From: Eledone cirrhosa
Taxonomy: Eukaryota
Length of the DNA stretch: 63,923 bases
Assembly (NCBI GenBank): GCA_964016885.1
Contig: OZ024744.1
Coordinates: forward strand, 31,930,001 to 31,993,923
Direction: 5' to 3'
Shown here: piece by piece, positions 1-63,923 of the stretch
How the letters are laid out: each line of letters starts with the position of its first letter
How positions within the stretch are numbered: position 1 is the stretch's first letter
The notes under the pieces: model-generated
The model's input: the letters and a program-made list of their open reading frames with translations, nothing else
What the model was told of the DNA's origin: nothing
The model's database searches: none
Made by a program: the position numbers and the translations under genes

Positions 1-1
1 C

Positions 2-34
2 CTGAAGATTGCGAAAGCATGAAAGTACTTGTTC
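2..34 (+). ncRNA. Minimal type I hammerhead ribozyme (5' strand of stem I lies outside the window)
   Basis: CTGAAGA-t-TGC gaaa GCA-t-GAAA-GTAC(palindromic stem III)-TT. Confidence 0.6.
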
Positions 35-720
35 AATTAACACTTAGAATTTAATATTCTATCATACTATTTCATTATAATACCATTATAAATTTTAAAG
101 GATTATAAATAAAACGAGTAAATCAGACAAAGTTGGAATTCCTCTTATTAATATATATATATATATATGCACGTTCATCTGTAACTTTGATTAAAGAACC
201 CCTGTATCGAATCTACGAACAGGATGTATATCTTGTAATTACCTAAAAGAACGAGAGCGTATGTGCTAAGAAAATCCTTATCCCGCTGATTGATAATACA
301 TTTACACTGCATCAAGGGACGTGAATTTGTTCAGCAGGTATTTCATTTTTTCCCGGATGAATTTATTTTAGAACAGTTCGTAAGTGTCCTTAACTTTGTC
401 AGTTTACATAGAACAGATATAGAAAACTTAAGCATTCTTGCCGGTTCGGAAGTCTGACCAGACAGGATCACTAGTGTACAGGAAAAAAAAAACAGAATGC
501 AATGTGCCCCCTTAAAGGAGAGGAGCCGATCGTAAGATGGACCAGAGAAATTATGTTTCCATTGCTGATATTATCTGTTGATCGAAACTTCTGAGAAATG
601 TGTCACGACGTTTCCGGTAACAGGAAGCACAATTTGAACTCATAACACCCAGAGCCGGAAAAGATATTGAAAATCATTTCGTAAAACTGTTTAACAGTTC
701 CGCTAATCTTTAGGTTAATA

Positions 721-800
721 TCTGGTACTTTATTTATAGACCTCCGAGATGATGAAAGCAAAGTTTACCTCGGTGGGATTTGAATTGGAGTCGTAGGGGT
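721..800 (-). mobile_element. tRNA-derived SINE fragment
   Basis: Reverse complement matches the B-box/core of the SINE at 27723 (ttcaaatcccaccgagg...aaataaagtaccag). Confidence 0.6.
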
Positions 801-858
801 AAACGGCTTGTCTTGGGGAACTTCCAGAAATAGAATGATTTATAAATACACACGTGTG

Positions 859-1075
<217 letters not shown>

Positions 1076-1122
1076 TTACACCCGATTGAACCCGGGATAA
1101 CTTATATATATAACTAATATAT

Positions 1123-1286
1123 AGTGGTAAGAGACCATGTAGACCATAACTCACCAGAGTACTCGATACTTAGGGTAGTAGAATGGGTAATAGGAAAAGA
1201 GTCAGGAACTCGACGGTTAGATCCGAGTTCGGATCTAGCTCTCGAAACGGCCGGAGCTCAGCCGTCGGGGTCCTGATACTTTTCCT

Positions 1287-1331
<45 letters not shown>

Positions 1332-1435
1332 AACGAGTAGGACCCCTACTCGTTCCTATTAGCCACTCTACTAACCTAAGTATTGAGTACTTTGGTGCGT
1401 TATGGTCCACCTGGTTCCTTACCACATTTCCTTCG

Positions 1436-1437
<2 letters not shown>
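1123..1437. mobile_element. Inverted pLTR fragments of the PLE family at 33323-36543
   Basis: 1123-1220 resembles 33335-33425; 1330-1430 is the reverse complement; HHR half GAAA-cggc...gccg-TC-gggg at ~1244-1270. Confidence 0.65.
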
Positions 1438-1470
<33 letters not shown>

Positions 1471-1646
1471 CGTGTGTGTGTTTGTGTGTGTAAGTATGTA
1501 TATATATACATATATACATACATACATATATGTGGGGGTGGGTGGGTATAATAGTTTGTACAAATCTGTGAGAGTATGAATAACATGATATGCATCAGAC
1601 CATTACGTGGCGAGCCCCAGTCAGAGTATAGTGCTCAATATAAGAG

Positions 1647-1660
1647 GGTATGTATGTGTG

Positions 1661-1756
<96 letters not shown>

Positions 1757-1835
1757 TGTATGTATGTGTGTACGTGTGTGTATGTATGTATGTGTGTATG
1801 TGTGTGTGTACGTGAATATATGTGTGCATGTGAGT
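1647..1835. repeat. (TG)n microsatellite
   Basis: Direct reading. Confidence 0.95.
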
Positions 1836-1900
1836 ATTTGTGACAACTAAATAACCATGCGGCTACTAACCTAACCAAGATACGGATTAGTTACTAAACT

Positions 1901-2123
1901 AATAACAGTTTCTAGTTTAGGCACAAGGCCAGCAATTTTGCGCGAGAAGGGGAAAGTCGATTGAATCGACCCCAGTGCATTACTGGTACTTTATACCATC
2001 GACCCCCGTATTGATGAAAGACAAAGCTAAGCTCAGCGAGATTTGAACTCAGAACATAAAGGGCCATAACTATATGTTGTGAAACATTGTCCAACGCTCT
2101 ACTGATACTGCCAATCCACCGCC
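1901..2123 (-). mobile_element. tRNA-derived SINE
   Basis: Reverse-complement homologue of 27723-27920 with A-box-like tggcagtatcag and B box gagttcaaatc. Confidence 0.8.
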
Positions 2124-2785
2124 ATTATAAAACCTAATATTAGCAACATGTCTGAATTACACGAAGGCGACCGACTCGGTATGTAAAATCAATTAGTGGT
2201 CAGTTCTTCAGTCTAATGTCCCCAGGGAGATTTTCTATCATAAGCTGGAATGTGTGTAAATATGTAAAGATTCTGTTTGATATATCATAGGAAAGTATAT
2301 TCCCTGTGCAATGTTAAGTTATACTAAATTGATACATATAAAATCATATATACAAAAACTTACTTTGCTAGTCACTAGTTGATGGGCAACCAGAAAAAAA
2401 AACAAATTCCAAGTGCTTACAAACGTGTCCGAACACGGAATTACCGAACTCTCACTGTTATCGCCTCCATCTCTGTCACCCTCCCCATCTCTTTGTATTA
2501 TGAGGAAATGGGGCCCCACGTGCTGGCCGCCCCACAGCCCCGGTGGACAGTTTGGAGAAGGCGTTTCTCCGGAGAATGGCAAACCCATTCCAGCTCGCGA
2601 GGGTCACACCTGCGGCTGGCCAGCTTAGCGCCAATGGTGGTAAGTAGGAAGATAGCCCTAGGGCCAAGGACACCAGAAGTCTCCACTATAGTATACTCTA
2701 TGTATGTATGTATATATGTATGTATATATGTATGTATAGTATATTATAGTGTATATATATACACTATAATATACTATATATATAA

Positions 2786-3370
2786 ATATAAGTATGTACA
2801 CGTACATACATATATGTATACAGACGTACAGTAGTATGTATATATATATATACATACATGCACACATATATATATGTACGTATGGATTCACCGAACATTT
2901 ATTATAATGCTCGGTGTGTTTATAAACAAACATCCCTTATTAAGCCGTAGTGTCTAGCAACCATCGTTGCTCGTTTGTTCAACACTGACAAAGGAACGCT
3001 GTACTAGTTTCAAGCTTATTAGCTATCGTCAGCAACGTATACCTTCCTGCCATATTGTTGAACGTATATACTTACCTTATGCATATTAACGGCTGAGTAG
3101 ACCAATTTGCATATCGAGTGGGTTAATCGGCCCGGTGCACCGAAAATGATAAGCGGAAAAAATGAAACGAAATTTCATTTCCCACTCTTAGTACGGCTGT
3201 TACTTAAATATAAGTATGTACACGTACATGCATATATGTATATAGACGTACAGTAGTATGTGTATATATATACATACTACTATACGTCTGTATACATGTA
3301 TGTATGTACGTATACATATATGTATATACTAAGAGTGGGAAATGAAATTTGGTTTCATTTTTTCCGTTTA
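2786..3370 (-). mobile_element. Family B non-autonomous HHR element (~425-nt unit plus inverted end)
   Basis: Terminal direct repeat (agtatgtaca at 2791 and 3213), inverted piece 3270-3370, (TA)n flanks. Confidence 0.8.
2996..3038 (-). ncRNA. Type I hammerhead ribozyme, family B
   Basis: rc: acgttg CTGACGA t agc taataa gct t GAAA ctag TA cagcgt. Confidence 0.85.
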
Positions 3371-3402
3371 TATATATATATATAAATATATACAATCATA
3401 TA

Positions 3403-3444
<42 letters not shown>

Positions 3445-3591
3445 AAATAGGATTTCGCTTCAAGTATGGCTTTATACAATATGTATAAATATTTCGTATC
3501 TCCAAAGAAATACAGTTTTAGGAAGCCGTAGCTATGCAAACACCGGGGGGCTAACGCCCTCTGGTGATGCCCAGCAGAAGCAAGGGGGACA

Positions 3592-3635
3592 ACCGTCTAT
3601 GCATTTCAGGCTTAACTGGCCTTCGTCAGGACGGT
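3592..3635 (-). ncRNA. Type I hammerhead ribozyme, family A
   Basis: Exact reverse complement of 3802-3845. Confidence 0.9.
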
Positions 3636-3801
3636 CCCTCCCACGCTATGCTTGAAGCGAAATCTTATTTCTTTTTTATTATAAGTTGAGCCAACTTATG
3701 CAGCTTCATATGCAAATGAGATTAATCACCTCATTTACGCAGACGAGAAAAGTATATATTCTCAGCTGCCTTCTAGTCCAGCAGTCGCAAGCGATGGGGG
3801 G

Positions 3802-3845
3802 ACCGTCCTGACGAAGGCCAGTTAAGCCTGAAATGCATAGACGGT
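3802..3845 (+). ncRNA. Type I hammerhead ribozyme, family A
   Basis: accgtc CTGACGA aggc cagttaa gcct GAAA tgca TA gacggt: perfect 6-bp stem I, 4-bp stem II, palindromic stem III. Confidence 0.92.
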
Positions 3846-3984
3846 TGTCCTCCTTGCTTCTGCTGGACATCACTAGAGGGCGTTAGCCCCCCGGTGTTTG
3901 CATAGCTACGGCTTCCTAAAACTGTATTTCTTTGGAGTTACGAAATATTTATATATATATATATATATATATGTGTATGTATAT

Positions 3985-4492
3985 ATAAGTATGTATACGT
4001 ACATACATATATGTATACAGACGTACAGTATCATGTATATACATACATGCACACATATATATATGTACGTATGGGTTTACCGGACATTTATTATAATGTT
4101 CGGTTTGTTTGTAAACAAACAGCCCGAATTACGCCGTACAGTGTTCGGCAACCATGGTCGCCCTTTCGTTCAACACTGACACAGGAACGATGTACTAGTT
4201 TCAAACTTATTAGCTATCGTCAGCATCGTACGTCAGCCGATTGAACGTTTGAAAGTATATACTTTCCTTATGCATATTAACGGCTGAGCAGCCTAATTTG
4301 CATATCGAGTGAGTTAGTCGACCGGGTGTACCGAAAACGATAAATGGAAAAGCATGAAATGAAATTTCATTTCTCACCCTTAGTACGGCTGATACTTAAA
4401 TATAAGTATGTATACGTACATACATATATGTATACAGACGTACAGTAAGAGTGAGAAATGAAATGAAATTTCATTTCATTCTTTTCTTTTCC

Positions 4493-4495
<3 letters not shown>
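3985..4495 (-). mobile_element. Family B element with HHR at 4187-4229
   Basis: Terminal redundancy (agtatgtatacg at 3988 and 4405); rc acgatg CTGACGA...GAAA ctag TA catcgt. Confidence 0.8.
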
Positions 4496-4524
<29 letters not shown>

Positions 4525-4658
4525 GTTAAATAAGGTTCAATGAATAAATTAAAGAATTAGTTTTACAATAGATTGGAAGCACTCAACAGTATGGTTTTCC
4601 GGAGTTATTAATATTAATTCAAAATATTAACAAAAATAGAACTTCTTGTGATCAAGTA

Positions 4659-4725
4659 TATTTTATTATACATATTTCAGAGGTACTGAGCTAACTTCAA
4701 CAGTACGTCCTCATCAGATAAAATA
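4659..4725 (-). ncRNA. Type I hammerhead ribozyme in a pLTR related to family E
   Basis: rc: tattttat CTGATGA gg..gtactg..cagtac..GAAA tatgta TA ataaaata (8-bp stem I). Confidence 0.8.
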
Positions 4726-5311
4726 AGATGATGCATGACATACCCTGACATACTAGATGGTTAAGATCCAGTCATGGTAGTGAGTAAGATATGATAAAAC
4801 TCAATATTTATATACCTTAATATTGAGACATGAAAAAACTTACATATAATACATATAATACAGAGGGTGCGTGTAAGAAAGCTTAAAAATACATAACCGT
4901 AATTTACCTAACTGTTAGAGATTCAAATAATTATTGAAGAAAGAGGAAAGAATAAAGAAAGACAGAGAGAAAATAGATGAGGGGAAAATATAGCTAGTAG
5001 AGGTATAGAGAGCAAAAGAGAATTGACCAAGGAAAGAGAGAGAAAGAGGAATAAATTATAGGGAGGGATGAATTATATATATCTATACATAACTATACAT
5101 TTGCGCAATATATATATATATAAACAGTATACTATAGTTTCAGACATGTTCGATCGATTAAAAAGTCATGTCAATCTCACGTATGTATGTGTGTGTGTAT
5201 GTTCTGTATGCATGTGTGTGTGTAGATATGCGTGTATATATGCATATCTACACACACACACACCTCCACATTCATTCATACATACCTTAATATATATATA
5301 CATTTACACAC

Positions 5312-5364
<53 letters not shown>

Positions 5365-5369
<5 letters not shown>

Positions 5370-6130
5370 ACGCACATATATATATGTATACAGACGTATA
5401 CAGTAGTATGTATATATATACATACATGCACACATATATATATGTACGTATGGATTTACCGAACATTTATTATAATGCTCGGTGTGTTTGTAAACAAACA
5501 TCCCGAATTAAGCCGTAGTGTCTAGCAACCATCGTTGCTCATTTGTTCAACACTGACAAAGGAACGATGTACAAGTTTCAAGCTTATTAGCTATCGTCAG
5601 CATCGTATACCTTCCTGCCAGATGATTGAACGTCTGAAAGTATATACTTTCCTTATTCATATTAACGACTAAGCAGCCTAATTTGCATATCTAGTGAGTT
5701 AATCGGCCAGGCGTACCGAAAACGATAAACGGAACAAATGAAACGAATTTCATTTCTCACTCTTAGTACGGCTGTTACTTAAATATAAGTATGTACACGT
5801 ACATACATATATGTATACAGACGTACAGTAGTATGTATATATATATATATACAAACATATATCGTTCCTTTGTCAGTGTTGAACAAACGAGCAACGGTGG
5901 TTTCTAGACACTACGGCTTAATACGGGATGTTTGTTTGCAAAAACACCGAGCATTATAATAAATGTTCGGTGAATCCATACGTACATATGTGTGCATGTA
6001 TGTATATATATATATACATACTACTGTACGTCTGTATACATATATGTATGTACGTGTACATACTTATATTTAAGTAATAGCCGTACTAAGAATGGGAAAT
6101 GAAATTCGTTTCATTTTTTCCGTTTATATA
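5365..6130 (-). mobile_element. Family B element (HHR 5564-5606) plus inverted partial copy 5860-6130
   Basis: Period ~427 (cagacg at 5391 and 5818); core CTGACGA/GAAA/TA on the minus strand. Confidence 0.8.
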
Positions 6131-6779
6131 TATGTATATACATGTATATACATGATATTCGATGTGCCTCCTTTAAACCGAAGCTTACCTTCTCTTTGAC
6201 AGTACTTCGCCACCCCTACTCCTTACCTCCCTCCCTCCTACTACTCCTTCATCCCCCTCCATCCTACCTCCTCATCCTCTTTCCCTCCAACCAAGCCACC
6301 TGCTTGTGTTAACCAGCCACCTATGTAGTAGTAGCTCTACCTACAATCACCAGATGACGGGGACAAGCGACCAGAGGAAAGCCAACGGCATTCCTCTTTT
6401 TTTATTTTATATTTTACCTTTCTTTATTTATTTATTCTTTTTCAGAATTATTATTTTTTTTAGTTATTTTTATTCTATTTTATTTATTTTATATTTTACC
6501 TTTCTTTATTTATTTATCCTTTTTCAGAATTATTATTTTTTTTAGTTATTTTTTTTCTATTTTATTTTTAAATTTTTTGTTTCGAAATTTTATTTTTTAT
6601 TATTATTATTTTTTATATTTATTTTGTTTCTTGTTGTTTGTTGTTGATTTTTTAACCTTTTTTTTTAGCTTGATATGACGTTCGTTCGTGGGAAACAACT
6701 TACATTACAGGTGTAACGAAAACTAGCCAGAGGTAGGGGGGAAATGGGGGGGATGGGTGGGGTGGTGTGAGGGTGGGGT

Positions 6780-7205
6780 GTGGTGGAGTGAGGTAGAGAG
6801 AATGAGAGGGTGGGGTGTGGTGGAGTGAGGTGGGGTGAGGTAGAGAGAATGAGAGGGATAGGTGAGGTGGGGTGGGGGTGAGGTAGAGAGAATGAGAGGG
6901 ATAGGTGAGGAGGGATGGGGGTGAGGTAGAGAGAATGAGAGGGATAGGTGAGGAGGGGTGGGGGTGAGGTAGAGAGAATGAGAGGGATAGGTGAGGAGGG
7001 GTGGGGGTGAGGTAGAGAGAATGAGAGGGATAGGTGAGGAGGGGTGGGGTGGGGTGAGGTAGAGAGAATGAGACGGATAGGTGAGGAGGGGTGGGGGTGA
7101 GGTAGAGAGAATGAGAGGGTTAGGTGAGGTGTGGTGTGGTGTGGTGAGGTAGAGAGAATGAGAGGGATAGGTGAGGAGGGGTGGGGTGAGGTGGGGTGAG
7201 GTGGG
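6780..7205. repeat. G-rich ~40-45-bp minisatellite (~9 units)
   Basis: Repeats of gaggtagagagaatgagagggataggtgaggaggggtggggg(t). Confidence 0.9.
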
Positions 7206-7469
7206 TATTTCATCTTACCCCTCACAGCACCTCACACCCATCCTATATTTCTATCCCCCAGCAACACCTTTAACATTACTCCCGCCCCCAAACGCTGCAC
7301 CACCCACCTAACCTCGTCTCTCCATCCACTACACCTCATCCCTAACTAGTCGCTCTCTGTCACCCTCAATCCACCCCTCTCATTAATAGTTACACCCACA
7401 CCACACCACAACACACCTCCCTCAATCAGTGCAACTGTAAATCTCTAAACAGTATATATATATATATCA

Positions 7470-8388
<919 letters not shown>

Positions 8389-8412
8389 GACGTTCAACTG
8401 GCAGGAAGGTAT

Positions 8413-8455
8413 ACGTTGCTGACGATAGCTAACAAGCTTGAAACTAGTACAGCGT
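8413..8455 (+). ncRNA. Type I hammerhead ribozyme, family B
   Basis: acgttg CTGACGA t agc taacaa gct t GAAA ctag TA cagcgt. Confidence 0.85.
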
Positions 8456-8494
8456 TACTTTGTCAGTGTTGAACAAACGAGCAACGATGGTTTA

Positions 8495-8732
8495 TATATA
8501 GATTTTAAAGGGTAATGGAAAGAGTTTAGCAATTGAAATGAGATAGTTAATCGTAAAATATTGAGTTTTATCGATTTTTTGCGTAATTGTGGGTGAAATT
8601 GAAAAAAATATATGTGCCATGACCGAATCGAAGCTATTTCAAATACTGAATTGTAAATTTCAATTGAAGAAATTCTATATCGTAGATTTCTATAACAATG
8701 AAATGTGACCATACACTGAGCTTTATAGATTA

Positions 8733-8736
<4 letters not shown>
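8495..8736 (-). mobile_element. Helitron 5'-end fragment
   Basis: Reverse complement of 7470-7710. Confidence 0.75.
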
Positions 8737-8793
<57 letters not shown>

Positions 8794-8796
<3 letters not shown>

Positions 8797-10168
8797 ATAC
8801 TTGGGCAGGGTCATATTTGTGTAATATTACCAGAATTAATAACAGAACACACTCACTGTTTAGTTGGTTTTCGCTTTTCGCTTCTGTGTCTTTTATATCG
8901 GTAATCTAATTTATTCGGTCCTCAATGTTGCCATTGACTGACCAACGGTCAACAATAATACAGATACAATATAGACACAAACACATATATATAGTTTATC
9001 AAAGTTCTTTCGTTGCACATCTGCAACATCGTCAGTTGTGCTATTGTTTCCTCCCGTTGCATTGTATTTTCTACGCCATCTTTATTTAGTCTGTTTATAT
9101 ATTTATTTATTAGTTTATTTTATTTTGTCTTCTTTGCGCATGCGTTTGCGTGTGTGTATAGTGTTTTGTTTGATGTGTGTTCGGGATTGGGTGACTGTAT
9201 TGGTTAATGTATTCTATCTTTACTAGTGTGTGTTTATATGTATTTGTTGTTATTGTGCTTGTGTATGTATTTATTTATTTATTTATCTATTTATTTATTT
9301 ATACTTCTCTTAGGTCAGTGTTGTTTGTTTGGGTGTTGTTGTTATTCCATTCATTTTTTCTGTTTAGCCTTGGCCTTCTAAGTTCTATTTCGCTGGCCTC
9401 TCTGGTTTGCCTATCTGCTGGGTCCTTTCTATGTTTAGATATTCTTCTAATTTCTATGTTGTCTATGTTACCGTCGTGTTGTTGTCTGGCAGTTTCGTAT
9501 AGTACTGACCCGTTTTTTCGTCCTTTTAGTTCCCCCCAGTGTTGGTCTATCCTTTCACCGAGCTGTCTCACCTATGTATGTTGTTGTCATGTTTCTGCAA
9601 GTACCCTCTGTACATCTTATACTATAGACTACGTTTCTAGTTTTACAGTTTATCCGGGGGTTTACCTTACATATGATATATTTCCTATTAGTACAAATTG
9701 GTTTTCTTAAAAGGGTAGGTTTTGCTGATCAGGGATTTTATGGTGGTTCCTGGCTTTTCTACCACCTTAATCTTTAACGCATGCGCATAGAAGACAAAAA
9801 AAATAAACAAATAAATAAATAAATAAACAGACTAAATAAAGATGGCGTAGGCATACAATGCAACGGGAGGAAACATAATAGCAGCACTGACGATGTTGCA
9901 GATGTGCAACGAAAGAACTTTGATAAACTATATATATGTGTTTGTGTTTATATTGTATCTGTATTTTTGACCGTTGGTCAGTCAATGGCAACATTGAGGA
10001 CCGAATAAATTAAATTAACTGATATAAAAGATACAGAAGCGAAAGCCAACCAAACAGTGAGTGTGTTCTGTTATTAATTCTGGCAATATTATTACACAAA
10101 TATGACCCTACCCAAGTATAACTATATCTGTTTCGACACACGATTTCATATCAAAAACCTCGCAAAAC
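8794..10168. mobile_element. Truncated PLE (family F) with ~350-bp inverted pLTRs
   Basis: 8794-9146 is the reverse complement of 9775-10122; HHR in each arm; tail 10123-10168; (TA)n flanks. Confidence 0.8.
9883..9924 (+). ncRNA. Type I hammerhead ribozyme, family F (inverted twin at 8998-9039)
   Basis: CTGACGA t gttgca gatg tgcaac GAAA gaac TT; short or imperfect stem I. Confidence 0.8.
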
Positions 10169-10184
10169 TATATATATATATATA

Positions 10185-11841
10185 TAATGGAAAAATTTGA
10201 ACAGGGATAAAACAGAGAGGCAGTACAACGAATGTTTATTAATTTCACGCTCTGGAGAGTGGGGTGTTGCTGGGGGACGACGTTTCGGGCATAAGCCCTT
10301 CCTCAGGTGAGAAGTGTGTGGGAACAGAGTTCAAAGGGTGTGTAGGGGAGTGGTGGAGAGACATATAGCGAAAGGAAACGGTGCGAATGAAAACAATAAA
10401 AATAAAATTAAAAATAAAGCATGATCAAAATACAAGGAATGAAATAAATTTAAATATAAAAGCATGATCAAAATAAACTGAAATTAAAAGGGGGGTAAAA
10501 CAGGTGGTGGAAGGGTGTGGGTGTGTAGGGGTGGCGGCGGGTGGAGTGGGGAGAGGGAGACGGGGTGTCCGAGCGGGGAGTGTGTAGGTGTACGTCTGTG
10601 TGTGTGTGTGTATGTGAAAGTAAGGGTTGGGGGAAGAACAGGGTTGCATGTTCATGAAGAGGTGTGTGTGTGTGTGGGGGGGGAGAGGAATTAGGAGGCT
10701 GAGGGTGTAAATATGTGGTGGAAAGCACGTGTGTGTGGGGTTTAAGCGTGTTGTGGGTGTAGGTGGCGTGTGGATAAAAAAAATGTTTTGGGGTGTGTGT
10801 GTGTGGGTGAGTTATATAGGTGATTACGTAAGAGGATGGTTGAAAAGTTGGTAAAATCCGAAGGTGTTTAGTGGATTCTGTGGTGGTCAATTTCTGCGTG
10901 CGAGTATTCCATGAAGCGATGGTCGGAAGAGGAGAGATGTGGGGTGCGCGCGCAACAGGAAGTGGTCAAGCAGTGGGAGTGCTGTGTGTCTGTTTGTGCT
11001 GGGAGGTGGTCAGAGGGCATAGCAGCAGTCGGTGGAATGGTAAAGGAGCGAGGATGGGTAGGTGTGAAAGTTGGAGTGAGGAGGGTGTGTGTGTGTGTGT
11101 ATTAGTAGAGGTGTTAGTGGGATGAGTGAGTGTGGAGCGAGGGTGTGGGTGGAGCGGGGAGAGAAGTGTGTGTGTGGTCGTATGGAGGGAGTGTGGTGTA
11201 CTGGTGTGTGTAGTTTGATGAAGGGGTGTTAGTATACGGGAGGTGGGGAGGGGTTGAATGCAGGTGTGAGTGGGGGTTAGCAGTGGTAGGGTGTGTAGAG
11301 TTGGTGGTGTACGAGGGTGTGTGGGTACGTGTGCGTGGGGTTGAGGGGTGTTAGTGATGTTAGTTGCGTGTGGGGTGGGTGGTGTAAGTGGGTGCGTGTG
11401 TTCGTGTGCTTGGGGTTAGGGGGTGTTAGTGAGGTTAGTTTCGGGGTGGTGGGATGGAGGTGTGGGGGTGAGGGTTAGTGGTGGTAGTAGGGTGTGTGTT
11501 TAGTGTGAGCGCGTGTATATATGTGCCGGTGGGTGTGTGCGTGTGATAAGGAGGGGGGAGGAGGAGAAGAAGGGAGGGATGTTAGTATGTTAGTTGGGGA
11601 AGGGTGGTCAGCTGAGGGGTGAAGTGGAGGTATTAGTATTGTTAGTTGTGGGGTGGGCGGTGAAAAGGAGGGGTGTGTTAGTGGTGGATAAGTGTGGGGG
11701 GAGGGGGGCGGTCGAAGGCCAAAGGAATAAGGGTGTGGAATTCAGGCCGGGGGAAGTGTGGGTCTGTAAGATGAAGATAGTTCGTTGTTCGACCCTAAGG
11801 CGATTGGCGGGTGTTCCGTGGCACTGGAGTAGGCCACAGAC
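10185..11841 (-). mobile_element. 3' part of a canonical PLE (family C): GIY-YIG C-terminus, long C/A-rich UTR, pLTR with HHR at 10275-10310
   Basis: rc of ~11739-11841 reads VCGLLQCHGTPANRLRVEQRTIFILQTHTSPGLN (PLE EN C-terminal L.T..P.GLN motif); rc CTGAGGA a gggc ttat gccc GAAA cg TC; homologue at 36620-38140. Confidence 0.75.
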
Positions 11842-11872
11842 TATCTTTCTATCTATCTGTCTATCTCTACCC

Positions 11873-11908
<36 letters not shown>

Positions 11909-11927
11909 ATATATCTCTTTCTGTCTG

Positions 11928-12018
<91 letters not shown>

Positions 12019-12036
12019 CTCTCTCTCTCTCTCTCT

Positions 12037-12110
<74 letters not shown>

Positions 12111-12147
12111 CTATCTACCTATCTATCTATCTATCTATCTATCTCTA
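11842..12147. repeat. (CT)n/(CTAT)n microsatellite
   Basis: Direct reading. Confidence 0.95.
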
Positions 12148-12364
12148 CGATGGACACATGTGCTGAGCTCGCTCGGTAAGTTTTGTTTAAATTCATACGA
12201 AAATTGTAAACTGTAAACTTTCATTTTTGTACCATTTTGTAGAGGGACTGCCAGGTCAAACTTTGATCTGGTCGGTCTCTCAAAATATTCTGCGCCTTTG
12301 GGTGATATAGTATTGTAAACATTTTATCTTTCGAAAAACTTCGAAAAACCCTATTTTGAGAAAA

Positions 12365-14205
12365 ATGGCTGAAGCATCTTCACCATCAATCAAAGAAGGA
12401 AAGGGGAAGTCATACTCACAGCTTCCCCCTGCCACTGTCACAGCAGCAGATGCCAAAAGCAGAGGTCAGAGAGAGGAAGAATTGTCTTCACCTGTTGACC
12501 GACCACTAGATGTAGCCACAACTACACAAGAAATTGAAAACAACAACAACAACAACGACAACAACAGCAACAATAAAGACAACAAAAACAACAACAACAC
12601 AAACGTCACAAGTATCCACACACCAAACGAGAACGACAACAACAACAACAAAGATGAAAACAACTCAAACGACGAGAAACAAAACAATACAAACACCAAC
12701 AACGAAAACAAAATATCTTTTGCACAAACGACTAAATTATCAGTCGCTTATGTGCTGGAAGATATTTCAAAAGCCAAAGAAATGCTGGAAAAAGCCAAAA
12801 AATATGTATCTTTTGGCGAAAACGGTTCGTTTTCTATACATTCACCTCCAGAACTAAAAAAACAGACGGAATTACGAACTGTCGTATTCCGGACAATTTT
12901 AAATAAAACAAAAAAACCAGCACAACCATCTCAAGCTGAAATTCAGTTAGTACTGAAAGAAGCGATTAGAGACATCACTTTTATACAAAAGGATAAACTC
13001 TATGGGAGTTTATCCATATTGATGAAAGACGAATTGGCGGCGAAAAAATACTCTGTGTCGCCAATTCGTTCCACACACTACACCTTCTTCCCCACCTACA
13101 TGGGTAAAAAACCCCAGAGGATATGGATAACCACCATCACCCCAAACATAAACTAGTGGTGGTTACTAACCAGTTTCCTCAATTTAGACGAGGACAACCT
13201 CATTTCAATAGGGAAGGCATCCGGCGACGCGTTCAGTGGAACGCGCATCGAAGTTCTGACCCAAATAAGGCCAGAACGCATCGCCCAAATCCCTGAGCGC
13301 GTCATGCTGGATGACCGTACCCACCTCAACATTATTGTGGAGGGTAGGCCTCCCTCCTGTTACCTCTGTGGCAATAGAGGTCACCTGAGGGCTGCCTGTC
13401 CCCAGCTCACACAGAAAAAAACACTGCTACCAACACCAACACCACCCCAACTACAACAACAAAAACAACCACAACAACAACAACAACAACAAAAAACAAC
13501 AACCACACCACCACCACCACCACAACAACAACAACAAACACGTGAAAAAATAACACAGAATACTGTCCCACCCAATCCCTCCCCACCCAAAACAAATACA
13601 AAAACACACACACCGCAAACACTACCAGAAAACATACCCCTCCCACCCAACAAGGAAGACGAACCCCTTTCGTCGCAAGACGAAAAAGATCCCTTCCAAC
13701 AAGTAAAAAGAAAGAAGAGGAGACGCACCACAAACACACATGTTAACTTTAACCCCCCACCCAAGAGAACACAAACTACACACAAACCACCCCTCTCTGT
13801 CACACAACACTAACTGCTACACAAAAAAAAGACCTTACAATACACATACATGAACACAGACAACAAAGAATTACGGAAAACAATTTCAGCAAACCCTTCG
13901 GTCCAAACTGAAGGGCCAAACTTTATAACTGCTGTGGGACTACCTCATTTAAAAATGATAAAAGTCCCAATGAACTTGTACAAAACACTGAAAATAAATT
14001 TCACGGAGGACGTGGGCCCCCCCCCTGCGCCAAACCAATCAACCGCGTCCTCCTAAAAAATTCACCCCCCACCCCACCCAGACACCCACTCAACCACAAA
14101 CACACCGATGCCCCTTCACTTCCACAAACCACCACCCCACCCAACAACCCATCCCCAACCAGCATGGAAATTGAGCGGCCCGTTTCCCGGGACGCAGAAA
14201 GGTAA
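12365..14205 (+). pseudogene. Tx1 ORF1 (gag-like, zinc knuckle), interrupted by stops
   Basis: CYLCGNRGHLRAAC knuckle after IIVEGRPP; Asn/Gln/Pro low-complexity tracts; stops at ~13154, 13811, 14054. Confidence 0.75.
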
Positions 14206-14229
14206 GTGCCTTTTCTCCATACCACCAAC

Positions 14230-17200
14230 ATGGCTGTGCTAAGAGTAGGGTGTCTAAATGCGCGTGGCCTGGGTTCGTCTTGGAAGCAAGAAATGCTTCT
14301 AAATGACCTCAGGTCACAATCTATAAATGTGATGGTTATCTGCGAGGCCCGGATCAGCAGCATGCGACAGCTAGCCCCCACCATTGACGACTTTGAGATG
14401 CACGCATCTCTCTGACAGCTTGGAGGTGGGGTGGGGTTGTCGTTCTGCTGCAAAAACATATGGGCCTTGCAACACAGATAGTTCACTTGGACCCAGGGTG
14501 TCGACTGGTGGTGCTGGACCTTGGCAGTGGTGAAGGTGGAGCCTTTAGGCTGTAGCCGCATATGCCCCTTTTGGGACAGAGCGGCCCGACTTTTTCCAGC
14601 GTCTGGAGTCTTTTCTAGGGACGTCCCGTTCCCTGCTTTTAGTGGGGGATTGGAATGGTATCCTGGATGCACGTTGGGACTATGCAGGGGCATGTCCCGA
14701 CAGAGAGGGGTGCAACTGCCTCAAGGGGTTACTCGGCCGATTTGACCTGGCCGATAGATTTCGACTAGATTTTCCGACGGTGCCAACCTGGTCTTGGTCA
14801 AATCGCAGCGGATCATCTAGGTCGTACCTAGATAGATTTTTAGTTAGAAATAAGGACAGGGACTTTTTAAGTTGTCCAGAAATGCTCATGGTTGGCTATT
14901 CAGACCACAAGTTGGTGACCTGCATGGTCAACCTTGATAGAACGCATAGACAGGGCCCCGGTTACTGGAAGCTCAACTTGTCCTTGCCGGCAAGTAGAGC
15001 CTACAGGGATCGGATTAGTACGTTAGTTAAGGAACGATTGACTGGAGCGATCGTCAACAGCAGGTGGTGGGTATCTCTAAAGAGAGAGATTAGAGTAGTC
15101 TCGATAGAATTTAGTAAGGTTCTAGCTGCGGATAGGAATAGGAAGGAAAGGGAGCTAATAGATAGAGTAGAAGAGGCAATTAGAAGCGGCGACGTGGCCA
15201 GAGTGCTAGCGTCGAGAACGGCTTTGAGACAGTTTTTCGACGCGAAGCACGAAGGCTGCGTTGTCCGAAGTAAAATACGTGCTCTAGGGAACGAGGGGAC
15301 CAAAGCTGTTAGCTGGGCCCGCGTGACAGAGGCCAACGGTGGAACTAAATCCACTATCCGGTCTTTGCGAGACGTGGATGGACTGGCGATTCTTGAGCCT
15401 AGGCAGATGTGTGAGGCCTTTCAAAGGCACTTTGCCCGACTGTTCGGGAGGGGCGGGGAGCCGGTTGGGAACGTGGACTTCGGTCCATACCTCGACGGCC
15501 TGCCGCGTCTCTCGGACAGGGAGGCGAAGTCATGCGAGGAGCCGATTTCGGCCGCTGAGATAGAGATCGTGCTGGGCCAATGCGGCAAACGCAAATCCCC
15601 GGGTCTCGATGGTCTTCCTTACGAATTATATCTAGCTATGCCGGACTTGTTCCCCGATCTCCTCGAGGCGGTCTACTGCAACTGGCAACAGAACGGGAGA
15701 ATTCCCTGTACTGTGACCAAGGGCGTAGTCACGCTAGTGAGGAAGGACGAGAACAAGGGGGACGAAATAAGTAACTTCAGGCCCATAACTCTGCTAAATA
15801 CAGAGTTACAGATTTTGGCCAAGGTGCTAGCAAAGAGGTTGGCGCTTGTCGTGGGCAACCTGGTGGGAGATGCGCAGACATGCGCTATCCCGTCCAGGTC
15901 CATCCATGATAACCTCCACCTCATGCGATACATCATAGAGAGGGTTGGGAACGAACCCGGCTTTGGTGGGGCTCTGATCAACTTGGATCAATCTAAGGCG
16001 TTCGATAGGGTCGACCATGGTTACCTGGATGCGGTGCTAGCGGCGGCAGGCTTCTGACCCGTTTTCAGGGGCTGGATCACTGCTATGCACAGCAGCCACA
16101 TCTGCTCTAGGGTCAAGGTGAACGGCTACCTCTCGGAGCCGTTCAAAATCGCGCGGTCCATCCGACAAGGGTGCCCTCTCTCCTCCCTTCTGTATGTGTT
16201 GACTCTCGAGCCACTACTGCGGAAGTTGGAGTTGTTGCAGGGCATCCCTTTGGAACCGGGATTGCGAAAAGCGGTGTCGGCCAACGCCGATGACGTGACA
16301 GTAATGGTGTCGACGGCCTCCGAAATCGAGGCGGTCGGCACCTTACTGGAGGAGTACGAAAGGTTCACAGGGGCTAAGCTGAACCGGGACAAGTCGATCG
16401 GTTTGCAACTCGGCACGTGGAGGGGCAGACCGATGCCCTCCGATGGCGTCGTCGGACGCTGGACGGAGGGCCCGGTGAAGTTGCTCGGGGTCTGGTTCGG
16501 ACCGGACCTCCAGGTGGAGAAAAACTGGGCGGAGGTTACGAACAGGGTGTTTGCACTGACCCAAAAGTGGGCCAGTTGCAAACTATCGCTGAAAGGTTGA
16601 GCGGAGGTGGGGTGGCGAACACCTATATAGCGTCCGTCATCTACTACCGCCTGACCGTAGTGCCCTGCCCAAGGGAAACCCTCACCAAGATGGAGCGCGC
16701 ACTCTTCCAATTCCTTTGGAAGAGGCGGGCTCCTATGGTGAGGAGATCCATCTGCTGTCAACACCCTTCGAAAGGAGGGCTGGGGATGCCGTGGCTAATG
16801 ATGCGTAAACACGCATTAAGGCTACGGCACCTCTACGTATTCCTCACCGGTCAACCGGTGTGGGCCTCGTTTGTGAGACGAACCTTTCCCAGACTCGTCT
16901 CACTCACCGAGCTGCAATCCTGGGTCAAGCAAAGACCGAGAAAACTGGGCGCTTGGCACACTGAGTGTGCCCAGGCGCTCACCGCCCTCTGGCAGGCGGA
17001 TCCGGTTATCAGTGGAGACTCCACCGCAACATTCTATAGAGGGCTGGTACGCAGCCCTCGGAGAAGCCCTAGACATGGAGGAGGACGAACTGGCCAGCCT
17101 GTTCGGTAGGACATTCGGCCCAGGACCTATGGACAACTTCCAGAAGTCCCTGGCCTGGCAGTGCTACCGAGGGGCTCTACCCGTTCGAGAAAAGCTCTAC

Positions 17201-17400
17201 AGACACGGGCGCCCGGGTAGGGACCCCGCCAAAAAGATCTGTCCTAGATGCGTGTGCGACGAGGAAACCGTTGCACACGCATTGGTACACTGCTCGGGCG
17301 TAGCCGATCTGTGGGGCTATGTCGAACAACTGCTGTCAAGGGTGGGACCGATCCGGTTGACCACCGAGTCTATTGTAATGATTAACCACCTCCCCCCTTC
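14230..17400 (+). pseudogene. Tx1 ORF2: APE endonuclease, reverse transcriptase, C-terminal CCHC; frameshifted
   Basis: CLNARGL, GDWN, YLDRFL, SDH, KSPGLDGL, NFRPITLLN, LDQSKAFDRVDH, RQGCPLS, NADD, GGLGMP, CPRC..ETVAHALVHC. Confidence 0.92.
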
Positions 17401-17404
17401 AAAG

Positions 17405-19170
17405 ATGAACAACACATCAGAGACGGTGGATTAATTAGAAATGTACCAACACATGAGAGACAGTGGATTAATAAGAAATTTAACCAACACATCAGAGACG
17501 GTGGATTAATTAGAAATGTACCAACACATGAGAGACAGTGGATTAATTAGAAATTTACCAACACATGATGGACGGTGGATTAATTAGAAATTTACCAACA
17601 CCTGAGAGACGGTGGATTGATTAGAAATTTACCAACACATGAGAGACAGACGGTGGATTAATTAGAAATTTACCAACACCTGAGAGACGGTGGATTAATT
17701 AGAAATGTACCAACACATGAGAGACGGTGGATTAATTAGAAATTTACCAACACATGAGAGACAGACGATGGATTAATTAGAAATTTAACCAACACATGAG
17801 AGACGGTGGATTAATTAGAAATTTAACCAACACCTGAGAGACGGTGGATTAATTAGAAAGTTACCAACACATGAGAGACAGACGGTGGATTAATTAGAAA
17901 TTTAACCAACACCTGAGAGACGGTGGATTAATTAGAAATGTACCAACACATGAGAGACGGTGGATTGATTAGAAATTTAACCAACACCTGATGGACGGCG
18001 GATTAATTAGAAATTTAACCAATACATGATGGAGGGCGGATTAATTAGAAACTTAACCAACACCTGAGAGACGGCGGATTAATTAGAAATTTAACCAGAT
18101 ACCAACACCTGATGGAGGGCGGATTAATTAGAAATTTAATCAGGTAGCAACACCTGATGGAGGGCGGATTAATTAGAAATTTAACCAAGTACCAACACCT
18201 GATGGAGGGCGGATTAATTAGAAATTTAAGCAGGTAGCAACACCTGATGGAGGGCGGATTAATTAGAAATTTAAGCAGGTAGCAACACCTGATGGAGGGC
18301 GGATTAATTAGAAATTTAACCAGATCCCAACACCTGATGGGGGGCGGATTAATTATAAATTTAACCAGGTAGCAACACCTGATGGAGGGCGGATTAATTA
18401 TAAATTTAAGCAGGTAGCAACACCTGATGGAGGGCGGATTAATTAGAAATTTAAGCAGGTAGCAACACCTGATGGAGGGCGGATTAATTAGAAATTTAAC
18501 CAAGTACCAACACCTGATGGAGGGCGGATTAATTAGAAATTTAACCAAGTACCAACACCTGATGGAGGGCGGATTAATTAGAAATTTAACCAAGTACCAA
18601 CACCTGATGGAGGGCGGATTAATTAGAAATTTAACCAAGTACCAACACCTGATGGAGGGCGGATTAATTAGAAATTTAACCAAGTACCAACACCTGATGG
18701 AGGGCGGATTAATTAGAAATTTAACCAAGTACCAACACCTGATGGAGGGCGGATTAATTAGAAATTTAACCAAGTACCAACACCTGATGGAGGGCGGATT
18801 AATTAGAAATTTAACCAAGTACCAACACCTGATGGAGGGCGGATTAATTAGAAATTTAAGCAGGTAGCAACACCTGATGGAGGGCCGATTAATTAGAAAT
18901 TTAACCAGATACCAACACCTGATGGAGGGCGGATTAATTAGAAATTTAAGCAGGTAGCAACACCTGATGGAAGACGGATTAATTAGAAATTTAACCAGAT
19001 ACCAACACCTGATGGAAGGCGGATTAATTAGAAATTTAAGCAGGTAGCAACACCTGATCGAGGGCGGATTAATTAGAAATTTAACCAGGTAGCAACACCT
19101 GATGGAGGGCGGATTAATTAGAAATTTAACCAGGTAGCAACACCTGATGGAGGGCGGATTAATTAGAAAT
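17405..19170. repeat. Minisatellite: 37-42-bp units grading into 45-bp units
   Basis: Unit accaacacctgatggagggcggattaattagaaatttaaccaagt; about 8 identical units near 18480-18840. Confidence 0.95.
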
Positions 19171-19363
19171 TCACTATGATTTGTTATTCATTTAAAATAT
19201 TTTTGTTTGTTGTTAGTTTCTTTTTTTTTCTGTTTTCTTTTTATATATTAACATTCAGAGTTTTGCTGACACAGGACGAGCCTACATGGACGTAAACATA
19301 TATATGGGGGGTCACCTTTTTGAAAGGGTACGTCAATATCTATTTGTAAACTGTTATATATTG

Positions 19364-19428
19364 TATTTTGTCTGATGAAGGCATACCATGATTTAACTTG
19401 GTATCCTTGAAATATATATAATGAAATA
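19364..19428 (+). ncRNA. Type I hammerhead ribozyme, family E pLTR (~19300-19558)
   Basis: tattttgt CTGATGA agg.atacca..tggtat.cct t GAAA tatata TA atgaaata. Confidence 0.8.
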
Positions 19429-19555
19429 GATATGGTTTTATAAATATAGTTTCCATTTATTAATATTGTATATCTACTCCAAATATTTGTCGAGTGTTTT
19501 ATATCAGTTATAATAATATTTGCTTGTTGTATCCCAACAATTTAAATATAACTTT

Positions 19556-19596
<41 letters not shown>

Positions 19597-19598
<2 letters not shown>

Positions 19599-19959
19599 CC
19601 GTTCATCGTTTTCGGTGCGCCCGGCAGATTAACTCACTCGATATGCAAATTAGGCTGCTCAGCCGTTAATATGCATAAGGAAAGTATATACTTTCAGACG
19701 TTCAATCATCTGACAGAAAGGTATACGATGCTGACGATAGCTAATAAGCTTGAAACTAGTACATCGTTCCTGTGTCAGTGTTGAACAAAAAGGGCGATGA
19801 TGGTTGCCGAGCACTGTACAGCATAATTCGGGCTGTTCGTTTACAAACAAACCGAACATTATAATAAATTTTCGGTAAACCCATACGTACATGTATATAT
19901 GTGTGCATGTATACATACTACTGTGCGTCTGTACACATATATGTATGTACATATACATA

Positions 19960-19962
<3 letters not shown>
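19597..19962 (+). mobile_element. Family B element with HHR at 19725-19767
   Basis: acgatg CTGACGA t agc taataa gct t GAAA ctag TA catcgt; (TA)n on both sides. Confidence 0.85.
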
Positions 19963-20011
<49 letters not shown>

Positions 20012-20015
20012 TATA

Positions 20016-20075
<60 letters not shown>

Positions 20076-20080
20076 TGATA

Positions 20081-20671
20081 TCTGTATATATATATAAAGC
20101 TGAAGTTTTCTGTATGTGTGTGTGTGTGGACAATTTTTAATGAGGGCTCTTATATTCTAAACGATTCATGCAATTTCTTTGACATTTTTTACAGAGCTTC
20201 TCCTTGCACAAAACCTGTACATGATTTACAAGGGCTTTCAAAAATCGATATTGGGGCCTTTGGAGACATTAAAAAAGATTCGGTTATTTGTGTCAATTTT
20301 CGTCATTAAGTAAGACAAGAGTTATCTTTCGTCAATACAATAGGAACTCATTTTTATGTTGTCAAACATTTTGTTTTGGGATTTCGATTATCACAATTCG
20401 GCTCGTTCGGATTTTACTTTACTCTTTGTACTTGAAACAAAATGTTTTACTGTTCTCAAAAAAATGTATACCTAGACTGGATTTCTGTTGTTACATGGGA
20501 TAACGGATGACACCGAGCTCACATATTAATTATTTCGCTGGAATTGTGCCTAAGGTTTTCATGTTTACATAAATTACGTTTTTCACCTATGTATTCAAAT
20601 TTACTTTGTTTAGTTTAATGAGCCACATCGAAAGGTACTTGAACCGTCCAAAGGACGAGTACTTTAGCTAG
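20081..20671 (+). mobile_element. Non-autonomous Helitron (second family)
   Basis: 5' TC..tatataaagctg; 3' hairpin cgtcc-aaa-ggacg then CTAG followed by T. Confidence 0.7.
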
Positions 20672-20690
20672 TATATATATATATATATAC

Positions 20691-20792
<102 letters not shown>

Positions 20793-20814
20793 GTTGTCTG
20801 AGATGTATAGCCTT

Positions 20815-20896
20815 ACACACGCTGAAGAATCGGGGTTATTCCATTTCTGTCAACAACTTTCTGGCGAAACAGATCTCTTTGGATTTGTACGTGTGT
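20815..20896 (+). ncRNA. Type I hammerhead ribozyme with long stem II and full stem III
   Basis: acacacg CTGAAGA [37 nt] GAAA cagatc tctttg gatttg TA cgtgtgt. Confidence 0.75.
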
Positions 20897-21065
20897 TATA
20901 TAGTTATAGAGGTATTTATTTACGCTTTAATTTATATTTTTAATTATCGTGTCTATAGTCTGCCTTTCATAGGATATAGATTCCATACACTGGTGGTTTT
21001 TCCCTGTTTTATTGATAGCGCACTGTATCTCTCCCCAGTGTCTTACCTTTTCAAGATATTGTATT

Positions 21066-21128
<63 letters not shown>

Positions 21129-21129
21129 G

Positions 21130-21605
21130 AAAGAAATAGGATTTCGCTTCAAGCATAGCTTTATACAATATATATAAATATTTTGTATCTCCAAAGAAAT
21201 ACAGTTTTAGGAAGCCGTAGCTATGCAAACCGCAAGGGGCTTACGCCCTCTGGTGATGTCCAGCAGAAGCAAGGGGGACAACCGTCTATGCATTTCAGGC
21301 TTAACTGGCCTTCGTCAGGACGGTCCCGCCCACCGCTTGTGACTGCTGGACTAGAAGACAGGCGAGAATATATACTTGGGGCGTTAGCCCCCCGGTGTTT
21401 GAATAGCTACGGTTTCCTAAAACCATATTTCTTTGGAGATACGAAATATTTATACATATTGTATAAAGCTATGCTTGAAGCGAAATCCTATTTCTTTTTT
21501 ATTATAAGTTGAGCCAACTTATGCAGCTTCATATGCAAATGAGATTAATCACCTCATTCACACAGACGAGAAAAGTATATATTCTCGCCCGTCTTCTAGT
21601 CTAGC
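21130..21605. mobile_element. Family A element, inverted pair; HHR at 21281-21324 (-)
   Basis: Homologous to 3441-3953; HHR identical to 3592-3635. Confidence 0.85.
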
Positions 21606-21667
21606 AATCTAAAGACATTTTTTCCAATTCCATCCCGCCCGTCCCTTTAATCTATCTAATTTCTCAT

Positions 21668-21703
21668 TCTTCTCATGAAGGACTAGCTTCCGAAACGGTA
21701 AGA
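21668..21703 (+). ncRNA. Degenerate hammerhead relic (G5C core)
   Basis: CTCATGA a gga ctagct tcc GAAA cgg TA; AATAAA about 45 nt downstream. Confidence 0.4.
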
Positions 21704-21778
21704 CTCTCTTCCTGCTATATCAAGCGTTAACCTAAAATATCCTTTCAATAAACTGTACTGATTGTGTAGTTATTTCTG

Positions 21779-22054
<276 letters not shown>

Positions 22055-22099
22055 TTGATAGTCTGCTGATGATAACAAATCAAAGATGTTATCGATACA

Positions 22100-22360
22100 T
22101 GGTTAGTGATTAGAACTTTCGTCTCACGATCACAAACTCAAGAGTTCTATACCTGTTGGTCCAATCCAGACGGATGGAAAAACTTATATATGTGTATCTA
22201 AAATTCAAAGAGCTATCCGTGTCACATACTGTGTCACGCTGAATCTCCCTGAGAACTACGTCAAAGGTACACGTGAAATATTTAACTTTATTTCATTATC
22301 AGACTGTTGCGTTGATTGAATTGCATGGAACACTCATCATCGGAACCGACGGAGGTCCAT
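22100..22360 (+). mobile_element. Probable degenerate SINE
   Basis: Pol III-like head (ggttagtg..gagttct) and a body (tgtgtcacgctgaatctccctgagaactacg) resembling, from memory, a common octopus repeat. Confidence 0.45.
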
Positions 22361-22442
22361 TAAATACTCATGAATTTAACGGGCTGGTGGCTAAGCATTC
22401 CACAAACGCCTGTACTCATAATGTAATTCTCAAGAATTATAT

Positions 22443-22615
22443 TATGACGACTATGATGATGATGACGATGACGATGTTGATGATGATGATGATGATGGTG
22501 ATGGTGGTGGTGGTGGTGATGGTGATGATGATGATGATGCTGATGATGATGCTGATGATACTGATGATGATAATAATGATGATGATGATGATAATGATGA
22601 TGATGATGATGATGT
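22443..22615. repeat. (GAT)n/(GGT)n trinucleotide repeat
   Basis: Direct reading. Confidence 0.95.
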
Positions 22616-22674
22616 TTATTCAGTGTGACAGTCTGTGTCAAAGCTGGCTCTTTTGAAATACAGGCACAGTCCAT

Positions 22675-22835
22675 CCAACGGGCTTCTAAACAGTTTCTGA
22701 CTACATGATTTCGCTTACAAACTCTGGGTGTACCCGGGGATATGGTAAATTACACTTGCCCAAGATACCACAGAGTGGGTTCGAACCCGGGACCTAATGA
22801 TTGTGGAGCGAACTTCTTGAATAATCGGCTAGGTT
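22675..22835 (-). mobile_element. tRNA-derived SINE (second family)
   Basis: rc contains B box gggttcgaaccc and core cttgggcaagtgt...gaagcccg. Confidence 0.65.
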
Positions 22836-23022
22836 GCGTTCTCACATACATCAATACATACTTATACACATACGTACATGCACACATACATGTATACATA
22901 CATATACACATACATATATAAATACAAGCATACACACATATATACATACATGCACACATACCTATATACATATAGAATATAAGTCTGTTTGTGTGCCCGT
23001 ATGTGTATTAAATAAGATAGTG

Positions 23023-23069
<47 letters not shown>

Positions 23070-23373
23070 TGTGTGTATGTGTGCGTGTAACTCTTTAAAG
23101 TTTACAGTCCTGTTGCAACCATAGAAGCCCGCCCCACCTCCCAGTCACAAGGTCCTGGGTTCTAACGTAATAATAGTCACTATAAATTGTTATTTCTCCA
23201 AAGTTATTCTATAATTTAATTTTGTGAGTCATTTGTTCTTAATCAAAAAATCTTTTTTTATATATTTAATCACTTTGACGTGCCAATATTCAACATAAAC
23301 TATATGGTTTCTCTTATGTAAATCATTAATTTATCAAAACACAAAAGTCCTGTTCACATAAGCAGTAACCCTG

Positions 23374-23408
<35 letters not shown>

Positions 23409-23494
23409 GGAAAAATTTGAACAGGGACAAAACAGAGAGGCAGTACAACAAATGTTTATTAATTTCACGCTCTGGAGAGTGGGGTGTTGGTGGG

Positions 23495-23529
<35 letters not shown>

Positions 23530-23537
<8 letters not shown>

Positions 23538-24120
23538 AAAAATGAAGCGAAATTTCATTTCTCACTCTTAGTACGGCTGTTACTTAAATATAAGTATGTA
23601 TACGTACATACATATATGTATACAGACGTACAGTAGTATGTATATATGTATATATATATATACATACATGAACACATATATATATATATGTACGTATGTA
23701 TTCACCGAACATTTATTATAATGCTCGGTGTGTTTTTAAACAAACATCCCGAATTAAGCCGTAGTGTCTAGCAACCATCGTTGCTCATTTGTTCAACACT
23801 GACAAAGGAACGCTGTACTAGTTTCAAGCTTATTAGCTATCGTCAGCAACGTATACCTTCCTGCCAGATGACTGAACGTCTGAAAGTATATACATTCCTT
23901 ATGCATATCAACGGCTGAGCAGCCTAATTTGAATATCGAACGAGTTAATCGGCCGGGCGTACCGAATACGATAAACGGAAAAAAATGAAACGAAATTTCA
24001 TTTCCCACTCTTAGTACGGCTGTTACTTAAATATAAGTATGTACCCCTACATACAGAGTGAGAAATAAAATCTCGTTTCATTTTTTCCGTTTATCGTTTT
24101 CGGTACCCCGGCCGATGAAC
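23530..24120 (-). mobile_element. Family B element (HHR 23810-23852), ~1.2 units plus inverted end
   Basis: ctcttagtacggctgttacttaaatataag repeated at ~23565 and ~24008; inverted piece 24055-24120. Confidence 0.85.
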
Positions 24121-24512
24121 ATTGAGGATCTATATCTGCATTTGTGAAGCTATATTGCACAGAACCGACATCGCCCAAGGGTTGAGAATTTTACTTTTCT
24201 CTCTACCTAAACACCGCCACTGCATCTATTAACTAAAGGTGTGCACTCTGAACGGCTGATTGCAACTGCATTACTGCAATTCGACAGATTCATTGAGTGA
24301 GCTAGACACTGGCCGGAGACCGTTGAATTAATACCAGCGATTTTCCTTAATTCTGTTATACATATATATATATATTAGAAAGTGAGCTTTTTTTTACAAA
24401 ATGAAAAATAACCGAGGTGTCCTACACGAGTGAAAGTATAAAGAAAAAAAGATGAAATCGAAAATGCAACTGGAGTCTTATTTAAAAAAAATATATATAT
24501 ATTTATTTGTTT

Positions 24513-24550
24513 CCTTTACCGGTTTCGCAGTTCTTCTGCTTTTCAAAAGT
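24513..24550 (-). ncRNA. Hammerhead ribozyme with U3:A8 core (pLTR ~24376-24585)
   Basis: rc: ctt TTGAAAA gcag aagaa ctgc GAAA ccgg TA aag; second copy at 50613-50650. Confidence 0.75.
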
Positions 24551-24590
24551 AGAGTTGAGATGGGGGGTTTGTGGTTTTTCATCTTATTTT

Positions 24591-24639
<49 letters not shown>

Positions 24640-24642
<3 letters not shown>

Positions 24643-24949
24643 TTGTCCCCCGGTATTCGTTGGAGTTACGTTCCTAGAGCACCCACGAAGCGTAAAAAGC
24701 CGCGAATATTGGACGTAATCGATACAAATGCGTATAGATACCAAAACATAACGGAAAATATAGTATATTGTTATTAATAATTTAGCGTGAAAAAGTGTGA
24801 AAAATATACATTGCCATGAAAAAAGCCATAAAACATCGCGGAAGATATTTACGATTGCGAATATGCGGTGATTTCCACGAACAATTATTAGTTAGGTTCT
24901 AAGGAACATTCCGCGAACAACCGGGACCGCAAATGCCGAGGGTACACTA
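24640..24949. mobile_element. Tigger/pogo-like MITE
   Basis: Imperfect TIRs cagttgtcccccggtattcg / gcaaatgccgagggtacact in a TA context. Confidence 0.65.
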
Positions 24950-25035
24950 TATATATATTATTGAGTAAAATGACAGGAGGCCAGAATGGTAAAAATCTTT
25001 CAATGATTTATTATATCAAACACTATGTACATTCC

Positions 25036-25077
25036 AGTGACCAAGTTCCGTAAGATCCTGGTGACATCATCAGGTGT
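25036..25077 (-). ncRNA. Degenerate hammerhead relic
   Basis: rc CTGATGA tgt...ac GGAA cttgg TC; GAAA mutated, stem I poor. Confidence 0.35.
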
Positions 25078-25204
25078 TTATTGCATAAAAGGTATATAAT
25101 AAAGGAATAATGGTAAACACATTCGAAGAGGCTATAAAAAAAAACAGAGATAAATGTTTTTCACTCGAAGGTGATGAAGTTGTCTGTTTGGCTGACTGCT
25201 TTCG

Positions 25205-25239
<35 letters not shown>

Positions 25240-25370
25240 TATATATATATATATATATACGACATACAAAGCCTGAACTAAAAAATTAAATACATTCAAC
25301 GCTATTGTCGCCCTTATTAATGACACTAGTCCACTGGTATATGTAAAGATGGACCACAATATCTAATATG

Positions 25371-25773
25371 TACTCTCTGGTCTCGGATATTCATCTCCCC
25401 TTATTAATTTTTCAGATTTTTCCCATCAACCCTCGCTCTTATTCCAATCTCCCTGTTTATTAAGTTTAGCTAATCTATCTCCGGTGATATTTTATTTTAA
25501 GTAGTAGCATTCCTGCAACAATTCATTTTCTTTAGACATTAAAAAAAAAAACATTTTACATGGCAAAAAAAAAAGTACATTACTAGAAATCCCATACGTT
25601 ATAAAATAAATAGGATGGGTTGGGGTCTCAATATGTAAACTAAACGACTAATTCTGGTTTTTAAAGAAATCAACGGAGACAACCAAGGAAAATTATTGAT
25701 TTTCGAACTCCTCGCTTGTTCCAACTCCCCACTTATACCCCCTGTCTTGTCTATTATTTTGGACTCGCGAGTA
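25371..25773. mobile_element. Possible MITE
   Basis: Weak TIRs tactctctggtc / gactcgcgagta. Confidence 0.35.
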
Positions 25774-26091
25774 CTTTCTGTTTTCAAATCCAGAAGAATG
25801 AATAGCAAATCCGACCTCAGGGAGATTCGAAATCAGAACGTTAATAGAAAGTAAATAAACAACACAATGTATATTTTTTATTGTATTTATTTTATTTTAT
25901 TTCTTTATTCATTTATTTACGCTCTACTGATTCTCTGACTCTATCGCTATTGTTTGACAAAAATATCGATAGTTTTGTAATTCTCTTCCTCGTCTATATT
26001 TATCTTGTAAAACTCCAGATGTTCAAGATGAAGAGAAACAACAATGACACATTTGAGGGGCGGTGATGGGGAAGTTTTTCACAAATAATGC

Positions 26092-26211
26092 CTTCTTCTT
26101 CTTCTTCTTCTTCTTCTTCTTCTTCTTCTTCTTCTTCTTCTTCTTCTTCTTCTTCTTCTTCTTCTTCTTCTTCTTCTTCTTCTTCTTCTTCTTCTTCTTC
26201 TTCTTCTTCTT
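26092..26211. repeat. (TTC)n microsatellite, ~40 units
   Basis: Direct reading. Confidence 0.97.
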
Positions 26212-26494
26212 TAGTTCCATAGAACATTATATAACGAGAAACCTCCATTCCACACCAGTTCCAAGCCCTGTCACGGGTCAGCTCCCAAACCAAGTGTCTG
26301 TTCGTCGTTTCTATAGCAAGTTTGATTAACGGAGAATGTTGCTAGATGCTAGCCTCGAGTTCCATCCCTCAATACAGGCTGAAAACTAACCTAGTATTTC
26401 GAAATCAAATAACTACACTCTATTTTCAAAGGAACATTAAATGACGTTATGTCCAGTGTTGAGATAACGTGTTTTAAATCGTTTCACTCTACTT

Positions 26495-26781
26495 TAATGG
26501 TTCTTAACCTAGGGCCCCGGCACCAGAAAGGGGTGCGAGATTCCGTTCTTGGGGGTACAGAGAAGAAGCGAGTACAGAAGTCACATTAAGGATTAAAATA
26601 TTTTGATAAGATATTTTCTGTTATTTTCAAAAGTTTATATTTATTAATCATAGTAGTTAATTTATTAATCAATAGCAGCTAAGTAGCTGATAATTTGACC
26701 TGAAAATTCAAGTTGTTTTGTCTTATGTGCTTAGGGATAAATCTTAAGGAGTGCCGCGATAGAAAAGGTTAAGAACAACTG
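26495..26781. mobile_element. hAT (Charlie-like) MITE
   Basis: TIRs taatggttcttaacct / aggttaagaacaactg; exact 8-bp TSD CTCTACTT at 26487-26494 and 26782-26789. Confidence 0.9.
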
Positions 26782-27722
26782 CTCTACTTGATAGCAATTA
26801 TGAAATGTGATTTGGTGAGGCGCTTGTATTTGTAAAACACTTTATCAATACAATATATTGAACCATCTTGATAGCAACCCTTCCAAAGTTACCTTTGGTT
26901 TAATCAAATAAAACCACACATATTAAAATGTTCCTTACAATCTTCCAGCATAATTTGATATAAGAATCTTTTATTAAGTTATTTTACAAATACTATTTTA
27001 ATATCCAATCTAATTCAATCCAGGGCCTTCTCACTCGATCTCAACCGCTTTCTGTTTGGTTTTGGTTATGTAAGGGGTGTAGCCGTACTCACCACGCTTG
27101 GACAATTGCGGGTTGGTGAGGTTATTTAATTGGGGTAGGTGTCCTTTGATTCTGCTGAGTTCATCCATTCTTTTTCACCGCTCTTTTTTTGTGTGTGTGC
27201 TGTTAGGTTTTTACTTACCCTCCACACCAGACTGATGAGGGAGCCGGTTTAGCTGCCGACCATTCGACCATGAAGCAAGTTGTACAGGGTTACATGGTAC
27301 CAGCAGCAGCCAGAAGCCTGACTTGACCATACTAGTAATAATTGTTTCTACTTTAGGCACAAGGCCAGCAATTACCCAGTACATTACTGGTACTTTATTT
27401 GACTTGACCATACTAGTAATAATGAAATAATAAATAAACCGGCCAAATCTTTGATTAATTAATTAAAACAATGTACAGGGTGGTCCTAAAGTCTTGAAAC
27501 CCCCTACCAAAAAGTAATGAGAAACAGTTTATGTTCCCTTCGCAGTATCGTTCTCTTCGGAGGATCTGGTTTGCCAAATCTTGCAGTGAAGCCATGTCGC
27601 ACATCCTCCATGCTCTTGCCAAAATACACACGATCATGTGTCCATACACTTACAAGCAGCCTCTCTTTCAAACTGTAGGAGCTCTGAAATAGAATATTAT
27701 ATTATTATTATTATTATATAAG

Positions 27723-27920
27723 GGCGGTGGATTGGCAGTATCGGTAGAGGGTCGGACGTCATGCTTTCCAGCATAGTTACGTCCCTTTACGATCTGAGTT
27801 CAAATCCCGCCGAGGTTGACTTTGCCTTTCATCCTTACGGGGTCGATAAAATAAAGTACCAGTAATGCACTGGGTAATTGCTGGCCTTGTGCCTAAAGTA
27901 GAAACAATTATTATTATTAT
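27723..27920 (+). mobile_element. tRNA-derived SINE
   Basis: A-box-like tggcagtatcgg, B box gagttcaaatccc, core cctttcatccttacggggtcgataaaataaagtaccag, (ATT)n tail; copies at 1901, 45683, partial at 27336. Confidence 0.85.
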
Positions 27921-28215
27921 ATATTATAATTAATGATATTATATATTATATTATTAAAACAAAAAATAATGAAAGTTAAAACAATATGTGACAAGGGGTG
28001 ACAAGACCTGTCACTGATTGAAACTAATTTGGGGGTGGATGTGAGAGGAAGTTCGATATTAAATCGTCTTCAGTAATAGACTGGTGCTTTATTTTATCAA
28101 TCTTAGATGGATTTTAATTCAGAAACTAAATAATCGATGGTGCATCGAGGAGAAAGCGTCACTTGCAAAGGCATATAAGGTGTTAGCTTATTCTTGTCTT
28201 AGTACCGAGTAAGTA

Positions 28216-28262
28216 AATGTCACTGATGACGGATATAACTCCAGAAACACGCGTCCAACATT
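28216..28262 (+). ncRNA. Type I hammerhead ribozyme (stem I mismatched next to the core)
   Basis: aatgt ca CTGATGA c gga tataac tcc a GAAA cacgcg TC ca acatt. Confidence 0.65.
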
Positions 28263-28319
28263 CGCACCGGCTACTGAGATACAAGTGATATGATCATAGC
28301 TTAAAACATTCATAGCAAG

Positions 28320-28492
28320 GTAAGGTACTCAATGTATTTGTAGCGTGTAAACAAGTTTAATATAGAAATGGCTTCTACACGACTAGAACTGTTTCATTCG
28401 AAAGAAATCATCAGGAAAGCCTGGAAAGCCTGATGATTTCTTTCGAATGAAACAGTTTTAGTTCTGTAGAAGCCATTTCTATATTAAACTTG
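28320..28492. mobile_element. Inverted pLTR pair with back-to-back HHRs (28370-28421 minus; 28430-28474 plus)
   Basis: CTGATGA t ttc tttc gaa t GAAA cag..ctg TA gaagcc on both strands; arms 28352-28415 and 28429-28492. Confidence 0.8.
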
Positions 28493-28677
28493 ATATATGT
28501 ATTTGTATTTTCGTTGCTAGGCTCGCCTGCCGCAGTTTTCAATTTGTCAAGCTATCTAACGTTTGTTATTACTCTAAGGGGACACAGCCTTATTGAGTGC
28601 TTTGCTGCACATTCCTAGTTGTATATCGTTCGTTAGCTTGGCCACAGCCAAAACTTCGATTTCACTAAACTTCCATT

Positions 28678-28709
<32 letters not shown>

Positions 28710-28721
<12 letters not shown>

Positions 28722-29320
28722 AACACTTACACTATTTTCGCACACACGCAACCATACATCCACCACACAAACACACATGTCGTATCCTCACATACACATA
28801 TTCTGCCTCCGGACTCCGCACGCTCCCTCTCCTCCACCCTATGCCCCCTCTCCATCCACCCCCCACACACACACTGACTTACACCCCACTCCATGTACAC
28901 ACTGGTTTCCCTATTACCCGAACATGGAACCTCGTTCTTCCTCCAACTCTCACATTAACATCCACACACACACATACACACACACCACCTTCACCCTCCC
29001 CGCTCAGACCCCCTGTCTCCATCTCCCCCCTCCATCCACCCACCACCAACCCACATGCCTCACACCCTTTCACCACTTGTTTCATTTACATTTTTTTACC
29101 CTCTTTTTAATTTCTTTTCCTTCCTTTCTCCCCGCCCCCCTTTTAATGTCTTTCCACCACTCCTCCTCACACCCTCGGAACTCTTTTCCTGCCCACTTTT
29201 CTCCCGATGAAGGGCTTATGCCCGAAACGTCACCCCCACCCTCCCACCCACTCTCCAGCGTGAACCTAATACTTTGTACTGCACTCTTCGTTATTGTTTT
29301 TGTTTTCTGTTTTAACTATA
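28710..29320 (+). mobile_element. Family C PLE 3' fragment with U4C HHR (29200-29235)
   Basis: Similar to 37530-38140; CCGATGA a gggc ttat gccc GAAA cg TC. Confidence 0.7.
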
Positions 29321-29920
29321 TATATATGTAAATTTTCTCCTAGATTTAATAATTAACTAATTAATTTAATTAGAGAATTTTGTTGATTGGTTAATTATTT
29401 GTGTTTGTTTAATAACATCTGTTGAGAGCTTTATTCTGAATGTTATTTCCTTTGTCTAACACTTTGAATCTACCCGCCAAAATCCGGGGGTTATTTCCCT
29501 TGTTGGAAATAACACGTGACAACTAAATGTTCCATTCGCTTGCTGTTAGCAGCACCATTTAGTGTTCGCCCCGTTCTTTGGTAGAACTAAATTCCTGTTG
29601 ATGAAATGAGTCCTCTGTTCGATCATGAATACCACGAGCTTGCCAGTTACGTAAGTCTGATATTTAATTTCGGATTCATAGAAACACTTTAAACGTATAA
29701 CGTTTGATTTGTCTAGGTGTATTTTTTCAACCTGTTAGTTTTTTCGTTACTTTGGTATTGTGTGTTAGATTTTGTCTGCCACAATTTCAATTTGTCAAGC
29801 TATTTAAACGTATGTTATTACTCTAAGGACCTATCCTTATCGAGTGCTTTGCTAGCTCATTCATATTGTAGGTCGAATTTGCTTGCCCACAGCCAAAGAT
29901 TCGATTTTACTAAGCCTCCA

Positions 29921-30048
<128 letters not shown>

Positions 30049-30069
30049 TTCATTAAAATAACAGATTAA

Positions 30070-30120
30070 AGTTTAAACAAAGAATCGCTGCTTTCACCCT
30101 TAACGGGATCTTCTGAAACT
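30070..30120 (-). ncRNA. Hammerhead ribozyme with CAGAAGA (U4A) core
   Basis: rc: agttt CAGAAGA t ccc gttaa ggg t GAAA gcag..ttgt TT aaact. Confidence 0.65.
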
Positions 30121-31052
30121 AACAAAGTCAATCTGTAAACGCAGAACTGGATATTTCAAAAAACGTTGCAACCGGAGGAAGGGAGGAAGACGATACTTTG
30201 GTTCGTGGTAACGTTCGCTGGCAAAGAACGGGAAAAAACGAATAATACGTCATTAATAGGAGCGGTGAAAAACAATTACGCGCAAAGACAAAACCACGTA
30301 TAAACCATGGTATAAAAGAGTTCGTAGACTAATGTTCTCTTAGGTGGTGCATATAGATGTTCTCCGGCAATAAACGAAAAAACGAAGATAATAAGTCATA
30401 TGTGGAGCGTGGAGAACAAAAGCACGCAAAGACAAAACCACGTAAATGGTATAGCAGAAGTCGTAGACTAAAATTCTAACTAGATACAAAATGAATCTCC
30501 GCTACAGAGTTAAGAACAAAGTAATTAAATACGATACAGAAGTAATAGAAACAAATAAATACATACACGCAAACAGATACGTACATACACAAGCATACGC
30601 AAAACCTTACCATAGGTATACAAAACCACGCACATATAAATATGTGTGTGTGTGTATGCTTGTGTACAAATAAATAAATAATTATATAAACGTATATAAG
30701 TAAATAAATACGTATATAACAAGCGCACACACACACCTACATATAAATACACGAATGTTCGGAGACGTAAGTCAACTAAAACAAGAAGTACACATATACA
30801 CACACCCACCATACGTACGAACCTGCATACTCACTCGGACGCAAAACTCCCGTATACACATAGCCAAACCCTAAATACCAGAATATGTAAAAATGATACG
30901 CCATAACAGTCAAATATACGTACGAGAAGGTATACATACCTTCACAAAACATATGGGTAATATATACTTACCTATGCAAATAAGTAAAGGAATAAACAAA
31001 ACATATACTTAGCTCCCACACCAAGACGTAAAATATCCACGTATAGATCGTG

Positions 31053-32045
31053 CTATCCGTTAGGGTATAACGTGGGGCTGTAATACAGGAAAGTTTTGTG
31101 CAATTCATGTTTACAAGCCGAAATTGCCTCAGATTTTTTGTTTAAGATGTGGTCTGTGGCGTAGAGTATTTCCAGGGCCTCAGCGGCGCAGAGGTCACAT
31201 GGTCTTTTATTTCCGTTATACGATCTAGCCCTAGCTAGGATCTCCCAGTGTAACTTATATTGGGTGTGGTTGTCTTTTAGACTCCAGATATAAGCTGAAA
31301 GTGACGTCATATTCCTTCTTAGAGGGTAACGAAAAGAATGGGTATGCATGTAAAGACGCTGCTTGAAACTATTGGTGGTTAACCCTATGTAGGCCCTACG
31401 GGACGTGGGTGTTACAACCTTACATTTGTAGACAATGTTACTAGAGAGGCATTTCCCGGATAGGGGGCAATCAGCCCGATTCCTACAATTACAGTTAGTA
31501 CTAACTACAGGGTTGCATGTGTTCCTACGGCTAGGTAGTTTAGCTAAATTTGAAGCTGTGATGTTATGTGCAAGGTTAGGAGTCGTAGAGTAAGACATTT
31601 TAATAGTATTTCTATTAAAAATTTTACTATATTTATGTGTAGGGGGAAAATGCTTCGTAATAAGGGAAAGAAAGATCTTAGCTAATGGTGTGGCCACCTC
31701 CATATTATATGGTGGGTTAAACCAACAAATGCGACGGGATCCATTTCTTCTAGGTCTATTTTCATACTCTGTATATGCTACCTTATCGACAAATCCACTT
31801 CGAGCAAGAGCTTCATTGTAATAAGTGGAATGGTCGTTGAAAATGCGCTCGTTGGTGGAAAGACGGGAAAGTCTCAACGAAACGTTTCTTACCAGGTTCT
31901 TGGTTATGCTGGCAGGATGGTTGGAATGCTTACTTATGTAATTAAGCGTATCATTCGGCTTTCTATATGGGTAATACAACCCATTCAATAAATTGAGGGT
32001 AACGTCGAGGTAATTAACGACCGAGAGATTGGCCTCAACCTGCAT
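31053..32045 (-). CDS. PLE RT thumb, linker and GIY-YIG endonuclease (5' truncated)
   Basis: VNYLDVTL, YRKPN..YI..SNHP, WFNPPY, CNCRNRADCPL, IVY..YIGLT..FKQR..H, CDLCAAE, CKH. Confidence 0.9.
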   Translation of the reverse strand: MQVEANLSVVNYLDVTLNLLNGLYYPYRKPNDTLNYISKHSNHPASITKNLVRNVSLRLSRLSTNERIFNDHSTYYNEALARSGFVDKVAYTEYENRPRRNGSRRICWFNPPYNMEVATPLAKIFLSLITKHFPPTHKYSKIFNRNTIKMSYSTTPNLAHNITASNLAKLPSRRNTCNPVVSTNCNCRNRADCPLSGKCLSSNIVYKCKVVTPTSRRAYIGLTTNSFKQRLYMHTHSFRYPLRRNMTSLSAYIWSLKDNHTQYKLHWEILARARSYNGNKRPCDLCAAEALEILYATDHILNKKSEAISACKHELHKTFLYYSPTLYPNG

Positions 32046-32100
32046 AGAGAGGTTGAAGCCTTTAAAGAAGGCTGTGAGTTCTTTTCTGAACCTGTCGCAA

Positions 32101-32887
32101 GATAAACAATGGACTATGCCACGTGGCTTGAACCTGTAAGTGAATTGAAGGTTCTGTAACTCTGATACACAGATTATTTATTATTAAGATGTATAAACTT
32201 GACATAACTATTATCATCTTATATTCTCTCAACTAATCACATTTGATCATATTTCTCTATCCCGTTTTCTCCCCCCATAATTATAATATTTTTTATTTTT
32301 ATTTGAAAAAATCGGTTTTTTTACATTATATTCTCTATATATTTTTTTACATATATATTTTTTATCTTTATTATTTCCACTTTTATCCTCCTTTATATAT
32401 TTCCTTACTCTTACTTTTATACCTTATTATAGTGTAATCTTCCCCATGCCTTACTATACACTATTAATTATAGATTATTATTATTACTCTTCTTCCATTT
32501 CTAATTACCTCATGTACTTTCTCCTCCGTTATATATATATATATTGTATGCCCTTCGTGTTTGTGTAGCCTCTGCACACCCTCTGCACCATACTATCGAC
32601 GCCACCCCATCTATGGTTCAGCTAACCACTCGACTCCCGGGAATGAATATGACCGCAGCTAGTAAACAAGGACCCACACCCCACCCTCCCGCACCAAAAT
32701 TAGACTTATCGTCCCCTACTTTTGTTCTTTACTCTCTTTACTCTTTGTTCTTGAATGTTTGGTTGGTAGAGTCCATAACACCAATCAAACCCCTTTTATA
32801 GCTCTGACGAATCCTACGGTTACGTAAGGAAGAAACATTGTAAGCCAATAAAAATCTTTTGATGTTGTAGACGCTCTTGTGTTCTTT

Positions 32888-32890
<3 letters not shown>
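32101..32890 (+). mobile_element. 3' end of a different PLE with pLTR HHR at 32801-32845
   Basis: actatgccacgtggcttgaacctgtaa = TMPRGLNL*; gct CTGACGA a tcc tacg gtta cgta a gga a GAAA cattg TA agc; AATAAA follows. Confidence 0.7.
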
Positions 32891-32919
<29 letters not shown>

Positions 32920-33218
32920 CGATATTTCTGTTGGAAGCTCCCGGATAGTCCGGGAGCTTCCAACAGAAATGGTCGCATTCTTTAAGGGTATGTCAATATT
33001 TATTTATAAAACTGAACTATATTATATTTGATCTGATGAAAGCACGCCATAATTTAACTTGGTGTCCTTGAAATATGTATAATGAAATAAATATGGTTTT
33101 ATAAATATAGTTTCCATTTGTTAATATATCGTATTTTTACTCCAATAATTTGTTGAGTGCTTTATATCAGTTATAAAAATATTTGCTTGTTGTATCCCAA
33201 CAATTTAAATAGAACTTC

Positions 33219-33220
<2 letters not shown>
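32920..33220 (+). mobile_element. Family E pLTR with HHR (33025-33089) and 5' fold-back hairpin
   Basis: 22-bp perfect stem at 32924-32970; CTGATGA..GAAA tatgta TA atgaaata. Confidence 0.8.
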
Positions 33221-33298
<78 letters not shown>

Positions 33299-33617
33299 AC
33301 ACATGTATGTATATATATGTATAACAAAGGAATTGTGGTAAGGAACCAGATGGACCATAACGCACCAGAGTACTCAATAATTAGGGTAGTAGAGTGGGAA
33401 ATAGGAAAAAGTATGACCCCGATGGCAGAGCTCAAGCCGTTCCGACGGCTCTTTCTGGACTAAATTAGAATTTTTAGCCTGGTGAATAAATAGCCGAACT
33501 TTTCAAGGGGGACTTCCTTATATGGGAAGATTGTAGTTGTCAAGAGGATTGCACTTTCCGACTCTAACACGCCATATCCCGACTTTTCCACCCAGCTCAA
33601 GTTTCTTCACCCGCACG

Positions 33618-35725
33618 ATGCGAAAACACAACATCGACTTCTCCACCAAGAACATCCCAGTTCCACCGAGAAAACTTTACCTTCGGATGCTCACGCAAAA
33701 AATCGACCTTTTTGCGAAAAGACGAAGATGGAGAACTTTTTTCTGCGATAGAGGCCGCGACAATCAGGACTTCGACACCAAGGGGAGATTCGGATTCAAT
33801 ACCTACAAATCTCTCCCTCCAAACCCTATGCTCTCACCCTTCGAGAACGACCTATTCCACCTGGTCAAGAGCATTAAATTCAAACCCAGACAACAGATTC
33901 CTACAACAACTCCGTAGCAAAATAACAGAGTATGAAAACACCAACGACATCATGGTGCACTCGGACAAAACAGGAAATCTCTACTTCATCAACCCTGACA
34001 GATACCACACACTGATCAGGAGCAGCCTAAACTCCACCTATAAAAAGTCTAACCATTCAATTATCGAGGAAATAAATCGAGATGGACAACAAATTACTTC
34101 CAGCCTCGGGGTCGCCGACCGCACTGAACTCCTAGACCCACGGACTACCTACTTCACACTGAAGGACCACAAATCCGACTTCGACCGCAAACCATCCATT
34201 AGGCTTATAAACCCAACGAAGTCGGACATAGGGAGAATCAGTAAAAAGATCCTAGACCGAGTTATATCAAAAGTTAAGCAAAACGTGAGACTTAGCCTAT
34301 GGGTCAGCACCCAGGAAGTAATCTCATGATTTAGGAATATGAAGGACAAACGAGACACAACATTCATCCAGTTTGACATAGAGAGTTACTATGCATCTAT
34401 TACCTTACCGCTCCTTACGGCCGCCTTGGTCTTTGCCGAAACACTCACACCCATCACTGAGCAGGAAAGAAATATCATTCTACACGCCAGGAAGACAGTC
34501 CTACTTTTCGACAACTCTAAGTGGATAAAGAGAGCTCCCGACTCCCCCTTCGACGTCAGTATGGGCGCGACGGATTCGGCCAAGGTCACAGATCTTATAG
34601 GATTATTCCTACTATTTAAACTCACCGAAATATTTCCTACATTCGGCGGTGGATTGTACCGGGATGATGGGCTCCACACCCTCAAAGGGTACAACCCCAG
34701 TAGTACAGACCGGGTCCGTAAACAACTAATCAACTTCTTCCGGGACTAGGGATTTAAAATCAGCCTACAAACGTCCCTAACACGAGTCAATTTCCTGGAC
34801 GTTACCGTTAACCTCGAAACTGATCTGTACTACACATACAGGAAACCAAACGACAACCTGCACTACATCCACCGCCGCTCTAGCCATCCTAGAAACATCA
34901 CCAATAACCTGGTTAAAAACAACTCCCTCCGCATATCTCGTTTGTCCGCTAATGAGCAGATATTCGACGAACACGCGCCTCATTACAACCAGGCCCTCAA
35001 GCGGAGTGGCTTCCGGGAGGAAATATCCTTTTATCCAGCTTCCCTTAGTGATACCGCCGCTCACGCAACGCAGCGTGGTTCAATCCTCCCCATAATGCCG
35101 AGGTGGCAACACCTATCGGGAAAATCTTCTTTAGAGACCTCGAAAAACACTTCCCACTACAACACCGTTACCACAACATAATCAACAAAAACACCATCAA
35201 CCTCGCCTATAGCACCACACCTATCTTCGCACAAAACATCGTCTCCTCAAACAACAAAAAACTCAACCCCTATGGAAGAAATAACCTAGACATCAGTGGA
35301 GAGCCGACCAGGAGGTGTAACTCCCCTGATAGATCTACGTGCCCCCTCAACAACAAATGCCGAGAACGTAACGTGATCTACCAGTGCAACGTGAGGACGG
35401 ACACCCCCAACAAAGCTTATATAGGAATAACCGCGTGTGACTTCAAGACCCGGCTTTACCAACACCGACATACTTTCTGAAACCCGCCCCGGCGACATGC
35501 CACTACACTTTCGGGCCACATCTGGGACCTCCAAGATAATAATATAACCTACAATCTCATATGGAGCTTACTCTCCAGAGTTAACTCTTAACAGGAGGAC
35601 GCCGTCCGTTTAACTTATGCTCGGAGGAAACATTACAAATGCTGTTTTCGAAGGACCAACTCCTAAACAAGAAATACGAACTGGTAACCGCATACAAACA
35701 CTTACCTCGCCCTCAAACCCCATAA
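33618..35725 (+). pseudogene. PLE reverse transcriptase and GIY-YIG endonuclease, with stops and frameshifts
   Basis: FSTKNIPVP, SDKTGN, LKDHK, RLINPTKSDIG, QFDIESYYASI, MGATDSAKV, GLYRDDGL, FLD, CN.PDRSTCPL, IYQC..YIG. Confidence 0.92.
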
Positions 35726-36432
35726 CGACCCGGGTGGGTAGACAAGGGCTGATGCCCCCTACTTGCCGAATAAGTTAGGAGAAACCCCAGCTTACTTAGG
35801 TAGATGTATCTCTTTTCCTTTCTTTTCCTCTTTGTCTTCTTCTTCCCCCTGTCTCATCCTATCACTTCCTTCCACCCCCTATTTTCTTCCTCGTCTGCTT
35901 TCCCCCTTCGCCTACCCCGATGCAGCCCATCGGGCCTCTATAGCATCAGTTCCCCCACCCCTGTAATTTTAAGATAGAATTGGCCGAATACGTTTTACTA
36001 ACTACTTATTGCAGACGTGTTAAACCCCTTTAATTCTGTATCAGTTCTGGTATAACTAAATTTCTAAAAGTTTTTTCTATTCTCAACTTATTAACCTGTA
36101 ATTGTAAGATAGCATTGGGATTTTTTTTATTCATTTCTCACTATCTAATTTTATATATTTTTTTATTTCTTTCTATTATCTTTTATTGTCTCCTACACTC
36201 ATTCGATTTAGCTATTCTATAACCTGCCTCCTCCACTTCATACACTATCCTTAGAATCTGCTGTATACATATCGCTTTCAACGCTTGACCGGCTCCACTC
36301 ACTCCCCTATTGTTCTACAGGCAAGTTCAGCCACCCCTACCTCCCACCAAATGCCACGATAGACTTATTTCTGTTTACAACAAATTTTAACCAATCCTCT
36401 TGACAACTACAATCTTCCCATACAAAGAAGTG

Positions 36433-36528
36433 CCCCCTTGAAAAGTTCGGCTATTTATTCACCAGGCTAAAAATTCTAATTTAGTCCAGAAATAGCCGTT
36501 GAAACTGCTTGAGCTCTGCCGTCGGGGT
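36433..36528 (+). ncRNA. Hammerhead ribozyme with U3:A8 core and extended stem II (inverted twin at 33417-33511)
   Basis: cccc TTGAAAA gtt cggctattt [33 nt] aaatagccg tt GAAA c(t/g)gc..gccg TC gggg. Confidence 0.65.
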
Positions 36529-36577
36529 CATACTTTTTCCTATATATATATATATCTTACATAGATATATATACATA

Positions 36578-36619
<42 letters not shown>

Positions 36620-36622
<3 letters not shown>

Positions 36623-38137
36623 CCACACTCCCCCCGGCCTGAACTCCCCACCCTTATTCCTTTAGCGTTCGACCGCCCCCCTCCCCCACACTTATCCCCC
36701 ACTAACACCACTAACACACCCCACCTTTTCACCGCCCACCCCACACTAACAATACTAACACCTCCACTCCACCCCTCATCTGACCACTCTTCCCCAACTA
36801 ACATACTAACATCCCTCCCCTCCCCTCTTCTCCTCCTCCCCTCCTTATCACACGCACACACGCACCCACTTACACCACCCACCCCACACGCAACTAACAT
36901 CACTAATACCCCCAACCCCACGCACACGTACCCACAGACCCTCGTACACCACCAACTCTACACACCCTACCACTGCTAACCCCCACTCACACCTGCATTC
37001 CACCCCTCCCCACCTCCCGTATACTAACACCCACTAACACCTCTTCACCAAACTACACACACACCAGTACACCACACTCCCTCCATAGAACCACACACAC
37101 CCTTCTCTCCCCGCTCCACCCACACCCCCGCTCCACACTCACTCATCCCACTAACACCCCTACTAATACACACACACACACACACACATACCCTCCTCAC
37201 TCCAACTCTCACACCTACCCATCCTCGCCTCCCTACCATTCCACCGACTGCTGCTATGCCCTTCTGACCACAGCACTCCCACTGCTGACCACTTCCTGTT
37301 GCGCGCGCACCCCACATCTCTCCTCTTCCGACCACCGCTTCACGGATTACCCACACGCAGAAATTGACTTATAACCTAATCTCCAAACATCCTTGGAACT
37401 TACCAACTTTTCAACCATCCTCTTACATCATCACCTATATAACTCACCCACACACACACCCCCCAAAAATTTTTTTTCTCCACACGCCACCCACAACCAC
37501 AACACGCTTAAACCCCCCACACACGTGCTTCCCACCACATATTTACACCCTCAGCTTCCTGATTCCTCTCCCCCAACCCCCTATCCACACACGCACAGAC
37601 ACTCCGACCCACATAAACACCCCCCACTCACACCTCTTCCTGAACATGCAACCCCGTTCTTCCCCAACCCTCACTTTCACATACACACACACACACACAC
37701 ACGCACACCTACACACACACACCACCTTCAGCCCTCCCCGCTCGGACACCCCGTCTCCCTCTCCCCACTCCACCCGCCACCACCCTACTCACCCCACACC
37801 CTTCCACCACCTGTTTACCCCTCTTTTAATTTCAGTTTATTTTGATCATGCCTTTATTTTTAAATTTTCTCACTCCTTGTATTTTGATCATGCTTTATTT
37901 TTTTTTTTTTTGTTTTTGTTTTTATTTGTTAATTTTTCATTCGCACCGTTTCCTTTCGCTATATGTCTCTCCACCACTCCCCTACACACCTTTTGAACTC
38001 TGTTCCCACACACTTCTCACCTGAGGAAGGGCTTATGCCCGAAACGTCGTCCCCCACCTACCCCCCACTCTCGTTAGCGTGAATTTAATAAACATTTATT
38101 GTACTGCCTCTCTGTTCTGTCCCTGTTCAAATTTTTC

Positions 38138-38140
<3 letters not shown>
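36620..38140 (+). mobile_element. Family C PLE 3' region with HHR at 38017-38052
   Basis: Reverse-complement homologue of 10185-11764; CTGAGGA a gggc ttat gccc GAAA cg TC. Confidence 0.8.
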
Positions 38141-38187
<47 letters not shown>

Positions 38188-38196
38188 CATACATAC

Positions 38197-38227
<31 letters not shown>

Positions 38228-38388
38228 ATAAGTACCAAATAGTACGAAACAGAGCTCTGTCAGGTTTATCTCCCCCTGTTTGCGGAAAATTTAAAGTGAG
38301 ACTGTCACTACTCTAAAACAATAGCATAAGGTCTTCAAAATGCTTTTAATTAAGCATACAGTGTATTGCAAAATACACTATATATACA

Positions 38389-38476
<88 letters not shown>

Positions 38477-38573
38477 GAGGTTATATTTAATTTGCTGGGA
38501 TTCAACAAGCTTAAAAATAAAAAAAAAATAAAAATTTTCCGGTATGTCAATATTTATTTATAAAACAAATCTG

Positions 38574-38639
38574 TATTTTATCTGATGAAAGCGCACCATA
38601 ATTTGCCTTGGTTGCCCTTGAAATATATATACTAAAATA
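38574..38639 (+). ncRNA. Type I hammerhead ribozyme, family E
   Basis: tattttat CTGATGA..GAAA tatata TA ctaaaata; inverted pLTR end at 38473-38510. Confidence 0.7.
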
Positions 38640-38677
38640 AATATGGTTTTATAAATATAGTTTCCATTTATTAATAT

Positions 38678-38783
<106 letters not shown>

Positions 38784-38962
38784 ATACATTAACAGAGAAA
38801 GATTTAAGCGATACTCTGACCAACTCCATCTCACTCAACAAACATTGGGATATACCTAAGTATAATCCCAATTAAGTGTTTGGGGTGCTAACTATATAGT
38901 ATTTCGTGGATAGCTGGTTGTATTATTTATATGAGACATAATTAAGTAAATCTCTCTTTCCT

Positions 38963-39086
38963 TCCATACAATCGTTTCGTTATAAGATTTCTACAAGTTG
39001 GGATAAATAATGTCCAGGTTATCTAGAAACTTGTATATAATCCATAGATATGCACACAAGCTGGGCCCTTATAATTCATCAGTGGA
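38963..39086 (-). ncRNA. Type I hammerhead ribozyme with ~80-nt insert in stem II
   Basis: rc: tcca CTGATGA a ttataag [~80 nt] cttataa c GAAA cgattg TA tgga. Confidence 0.7.
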
Positions 39087-39341
39087 TGCCCATACAATAT
39101 CGATATAAAAACTACATCGATATTAATAATCAGTGATGGTCTCCGTCAGTGCTAGAAGGACAACTAAATTTGAAAAGCCAGTAGTCCTTCAAAAAGAAAA
39201 TTCACACTGTCCCGAAAAGGGAAAGGGGAGGTCATCGTAAAATATAAAAAATTATATATACCGTAGTTAACAGAGACCATGACACACCAGGCCAGCAAAC
39301 CAAACGAGATGGAATATTCATTATAATACATCAGTTCCTCA

Positions 39342-39370
39342 CCCCCGAGCAACGCCGGGCACTTCTGCTA

Positions 39371-39371
<1 letters not shown>
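39342..39371 (+). mobile_element. Orphan Helitron 3' terminus
   Basis: ccccgagcaacgccgggcacttctgCTAG followed by T; identical to the end at 45384. Confidence 0.7.
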
Positions 39372-39446
<75 letters not shown>

Positions 39447-39447
39447 G

Positions 39448-39493
<46 letters not shown>

Positions 39494-39501
39494 GACATAT
39501 A

Positions 39502-39535
<34 letters not shown>

Positions 39536-39647
39536 CACACATATATATATACACACACATATATATACTTATATATATATATATATATATATATATACTC
39601 ACATATATATATACATATATATACATATAGAAATACATATATATATT

Positions 39648-40001
39648 GTTATACTTTGGGAGGGACATGTTGCCAAGAAGAAACACACGCACCAGTTGTT
39701 TACTTCAATTTATTATAATAAATTTATAAATTTAGGAATTTATAAATTTCAGGTTGGTTGGTTTGTTCCACAACCAGATGGTTGTTTATATATTGTCAAA
39801 GTTCTTTCGTCACACATTATGTGACCTCTTCAGTGACTGGGGATTCTTTTCTTTGTTTTTTTGTGCTTCTCCTTTGTTCTGTCCTACGCCATCTTGCTTG
39901 TGGTTCTTATTGGCAACATGACCCTCCCAAAGTATAACAATATCGGTTTCAACACACGTTTTAAGATAAAGAATCTTGCTAAACAAATTCAGAAACGAAA
40001 T
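39648..40001. mobile_element. Family F inverted pLTR fragments; HHR at 39795-39837 (-)
   Basis: rc gtca CTGAAGA g gtcac ataatgt gtgac GAAA gaac TT tgac; homologous to 42626-43646. Confidence 0.8.
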
Positions 40002-40055
40002 ACATATATATACATATATATATATACAGATTTATATATCTATATATATCTATAT

Positions 40056-42250
40056 AACAGATTTAAAGATATTTTACTCTATGCCTATGACAGTAAAGAA
40101 CAGATAGAGACATTCAATGTAGAAGAGCACTGGGAGTTTCTGAAAAATAACTTATTAAAGGCGACGGACGAGATCTGTGGTTGGAGCAAGTCAACAGCGA
40201 GGAGAAGAGTGACTTGGTGGTGGAACAATAAGGTAGATGAGGTAGTTAAGGCCAAGAGACGGGCATGGAAAGAATGGAAGAACGGAGGAGCAGGGTACAT
40301 TACATAGAGACCAGGAGGGAAGCTAGGCGACAAGAATACTTAGCTAGGAGGGAAGCGCAGGATAGAGAATTCAAGCATGTCTTGCAAAGGGAGGACCAGA
40401 AGTAGGAGCTGTTCAAGATTGCGAGGCAGTGTGTCAGAGAGAAATGTGATGTCATTGGAGAGAAGTGTATCCGGAATGATAAAGGTGAGCTTGCCCTCAC
40501 AAGTGCTGCGAAGAAAGATGCGTGGAAGAGCCATTATGAAAGATTACTAAATGAGGAGAATGGATGGGAAGAAGAGACCCTGGTATAAAGCTGATGGACC
40601 AGGTCATGAAAGTAACAGAAAGAGTTATATCACAGTTGATTAGGGACCGGGTGAAACTAGATGAGATGCAATTTGGGTTTGTACCAGGAAAAGGCACCAC
40701 TGATGCCCTCTTCCTTGTGAGGCAGTTACAGGAAAAGTACCTAGCTAAAATTAAGCCGCTCTACGAGGCATTCCTCGATCTGGAGAAAGCCTTTGATAGT
40801 GTTCCACGTGCTATAAACTGGTGGGCTCTTAGAAAACTAGGAGTAGATGAATGGCTTGTGAAAGCTGTACAAGCCATGTATAGGGGAGCAGTCAGCAAAG
40901 TTAGGATTAGCAATGAGTATACCGAGGAATTTAGCGTACAGGTTGGTGTCCACCAGTACTCTGTTCTTAGCCCTCTCCTGTTCATCATAGTTTTGCAGGC
41001 AATAACGTAGGAGTTTAAGACCGGATAACCATGGGAACACCTGTATGCATATGACTTCGCACTTATAGCTGAATCTATGGTAGAACTAGAGAAGAAATTC
41101 CAAACATAGAAGCAGGGACTAGAAAGAAAGGGTCTCAAATTTAACCTGACAAAGACTAAGATCCTTGTAAGTAGACGAGAAAACAGAACCCAGATCCCCT
41201 CAGGAAAAGGGCCTTGTTCAGTATGTAGGCAAGGTGTAGGTAGAAACTCCATCCTCTGCCCCAAATGCAAACAATGGGTACACAAGAGATGTAGTGGGAT
41301 CTCAGAAGCTTAACTAAGAATGTAGGCTTCATATGTAGAAGCTGCTCTGGGACAGCAAGCAGCAAACAACCACAGGAAACAAGCACCACCAAACTCCGGG
41401 AGGGCTCTGTAGAAACAGTAGAGAGCTTCTGCTACCTAGGTGACCGAATTAGCAGCGGAGGTGGGTGTTCAGAAAGTACAATAACTAGGGTAAGAACGGG
41501 ATGGAATAAGTTCAGGGAGCTACTGCCACTGCTAGCTGCAAAATGAAAGGCAAACTGTATGATGCGTGCATACCAACAGCAATGTTACATGGTAGTGAGA
41601 CCTGGGCGCTGTCTGTAGAAGACTTGTGCAGATTAGAAAGAAACGCTCCGATGGATGTGTAATAGTAATATACGCGAACGGCAAAGCATAAACTAATTGA
41701 GAGAGAGACTGAACATAAGAGGAATCAAATGCTGTGTGCAGGAGAGGCGGTTGCGTTGGTATGGATATGTGATGCGTATGAGGGATGACGGCTACATAAA
41801 AAGGTGCAGAGCACTAAAAGTCAATGGAATTCGAGAAGTGGGGAGACCCAAGAAAACCTTTGGGATGAGGTGATGAAAGCCGACCTTACCCAATTATACC
41901 TCACAAAGGCGATGACACACGACCGTGACCTCTGGCGTCACGCAGTAACACAGAAGACCCGAAACCCCCTCACAGGTGCAAGCTGAAGCTGAAGCATATA
42001 GACAATATTCCCCCACATCCTCCCACCGCAAAGTGGTCGTGTAGCCGCCACGGAAAAAAAGCACCCAGCACTCACTGTAAATGAGGTTGGTGTTAGGAAG
42101 GGCATCCAGCTGTAGAAATCAAGCCAAATCAGTTCCTGTATGAGCAAGACAAGGTCAGCCGACTGGACACTGCCCAAAACATGACAACCCGTCCAACCCA
42201 TGCTAGCGCGGAAGAACGGACGTAAAACAGTGATGATGAGGATGATGATA
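40056..42250 (+). mobile_element. RTE-clade LINE, 5' truncated, internally deleted, decayed
   Basis: TWWWN, QFGFVPGKGTTDA, FLDLEKAFD, GVHQ.SVLSPLLF, LYAYD, FCYLG, LHGSETW, LRWYG; (GAT)n-like 3' tail. Confidence 0.88.
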
Positions 42251-42440
42251 CACATATACATAGCTGTGTGTTCACGCGTCTATATATATTATATATATGA
42301 TATGTATGTATATATAAATATATATATATATTTAATAGAATATGTGGTTCTACACGCACAAGGCGCTAAGGGACACATGTATTGTCCAACCATATGCCAA
42401 TGTGGTTCAATGGCAGGTTAATAAATTAACGAGCCAGAAC

Positions 42441-42568
42441 ATATAAACAAGGTTTGGCAAATAAGGAAAAAGTTTCAAAATAAATTTTAAAAAATTAACT
42501 TTACTTACTATAGTTACCTTAATTTTTTTTAATTTATTTTGAAACTTTTCCCTTATTTGCCAAACCTT

Positions 42569-42576
<8 letters not shown>
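42441..42576. repeat. ~58-bp inverted repeat (fold-back)
   Basis: ataaacaaggtttggcaaataagg..tttcaaaataaatt and its reverse complement. Confidence 0.85.
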
Positions 42577-43807
<1,231 letters not shown>

Positions 43808-43887
43808 CATACATATCATATATATATATATATGATATGTATGTAAATCTCTCTCTCTCTCTATATATATATACATATATATATGTA

Positions 43888-45384
43888 TCATAATCTATAA
43901 AGCTCAGTGTATGGTCATGTTTCTTTGTTATAGCCATCTACGATATAGAATTTCTTCAATTGAAATTTACATTTCAGTATTCGAAATAGCTTCAATTGGG
44001 TCATGACATATATATTTTTTTCAATTTCACCCACAATTACGCAAAAAATCGATAAAACTCAATATTTTACGTTTAATATCTCTCATTTCAACTGGGTTAC
44101 CTCTTTCCATTACCCTTCAAAATCTATACAACTTCATACTTTCTGCTACTTTCTCTTTCCAAGCTGAAACAACACATAAAATGAAACTAAATTATTCTTT
44201 TCATTTTACATTGTTCATGTTGATGGTGATACTGTCCGTTTTACTCTCTCATATCATCTGCTCCCTCTATCTACAACCCACACATTTTGCTACTTTCTCT
44301 TTTATACTAAATTTGGTTTATTCACCGTTAGCAGCTACGCGCATCTTTTAAAAATGTGAGTTACAATGTTTTTCAATCGTTCCTCGGTCTAACTTTTAGT
44401 TGCTTCCAACTTACTGATTTATTTCCAAACGCATACAAACACACACTCACTTCAAATGATAAAAAAAACATTTAAAGCAATTAAACAACGTGCATGATTT
44501 ATAACCACACTAACTTTTAGTTGCTTCAAACTTAATGATTTATTTACAAACACATACAAACACACACTCACATAAATTGATCAAAAAAAATTTAAAGCAA
44601 TTAAACAACGTGCGGGATTTATAACCACAAATACACACTTCATTAAAAAATAAACTAATAATTTGCGACAATTCTTTTCTTTAAATCGTAAAATTAAACG
44701 ACATAATTATTTTCATTTTCGGCTGTTAATTTTTATGGAGATACTAATACCCTTACATTTCAACTCATACACTTTACAGACTAAACAACAAAAACATTAG
44801 CCACATTAACGTACAATTTCGTTTATTCTAAATGTGAGTCTTCAAACTGATTTATTTATTTGCAAACACATACAAACACACACTCACATCAAATGAATAA
44901 TTAAACTTTAAATCAATTTAACCACGTGCCGGATTTCTAACCACACATACACACTTCATTAACAAATAAAAATTCTAATTTGTGACAATTATTTTCTTTC
45001 AATCGTAAAATCAAACGACATAATTATTTTCATTTTCGGTTGTTAATCTTCATGGCGATAATACTACCCTTCCATTTCACATCATGTGAGTTAACAAATA
45101 ATTTTTTAAAACACTATTCGCAGATTTCCTTAAACAACAAGATCAATTGCGTAGCCGGTATTCATTATGTAGCCGGTAAAGCTATGTAGCAGGTAAAAGG
45201 CTATGTAGTCAGTACGATGTTATATAGCATGAAAAGTTTATATAACCGGTAAATGTTATGTCGCCGTTAGCATGTGTGTGTGTGTGTGTGTATCAATCTT
45301 TGCCTGAATAATTATAATTCAGTGCAATCATTAACAGTACTTTCAAGCAATTCAGCCCCGAGCAACGCCGGGCACTTCTGCTAG
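43888..45384 (+). mobile_element. Non-autonomous Helitron (long variant of 7470-8273)
   Basis: Same 5' TC end and 3' hairpin plus CTAG; internal 120-300-bp duplications. Confidence 0.8.
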
Positions 45385-45508
45385 TATATATATATATAGT
45401 AATAATAATAAATTCGAAGACTAAAATCCAAAGAGGACTCGGTATGGATAAATATATATCAAATATATAAGAACCGTAGTGCAAATAGTTATTAAAATAA
45501 CAGATTAA

Positions 45509-45559
45509 AGTTTAAGCAGAGAATCGCTGCTTTCACCCTTAACGGGATCTTCTGAAACT
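45509..45559 (-). ncRNA. Hammerhead ribozyme with CAGAAGA (U4A) core
   Basis: rc: agttt CAGAAGA t ccc gttaa ggg t GAAA gcag cgattct ctgc TT aaact; all three stems perfect. Confidence 0.75.
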
Positions 45560-45682
45560 AACAAAGTCAATCTGTGAACGCAGAAGTGGATATTTCAAAA
45601 AACGTTGCAACCGGAGGAAGACAGGAAGACGATACTTTGGTTCGTGGAAACGTTCCCTGGCAAATAACGGGGAAAAACGAAT

Positions 45683-45886
45683 ATAATTGTTTCTACTTTA
45701 GGTACAAGGCCACCAATTATCCAGTACATTACTGGTACTTTATTTTATCGACCCCGTAAGGATGAAAGGTGAAGCTAACCACGGCAGAATTAACCTCGGC
45801 GGGATTTGAACTCAGACTGTAAAGGGATGTAACTATGCTAGAAAGAATGGCGTCCAACCCTCTACCGATACTGCCAATTCCCCGCC
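45683..45886 (-). mobile_element. tRNA-derived SINE with target-site duplication
   Basis: Homologue of 27723; cggg(g/a)aaaaacgaatataat duplicated at ~45668 and ~45887; absent from the paralogous PLE at ~30230. Confidence 0.85.
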
Positions 45887-46721
45887 CGGGAAAAAACGAA
45901 TATAATACGTCATTATTTGGAGCTGTGAAAAACAATTACACGCAAAGGCAAAACCACGTTTATGGTATAAAGGAAGTCGTAGACTAATATTCTATTAGGT
46001 GGTTCATAGAGACGTTCTCAGGCAATGAACGGAAAAAACGAAGACAATGGAGCGGGGAAAACAATTGCACGCAAAAACAAAACCACGTAAATGGTATAAC
46101 TGAAGTCGTAGACTAAAATTCTAACTAGGAAACCGAATGAATCTCGGCTTCAGAGTTAAGAATAAAGTAAATAAAATACAGAGAAATTAAATAAATACAT
46201 ACATGCATCCATATACGTACATACACAAGTATGCGCGAAAACACTCGCCATAGGTATACAAATACACGCACGTACACACAAAAAAACAACAACAAAAAAT
46301 CCCACGCACATACAGAACCCACGCAACGCCTGTACCCGCACCCATACGAATGTATACACAAAATACACATAAAATATATATTAAAAAAATATATATATAT
46401 GTGTGTGCGTGTGTGCGTGTATGCATATAATTAAATAAACGTATATAAATAAATAAATAAATACTTATATAACAAACGCACACACATACCTACATGTAAA
46501 AACACATATGTTCGGAGACGAACGTCAACCAAAACACAAAGTACACATATACACACACCCTACATACGTACGAACCCGCATACTCACACAGACGCAAAAC
46601 TCACGTATACACATAACCAAAAGCATATGTACCAGAATATATAATATATACGCCATAACATATACAATCAAATATACGTACGAGAAAGTATACGTACCTT
46701 CACAAAACATACAGGTAATAT

Positions 46722-47481
46722 TTCTTTTCAATGGCTGACAATACCTTACCGGCGCCACTCGAATAAGGTAGTTATTTAACCCATAAATGGAGCCCTAACA
46801 GGTACTACCACCCCGGGCCAGGGCAGACCTGGGAGTCAAGACAACTAAGGGGTAACTCCACATTCCCCACATCTTCTGAACTCCCGAACTGGAGCCTTGC
46901 CACTGGATGTAGTTTAATGTCATTTGGGAGCAAAGATTGGGAATACGGAGGATGATGTGGTTGAGAGGAAGAGCAAGGCCTGGGCGGCATGCCACAGCTT
47001 GAGATCGGTGTGGAAGTCGGACCTTCGTAGAGACCTGAAAATCCGCCTCTTCATTGCTGTAGTGGAGTCTGTGCTGCTGTATGGGTCTGAGACTTGGACA
47101 CTGACCAAGAAACTCACTCAGATGGTGGATGGGTGCTACACGAGAATGCTGAGGATGGCTCTGAAAATTAATCAGTATACACTGAGGATGAAAAACTCAG
47201 AGCTGTATGGGAGCATCCCAAAAGTCAGCTCAAAAGTGACACAGAGGAGACTGAGGTTAGCTGGACATGCTCACCGACATCCAGAGTTGACATTGCACTC
47301 AGTACTCCTTTGGGAGCCCCTACATGGACACACTAGAAGAGGAAGACCAAGGTTGACGTATGTTGATGCTCTAAGGACAGACACTGGTCTGTTGGAGATG
47401 CAGGACATGGCAGCGATAATGAGGGACAGAGACCGCTGGAGAGAACTCGTCCATGGATCTCGGGAATTTTACCCGCCTTAG
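46722..47481. mobile_element. RTE-type LINE fragment with 13-bp TSD
   Basis: ORF 46924-47481 (VLLYGSETWTLTK, RLRLAGH, GRPRLTY); TSD ataca(g/t)gtaatat at 46709-46721 and 47482-47494. Confidence 0.85.
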
Positions 47482-49354
47482 ATACATGTAATATATACTT
47501 ACCTATACAAATAAGTAATGGTATAAACATAATATATACGTAGCTACCACATCAAGGCGTAAAATATCCGCGTATAGTTCGTACTATCTGTTAGGGTATA
47601 ATGTTGGGCTGTAATACAGGAAAGTTCTGTGCAATTTATGTTTACAAGCCGAAATTGCCTCAGATTTTTTGTTTAAGATGTGGTCTTTGGCATAGAGTAT
47701 TTTCATAGAGTATTTTCAGGTCACATGGTCTTTTATTTCCGTTATACGATCTAGTCCAAGCTAGGATTTCCCAATGTAACTTATATTGAGTGTGGTTGTC
47801 TTTTAGACTCCAGATATAAGCTGAAAGTGACGTCATATTCCTTCTTAAAGGGTACCGAAAATAATGGGAATGCATGTAAAGACGCTGCTTGAATCTATTG
47901 GCGGTTAACCCTATGTAGGCCCTACGGAACGTGGGTGTTTCAATCTTACAATTGTAGACAATGTTACTAGAGAGGCATTTCCCGGATAGGGGCAGTCAAC
48001 CCGATTCCTACAATTACAGTTAGTACTAACTACAGGGTTGCACGTCTTCCTACGGCTAGGTAGTTTAGCTAAATTTGAAGCTGTGATGTTATGTGCAAGG
48101 TTAGGAGTCGTAGAGTATGAAATTTTAATAGTATTTCTATTAAAAATTTTACTATATTTATGTGTAGGGGGAAAATGCTTCATAATAAGGGAGAGAAAGA
48201 TTTTAGCTAATGGTGTAGCCACCTCCATATTATATGGTGCATTATACCATATAATGCGTCGGGATCTATTTCTTCTAGGTCTATTCTCGTACTCTGTATA
48301 TGCTTCCTTATCGACAAATCCACTCCGAGCAAGAGCTTCATTGTAATAAGTCGAATGGTCGTTGAAAATATGCTCGTTAGTAGATAGACGGGAAAGCCTC
48401 AAATAAACGTTTCTTACCAGGTTCATGGTTATGCTGGCAGGATGATTAGAATGCTTACTTATGTAATTAAGCGTATCATTCGGCTTTCTATACGGGTAAT
48501 GCAAGCCATTCGATAAATTGAGGGTAACGTCGAGGTAATTAACGACCGAGAGGTTGGCCTCAACCTGTATGGAGAGGTTGAAGCCTTAAAAGAAGGCTCT
48601 GAGTTCTTTTCTGAACCTGTCGCAAGCACGTGGGCCGGACTTAATCATGGTCAAAAGACCATCATCACGGTACAAACCACCGCTCACGTTGAGAAATTCT
48701 TCCTTGATAGAGAAAAGAAGGAAAAAGCCGATAAGATCAGTAACCTCCGCAGAATCGCTGGCGCCAATACTCACGTCGAATGAGGTACTATTAGATTATT
48801 TTAATCCAAATAGAGTCGTCGAAATTAATCACCGACTTACGGGAATTGAGGATGACATCAACTTCGAAATCCTTAGCGTCTGTGAGTGTTTTAGCGAAAT
48901 TGATAGCTCTAAGGAGAAGTGGTAATGTGATGGAGGAGTAGTAATTATTGATGTCGAATTGGATAAAACGGCAATGTTCCTTGTTGCATATGTCGTTGAA
49001 CCAATTAATCACCGCGAAAGAATTGTTCCACAGTGCAAGAGGGGCCAAACTTCTAATTTCAGGTATAATTCTTTCAAGAATCCTTTTACTAAGTCTACCT
49101 AAATAGGACTTCGAAGGGTTAATAAGCCGAATAGACGGGTTGTTCGGAAAATTGGATTTGTGATCCTTCAGGGTAAAGTGGGGAGAGATAGGGTCCAGAG
49201 GTTCAGTCCAGTCCAGGATGTTGAGATCAGAAGTGATTTTAAACCCAGCATCGTTGAGTTCATTAATGACGCTCCGATTAATTTTACGGTAATATATATA
49301 GTTATTAAAGGAAACAAAACAAAGACAGGGATGCAAAAATACAGTTATATTATG

Positions 49355-49450
<96 letters not shown>

Positions 49451-49459
49451 TGTATGTAT

Positions 49460-49690
49460 TTATGTCAGGTCACCAGTCACCAGTTGGTGCTACTGGTAAC
49501 ATGTATCCCAGTACAACCTGTTTCATGGTCGGGTCGTTGGCGACTAAACTGGCAACCCCACCAAGGTTTCTTGGTGAGGAGGGTGACTTTGGACATCCTG
49601 CAGGACTAAAAACAAAACCTGTCAAAGAGCAAAGGAGCTCTTAAGAGTCAATGGCCATCCAAATTCACCGGGAGAGATGACCCCTTAGCA
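49460..49690 (+). mobile_element. Interspersed repeat, probably a LINE (RTE) 5' UTR
   Basis: Reverse-complement relative at 27215-27330. Confidence 0.4.
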
Positions 49691-50212
49691 TTTGTCAAGG
49701 CAGAATTCTAGGAGAAGGAAAACTCTGATATAACACCTGCAACCCTGATGGTATCCAATGATGTTGACTTGTTTTTCTTTTTGGTAAATATCATCTTGGA
49801 TAAGAGAGTGGGACTGGCTTTGTATAGTGCCTTTGCTCACTATAAAAGCTTCACAGCACAGGCATTGCTTTATAGCTGGAGATCTCTCTGCACTTGTCGT
49901 CACATGGTACCATGGGCCCAGCACTATGTGTCAATAATTGTCACAGGTGTAGTGTTTGTACCAGAGTTTTCAAGTCGCTGGCTGGACTAAAAAGTCATAC
50001 TCGTTCGGTGCATCGGTAGAGGTTCCCTACATGGATATAAAGTAGTGGCCGTACTCGAAAACGAGTTGGCAGCCACCTTGAATGTATTATATTGGACATT
50101 GTTTGGCTTGTGTCAGACGCTGTGACCCCGGGTGGACCAGCAGTACCGTTGGTAGGAGTCGATGACCCTTGAGTTCCGTGTTCTTTGTTTGTATTACACA
50201 CACACACACACA

Positions 50213-50286
<74 letters not shown>

Positions 50287-50294
<8 letters not shown>

Positions 50295-50429
50295 GTGGTA
50301 AGGAAGTAGATGGACAATAACGCACCAGAGTACTCAACACTTAACGTAGTAGAGCGGGTAATAGGAAAAAGAATGACCCCCGACGGTTATTTCTGGAATA
50401 GTCAAGAAATAGCCGTCGGGGTCATTCGT

Positions 50430-50434
<5 letters not shown>
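50287..50434. mobile_element. Inverted pLTR fragment of the 33323 family with fold-back hairpin 50371-50427
   Basis: Matches 33330-33425; gaatgacccccgacggttatttc / gaaatagccgtcggggtcattc. Confidence 0.7.
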
Positions 50435-50476
<42 letters not shown>

Positions 50477-50612
50477 AGAAAGTGATGTTTTTTTTACAAA
50501 ATGAAAAATAACCGAGGTGTCCTACACGAGTGAAAGTATAAAGAAAAAGAGATGAAATCGAAAATGCAACTGGAGTCTTATTTTAAAAAAAAATATATAT
50601 ATTTATTTGGTT

Positions 50613-50650
50613 CCTTTACCGGTTTCGCAGTTCTTTTGCTTTTCAAAAGG
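50613..50650 (-). ncRNA. Hammerhead ribozyme with U3:A8 core
   Basis: rc: cctt TTGAAAA gcaa aagaa ctgc GAAA ccgg TA aagg. Confidence 0.72.
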
Positions 50651-50710
50651 TGAGTTGAGATGGAGGGTCTGTGGTGTTTCTCACATCTATATATATATAT
50701 ATATATTTAT

Positions 50711-51186
50711 ATAAATGGAAAAGAATGAAACGAAATTTCATTTCTCACTCTTAGTACGGCTGATACCTAAATATAAGTATGTATACGTACATACATATAG
50801 TACAGACATACAGTAGTATGTATATATACATACATTCACACATATATATATGTACGTATGGGTTTACCGAACATTTATTATAATGTTCGGTTTGTTTGTA
50901 AACAAACAGCCCGAATTACGCCGTACAGTGCTCGGCAACCATCGTCGCCCTTTTTGTTCAACACTGGCACAGGAACGGTGTACTATTTTCAAGGTTATTA
51001 GCTATCGTCAGCATCGTATACCTTCCTGTCAGTCGATTGAACGTTTGAAAGTATATACTTTCCTTATGCATATTAACGGCTGAGCAGCCTAATTTACATA
51101 TCGAGTGAGTTAGTCGGCCGGGCGTACCGAAAACGATAAATGGAAAAGAATGAAACGTTAATATGCATAAGGAAAGTATATACTTT
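50711..51186 (-). mobile_element. Family B element (degenerate HHR at 50975-51017)
   Basis: ataaatggaaaagaatgaaacg at 50711 and 51136 (period 425); inverted end 51157-51186. Confidence 0.85.
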
Positions 51187-51189
51187 AGA

Positions 51190-51520
51190 ACTAGAAGGTG
51201 ACCAAAGACAAAATGACCAAATCTCTTGTCTCAGACACAATAGGTGGACTATTAGAGTGACAGAGTGGAGAAGGCAGTGGAGAAGGCGAGATGGCGTGAT
51301 GATCTGATCGGATTTTTCGACCAAACATGGCCCAGTTTGACCAGAGTTAGGAAGCAGTGGAGTTCAACTGATGAGGCGTTCCTCCAACAGGAGTGAGATG
51401 GCCCTAAATTATGAATTTTGAATTTTGTCATGAAGATATTTTGGCAAAATCGTCTACACTACAGCAAAGACCAAAAACTGCATTAGATTAGTGTCGAATG
51501 GGCCCTAGTTTTTTTAATAT
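51190..51520 (-). mobile_element. Possible ancient CR1/L2 RT fragment
   Basis: rc gives LGP, VDD and VSETRDL.I-like remnants in broken frames. Confidence 0.3.
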
Positions 51521-51918
51521 GTCGTCGTAAAATCTGAGAGATCGGCATGTAGTGGATGGAGATATTTTCAAGAAGCATCTCGACATTAAGAATTAATTAA
51601 TTCCCGTTATCAGTGAACTTAAATTAGACTAACAAGTTCAGTCGAGTCCTACTTTGTACACCCTATCAATAGCTATATTTTATTAATCTCTTTGTATTTT
51701 TCTCTCATAAAAAGTTTGAAAAAACTAAAAAAACTAGTCTGGGTGGTCCATATTTTTCTGTACACAAACAAAGATTAAAAAAAACTGTGATGTAACTTCT
51801 TTGTTTAAATTTCATAATGAGGGTTAAAATATGATATTTATCAAAGAATACACACATACACACACGTTCAAATACACTCACATACACGCATATATGTGGT
51901 TTATATTCGTTTGAGTCG

Positions 51919-51949
<31 letters not shown>

Positions 51950-52009
51950 TGTATGTATGTATGTATGTATGTATGTATGTATGTATGTATGTATGTATAT
52001 ACATGTATG

Positions 52010-52043
<34 letters not shown>

Positions 52044-52817
52044 TAATTTAATATATCTACTAACATAAGCGCACAGATGTACGCTAATGCCAGCAAATAC
52101 ACAGGTTATGTCATAGTACCTAGGTGGTTCAATGCAGGAGGATGCAGAACAATAATATAAAAGACGTAAAATAAGAAAATTTTTTTTTTTAAATTTAAAA
52201 AAAATTTACTTACTTACTTAAATTTTCACTCCAACTAATTAGTTTCTGCAATGGGATAAAGACAGTTACGTAATGAACTGTTGAGAATTTCATTATATAT
52301 ATATATATGTATATATGTATATATGTATATGACATGTATATATATATATGCATATATGTACGTATGCACCTATATATATATATATATATATGTATTTGTA
52401 TATGTATGTACATACACATATAATACAATGAATAACAAACGAAATAAACTATAAAAATATTTAAAAAATAAAAACATGTAAACCAAAAAAGAAATAAAAG
52501 CCTGTTTCTCAGAATATTTTTTGTTATATTTTTTGTTATATTTTTTGTTATATTTTTGATTTGTTTTATTTATTTTTCGTTCTTAAATTATTTTGTTTGA
52601 ATTCTGAGATAAATTTAAAAAAATGTAGAATAACCTAAGGTCGTTGACACTGTGGGAAATGTAACTCTCTCTCTGTCTCTCTCTCTCTCTCTAACTCTCT
52701 CCCTCTCTCAATCTCTCTCTCTAACTGTCTCTCTCTCTCACTCTCTCTCTCTAACTGTCTCGCTCTCCCTAACTCTCTCTCTCTCACTCTCTCTCTTTAA
52801 CTATCTCTCTCCTTAAC

Positions 52818-52902
<85 letters not shown>

Positions 52903-52923
52903 TATCATAAATATAACTATCAC

Positions 52924-52997
<74 letters not shown>

Positions 52998-53389
52998 ATT
53001 AAATAAATGGAAAACTATATTTATAAAACCATATTTATTTCATTATATATATTTTTTGGGGATATCATATTAACAATATGCTATGCCTTCATCAGACAAA
53101 ATACAATATAAACAGTTTTATAGATAAATATATTCGACATACCGTAATAAACATCAACTTCATTTGAAGAGGTTTACTCTAGCAGTGAAAATACAGAGAG
53201 AAAGAAAGAGAGAGAGAAAAGAGGGAAATAAGAAAGAAAGAAAGACAAAACGAAGAAAAGGAAGAAAAAGAAGAAAAAGAAAAAGAAGAAATGCATGGGA
53301 CAAAATAGAGAGATGGAAAAATAGATAAAGCGAAGAGCTTCATGTAAAGAGACAGAAAGAGAAATTTTGAGATTGACCTGCCAGTTAGA

Positions 53390-55021
53390 TTGATCGCACC
53401 TTCAAAATCGGACCTGGGCAAATTAAGCAAAAACATTCTTGACAGGGTGATACTGCAAATTAAGAACTTGGATTGTGTATCTAACCTGAGCTTGTGGAAG
53501 GGAACTGGAGAGGTTGTTGAGTGGTTTAGGCAAATTAAATATGACAATAATAATAGGTTTATTCAACTTGATATAGCTAACTATTATTCTTCTATTACCC
53601 CTAGTCTACTAAATAAGGCACTAAATTACGCATTCAAACATACGGACCTAACTAGCAAAGAAATGCATATTATATTATCGGCTAGGAAAACTTTGATAGA
53701 ATTTGATGACAAATTATGGACCAGAGCAGATAGAGATAGCAATTTTGACATAACTATGGGATCTTCCGACTCAGCTCAGGTAACTGACCTTGTGGGCTTA
53801 TTTTTAATCAATTCGCTACATAGGAAAATACCTGGTACTACCGGAGGTTTATATAGGGATGACATGCTTTTACTTATTAATAATAATAACCCTGAACTAA
53901 ATAGAAAATGTAAACAAATTACAACATTTTTTAATTACTTTAACCTTAAAATAGAAATTGAGAACAACCATAGAATAGTCAATTTCCTAGATATAACATT
54001 AAATCTCAACACATGTCTCCACTATCCTTTTCACAAGTTGAATGAAAACTTAAACTATGTCAACTTTAACTCTAACCACCCCAGATCTGTCAAAAACACT
54101 ATAGTAAACTCAGTCCAAAAACGTATCTCTAGGATCTCGTCGAATAGAAAGATTTTTGAAGAAAAGGCCCAATACTATAATGATGCACTAGCTAGGGCAG
54201 GGTATGCTGATAAGATTGTGTACATAGATAATGATAAACAAACTAAACAAAGTAACAACTTTTTTAATTACGGAAACAACATTAACAACTATAATAGAAA
54301 GCATTACAATAATTCCAAAGGACAAAAAAGAAATAGAACTAGGAACATAATTTGGTTTCCCCCCCCCCCCCCCCCTTTTTCACTAAACATTAAAACCCAC
54401 ATCGCTAAATTATTTTTCAAAGCTCTTGATAATCGCTTCCCTAGAACACATAGGTACCACTCAATCTTCAATAGGCATACAATTAAATTAACCTACTCAT
54501 CCACCAAAAATTTAGCACAAAATATTAATAGAATAAATAATAGGAACTTAAAACCTACTGATAATAGCATAAATAATATACAAGTTAACAAATGTAACTG
54601 TAGAGATAGATCTAAATGTCCGTTAAATAACAACTGCTTAGTTAAAAATATAGTATACAATTGTAATGTTAATACTGACTCTAATTCTTTTATCTACGTC
54701 GGTTCCACATCGACGGAATTTAAACTTCGCTATAATAACCACAAGAATTCTTTCACAGATCCAAATAAAAAATCTTCAACGGCACTATCAGGGGTACTCT
54801 GGCAACTTAAGCTAGATAACGTTAGATATTCGACGGCTTGGAATATAGTTTCAAGAGGGATTCCTTTTAATTCATCCTCTGAGACATGTGACCTCTGCGC
54901 AGAGGAGATATTCTTTATACTAAAATCTAAAAATTCCCTTAACCTACGGACAAATTTATTCAGTTGTTGCAAACATAGATTAAACTCAACGTTTAAATAT
55001 AAATTTAAATTTAAAATGTAG
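53390..55021 (+). CDS. PLE reverse transcriptase and GIY-YIG endonuclease, open frame, N-terminus truncated
   Basis: PSKSDLGKLSK, QLDIANYYSSI, MGSSDSAQV, GLYRDD, FLDITL, SNHP, CNCRDRSKCPL, IVY..YVG..FKLRYNNH, CDLCAEE, CKH. Confidence 0.93.
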   Translation: MIAPSKSDLGKLSKNILDRVILQIKNLDCVSNLSLWKGTGEVVEWFRQIKYDNNNRFIQLDIANYYSSITPSLLNKALNYAFKHTDLTSKEMHIILSARKTLIEFDDKLWTRADRDSNFDITMGSSDSAQVTDLVGLFLINSLHRKIPGTTGGLYRDDMLLLINNNNPELNRKCKQITTFFNYFNLKIEIENNHRIVNFLDITLNLNTCLHYPFHKLNENLNYVNFNSNHPRSVKNTIVNSVQKRISRISSNRKIFEEKAQYYNDALARAGYADKIVYIDNDKQTKQSNNFFNYGNNINNYNRKHYNNSKGQKRNRTRNIIWFPPPPPPFSLNIKTHIAKLFFKALDNRFPRTHRYHSIFNRHTIKLTYSSTKNLAQNINRINNRNLKPTDNSINNIQVNKCNCRDRSKCPLNNNCLVKNIVYNCNVNTDSNSFIYVGSTSTEFKLRYNNHKNSFTDPNKKSSTALSGVLWQLKLDNVRYSTAWNIVSRGIPFNSSSETCDLCAEEIFFILKSKNSLNLRTNLFSCCKHRLNSTFKYKFKFKM

Positions 55022-55399
55022 TATATTTAGTTTGATTTATATTTATATGAGAACTAGCCGATAAATCTTTTGATTCCTAAATCTTTGATTCCCTCTTTTT
55101 ACTCTTTTTATTGTTTATTTTATTTTATTTATTTTTATTTTTATTTTTATCTAAACATTCCTCATGAAAAATTAAGCTACCCTAAAAGCCGATGCTCCAA
55201 ATTTTTTGAATTAACCTTACACTTGATAAACTTATATATTAAATATAGGAACATATGTAGACATTATTGGACATCATAATCTTTTTTTTTTTTTGCGATA
55301 TTCCTTGCTAGATGTGATTTGATAGATAATTTTTGGCTTTGTCTTGTAGTGAACTTGACAATATATTGTCAATTAACTTTGAAGGGTTGTTCTTTGTGG

Positions 55400-55500
55400 T
55401 TTATTTTTATTTTCATTTTTATTTTTATTTTTATTTTTATTTTTATTTTTATTTTTATTTTTATTTTTATTTTTATTTTTATTTTTATTTTTATTTTTAT
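55400..55500. repeat. (TTTTTA)n repeat in the PLE 3' UTR
   Basis: Direct reading. Confidence 0.9.
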
Positions 55501-56197
55501 TCTTTTAGTATTGTAGTATTCTATAATATTTTTATTTTTTTTTTTATTTTATTTTATTTTATTTTTATTTTTAATATTTTTATATGTAAATTTTTATTTT
55601 TAATATTTTTATATGTAAAGTTTTAATACGTAATATTTTTAATACGTAGTATTTTTAATATGCAATATTTTTTATTATGTAATATTCTTTCGTAATATTC
55701 TTTTTTAGTTTTCTATTCTATATTTTTATATATTTTTACTTATTATCATTATTATTGTTATCTTTGCTTATAATATAATATATATTTTCGATTAGTATAT
55801 TGAAATCTGCTCTCTATTTCTGCTTGATAGATAATCTTGTAGAGTAATCGCAATAATAATAATACGCTCAAATTTTTATACCACATTGAGAATGTTTTCC
55901 AGTAACTTAGAATTTGCGGAGTGAATCAGTTGGATTCACATTGATGTTTGTAGCTGTCACATAGACATATGAATTTTTTAAAAAACTAAACATAAGATAA
56001 TGAATTTTCACGCATTGTGAATACTTGTTTCATTCAGGAATACTGATATTTACAATATAGTGTAAGTTTTATAAATACTAATACATTAAAACATAGGGTT
56101 TTCTACGCCTCGAATATGTCTGGCTATTTTTAAATTTTTTCTCTCTCTATATCTCTCTATATCTCTCTATATATCTCCCTTACATTAATACTTGAGC

Positions 56198-56232
<35 letters not shown>

Positions 56233-56597
56233 ATGCATCATTGATACACTTACTCAAAATGACCTCCCACTACCTAATTTTTCTATATTTCTATATGTAT
56301 CTATCTCTATTTCCTCTCTCTCTCTATATATATATATATCTCTTTCTGTCTCTTTACATGAAGCTCTTCGCTTTATCTATTTTTCCATCTCTCTATTTTG
56401 TCCCATGCATTTCTTCTTTTTCTTTTTCTTCTTTTTCTTCCTTTTCTTCGTTTTGTCTTTCTTTCTTTCTTATTTCCCTCTTTTCTCTCTCTCTTTCTTT
56501 CTCTCTGTATTTTCACTGCTAGAGTAAACCTCTTCAAATGAAGTTGATGTTTATTACGGTATGTCGAATATATTTATCTATAAAACTGTTTATATTG

Positions 56598-56665
56598 TAT
56601 TTTGTCTGATGAAGGCATAGCATATTGTTAATATGATATCCCCGAAAAATATATATAATGAAATA
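56598..56665 (+). ncRNA. Type I hammerhead ribozyme, family E (slightly degenerate)
   Basis: tattttgt CTGATGA..catatt gtt aatatg..GAAA aa tatata TA atgaaata. Confidence 0.6.
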
Positions 56666-56793
56666 AATATGGTTTTATAAATATAGTTTTCCATTTATTT
56701 AATATTGTAAATATACTCCAAATATTTGTCGAGTGCTTTTATATCAGTTATAAATATTTACTAGTTGTAACCCAACAATTTTAAATATAACTT

Positions 56794-56832
<39 letters not shown>

Positions 56833-56853
56833 TATCATAAATATAACTATCAC

Positions 56854-56907
<54 letters not shown>

Positions 56908-57154
56908 ACTCTTTCTTTCTCTAACTATCAACCTCTCTCGCTCTCTAATTCATTCTCTCTCTCGCTCACTGTCTCTCTCTCTTTCTCTCTCTATATATAA
57001 CTCTTTCTTATTCTCTTTTACTCTGTCTTTCACTCTCCTGTGATTCTCAGTGTCTCTGTTTCCCTCTCTGCAACTCTTTCTTTCTCAATATCACTCTTTA
57101 TATATTTATATATCCCTCTCTGAGTAACCCTGTCTCTCTATATCCCTCTATCTC

Positions 57155-57771
57155 TCACTTTGTTGTAACTCTCTCTCACTGTTGTATCTCTTACTTTCTT
57201 TCTCACTCTCTCTCTGTGTTGTAACTCTCTCTCACTGTTGTATCGCTTACTTTTTTTGTCATTCTCTCTCTCTGTTGTAACTCTCTCTCACTGTTGTATC
57301 TCTTACTTTCTTTCTCACTCTCTCTATCTTTCTCTCTTTCTCTGTTGTAATGCTCTCTCACTGTTGTATCTCTTACTTTCTTTCTGACTCTCTCTCTCTC
57401 TCTGTTGTAACTCTCTCTCACTGATGTATGTCTTACTTTCTTTCTGACTCTCTCTCCCTCTCTCTGTTGTAACTCTCTCTCAGTGTTGTATCACTTACTT
57501 TCTTTCTCACTCTCTCTCCCTCTCTCTGTTGTAACTCTCTCTCTCACTGTTGTATCATTTACTTTCTTTCTCACTCACTATATCTCTGTTGTAACTCTCT
57601 CTCACTGTTGTATTTCTTTCTTTCTTTCTTTCTCACTCTCACTCCCTCTCTCTCTGTTGTAACTCTCTCTCGCGGTTGTATCTCTTTATTTCTCGCTTTC
57701 TCCCTCTCTCACTGTGGTATCTCTTATTTTCTAACTCTCTCTGTCAGTTGTATCTCTTTCGTTTCTTTACA

Positions 57772-57803
<32 letters not shown>

Positions 57804-58217
57804 TCGCTCTCTCACTCTCTCTCTCTCCCCTTTCTCTCTCTCTCGCTCTCTCTCTCTCTATCTCTCTCTCTCTGTTGAACCTCTCTCTCACTGTTGTATC
57901 TCTTACTTTCTTTTACACTCTCTCTCACTCTATTGTAATACTCTCTCACTGTTGTATCTCTTATTTTGTTTCTCACTTGCTCTTTCCCTCCGTTGTAACT
58001 CTCTCTTACTGTTGTATCTCTTACTTTCCCTCTCTCTCACTGTTATATCTCTTACTTTTTCAATCTCACTCTATCTCTCCCTCTGTTGTAACACTCTCTC
58101 ACTGTTGTATCTCTTACTTTCCCTCTCTGTCACTGTTATATCTCTTACTTTTTCACTCTTTCTCTCTCTCTCTCTCTTGTAACTCTCTCTCTCACTGTTG
58201 TATCTATTAAATTCTTT

Positions 58218-58254
<37 letters not shown>

Positions 58255-58540
58255 GTAACTCTCACTCACTGCTGTATCTCTTACTTTATTTCCCACTCTC
58301 TCTCTCTCTGTTGTAACTCTCTCTCACTGTTGTATCTCTTACTTTCTTTCTCATTCTCTCTCTCTCTCTCCCTCTCTCTGTTGGAAGTCTCTCTCACTGT
58401 TGCATCACTTATTTTCTTTCTCACACTCTCTCTCTCTCTCTATTGTAATTCTCTCTCACTGTTGTAGCTCTTACTTTCTTTCTCCCTCTTTCTCTCTATG
58501 TTGTAACTCTCTCTAACTATTGTATCTCTTACGTTCTTTC

Positions 58541-58580
<40 letters not shown>

Positions 58581-59698
58581 CTCTCTCTCTTTCTCCCTCT
58601 CTCTCTCTCTCTCTCTTGTATCTCTTACTTTCCCTCTCTCTATATATCTCTCTCTGTTGTAACTCTCTCTCTCTCACTGTTGTATCTCTTACTATCATTC
58701 TCACTTTCTCTCTCTCTCTGCTGTAACTCTCTCTCACTGTTGTATTTCTTACTATCTTTCTCACTTTCTCTCTCTCTCTGCTGTAACTCTCTCTCACTGT
58801 TGTATTTCTTACTATATTTCTCACTTTCTCTCTCTCTCTGCTGTAACTCTCTCTCACTGTTGTATTTCTTACTATCTTTCTAACTTTCTCTCTCTCTCTG
58901 CTGTAACTCTCTCTCACTGTTGTATTTCTTACTATCTTTCTCACTTTCTCTCTCTCTCTGCTGTAACTCTCTCTCACTGTTGTATTTCTTACTATCTTTC
59001 TCACTTTCTCTCTCTCTCTCTCTCTCTCTGCTGTAACTCTCTCTCACTGTTGTATTTCTTACTATCTTTCTCACTTTCTCTCTCTCTCTGTTGTAACTCT
59101 CTCCCACTGTTGTATTTCTTACTATCTTTCTCACTTTCTCTCTCTCTCTGTTGTAACTCTCTCCCACTGTTGTATTTCTGTCTCACTGTTGTATCTCTTA
59201 CTTTCTTACTTTCTTTCTCACTCTCTCTCTCTCTCTCTGTTGTAACTCTTTCTTTCTTTCACTCTCTCTCTCTCTCTTACTTTCTCACTCTCTCTCTCCC
59301 TGTTGTAACTCTCTCTCACTGTTGTATCTCTTTATTTCTCGCTTTCTCCCTCTCTCTCTGTGGTATCTCTTATTTTCTCACTCTCTCTCTCTGTTGTATC
59401 TCTTTAGTTTCTTTCTCTCTCTCTCTCTCGCTCTCTCTGTTGAACCTCTCTCTCACTCTATTGTAATACTCTCTCACTGTTGTATCTCTTATTTTGTTTC
59501 TCACTCGCTCTCTCCCTCTGTTGTAACTCTCTCTCACTGTTGTATCTCTTACTTTCTCTCTCTGTCACTGTTATATCTCTTACTTTTTCACTCTTACTCT
59601 CTCTGTTGTAACCCTCTCTCACTGTTGTATCTCTTTCTTTATTTCTCTCTCTCTCTCTTCTCTCACTCTCTCTCTCTCTCTCTCTCTGTCTCTATGTC

Positions 59699-59731
<33 letters not shown>

Positions 59732-59836
59732 GTTGTAACTCTCTCTCACTGTTGTATCTCTTACTTTCTTTCTCACTCACTCTCTCTCTGTGTTGTAACT
59801 CTTCATCACCGTTGTATCTCTTACTTCCTTTCCCAT

Positions 59837-59867
<31 letters not shown>

Positions 59868-60520
59868 TGTAGCTCTTACTTTCTTTCTGAATATCTCTCT
59901 CTTTCTCTGTTGTAACTCTCTCTCTCTCACTGTTGTATCTCTTACTTTCTTTCTCACTCTCTCTCTCTCTCTCTCTGCAGTAACTCTCTTTCACTGTTGT
60001 ATATCTTACATTCTTTCTCAATCTCTCTCTCTCTCTGTCTGTAGTAACTCTCTCTCACTGCTGTATCTCTTACTTTCTTTGTCATTCTTTCTCTCTGTTG
60101 TAACTCTCACTCTCTCTCTCTCTGTGATGTAACTCTTCATCACCGTTGTATCTCTTACTTCCTTTCCCACTCTCTCTCACTCTCTCTCGCTCTCCATCTT
60201 TCTCTGTTGTAACTCTCTCTCACTGTTGAATCTCTTATTTTCTTTCTCACTCTCTCTCTCTCACTCTCTTGTAACTCTCTCTCACTGTTGTATATCTTAC
60301 TTTCTTTCTCAGGCTAGCTCTCTCTCTGTTGTAACTCTCTGTCACTGTTGTAACTCTCTCTCACTGTTGTATCTCTTACTTTCTTTCTCACTCTCTCTCA
60401 CACTGTTGTAAACTCTCTCTCTCTTCTGTTGAAACTTTCCCTCACTCTGGTATAACTTACTTTCTTTGCCACTCTCTCTCATTCTGTTGTAACTCTCTCT
60501 CACTGTTGTATCTCTTACTT

Positions 60521-60574
<54 letters not shown>

Positions 60575-60844
60575 GTAACTCTCTCTCACTGTTGTGTCTC
60601 TTACTTTCTTTCTCTCTCTCTCAATCTCTATCTCTCTGTTGTAACTCTCTCTCACTGTTGCAGCTCTTACTTTCTTTCTGAATCTCTCTCCCTCTCTTTG
60701 TTGTAACTCTCTCTTACTGTTGTATCTCTTACTTTCTTTCTCACTCTCCCCTCTCTCTCTCTGTGGAAACTCTCTCTCACTGTTGTATTGCTTACTTTCT
60801 TTGTCATTCTCTCTCTCTCTCTCTCTCTGTGGTATCTCTTACTT

Positions 60845-60886
<42 letters not shown>

Positions 60887-60959
60887 TCTCTCTCTCACTC
60901 TCTCTCTCTCTGCTGTATCTCTGTCTCACTGTTGTATCTCTTACTTTCTTTCTCACTCA

Positions 60960-61018
<59 letters not shown>

Positions 61019-61121
61019 TGTAACTCTCTCTCACCGTTGCATCTCGTACTTTCTTTCTCACTCTCACTCTCTCTGTTGTAACCCTCTCTCACTGTTGTAT
61101 CTCTTACTTTCTTTCTCACAC

Positions 61122-61160
<39 letters not shown>

Positions 61161-61894
61161 TGTGACTCTTCCTTACCGTTGTATCTCTTACTTCCTTTCC
61201 CACTCTCTCTCAGTCTCTCTTTTGTAACTCTCTCTCACTGTGGTATCTCTTACTTTCTCTCACACTCTCTCTCTCTGTTTCAACTCTCTCTCACTGATGT
61301 ATCTCTTACTTTCTCACTGTCTCGAACTCTGTTGTAACTCTCTCTCTCTCTCATTGTTGTATATCTTACTTTCTTTCTCACTCTCTCTCTCTCTGTCTGT
61401 CTGTAGTAACTCTCTCTCACTGTTGTATCTCTTACTTTCTTTGTCATTCTCCCTCTCTGTGATGTAACTCTTCATCACCGTCGTATCTCTTACTTCCTTT
61501 CCCACTCTCTCTCACTCTCTCTCTCTATCTTTCTCTATTGTAACTCTCTCTCTCACTGTTGTATCTCTTACTTTCTTTCTCACTCTCTCTCTCTCTCACT
61601 CTGTTGTACTCTCTCTCACTGTTGTATATCTTACTTTCTTTCTCAGGCTAGCTCTCTCTCTGTTGTAACTCTCTCTCACTGTTGTAACTCTCTCTCACTG
61701 TTGTATCTCTTCCTTTCTTCTCACTCTCTCTCTCTCTCACTCTGTTGTAACTCTCTCTCACTGTTGTATATCTTACTTTCTTTCTCAGGCTATCTCTCTC
61801 TCTGTTGAAACCTCTCTCTCACTCTGGTATAACTTACTTTTTTTGCCACTCTCTCTCATTCTGTTGTAACTCTCTCTCACTGTTGTATATCTTA

Positions 61895-61964
<70 letters not shown>

Positions 61965-62287
61965 GTAACTCTCTCTCACTGTTATATCTCTTACTTTCTT
62001 TGCCACTCTCTCTCATTCTGTTGTAACTCTCTCTCACTGTTGTATCTCTTACTTTCTTTCTCTCTCTCTCAATCTCTATCTCTCTGTTGTAAATCTTTCT
62101 CACTGTTGCAACTCTTACTTTCTTTCTGACTCTCTCTCCCTCTCTTTGTTGTAACTCTCTCTTACTGTTGTATCTCTTACTTTCTTTCTCACCTCTCCCT
62201 CTCTCTCTCTGTGGAAACTCTCTCTCACTGTTGTATCGCTTACTTTCTTTGTCGCTCTCTCTCTCTCTCTGTCTGTGGTATCTCTTA

Positions 62288-62329
<42 letters not shown>

Positions 62330-62387
62330 CTCTCTCTCTGCTGTTTCTTCTGTCTCACTGTTGTATCTCTTACTTTCTTTCTCACTC

Positions 62388-62453
<66 letters not shown>

Positions 62454-63016
62454 TGTAACTCTCTCTCACCGTTGCATCTCGTACTTTCTTTCCCACTCTC
62501 ACTCTCTCTGTTGTAACCCTCTCTCACTGTTGTATCTCTTACTTTCTTTCTCTCTCTCTCTCTCTCTCTCTCCTCTCTCTCTCCTCTCTCTCTCTCTCTC
62601 GTACTGCTGTGCCTCTTACGTTCTCACTTTCTCTCTCTCTGTTGTAACTCTCTCTCCCGGTTGTATATCTTACTTTCTTTCTCCCTCTCTCTCTCTCTCT
62701 TTAACTCCCTCTTTCTCTGTATCTCTTACTTTCTTTCTCACTCTCTCTCTCTCTCTCTGCTGTAACTCTCTCTCACCGTTGCATCTCGTACTTTCTTTCT
62801 CACTCTCACTCTCTCTGTTGTAACCCTCTCTCACTGTTGTATCTGTTACTTTCTTTCTCACTCTCTCTCTCTCTCTCTCACTGCTGTACCTCTTACGTTC
62901 TCACTTTCTCTCTCTCTGTTGTAACTCTCTCCACCTGTTGTATATCTTACTTTCTTTCTCACTCTCTCACTCTCTCTTGTAATTCCCTCTATCTCTGGTA
63001 TCTCTTACTTTCTTTC

Positions 63017-63055
<39 letters not shown>

Positions 63056-63367
63056 TGTAACTCTTCATCACCGTTGTATCTCTCATTTCCTTTCCCACTC
63101 TCTCTCACTCTCTCTGTAAACTCTCTCTCACTGTGGTATCTCTTACTTTCTCTCACACTCTCTCCCTCTGTTGCAACTCTCTCTCACTGTTGTATCTCTT
63201 ACTTTCTCACTGTCTCTCGCTCTGTTGTAACTCTCTCTCTCACTGTTGTATATCTTACTTTCTTTCTCCCTCTCTCTCTCTGTGTTGTAACTATTCATCA
63301 CCGTTGTATCACTTACTTCCTTTCCCACACACTCTCTCTCTCCCTATCTCTCTCTCTCTCTCCATCT

Positions 63368-63437
<70 letters not shown>

Positions 63438-63545
63438 GTTGTAACTCTCTCTCACTGTTGTAGCTCTTACTTTCTTTCTGAATATCCCTCTCTCTCTCTG
63501 TTGTAACTCTCTCTCTCCCTGTTGTTTTATCTTACTTTCTTTCTC

Positions 63546-63583
<38 letters not shown>

Positions 63584-63847
63584 AACTCCCTCTGTCTCTG
63601 GTATCTCTTACTTTCTTTCTCACTCTCTCTCTCTCTGCAGTAAACTCTCTCTCACTGTTGTATCTCTTACTTTCTTTCCCACTCTCTCTCTGCCTATTTT
63701 GTAGCACTCTCTCACTGTTGTATCTCTTACTTTCTTTCTCACTCTCTCTCTCTCTGCTGTAACTCTCTCTCACCGTTGCATCTCGTACTTCCTTTCTCAC
63801 TCTCACTCTCTCTGTTTAACCCTCTCTCACTGTTGTATCTCTTACTT

Positions 63848-63890
<43 letters not shown>
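57155..63890. repeat. Complex pyrimidine-rich satellite (~50-70-bp unit with variable (CT)n)
   Basis: Unit ctctgttgtaactctctctcactgttgtatctcttactttctttctca(ct)n over 6.7 kb. Confidence 0.95.
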
Positions 63891-63892
<2 letters not shown>

Positions 63893-63923
63893 CGCCGATT
63901 TTTCGATACTCGATCTTTCTAAT

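Follow-up and report, generated by a model that had tools for sequence, protein, structure and literature searches.

Family B, a 422-nt unit without an open reading frame (ORF) that carries one type I hammerhead (HHR), is by its sequence an animal non-LTR retrozyme, and we consider it likely that a Penelope-like element (PLE) copies it in trans by priming on both target strands, one at each of two internal sites. The window, by which we mean the whole 63,923-nt stretch of DNA analysed (C28:31,930,001-31,993,923), lies in a 3.0-Gb genome and is rich in (TA)n and retroelements. A first-pass annotation of the window had proposed a retrozyme, and the HHR, the short tandem low-GC unit, the multimers and the lack of an ORF are all present.

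Family B in the window and the genome

Seven copies had been claimed in the window, five of them longer than one unit, with a period of about 417-443 nt and units running head-to-tail without coding sequence, and this description held up. All seven are present at 89-98% identity to a natural 422-nt unit, and five exceed one unit (1.24, 1.12, 1.17, 1.20 and 1.05 units, the 1.24 being inflated by a TA-rich flank). The period measured in three copies is 422, 417 and 443 nt, and ATG ORFs in the tandem unit reach 51 aa at most. By self-comparison and a motif search, each copy has one HHR core, on the minus strand in five of the seven (3032, 4223, 5600, 23846 and 51011) and on the plus strand at 8419 and 19731. 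Most window copies also have a head-to-head inverted arm (3327-3371, 5863-6127, 24056-24120, and two short arms seen by eye). Unit positions below refer to a circular reference, the natural 422-nt unit of locus L003 read from one predicted cut to the next, on which the sites S1 (unit 218) and S2 (unit 275) lie 218 and 275 nt beyond the predicted cut in RNA sense. The features are as follows.

2783..3313, minus: main arm of copy 1, ~1.2 units, RNA-sense 3′ end at S1 (unit 218/219), into TA-rich target
2996..3038, minus: type I HHR of copy 1, with putative cleavage predicted after the GUA at 3002
2788..2884 (approximate), minus: long TA-rich hairpin of copy 1 (unit ~118-214), a predicted fold that stops just before S1
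3149..3205, minus: 56-nt 'tail' between S1 and S2, within the tandem continuation of copy 1
3327..3371, plus: inverted arm of copy 1, ends at S2 (unit 275), then (TA)n
3980..4447, minus: copy 2, A-U subfamily, 1.12 units, ends at S1; HHR core 4223, predicted cut after 4193
~4448-4490: short inverted S2 arm of copy 2, by eye
5353..5849, minus: main arm of copy 3, 1.17 units, S1 end in (TA)n; core 5600, predicted cut after 5570
5863..6127, plus: inverted arm of copy 3, unit 4-275, ends at S2
8390..8492, plus: copy 4, 0.25-unit fragment across the HHR (core 8419), 3′ end at neither site
19596..19969, plus: copy 5, 0.89 unit, S1 end, inside (TA)n; HHR core 19731
23529..24055, minus: copy 6, 1.20 units, S2 end in (TA)n; HHR core 23846
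24056-24120: inverted arm of copy 6, ends at unit 302 (neither site)
50711..51157, minus: copy 7, 1.05 units, S2 end; core 51011, three point changes in stems (II, III, I)
~51158-51186: short inverted arm of copy 7, by eye

The architecture is tandem and not LTR-like. Unit length is 413-430 nt in 156 natural units (found with a search window of 410-430), with a GC content of 37%. Extrapolation from 5 dispersed insertions in 39 fixed-position 10-kb stretches, one further stretch lying inside a 111-kb array, gives ~38,000 dispersed insertions genome-wide (95% range 12,000-90,000). Three subfamilies (B1-B3) can be told apart, differing at 9% and 19% of columns when the TA hairpin is left out. Units of the third are longer, and their range of 447-583 nt is probably due to (TA)n growth inside the hairpin, as seen in one aligned unit. 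This subfamily (L267-L296) is young, its members being 98% alike.

Hammerhead and RNA structure

The HHR combines an extended stem I (ACGUUG/CAGCGU), the core CUGACGA...GAAA, a GUA cut triplet, a 4-bp stem II (AGCU-AAUA-AGCU) above a U.U mismatch and a weak stem III of 1-2 bp with the palindromic ACUAGU; self-cleavage is predicted at GUA^C. Cores are intact in 162 of 196 spanned HHRs, and 97% of HHR stem cells are paired across 68 natural copies. The stem I covariation noticed in the first pass is real (U.G in 31, A-U in 27 and G.U in 6 of 68 rows); it is the sole doubly changed pair in the HHR among these copies, a count that shuffles equal in 500 of 500. Between subfamilies, the whole unit has 3 pair-keeping double changes in one comparison (null 0.22, P 4e-4) and 4 in the other (null 0.92, P 0.007), the second also showing 13 predicted pairs broken (null 16.9) against 8 kept. 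Since the structure was predicted from the first subfamily, this covariation is supportive and not conclusive. None of the 11 core letters is changed across the three subfamilies and, together with the compensatory pairs, this supports the earlier suggestion that the unit is under selection on RNA structure, as far as alignments and predicted folds can speak to it.

The unit as a whole is strongly structured (fold z −7.7 vs shuffles), the isolated HHR folds no better than its own shuffles (z −0.36), and in the predicted circular fold all 10 tested pairs of HHR stems I and II form. No HHR family is among the Rfam matches listed (150 of 183), which are all repeat-driven miRNA matches below gathering scores.

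Insertions end at two fixed sites

Insertion ends were mapped for 211 arms in 119 loci drawn from the window, the top matches of four queries and the random stretches, so that most loci are top similarity matches and not a random sample. Before mapping, the set was cleared of six loci lying in arrays, three that are segmental duplicates, five that overlap either the window or another locus, and short matches of low identity to the TA-rich part. RNA-sense 3′ ends fall at S1 or S2 in 168 of 206 uncut arms, where 11% would be expected, with 72 ends exactly at unit 275 and 53 exactly at unit 219. Pure TA of 8 nt or more follows 96 of 130 exact ends (40/54 and 56/76 at the two sites), and S1 and S2 each match the target by 2-3 nt. 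The first-pass annotation had described copies starting at different phases and had proposed mapping both endpoints round a circle. Differing phases are indeed seen for the RNA-sense 5′ ends, discussed below; the 3′ ends lie instead at two fixed phases.

Among the 211 arms there are 69 head-to-head pairs: 43 with both ends at a site, 23 in which one or both ends lie elsewhere and 3 truncated by the edge of the locus. One arm ends at S1 and the other at S2 in 38 of the 43 classifiable pairs. The third subfamily behaves in the same way, with 34 of 44 ends at the two sites and 10 of 10 classifiable pairs mixed, giving 48 one-of-each pairs out of 53 combined (P 7e-10); in the random-stretch loci both classifiable pairs are mixed. 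A coding PLE family of the same genome, H1, follows this pattern too, as 77 of its 83 uncut 3′ ends lie at two sites beyond its own HHR and its divergent pairs are mixed in 10 of 10 examined by eye.

In vitro, a PLE RT initiates at two internal positions, which lie downstream of the HHR and bound a 'tail' (PMC11167929). Judged by sequence, the two-site ends of family B are this PLE 'tail', and because they match the in vitro start sites, mobilisation by a PLE in trans is well supported. The mobilisation suggested by the first-pass annotation is supported, more directly than had been argued there, by fixed two-site ends, inverted arms, (TA)n targets and the same pattern in a coding PLE.

Template form, multimers and arrays

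RNA-sense 5′ ends are flat round the unit (0.5-1.6x in 20-nt bins), with a hazard of ~1 per 270 nt. At the cut site, 11 of 225 arrivals stop and the remaining arms run through. An early hint of a 5′-end pile-up there was dropped, as the hazard test was non-significant (9 ends vs 5.6 expected, P 0.12) and 2 of the 9 events were alignment artefacts. Ends that are flat and pass through the cut site point to a template without a fixed 5′ end; this excludes a cut linear monomer as the main template, and the ends show no fixed start of transcription. A circular or multimeric template, as first proposed, is supported in this either/or form, a ligated circle or an uncut multimer, and the 5′ ends do not separate the two.

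The first-pass remark that no copy has two same-strand HHRs is true for the window, to which it was confined; elsewhere in the genome the dimers and multimers it had said to look for do occur, including large arrays. At least two HHRs on the same strand are found in 38 of the 211 arms, all outside the window, with dimers to 4-mers seen. The largest array spans 111 kb (G000 C28:109,956,628-110,067,798), with ~260 units interrupted once; each of its ends is an S1 junction leading into (TA)n, and intact cores make up 205 of the 244 counted. C1, C4 and C28 carry further arrays, and array sizes run from 25 to 111 kb. We also observed in the 111-kb array (L252-L256, L053, L074-L079) a higher-order repeat of ~12 units in L075/L077, the interruption lying near 109.979-109.983 Mb.

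Arrays of 25 to 111 kb, and inverted-repeat ends that are superficially MITE-like, invite the explanation that family B is satellite DNA spread at the DNA level by eccDNA, unequal exchange or MITE-like transposition, with the HHR as a passenger. Long head-to-tail arrays are found for part of the family only, however, and the array ends are themselves S1 or S2 junctions. The strand-polar architecture with fixed 3′ and random 5′ ends, a two-site reciprocity common to a coding PLE and the RNA-level covariation also speak against this explanation, which we regard as extremely unlikely.

Lineage-informative sites bear on the template as well. The two arms of one pair are discordant at 13% of lineage alleles, vs 28% between loci; 19 of 25 pairs differ at 0-1 lineage sites, and 2 of 25 have clearly different haplotypes. 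Units within one insertion disagree at 6.5% of lineage sites, a value inflated by the choice of these sites as variable, vs a background of 3.1% (P 3e-4). This disagreement and the two-haplotype pairs argue that not every insertion came from one monomeric circle. The identity of units within an insertion was also tried as a test of circle against multimer and did not discriminate. Overall, the lineage data, as read from genomic copies, are compatible with a circle or with a multimer, some templates being mixed.

An alternative to which we give slightly less than even weight keeps the same family and the same PLE mobilisation, and would have the PLE copy a linear, uncut multimer, a transcript of arrays or of small multimers, with the HHR weak or protein-assisted and circles playing no part in the spread. 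The flat 5′ ends fit it equally, array-adjacent units (differing at 2.5-10% of lineage sites) are as concordant as units within an arm (6.5%), and the tandem units of L119 differ at 5 sites. In a PLE assay uncut RNA was the dominant template and HHR mutants were still inserted (PMC11167929), and among frog dimers 1 of 9 was cleaved (Li et al. 2026 preprint, 10.64898/2026.07.22.740005). Against an uncut multimer, the units agree to within 1.4% in 9 of 64 multi-unit arms, closer than the 3-9% divergence of array neighbours, and in L018 private alleles are common to ~2.7 units and the inverted arm, although such homogeneity could also come from later duplication or a homogeneous donor. The core, moreover, is kept across subfamilies, which implies that cleavage matters at some step.

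Our preferred reading, trans-copying of a retrozyme by a PLE, would run as follows. Multimeric copies would be transcribed, and the HHR would cut the transcripts to monomers, probably as a dimer because stem III is weak and palindromic. On whether the monomers are then ligated to circles, or uncut multimers serve as the template, we are evenly divided. A PLE RT/GIY-YIG protein would nick both (TA)n strands, and S1 would be primed by one 3′ end and S2 by the other, perhaps aided by 2-3 nt of TA/TAT microhomology. The RNA, or its donor lineage, would usually be the same for both. The RT would pass the cut site and fall off at random, about once per 270 nt, and the two cDNAs would be joined at their 5′ ends to give head-to-head pairs. 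Terminally redundant insertions could later grow into satellite arrays. We tentatively go one step further, to a possibility we find rather doubtful: the PLE enzyme may act as an asymmetric dimer on one endless ligated RNA circle, priming each strand at a different fixed site and copying by rolling circle. If this were true, retrozyme circles would be direct PLE substrates and the seeds of 100-kb ribozyme satellites.

Relation to coding PLEs

H1 has as its nearest atlas clusters RT/HTH_animal/GIY-YIG, and for the window PLE protein the nearest atlas clusters with recorded taxa are most often molluscan. The PLE ORFs gave no recognition by Pfam, NCBIfam or PDB except a sub-threshold GIY-YIG match. 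By eye, PLE-like ORFs or remnants with YRDD and GIY-YIG-like motifs, without a Pfam match, lie in the window at 53348-55021, 31053-32177, 33537-35480 and 47660-49459. On both sides of the first of these lies an inverted repeat (52986-53365 / 56336-56715), which has a long-stem HHR-like core at 56606; similar cores are at 4717, 19372, 33033 and 38582.

The copies might instead be 5′-truncated pLTR ends that belong to an autonomous PLE, its copies with an ORF having gone unnoticed. Their end architecture is identical to that of PLEs, and with only top matches sampled a rare parent could hide. One duplicated C4 locus (L184/L188) does fuse an H1 ORF (569-571 aa open frame) and 3′ UTR to a B unit on the same strand, the L188 chimera having an S1 end in (TA)n. 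This chimera may have arisen by a template switch or by insertion with deletion and, being open to either origin, leaves H1 a candidate partner only. Elsewhere, what lies upstream of a unit is the unit again, up to ~260 times. Copies extending 5′ into a PLE ORF had been named beforehand as evidence against a retrozyme, and apart from the single duplicated chimera none of 181 arms runs 5′ into PLE sequence in register. Nor is there a recurrent 5′ junction among 107 flanks, save self-matches, one local duplicate and one unrelated TA-targeting repeat. Outside the chimeric cluster, H1 leads into a pLTR region of its own at each of 25 loci, one of them truncated in the UTR, and neither H1 nor the PLEs of the window showed a pLTR resembling B. 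For the sampled copies the pLTR explanation is thus largely refuted, and we think it very unlikely.

H1 was also considered as the parent of family B and set aside, having its own pLTR and a long-stem HHR. L129, at first taken for a B/PLE chimeric pair, is a B insertion inside an H1-like ORF with PLE sequence on both flanks, and in L028, L140 and L143 the supposedly linked neighbours are separated by unrelated or microsatellite sequence. L110 and L153 have a repeat in common in their 5′ flanks; among 20 loci with this repeat, the query's own is the only one where it continues into B. Other PLE neighbours of B share a common microsatellite target or are themselves insertion targets. In comparisons with 11 PLE-end or HHR-family regions, the similarity of B is at shuffle level for 9, and for the other two it narrowly exceeds the highest shuffle score: family A (36 vs 30) and a PLE 3′ region (37 vs 34). 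In L244, L248 and L262 (C4:351.94-352.29 Mb), a chimera of PLE ORF and 3′ UTR with B occurs four times at ~28-kb spacing plus once inverted, and full-length H1 elements adjoin B arrays at C4:375.78 Mb (L258, L266).

Other repeats in the window and genome

A second HHR family lies at 3441-3973 and 21064-21609 of the window (cores 3629 and 21318 on the minus strand and 3808 on the plus strand). By eye it has a palindromic stem III, head-to-head arms and two different ends beside (TA)n, and may represent a further retrozyme bearing this footprint. More HHR-like cores, belonging to several families, were noted at 9035/9887, 39833/42816/43383, 10306/38021, 28223, 28414/28430 and 32804; loose core matches in the window number 29, some by chance. 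An abundant repeat (L297-L316) stops at a fixed point before (TA)n, with 2 of 20 loci showing a form that continues; mostly without an HHR core nearby, it is possibly an HHR-less PLE. The window also holds a LINE-like element at 12311-17434, with an endonuclease/RT ORF (Pfam RVT_1 match), followed by 37/45-nt minisatellites at 17410-19171.

Comparison with known systems

Animal non-LTR retrozymes (PMC7229834; 10.64898/2026.07.22.740005) are like family B in their short, low-GC, ORF-less tandem unit with a type I HHR, in occurring as monomers, dimers and large arrays, in a highly self-paired predicted circle and in co-occurrence with PLEs. Two features of B, the U.U below helix II and a helix III that is weak and palindromic, recall axolotl motifs described there. 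As far as the same texts go, mobilisation of retrozymes by PLEs is a hypothesis drawn from co-occurrence and pLTR homology, and B differs from the non-LTR retrozymes they describe in having insertions with a PLE tail, inverted arms and (TA)n targeting. The main text of PMC7229834 makes no mention of a tail or of inverted or truncated ends; in the main text of the 2026 preprint the tail is absent and 'inverted' occurs only in a reference title. TE matches exist for 24 of 57 Xenopus families, unlike B, for which no homologous pLTR parent was found, and for B expression, cleavage and circles are predictions from genomic sequence.

The pLTR and tail of PLEs (Poseidon_Ac, PMC11167929; PMC8557442; PMC3846280) share with B two fixed 3′ ends past the HHR cut, a head-to-head 5′-truncated arm and a target that is AT-rich or (TA)n. 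Such inverted arms have been described in PLEs, and the tail is often at one end only. Unlike these elements, B has no ORF, its tail is 56 nt as opposed to 30-40 nt, and its sequence beyond the tail loops back to the HHR. The start sites of B match the target by 2-3 nt, whereas those of PAc are reported as non-homologous, and the one-site-per-arm reciprocity counted in B contrasts with the lack of a strand difference in start site in vitro (PMC11167929). The non-autonomous PLE derivatives of Chlamys, e.g., MRC1, are similar to B in being non-coding, PLE-type, multicopy head-to-tail insertions; at the 3′ end they are similar to their autonomous partner, and a canonical HHR is missing from most Chlamys elements, whereas B has one (PMC8557442).

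A literature search for octopus or cephalopod retrozymes, or for such an end pattern, gave only the Naiad paper or nothing, supplements, subscription papers and repeat databases being largely outside its scope, and within the literature searched the two-site insertion footprint was not found in print for a retrozyme. Family B is ordinary in kind and unusually informative about mechanism. It supplies a retrozyme insertion footprint and two candidate RT start sites that can be tested in the existing in vitro PLE assay. Furthermore, the near-strict one-site-per-arm rule in both a retrozyme and a coding PLE constrains the second-strand step of PLEs, and the PLE junctions at array ends connect retrotransposition with the origin of satellite DNA.

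Follow-up and report, generated by a model that had tools for sequence, protein, structure and literature searches.

A dispersed 322-nt hammerhead unit of Eledone cirrhosa carries the insertion signature of PLEs

Introduction

What is the hammerhead-bearing sequence at positions 3441-3953 of the window analysed here (63,923 nt of the Eledone cirrhosa genome assembly GCA_964016885.1), and what machinery copies it? The first-pass annotation had proposed a circularly permuted unit of an independent, retrozyme-like, non-autonomous element. Penelope-like elements (PLEs) are called a strong candidate for copying animal retrozymes in the consulted text of PMC7229834, and a PLE role is supported by co-occurrence and trees (bioRxiv 10.64898/2026.07.22.740005). 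The marks of PLE insertion given in the consulted text of PMC8557442 are an optional 30-40-nt tail, an inverted 5'-truncated copy and a bias towards microsatellites. In vitro, a PLE protein was shown to cut AT-rich DNA on both strands, to extend both, and to begin inside the RNA at two sites bounding the tail, hammerhead cleavage being dispensable (PMC11167929). The host genome is 3.0 Gb in size and contains many microsatellites.

Results

The locus is an inverted pair built from one 322-nt unit

The 322-nt unit, whose positions are numbered from window position 3645, consists of the plus arm that begins there, closed with 16 bases at 21452-21467. The arm runs from 3645 through the hammerhead, with its core at 3808, to an end in (TA)n at about 3953, just as first annotated. 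The proposed closure at about 322 nt was borne out as well: at 21440-21482 the arm end runs through 16 more bases into the unit start. The interval 3441-3953, annotated as a second hammerhead unit, does contain the unit but is really an inverted pair of arms that overlap by 3 nt at the inversion point (Table 1), and its minus arm already holds the head-to-tail junction, with two substitutions. An inverted pair makes up the second locus as well. There, the arm that shows the closure is the one lacking a hammerhead; it carries the junction at 21449-21482 and the promoter-like 11-mer at 21533, and its 3' end lies at neither of the two fixed sites, E1 and E2, described below.

The junction is not a one-off rearrangement, as it recurs genome-wide, is present in every subfamily and also turns up in a sequencing run from a second organism (2 contigs aligned; three runs inspected). 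No open reading frame of at least 100 codons was found inside the unit, the listed frames only running into the flanks or along the inverted arm. Across subfamilies the unit measures 322-338 nt and is non-coding, without LTR features. Frames elsewhere in the window encode LINE-type RT and endonuclease pieces, none of which adjoins the element (32 of 116 frames scanned). One LINE-type element (12311-17434), whose broken frames encode pieces of a zinc knuckle, an AP endonuclease, an RT and a zf-RVT domain, is followed by a 45-90-nt tandem repeat (17410-19171). A long low-complexity tandem region at 56855-63923 is related to 11840-12146 and 52648-52964.

Table 1. Coordinates of the family A insertions, their parts and related repeats (window positions unless a locus is named).
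Feature	Position	Strand	Basis and remarks
Left arm, first locus	3441..3647	-	Unit 146 -> 322 -> 30; 3' end is E2, adjoining (TA)n
Right arm, first locus	3645..3953	+	Unit 1 to ~309; 3' end is E1, adjoining (TA)n
(TA)n target run, left	3406..3441	.	Sequence
(TA)n target run, right	3950..3972	.	Sequence
Small palindromic hairpin	3441..3489	-	Holds E1 (3489-3471), the ~40-nt E1-E2 tail and the head-to-tail junction
Second hammerhead copy, left arm	3591..3636	-	Sequence
11-mer ATGCAAATGAG	3710..3720	+	Same sequence as the element that host U6 and RNase MRP genes carry at -76/-77; putative promoter function
TATA-like box	3753..3760	+	43 nt after the 11-mer; inferred
Predicted long stem prolonging helix I	3776..3870	+	Unit 132-226; folds, covariation
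Type I hammerhead	3801..3846	+	Sequence, folds, covariation; predicted cleavage
Left arm, second locus	21130..21377	-	Unit 106 -> 322 -> 30; E2 near (TA)n; hammerhead 21325-21280
Right arm, second locus	21379..21609	+	Unit 234 -> 322 -> 142; no hammerhead
310-nt relative	L310:2211-2912; L367-L395; fragment at 38321-38390		Sequence
Second hammerhead family, copies	2876-3371, 4065-4399, 5444-5807, 8378-8492, 19596-19890, 23690-24055, 50852-51157		
Further hammerhead-like families	2-24; 9008-9035/9887-9914; 10283-10306/38021-38044; 19372/33033/38582/56606; 28392-28452; 39805/42788/43383		

Insertions end at two fixed sites within (TA)n

Copies of this unit (family A) were mapped at 105 loci, comprising the 30 best matches, which are biased toward full length, 74 loci from the first 100 exact matches listed, and the second window locus. 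Nine loci were left out as overlapping, two of them (L087, L126) erroneously. The mapped set contained 72 simple inverted pairs, 30 one-directional copies and 3 complex arrangements. Their outer 3' ends were concentrated at two sites about 40 nt apart, which together accounted for 152 of 176 ends (77 at E1, 75 at E2, 24 elsewhere). E1 lies at unit 307-322, inside a small palindromic hairpin. E2 was placed at unit 22-44, but the alignments spill slightly into the adjoining TA run, by a few bases, and the true end is at about 28-33. A dinucleotide run directly adjoined 111/152 fixed ends versus 2/24 other ends.

The two sites were used in a nearly strict combination. Among the 72 inverted pairs, 47 joined an E1 end to an E2 end, one had E1 twice, two had E2 twice and 22 had one end elsewhere, so that E1 was matched with E2 in 47/50 pairs with both ends fixed (p=1.9e-11). 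The 5' ends were scattered across the unit, and the inversion points often overlapped by 1-4 nt. The longest arm per locus had a median of 336 nt and a maximum of 742 nt in the 105 loci, with an arm of 877 nt in a further set. The description "circularly permuted" is therefore half right, because 5' ends vary and 3' ends are fixed at two sites. Rare variants were common to opposite arms in 47/582 cases, as expected if both arms copy one source. Because the ends lie inside (TA)n, target-site duplications are unreadable. Fixed 3' ends, inverted pairs and (TA)n targets together constitute the PLE insertion signature.

The first-pass annotation had also suggested a search for tandem arrays. Head-to-tail copies do occur, but as a minority (25/285 arms cross two cut sites), and no long array of family A was present among the first 100 matches listed in each of three pattern searches.

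The hammerhead is embedded in a predicted stable fold and decays like the remainder of the unit

The hammerhead was called from its core and stems, Rfam returning no hammerhead match at gathering or E-value level. At 3801-3846 (+) it comprises a helix I of 7 bp, a full core, a helix II of 4 bp (3815-3818/3826-3829) with a 7-nt loop, and a helix III of 1-2 bp with a palindromic loop; cleavage is predicted after 3839. The two further window copies lie at 3636-3591 (-) and 21325-21280 (-). A canonical animal type I layout of this kind acts as a dimer, according to the consulted text of PMC4209133, and 8/9 predicted frog retrozymes failed to cleave (bioRxiv 10.64898/2026.07.22.740005). The whole unit is predicted to fold as a branched circle that leaves the hammerhead free, with z scores of -5.3 for the window unit and -6.8 for the majority sequence against 60 shuffles.

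The three window hammerheads are indeed identical, over 52 nt (3799-3850), and the chance of some identical 52-nt run in three copies is 0.5-16% depending on the assumed divergence, which makes it mildly unlikely. Reading this identity as selection did not hold. In 29 loci picked by whole-unit likeness, not by hammerhead, non-CpG differences were as frequent inside the hammerhead (46/2106) as outside it (248/11089, p=0.94), and counting CpG sites gave p=0.11. Since other copies show no excess conservation, the identical window hammerheads are no evidence for selection, and selection on the hammerhead at the level of individual copies was rejected. The copies decay neutrally after insertion.

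A 35-nt hammerhead pattern had 423 exact and 2,182 near-exact (up to 3 mismatches) genome matches, both counts being of arms and not insertions; the reversed control had none. In a Poisson fit, the 423/2,182 ratio agrees with about 5% decay per core site and about 2,400 copies. The copies are dispersed, and their flanks are unrelated or consist of other repeats at varying offsets.

Subfamilies covary in the ribozyme and the fold

Variant patterns revealed subfamilies A2 and A3, each about 5% from its own consensus; the corresponding value for A1, 3.3%, is biased low. Three older subfamilies, A4, A5 and A6 (4, 17 and 7 arms; 332-338 nt), lie 9-11% from consensus and are 77-86% identical to A1/A3, by consensuses that rest on few copies. 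All subfamilies are non-coding, and one and the same junction closes them.

Of the 13 positions at which A1 departs from A2/A3, 11 or 12 lie outside helices, according to which structure is used (p 5e-4 and 6e-5). For the 98 predicted pairs compared across five consensuses, 59 were invariant, 9 showed compensatory and 6 consistent changes, and 24 were broken in at least one subfamily; 6 of these 24 also covary and 7 come from a hairpin lost in A1. We rejected the reading of a 16-nt hairpin as an insertion in one subfamily, as it is ancestral and was lost in the two youngest. Compensatory changes affect 3/4 helix II pairs and 2/7 helix I pairs, with the core constant except at a free position, and the base of helix II is A-U in young subfamilies versus the usual G-C in older ones. 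It is this covariation between subfamilies, not the identity within the window, that argues for selection on the RNA fold and the ribozyme in propagating copies.

A promoter-like block matches upstream elements of host U6 and RNase MRP genes

Upstream of the hammerhead, the unit carries the 11-mer and the TATA-like box listed in Table 1. The octamer in this block was tested on host genes. In two U6 genes the 11-mer, whose position 9 is G or T, lies at -76/-77. In a U6 cluster, two distinct copies have a one-letter variant at -78 and one copy has no 11-mer; all five of these U6 genes have a TATA at -28 to -30. The single RNase MRP gene (1/1) has the 11-mer at -77 and a TATA at -30. None of 10 U1 upstream regions (0/10) contained the 11-mer, nor did any of 14 further U6 matches (0/14). 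The latter look like retrocopies, and many U6 matches (L349-L360) without upstream elements, in repeats or (TA)n, are probable retrocopies too. Host U1 genes (L337-L346) have a common TCAGT motif near -56, and 4/10 have a TATA-like box at -30, which is unusual for animal U1 genes. In families A and B, a tetramer similar to the TCAGT motif stands 26-27 nt before the TATA.

The distance from 11-mer to TATA is 43 nt in the unit versus 46-48 nt in host U6/MRP genes. Both elements stay unchanged across the five subfamily consensuses, including any in which the 11-mer pairs with an altered partner. The block arose in 1/200,000 shuffles, for a pattern chosen after the fact. By host spacing, transcription would start near 3783, 18 nt before helix I; 5' ends did not pile up at this predicted start (10 versus 7.25 expected, p=0.2). 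The youngest subfamily, A1, has 4-6 T at E2, and a T run of this length would tend to make polymerase III terminate ahead of the promoter block that follows.

The block with a hammerhead core downstream had 19,313 genome matches (control 0), mostly belonging to the second hammerhead family of the window and also to two more families. The second family is more abundant than family A and has the same promoter-like block with a 42-nt spacing. Two of its copies flank the 3441-3953 locus, and elsewhere (L364, L365) it occurs in arrays that comprise 4-6 units, each 466-500 nt long, and have an inverted arm. The two more families (L361:2462, L362:2476, L363:2454) combine the 11-mer with a TATA 40 and 47 nt behind it and, about 90-105 nt downstream, with a hammerhead-like core. 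At least six further hammerhead-like families lie within the window.

Arms run across the predicted cut site

Of 285 arms with a fixed end, 239 cross the cut site and 25 cross it twice, in a sample biased to intact hammerheads. In the same biased sample, 5' ends did not pile up at the cleavage site (2 versus 7.25 expected). Some arms span up to 2.7 units and run through the junction. These crossings, together with the lack of 5' ends gathered at the cut, fit a circle or an uncut multimer but not a cut linear monomer. Rare variants in common were found in 11/234 comparisons of successive passes within an arm versus 47/582 of opposite arms (p=0.10), and with this later count an apparent circle-versus-linear difference vanished. 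An excess of 5' ends at unit 128-158 and a peak at 292 were traced to sampling and alignment effects.

A 310-nt relative, 65% identical to family A over 227 nt and with 12,538 matches, has a different hammerhead and no 11-mer. Its insertions are inverted, with arms that can reach 12 or more units, and the ends checked lie at two fixed sites of its own, in (TA)n. Within each of three of its arrays, a comparison of 12, 6 and 9 units, respectively, showed differences of 0-1 bases. Such identical units would fit rolling-circle copying, and an array transcript would give the same result. This young relative is the best candidate in which to look for a circRNA.

The family A copies screened have no PLE gene attached

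The host genome contains 10,596 GIY-YIG candidates, of which 150 were scored. Fifty loci were read, and these include several families with an RT plus a GIY-YIG domain at the C terminus in open frames of 938, 844 and 1096 codons. None of the 50 loci, a small part of the 10,596 candidates, had sequence in common with the unit. We then screened about 220 family A loci (sets of 103, 16, 31, 40 and 29, with some overlap) with the proteins of the GIY-YIG loci as queries. Within this set no PLE gene had a family A copy as its terminal repeat, no arm reached 5' into a PLE frame, and no RT + GIY-YIG frame was attached. Constant attachment to an autonomous PLE is thus not seen in the loci screened, and the annotation as a retrozyme-like non-autonomous element stands, given the recurrent junction and the lack of an attached PLE gene in these loci. 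"Independent" applies to the sequence lineage and not to mobility, which bears PLE marks. An autonomous partner was sought through GIY-YIG loci, common flanks, variant patterns and the distant relative, and was found by none of these routes.

The ends of family A, about 118 and 162 nt past the core, have a geometry like that of one gene-linked PLE family (about 126 and 160-190 nt). Among eight copies of that family, two end 126 nt past the core, three meet TA runs at 160-189 nt and the remaining three pass into other sequence near the later point. The hammerhead-like family at window 2-24 corresponds to the 3' end of a gene-linked PLE family. Two family A arms touch PLE fragments: at L197:2721-3479 an arm abuts a PLE endonuclease fragment on the opposite strand, and at L263:2253-2700 a PLE RT fragment on the same strand begins right after E2. 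These single cases, from different PLE families, are nested insertions or template switches.

Discussion

Taken together, we consider it probable that the unit is an animal non-LTR retrozyme, likely transcribed from an snRNA-type promoter that it carries itself, and that the RT and endonuclease of a PLE likely copy it into (TA)n. A source copy longer than one unit would be transcribed from the 11-mer and TATA, starting just before the hammerhead and reading into the next unit. The resulting RNA multimer would perhaps be cut by paired hammerheads and closed into a circle. The PLE protein would then nick both (TA)n strands, with reverse transcription beginning inside the RNA, at E1 for one target end and at E2 for the other. 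Two cDNAs that stop variably, joined often at 1-4 nt of microhomology, would yield the inverted pair. Most copies would decay neutrally, and the few keeping promoter, fold and ends may found the next subfamily.

A quite possible variant, although we hold it with some doubt, keeps the same element and PLE helper and makes the template a closed 322-nt circle, produced by hammerhead cleavage and ligation and reverse-transcribed in rolling-circle fashion, as the published retrozyme model has it. In its favour, the predicted circular fold of the unit is good (z -5 to -7) and leaves the hammerhead free, there is covariation in the ribozyme, most arms cross the cut site and some do so twice, and the 310-nt relative forms arrays of identical units that end at its own two fixed sites; circRNAs are known for coral, mussel and axolotl retrozymes (consulted text of PMC7229834). 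However, an uncut linear multimer yields identical insertions, and the single PLE examined in vitro worked mainly on uncut RNA (PMC11167929). Family A arms are also short, and the counts of shared rare variants (p=0.10) do not tell the two templates apart.

It is improbable that the copies are broken-off pLTRs of an unsampled autonomous PLE, the junction being a by-product of partial tandem insertion. Every insertion mark is of PLE type, truncated PLE ends with hammerheads are common according to the consulted text of PMC4209133, the GIY-YIG loci examined number only 50, and L263 and L197 do contact PLE fragments. Yet past E2 the internal junctions always re-enter the same 100-nt non-coding body and lead back to the hammerhead, a continuity that holds in subfamilies up to 23% apart; the unit has no reading frame, and against the roughly 220 loci in which no arm enters a PLE frame stand two single contacts. 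A satellite- or SINE-like repeat, spread by DNA duplication or a LINE with the hammerhead as a passenger, seems very improbable: the unit shares with SINEs an internal promoter-like block, and the neutral decay after insertion agrees with it, but the copies are dispersed among unrelated flanks, mostly as inverted pairs, with two alternative 3' ends that have no A-rich tail and a hammerhead that covaries.

The PLE-copied retrozyme that we favour is not a new kind of system, as the literature already describes retrozymes, PLE tails and non-autonomous PLEs, and also a hammerhead repeat with an snRNA-type promoter. Compared with animal non-LTR retrozymes as described in the consulted text of PMC7229834, family A likewise has a non-coding unit in the 150-450-nt range, a type I hammerhead whose helix III is short and palindromic, a head-to-tail junction, low GC, a predicted circular fold that is stable, and coexisting PLEs. 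It differs from that description in being mostly dispersed inverted pairs of about one unit each, not long arrays, in its two mapped fixed 3' ends and in lacking a readable target-site duplication. Li, Clavereau and Pollet (2026, bioRxiv 10.64898/2026.07.22.740005) reached the same conclusion, that retrozymes are PLE-dependent, from co-occurrence and pLTR likeness; here the basis is the insertion signature, and no pLTR relative was found in 50 GIY-YIG loci.

PLE insertions, including those of the non-autonomous Chlamys MRC1 (Craig et al. 2021, consulted text of PMC8557442), have a 30-40-nt tail, inverted copies and 5' truncation, as family A does. Poseidon of Anolis initiates internally at two sites (Frangieh et al. 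2024, PMC11167929), which we liken to E1 and E2. AT-rich or microsatellite targets and ends about 100-160 nt behind the hammerhead are further likenesses to the PLEs in the consulted parts of PMC8557442 and PMC11167929; family A differs from them in having no reading frame, in a tail that leads into a promoter-like body and in the near-strict end pairing counted here. Newt satellite 2, with an snRNA-type internal promoter, and the schistosome hammerhead satellite, with a polymerase III promoter, are hammerhead repeats of about 330 nt as well (via the consulted text of PMC2220036). Unlike in these, as described there, the family A block matches the host U6/MRP element and TATA, and not the host U1 upstream region.

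Our literature search, mostly covering freely readable main texts, returned no paper mapping PLE tails on a retrozyme. Family A presents the PLE insertion signature on a retrozyme with no attached PLE gene in about 220 loci, and it supplies exact predicted RT start sites, a candidate promoter and a dated subfamily series. More speculatively, and on balance unlikely, family A might be a self-sufficient RNA parasite lineage. Each unit would carry a promoter captured from host U6/MRP genes, a hammerhead activated by dimerisation and two sites on which PLE RT can land, and would be inserted from circular RNA. The insertion would be the work of a PLE dimer, its two active sites starting 40 nt from each other, each from a different end of the cut target. 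If so, the 47/50 end pairing would be the first genomic read-out of PLE tail and inverted-repeat formation, and direct evidence of PLE proteins mobilising animal retrozymes in trans. With a 322-nt substrate, the helper, promoter and circle hypotheses become testable.

Follow-up and report, generated by a model that had tools for sequence, protein, structure and literature searches.

In hammerhead ribozymes, C3 and G8 form a tertiary Watson-Crick pair (PMC3884650), and in natural examples this pair covaries to U3-A8, an exchange that was termed compensatory and shown to be active in vitro (Perreault 2011, PMC3088659). The initial annotation of the locus described here had stated both the tertiary pair and the retention of activity by the double change, and these sources support it on each point. 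The novelty that it implied for a U3:A8 core did not hold, as the variant has been in print since 2011 (PMC3088659), and since 2014 in PLEs with the same UUGAAAA core (PMC4209133). U3-A8 is found in the minimal hammerheads of Cercyon PLEs of Schistosoma mansoni, for which a dedicated descriptor gave about 1,300 matches (Cervera and De la Pena 2014, PMC4209133), UUGAAAA being printed in row S. mansoni(4) of Fig. S3. PLE minimal hammerheads displayed no activity alone and low activity as dimers; they usually carry an extra nucleotide between A9 and G10.1, which two rows of Fig. S3 lack (PMC4209133). Our search of a literature collection returned no kinetic data on the double change.

PLEs of the Hydra clade use (TA)n as insertion sites, have their hammerhead 100-200 nt from the 3' end and show inverted 5' copies (Craig et al. 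2021, PMC8557442). The same source considers an inverted 5' piece a hallmark of PLEs, and presents the role of the hammerhead in PLE transposition as still unclear. All 26 Hydra rows of its File S2, for which a general descriptor was used, have a CUGA..GA core and a helix III of 3-4 bp. Insertion into (TA)n also characterizes PLEs of the Neptune and Naiad clades. Non-LTR retrozymes are arranged in tandem; their unit, of 200-350 nt, is non-coding and bears a type I hammerhead that is often dimer-dependent (Cervera and De la Pena 2020, PMC7229834). An origin of animal retrozymes from the ends of PLEs is put forward in a 2026 preprint (bioRxiv 10.64898/2026.07.22.740005).

The window analysed here, a stretch of 63,923 nt from Eledone cirrhosa, is DNA of animal type, rich in AT and laden with microsatellites, and four of its coding regions are PLE-like. 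It holds two minimal type I hammerhead motifs with a U3:A8 core, whose positions agree with the initial annotation; both are on the minus strand, which had been left unstated (Table 1). Read from 24550 to 24513, copy 1 comprises the 5' strand of stem I (ACUU), UUGAAAA, stem II (GCAG/CUGC with a 5-nt loop), GAAA, CCGG, U16.1, A17 (24517) and the 3' strand of stem I (AAGG). Copy 2 (50650 to 50613) has a 4-bp stem I (CCUU/AAGG) and a 3-bp stem II (GCA/UGC) with a 7-nt loop, and is otherwise organized as copy 1; stems I and II count 3 + 4 bp in copy 1 and 4 + 3 bp in copy 2.

Table 1. Positions of the hammerhead motifs, their carrier repeats and the related elements of the window.
Feature	Position	Strand	Remarks
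Copy 1 of the minimal type I hammerhead (U3:A8 core)	24513..24550	-	predicted cut 24517/24516
Copy 2 of the minimal type I hammerhead (U3:A8 core)	50613..50650	-	predicted cut 50617/50616
UUGAAAA core box, copy 1 (U3 = 24546, A8 = 24541)	24540..24546	-	from the sequence
ACCGGU palindrome, copy 1, A15.1 to U16.1	24518..24523	-	predicted 6-bp intermolecular helix III, -8.3 kcal/mol
206-nt repeat, copy 1, 93.7% identical to copy 2	24375..24580	-	cut site to 3' end 142 nt
206-nt repeat, copy 2, between (TA)n tracts	50475..50680	-	
(TA)n tract flanking copy 1, 3' side	24363..24374	.	
(TA)n tract flanking copy 1, 5' side	24594..24637	.	
(TA)n tracts around copy 2	50435-50472 and 50688-50705		
21-nt inverted copy (20/21) of 24437-24457, at 5' end of copy 1	24577..24597	+	BLAST E 0.001 within window
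PLE-like coding region	53348-55021	+	557-aa open frame; YRDD, CxCx5C and GIY-YIG-like motifs
PLE-like coding region	about 33600-35600	+	RWR and DKT motifs; degenerate linker cysteine motif; frameshifted
PLE-like coding region	31056-32177	-	
PLE-like coding region	about 47600-49300	-	
Hydra-clade-like PLE	52986-56797		inverted 5' repeat 52986-53365 / 56336-56715, 99% identical; CUGAUGA hammerhead at 56606
Solo stubs of the CUGAUGA family linked to the 53348 ORF	19324-19559, 32984-33222, 38541-38681		
Five further C3:G8 families, short TA-flanked repeats	3032, 5600, 8419, 19731, 23846; 3629, 3808, 21318; 39833, 42816, 43383; 4717; 25073		
Second UUGAAAA (U3:A8) type I hammerhead	36434-36525 and 33419-33510	+ and -	direct/inverted repeats of the 33600-35600 ORF; motifs at 36438 and 33506

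The hammerhead core is present in both copies as UUGAAAA plus GAAA, with U3 and A8 as had been claimed and a 3:8 combination (U:A) that is Watson-Crick. Both also have the A15.1-U16.1 pair, an NUH cut site (triplet GUA) and a G10.1-C11.1 pair that closes stem II; G10.1 directly follows A9, with no extra unpaired nucleotide, and stem II has 3-4 bp. Two descriptions needed adjustment. Stems I and II, said to be paired, are able to pair in both copies but with one mismatch each, in the outer pair of stem I in copy 1 (24550) and in the inner pair of stem II in copy 2 (50636), and the palindrome reported as CCGG is present in both but is really six bases long, ACCGGU.

The carrier repeats differ from each other at 12 positions, 2 of 38 within the motif and 10 of 168 elsewhere, and conservation of the motif thus does not exceed that of its surroundings. 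Both differences in the motif break a stem pair, and the two copies available for a covariation check hold no compensatory change. Each locus is a single repeat copy, without tandem arrangement, and the loci lie 26 kb apart with unrelated outer flanks. The copies start within about 10 nt of each other and finish on the same base, and the cut site is located 142-144 nt from the TA-joined 3' end. Since both independently inserted copies share U3 and A8, we infer that their common source had both nucleotides. All four repeat ends abut (TA)n, a feature that is not specific to PLEs, and the inverted 5' piece, found in one of the two copies, lacks the tail of the element.

Sequencing runs place the repeat in a large family. 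Of the 23 runs listed, the four that were aligned to copy 1 (their summed depths are not copy numbers, and one run may be the window's own source) include one in which 2,606 contigs match the 3' half of copy 1, while the motif-bearing half received no depth; 874 of these contigs are at least 99% identical, 999 are 95-99%, 616 are 90-95% and 117 are below that. From a second study, whose run bears the same species label, 2,144 reads fell on the 3' half of copy 1. Runs of other organisms contributed small shares, and in the two that were aligned 6 and 3 contigs matched this half, too few to inform on the motif; no RNA data set was among the sources listed. Where reads and contigs have loose ends, these pass into TA tracts, both at the 3' end and at 24437-24441 (52 and 28 contigs, 222 reads); the latter site, a second TA-joined end, coincides with the end of the inverted piece in copy 1. 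The thousands of matching contigs and reads, together with TA-joined ends at two places, thus indicate that the family is many-copy and has two TA-joined ends. In the sequences searched, we found no parent ORF beside either copy or elsewhere, and no longer copy of the repeat.

When compared to the published Cercyon motifs (PMC4209133), both copies share the type I topology, the short stem I, G10.1-C11.1, a palindromic helix III that calls for a dimer, occurrence mostly as solo copies, and the U3-A8 core. They differ in that stem II has 3-4 bp instead of 6-8, no extra nucleotide follows A9, helix III carries a CG insert (ACCGGU), no ORF is linked, and position 17 is A, versus U and G in the two published U3-A8 rows. 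The 3/8 covariation is the same as that of the variants of Perreault 2011 (PMC3088659), but the core variants named there come from phage and bacteria, whereas the present motif belongs to an animal repeat and has a dimer-dependent design. With the Hydra clade, our repeats share the (TA)n flanks, the inverted 5' piece and the distance between cut site and 3' end; they differ by their U3:A8 core and 2-bp helix III, as the listed members have C3:G8 and 3-4 bp, and none of the 26 Hydra rows tabulated in PMC8557442 is U3:A8. Unit size and a type I hammerhead of the often dimer-dependent kind are in common with non-LTR retrozymes, which are, however, tandem and have a canonical 6-bp stem I (PMC7229834), unlike the solo copies described here.

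A structure-aware scan of the window, requiring the core, both stems and the palindrome, with 100 block shuffles as the null, retrieved the two U3:A8 hammerhead motifs from the window and none from the 100 shuffles; the two copies are one family and hence count as one event. When any Watson-Crick 3:8 pair was allowed, one match appeared in 6 of 100 shuffles. By contrast with the full motif, the sequence pattern alone, with no stems required, is fairly common (mean 0.80 per shuffle), and 4 of 100 shuffles had at least the three matches observed. Rfam gave no hammerhead match among the 150 of 183 window matches listed, nor in local scans, and it was also blind to a canonical CUGACGA motif at 3804-3843 used as control, so that its blank result is uninformative for the U3:A8 motifs. 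An Rfam match to MALAT1 (E 1.3 and 7.8), far below the gathering score, was rejected as chance.

The surroundings are rich in PLEs. No Pfam family was assigned to the 8 PLE-like ORF pieces (4 of which were also tried at E 5), and the Hydra-clade marks RWK, DKT and CxCx5C are found in ORFs of the window. The 53348 ORF has 154 homologues, the named ones being from Argonauta, Hydra and a symbiont assembly; among the 120 of 154 listed, CxCx5C occurs in 103, DK[TS] in 74 and RW[KR] in 51. Two Hydra-clade-like PLE copies on the minus strand (30052-32177 and 45491-49459) are about 90% identical, and hammerhead scans of their long 3' region found none. We also note a broken non-LTR retrotransposon at 12311-17434 (+), in which an ORF lies upstream and endonuclease (PF03372, a weak match) and reverse transcriptase (RT; PF00078) domains are recognizable, further RT remnants at 40555-41010 and 46918-47481, tandem arrays of 37-38 nt and 45 nt units at 17370-19300, and an array of CT-rich units of about 60 nt across the last 7 kb (57000-63923).

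The window holds 21 listed hammerhead-like motifs (two of them added by eye) from 8 families, 17 with C3:G8 and 4 with U3:A8; a G3:C8 match within a LINE ORF at 15713 was dropped as likely chance. One CUGAUGA family is found at both the direct and the inverted ends that belong to the 53348 ORF; it also forms solo stubs bounded by TA tracts, and in this window these stubs stop about 50 nt upstream of the core. Its cut site is 141-144 nt from the end in 3 copies, versus 142-144 nt in our repeats, which match these PLE-linked stubs in the position and orientation of the motif. The two tails show weak similarity (z 1.3 to 2.7) in AT-rich sequence. The further C3:G8 families include some inverted pairs (3629/3808 and 42816/43383) and have CUAG, UGCA or UGUACA as helix III palindromes; the C3:G8 families likewise keep uncut motifs.

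A second UUGAAAA hammerhead in the window has C17, a stem I of CCCC/GGGG and stems II and III that are both long, with GGAA replacing GAAA in its inverted copy and partial copies near 1240-1295 and 50370-50425. Its motifs sit in the repeats that flank a Hydra-clade-like PLE ORF, and the UUGAAAA core is thus tied directly to a PLE in this genome, outside the family of the two loci described here. Homology between the two UUGAAAA families was rejected, as 184 of 300 shuffles score as high.

Beyond the window, motifs near Hydra-like ORFs of other contigs were C3:G8 in 30 of 30 cases; these motifs, which had a passing score, come from 14 of 24 loci, 9 of the 14 belonging to one assembly. At loci L016-L039, Hydra-like PLE ORFs are accompanied by canonical hammerheads although the contigs are filed under bacterial genomes; these contigs are probably host animal DNA binned in error. 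A metagenome scan for the U3:A8 pattern gave 13 matches, which we took as chance: 12 have at most one stem I pair and none has TA tracts. The other, L008, has 5 possible stem I pairs in a contig of 59% GC. Viral contigs gave two pattern matches, both without stem I, no match to the tail motif and no PLE relatives.

Folding in silico showed that the monomeric hammerhead is unfavourable (+2.4 and +3.7 kcal/mol for the two copies) and no more stable than its own shuffles (z -0.56 and -0.84), and that a double hammerhead is favourable (-15.5 and -12.9 kcal/mol). The ACCGGU duplex between two copies contributes -8.3 kcal/mol, and the palindromic helix is part of both best cofolds. Relative to the best dimer fold, the double hammerhead costs a further 3.6 and 5.4 kcal/mol; for a canonical control the gap is larger (-11.9 versus -19.5 kcal/mol). 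A competing hairpin is the best monomer fold of both copies, with a probability of 0.59 in the full copy 2 RNA, and stem I pairing is close to 0 in the full RNAs of both. In addition, U3 is opposite A17, and a pair between them would extend stem I across the cut site, lowering the energy of the double hammerhead by 1.4 kcal/mol in both copies. With a stem pair lost in each, and with U3 free to mispair with A17, the two solo copies, proposed as a functional variant in the initial annotation, are probably inert, decaying passengers.

We consider it likely, with a probability of about 0.75, that the motif is a dimer-dependent minimal type I hammerhead from the pseudo-LTR that forms the 3' end of a PLE with many copies and (TA)n as its target, the two loci being short, 5'-truncated insertions. 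A PLE parent is suggested by the architecture, namely the TA flanks, the inverted 5' piece and the layout as 3' stubs, and the dimer mechanism and cleavage would apply to the parent element. Speaking against this reading are the absence of a linked ORF in the sequences searched, the weak likeness of the tail to that of the PLE-linked family, the ordinary conservation of the motif, the short stem II with no extra nucleotide after A9, the competing hairpin and the energy gap between the double hammerhead and the best dimer fold. In the cycle envisaged for the parent, two copies of its RNA would join by their ACCGGU palindromes, and the double hammerhead would form with U3:A8 standing in for C3:G8. 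The parent element would then slowly cut a tandem precursor RNA after G-U-A, and reverse transcription from the TA target would copy the 3' end, often halting 30-45 nt beyond the motif to leave stubs. Our best reading of the core is that it represents a further example of the published U3:A8 variant, inherited from a U3:A8 master.

The repeat could instead be a self-contained, non-autonomous unit of ~210 nt, SINE-like or a retrozyme monomer, which is transcribed itself and moved in trans by a (TA)n-targeting PLE, its hammerhead being selected in its own cycle. The near-common start and identical final base of both copies would suit such a unit, as would the abundance of nearly identical relatives (874 of the 2,606 contigs reach 99%), a short CG-type palindromic helix III like that of canonical animal motifs, and the derivation of animal retrozymes proposed in the preprint (bioRxiv 10.64898/2026.07.22.740005). 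Yet neither locus has the tandem copies that define non-LTR retrozymes, PLE-linked solo copies likewise stop about 50 nt upstream of the core, and copy 1 bears an inverted 5' piece, all of which makes this explanation fairly unlikely. Chance resemblance within an unrelated TA-inserted repeat such as a MITE would fit the AT-rich context, the blank Rfam search and the unremarkable stability of the monomer; we hold it to be highly improbable, as no shuffle of 100 yielded the motif, Rfam misses a canonical motif too, position and orientation are those of the other hammerhead stubs, and no terminal inverted repeat is common to both copies.

It is also conceivable, though very unlikely in our estimate, that the hammerhead is dead or purposely damped, with U3:A17 lengthening stem I so that it covers the cut site, the family spreading with cleavage slight or absent, and U3:A8 being no working compensation. 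The U3-A17 opposition and its gain of 1.4 kcal/mol in both copies are in line with this idea, and a related trap is known, as the C3-G17 pair is described as inhibitory in minimal hammerheads (PMC3884650). Both insertions have also kept an uncut motif, from which it could be deduced that their templates were uncut or religated, but the C3:G8 families of the window retain uncut motifs equally. Moreover, U-A pairs less strongly than C-G, the tertiary 3:8 pair is not counted in secondary-structure energies, and selection at some time best explains a change at exactly positions 3 and 8.

A hammerhead inherited from a PLE parent, our preferred reading, adds one family to the known U3:A8 cores. Scans fixed on CUGANGA undercount hammerheads, as 4 of the 21 motifs listed in the window have U3:A8. 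We regard it as unlikely that two unrelated and successful PLE families of the same animal genome, the present one and the Hydra-clade-like element at 33.4-36.5 kb, came to fix U3:A8 independently and that, in the present family, the swap and A17 together build a U3:A17 brake that tunes the ribozyme down and leaves most RNA uncut for reverse transcription. If U3:A17 pairing does set the cleavage rate, a family that is damped and yet prolific would bear on the role of the hammerhead in PLE transposition.
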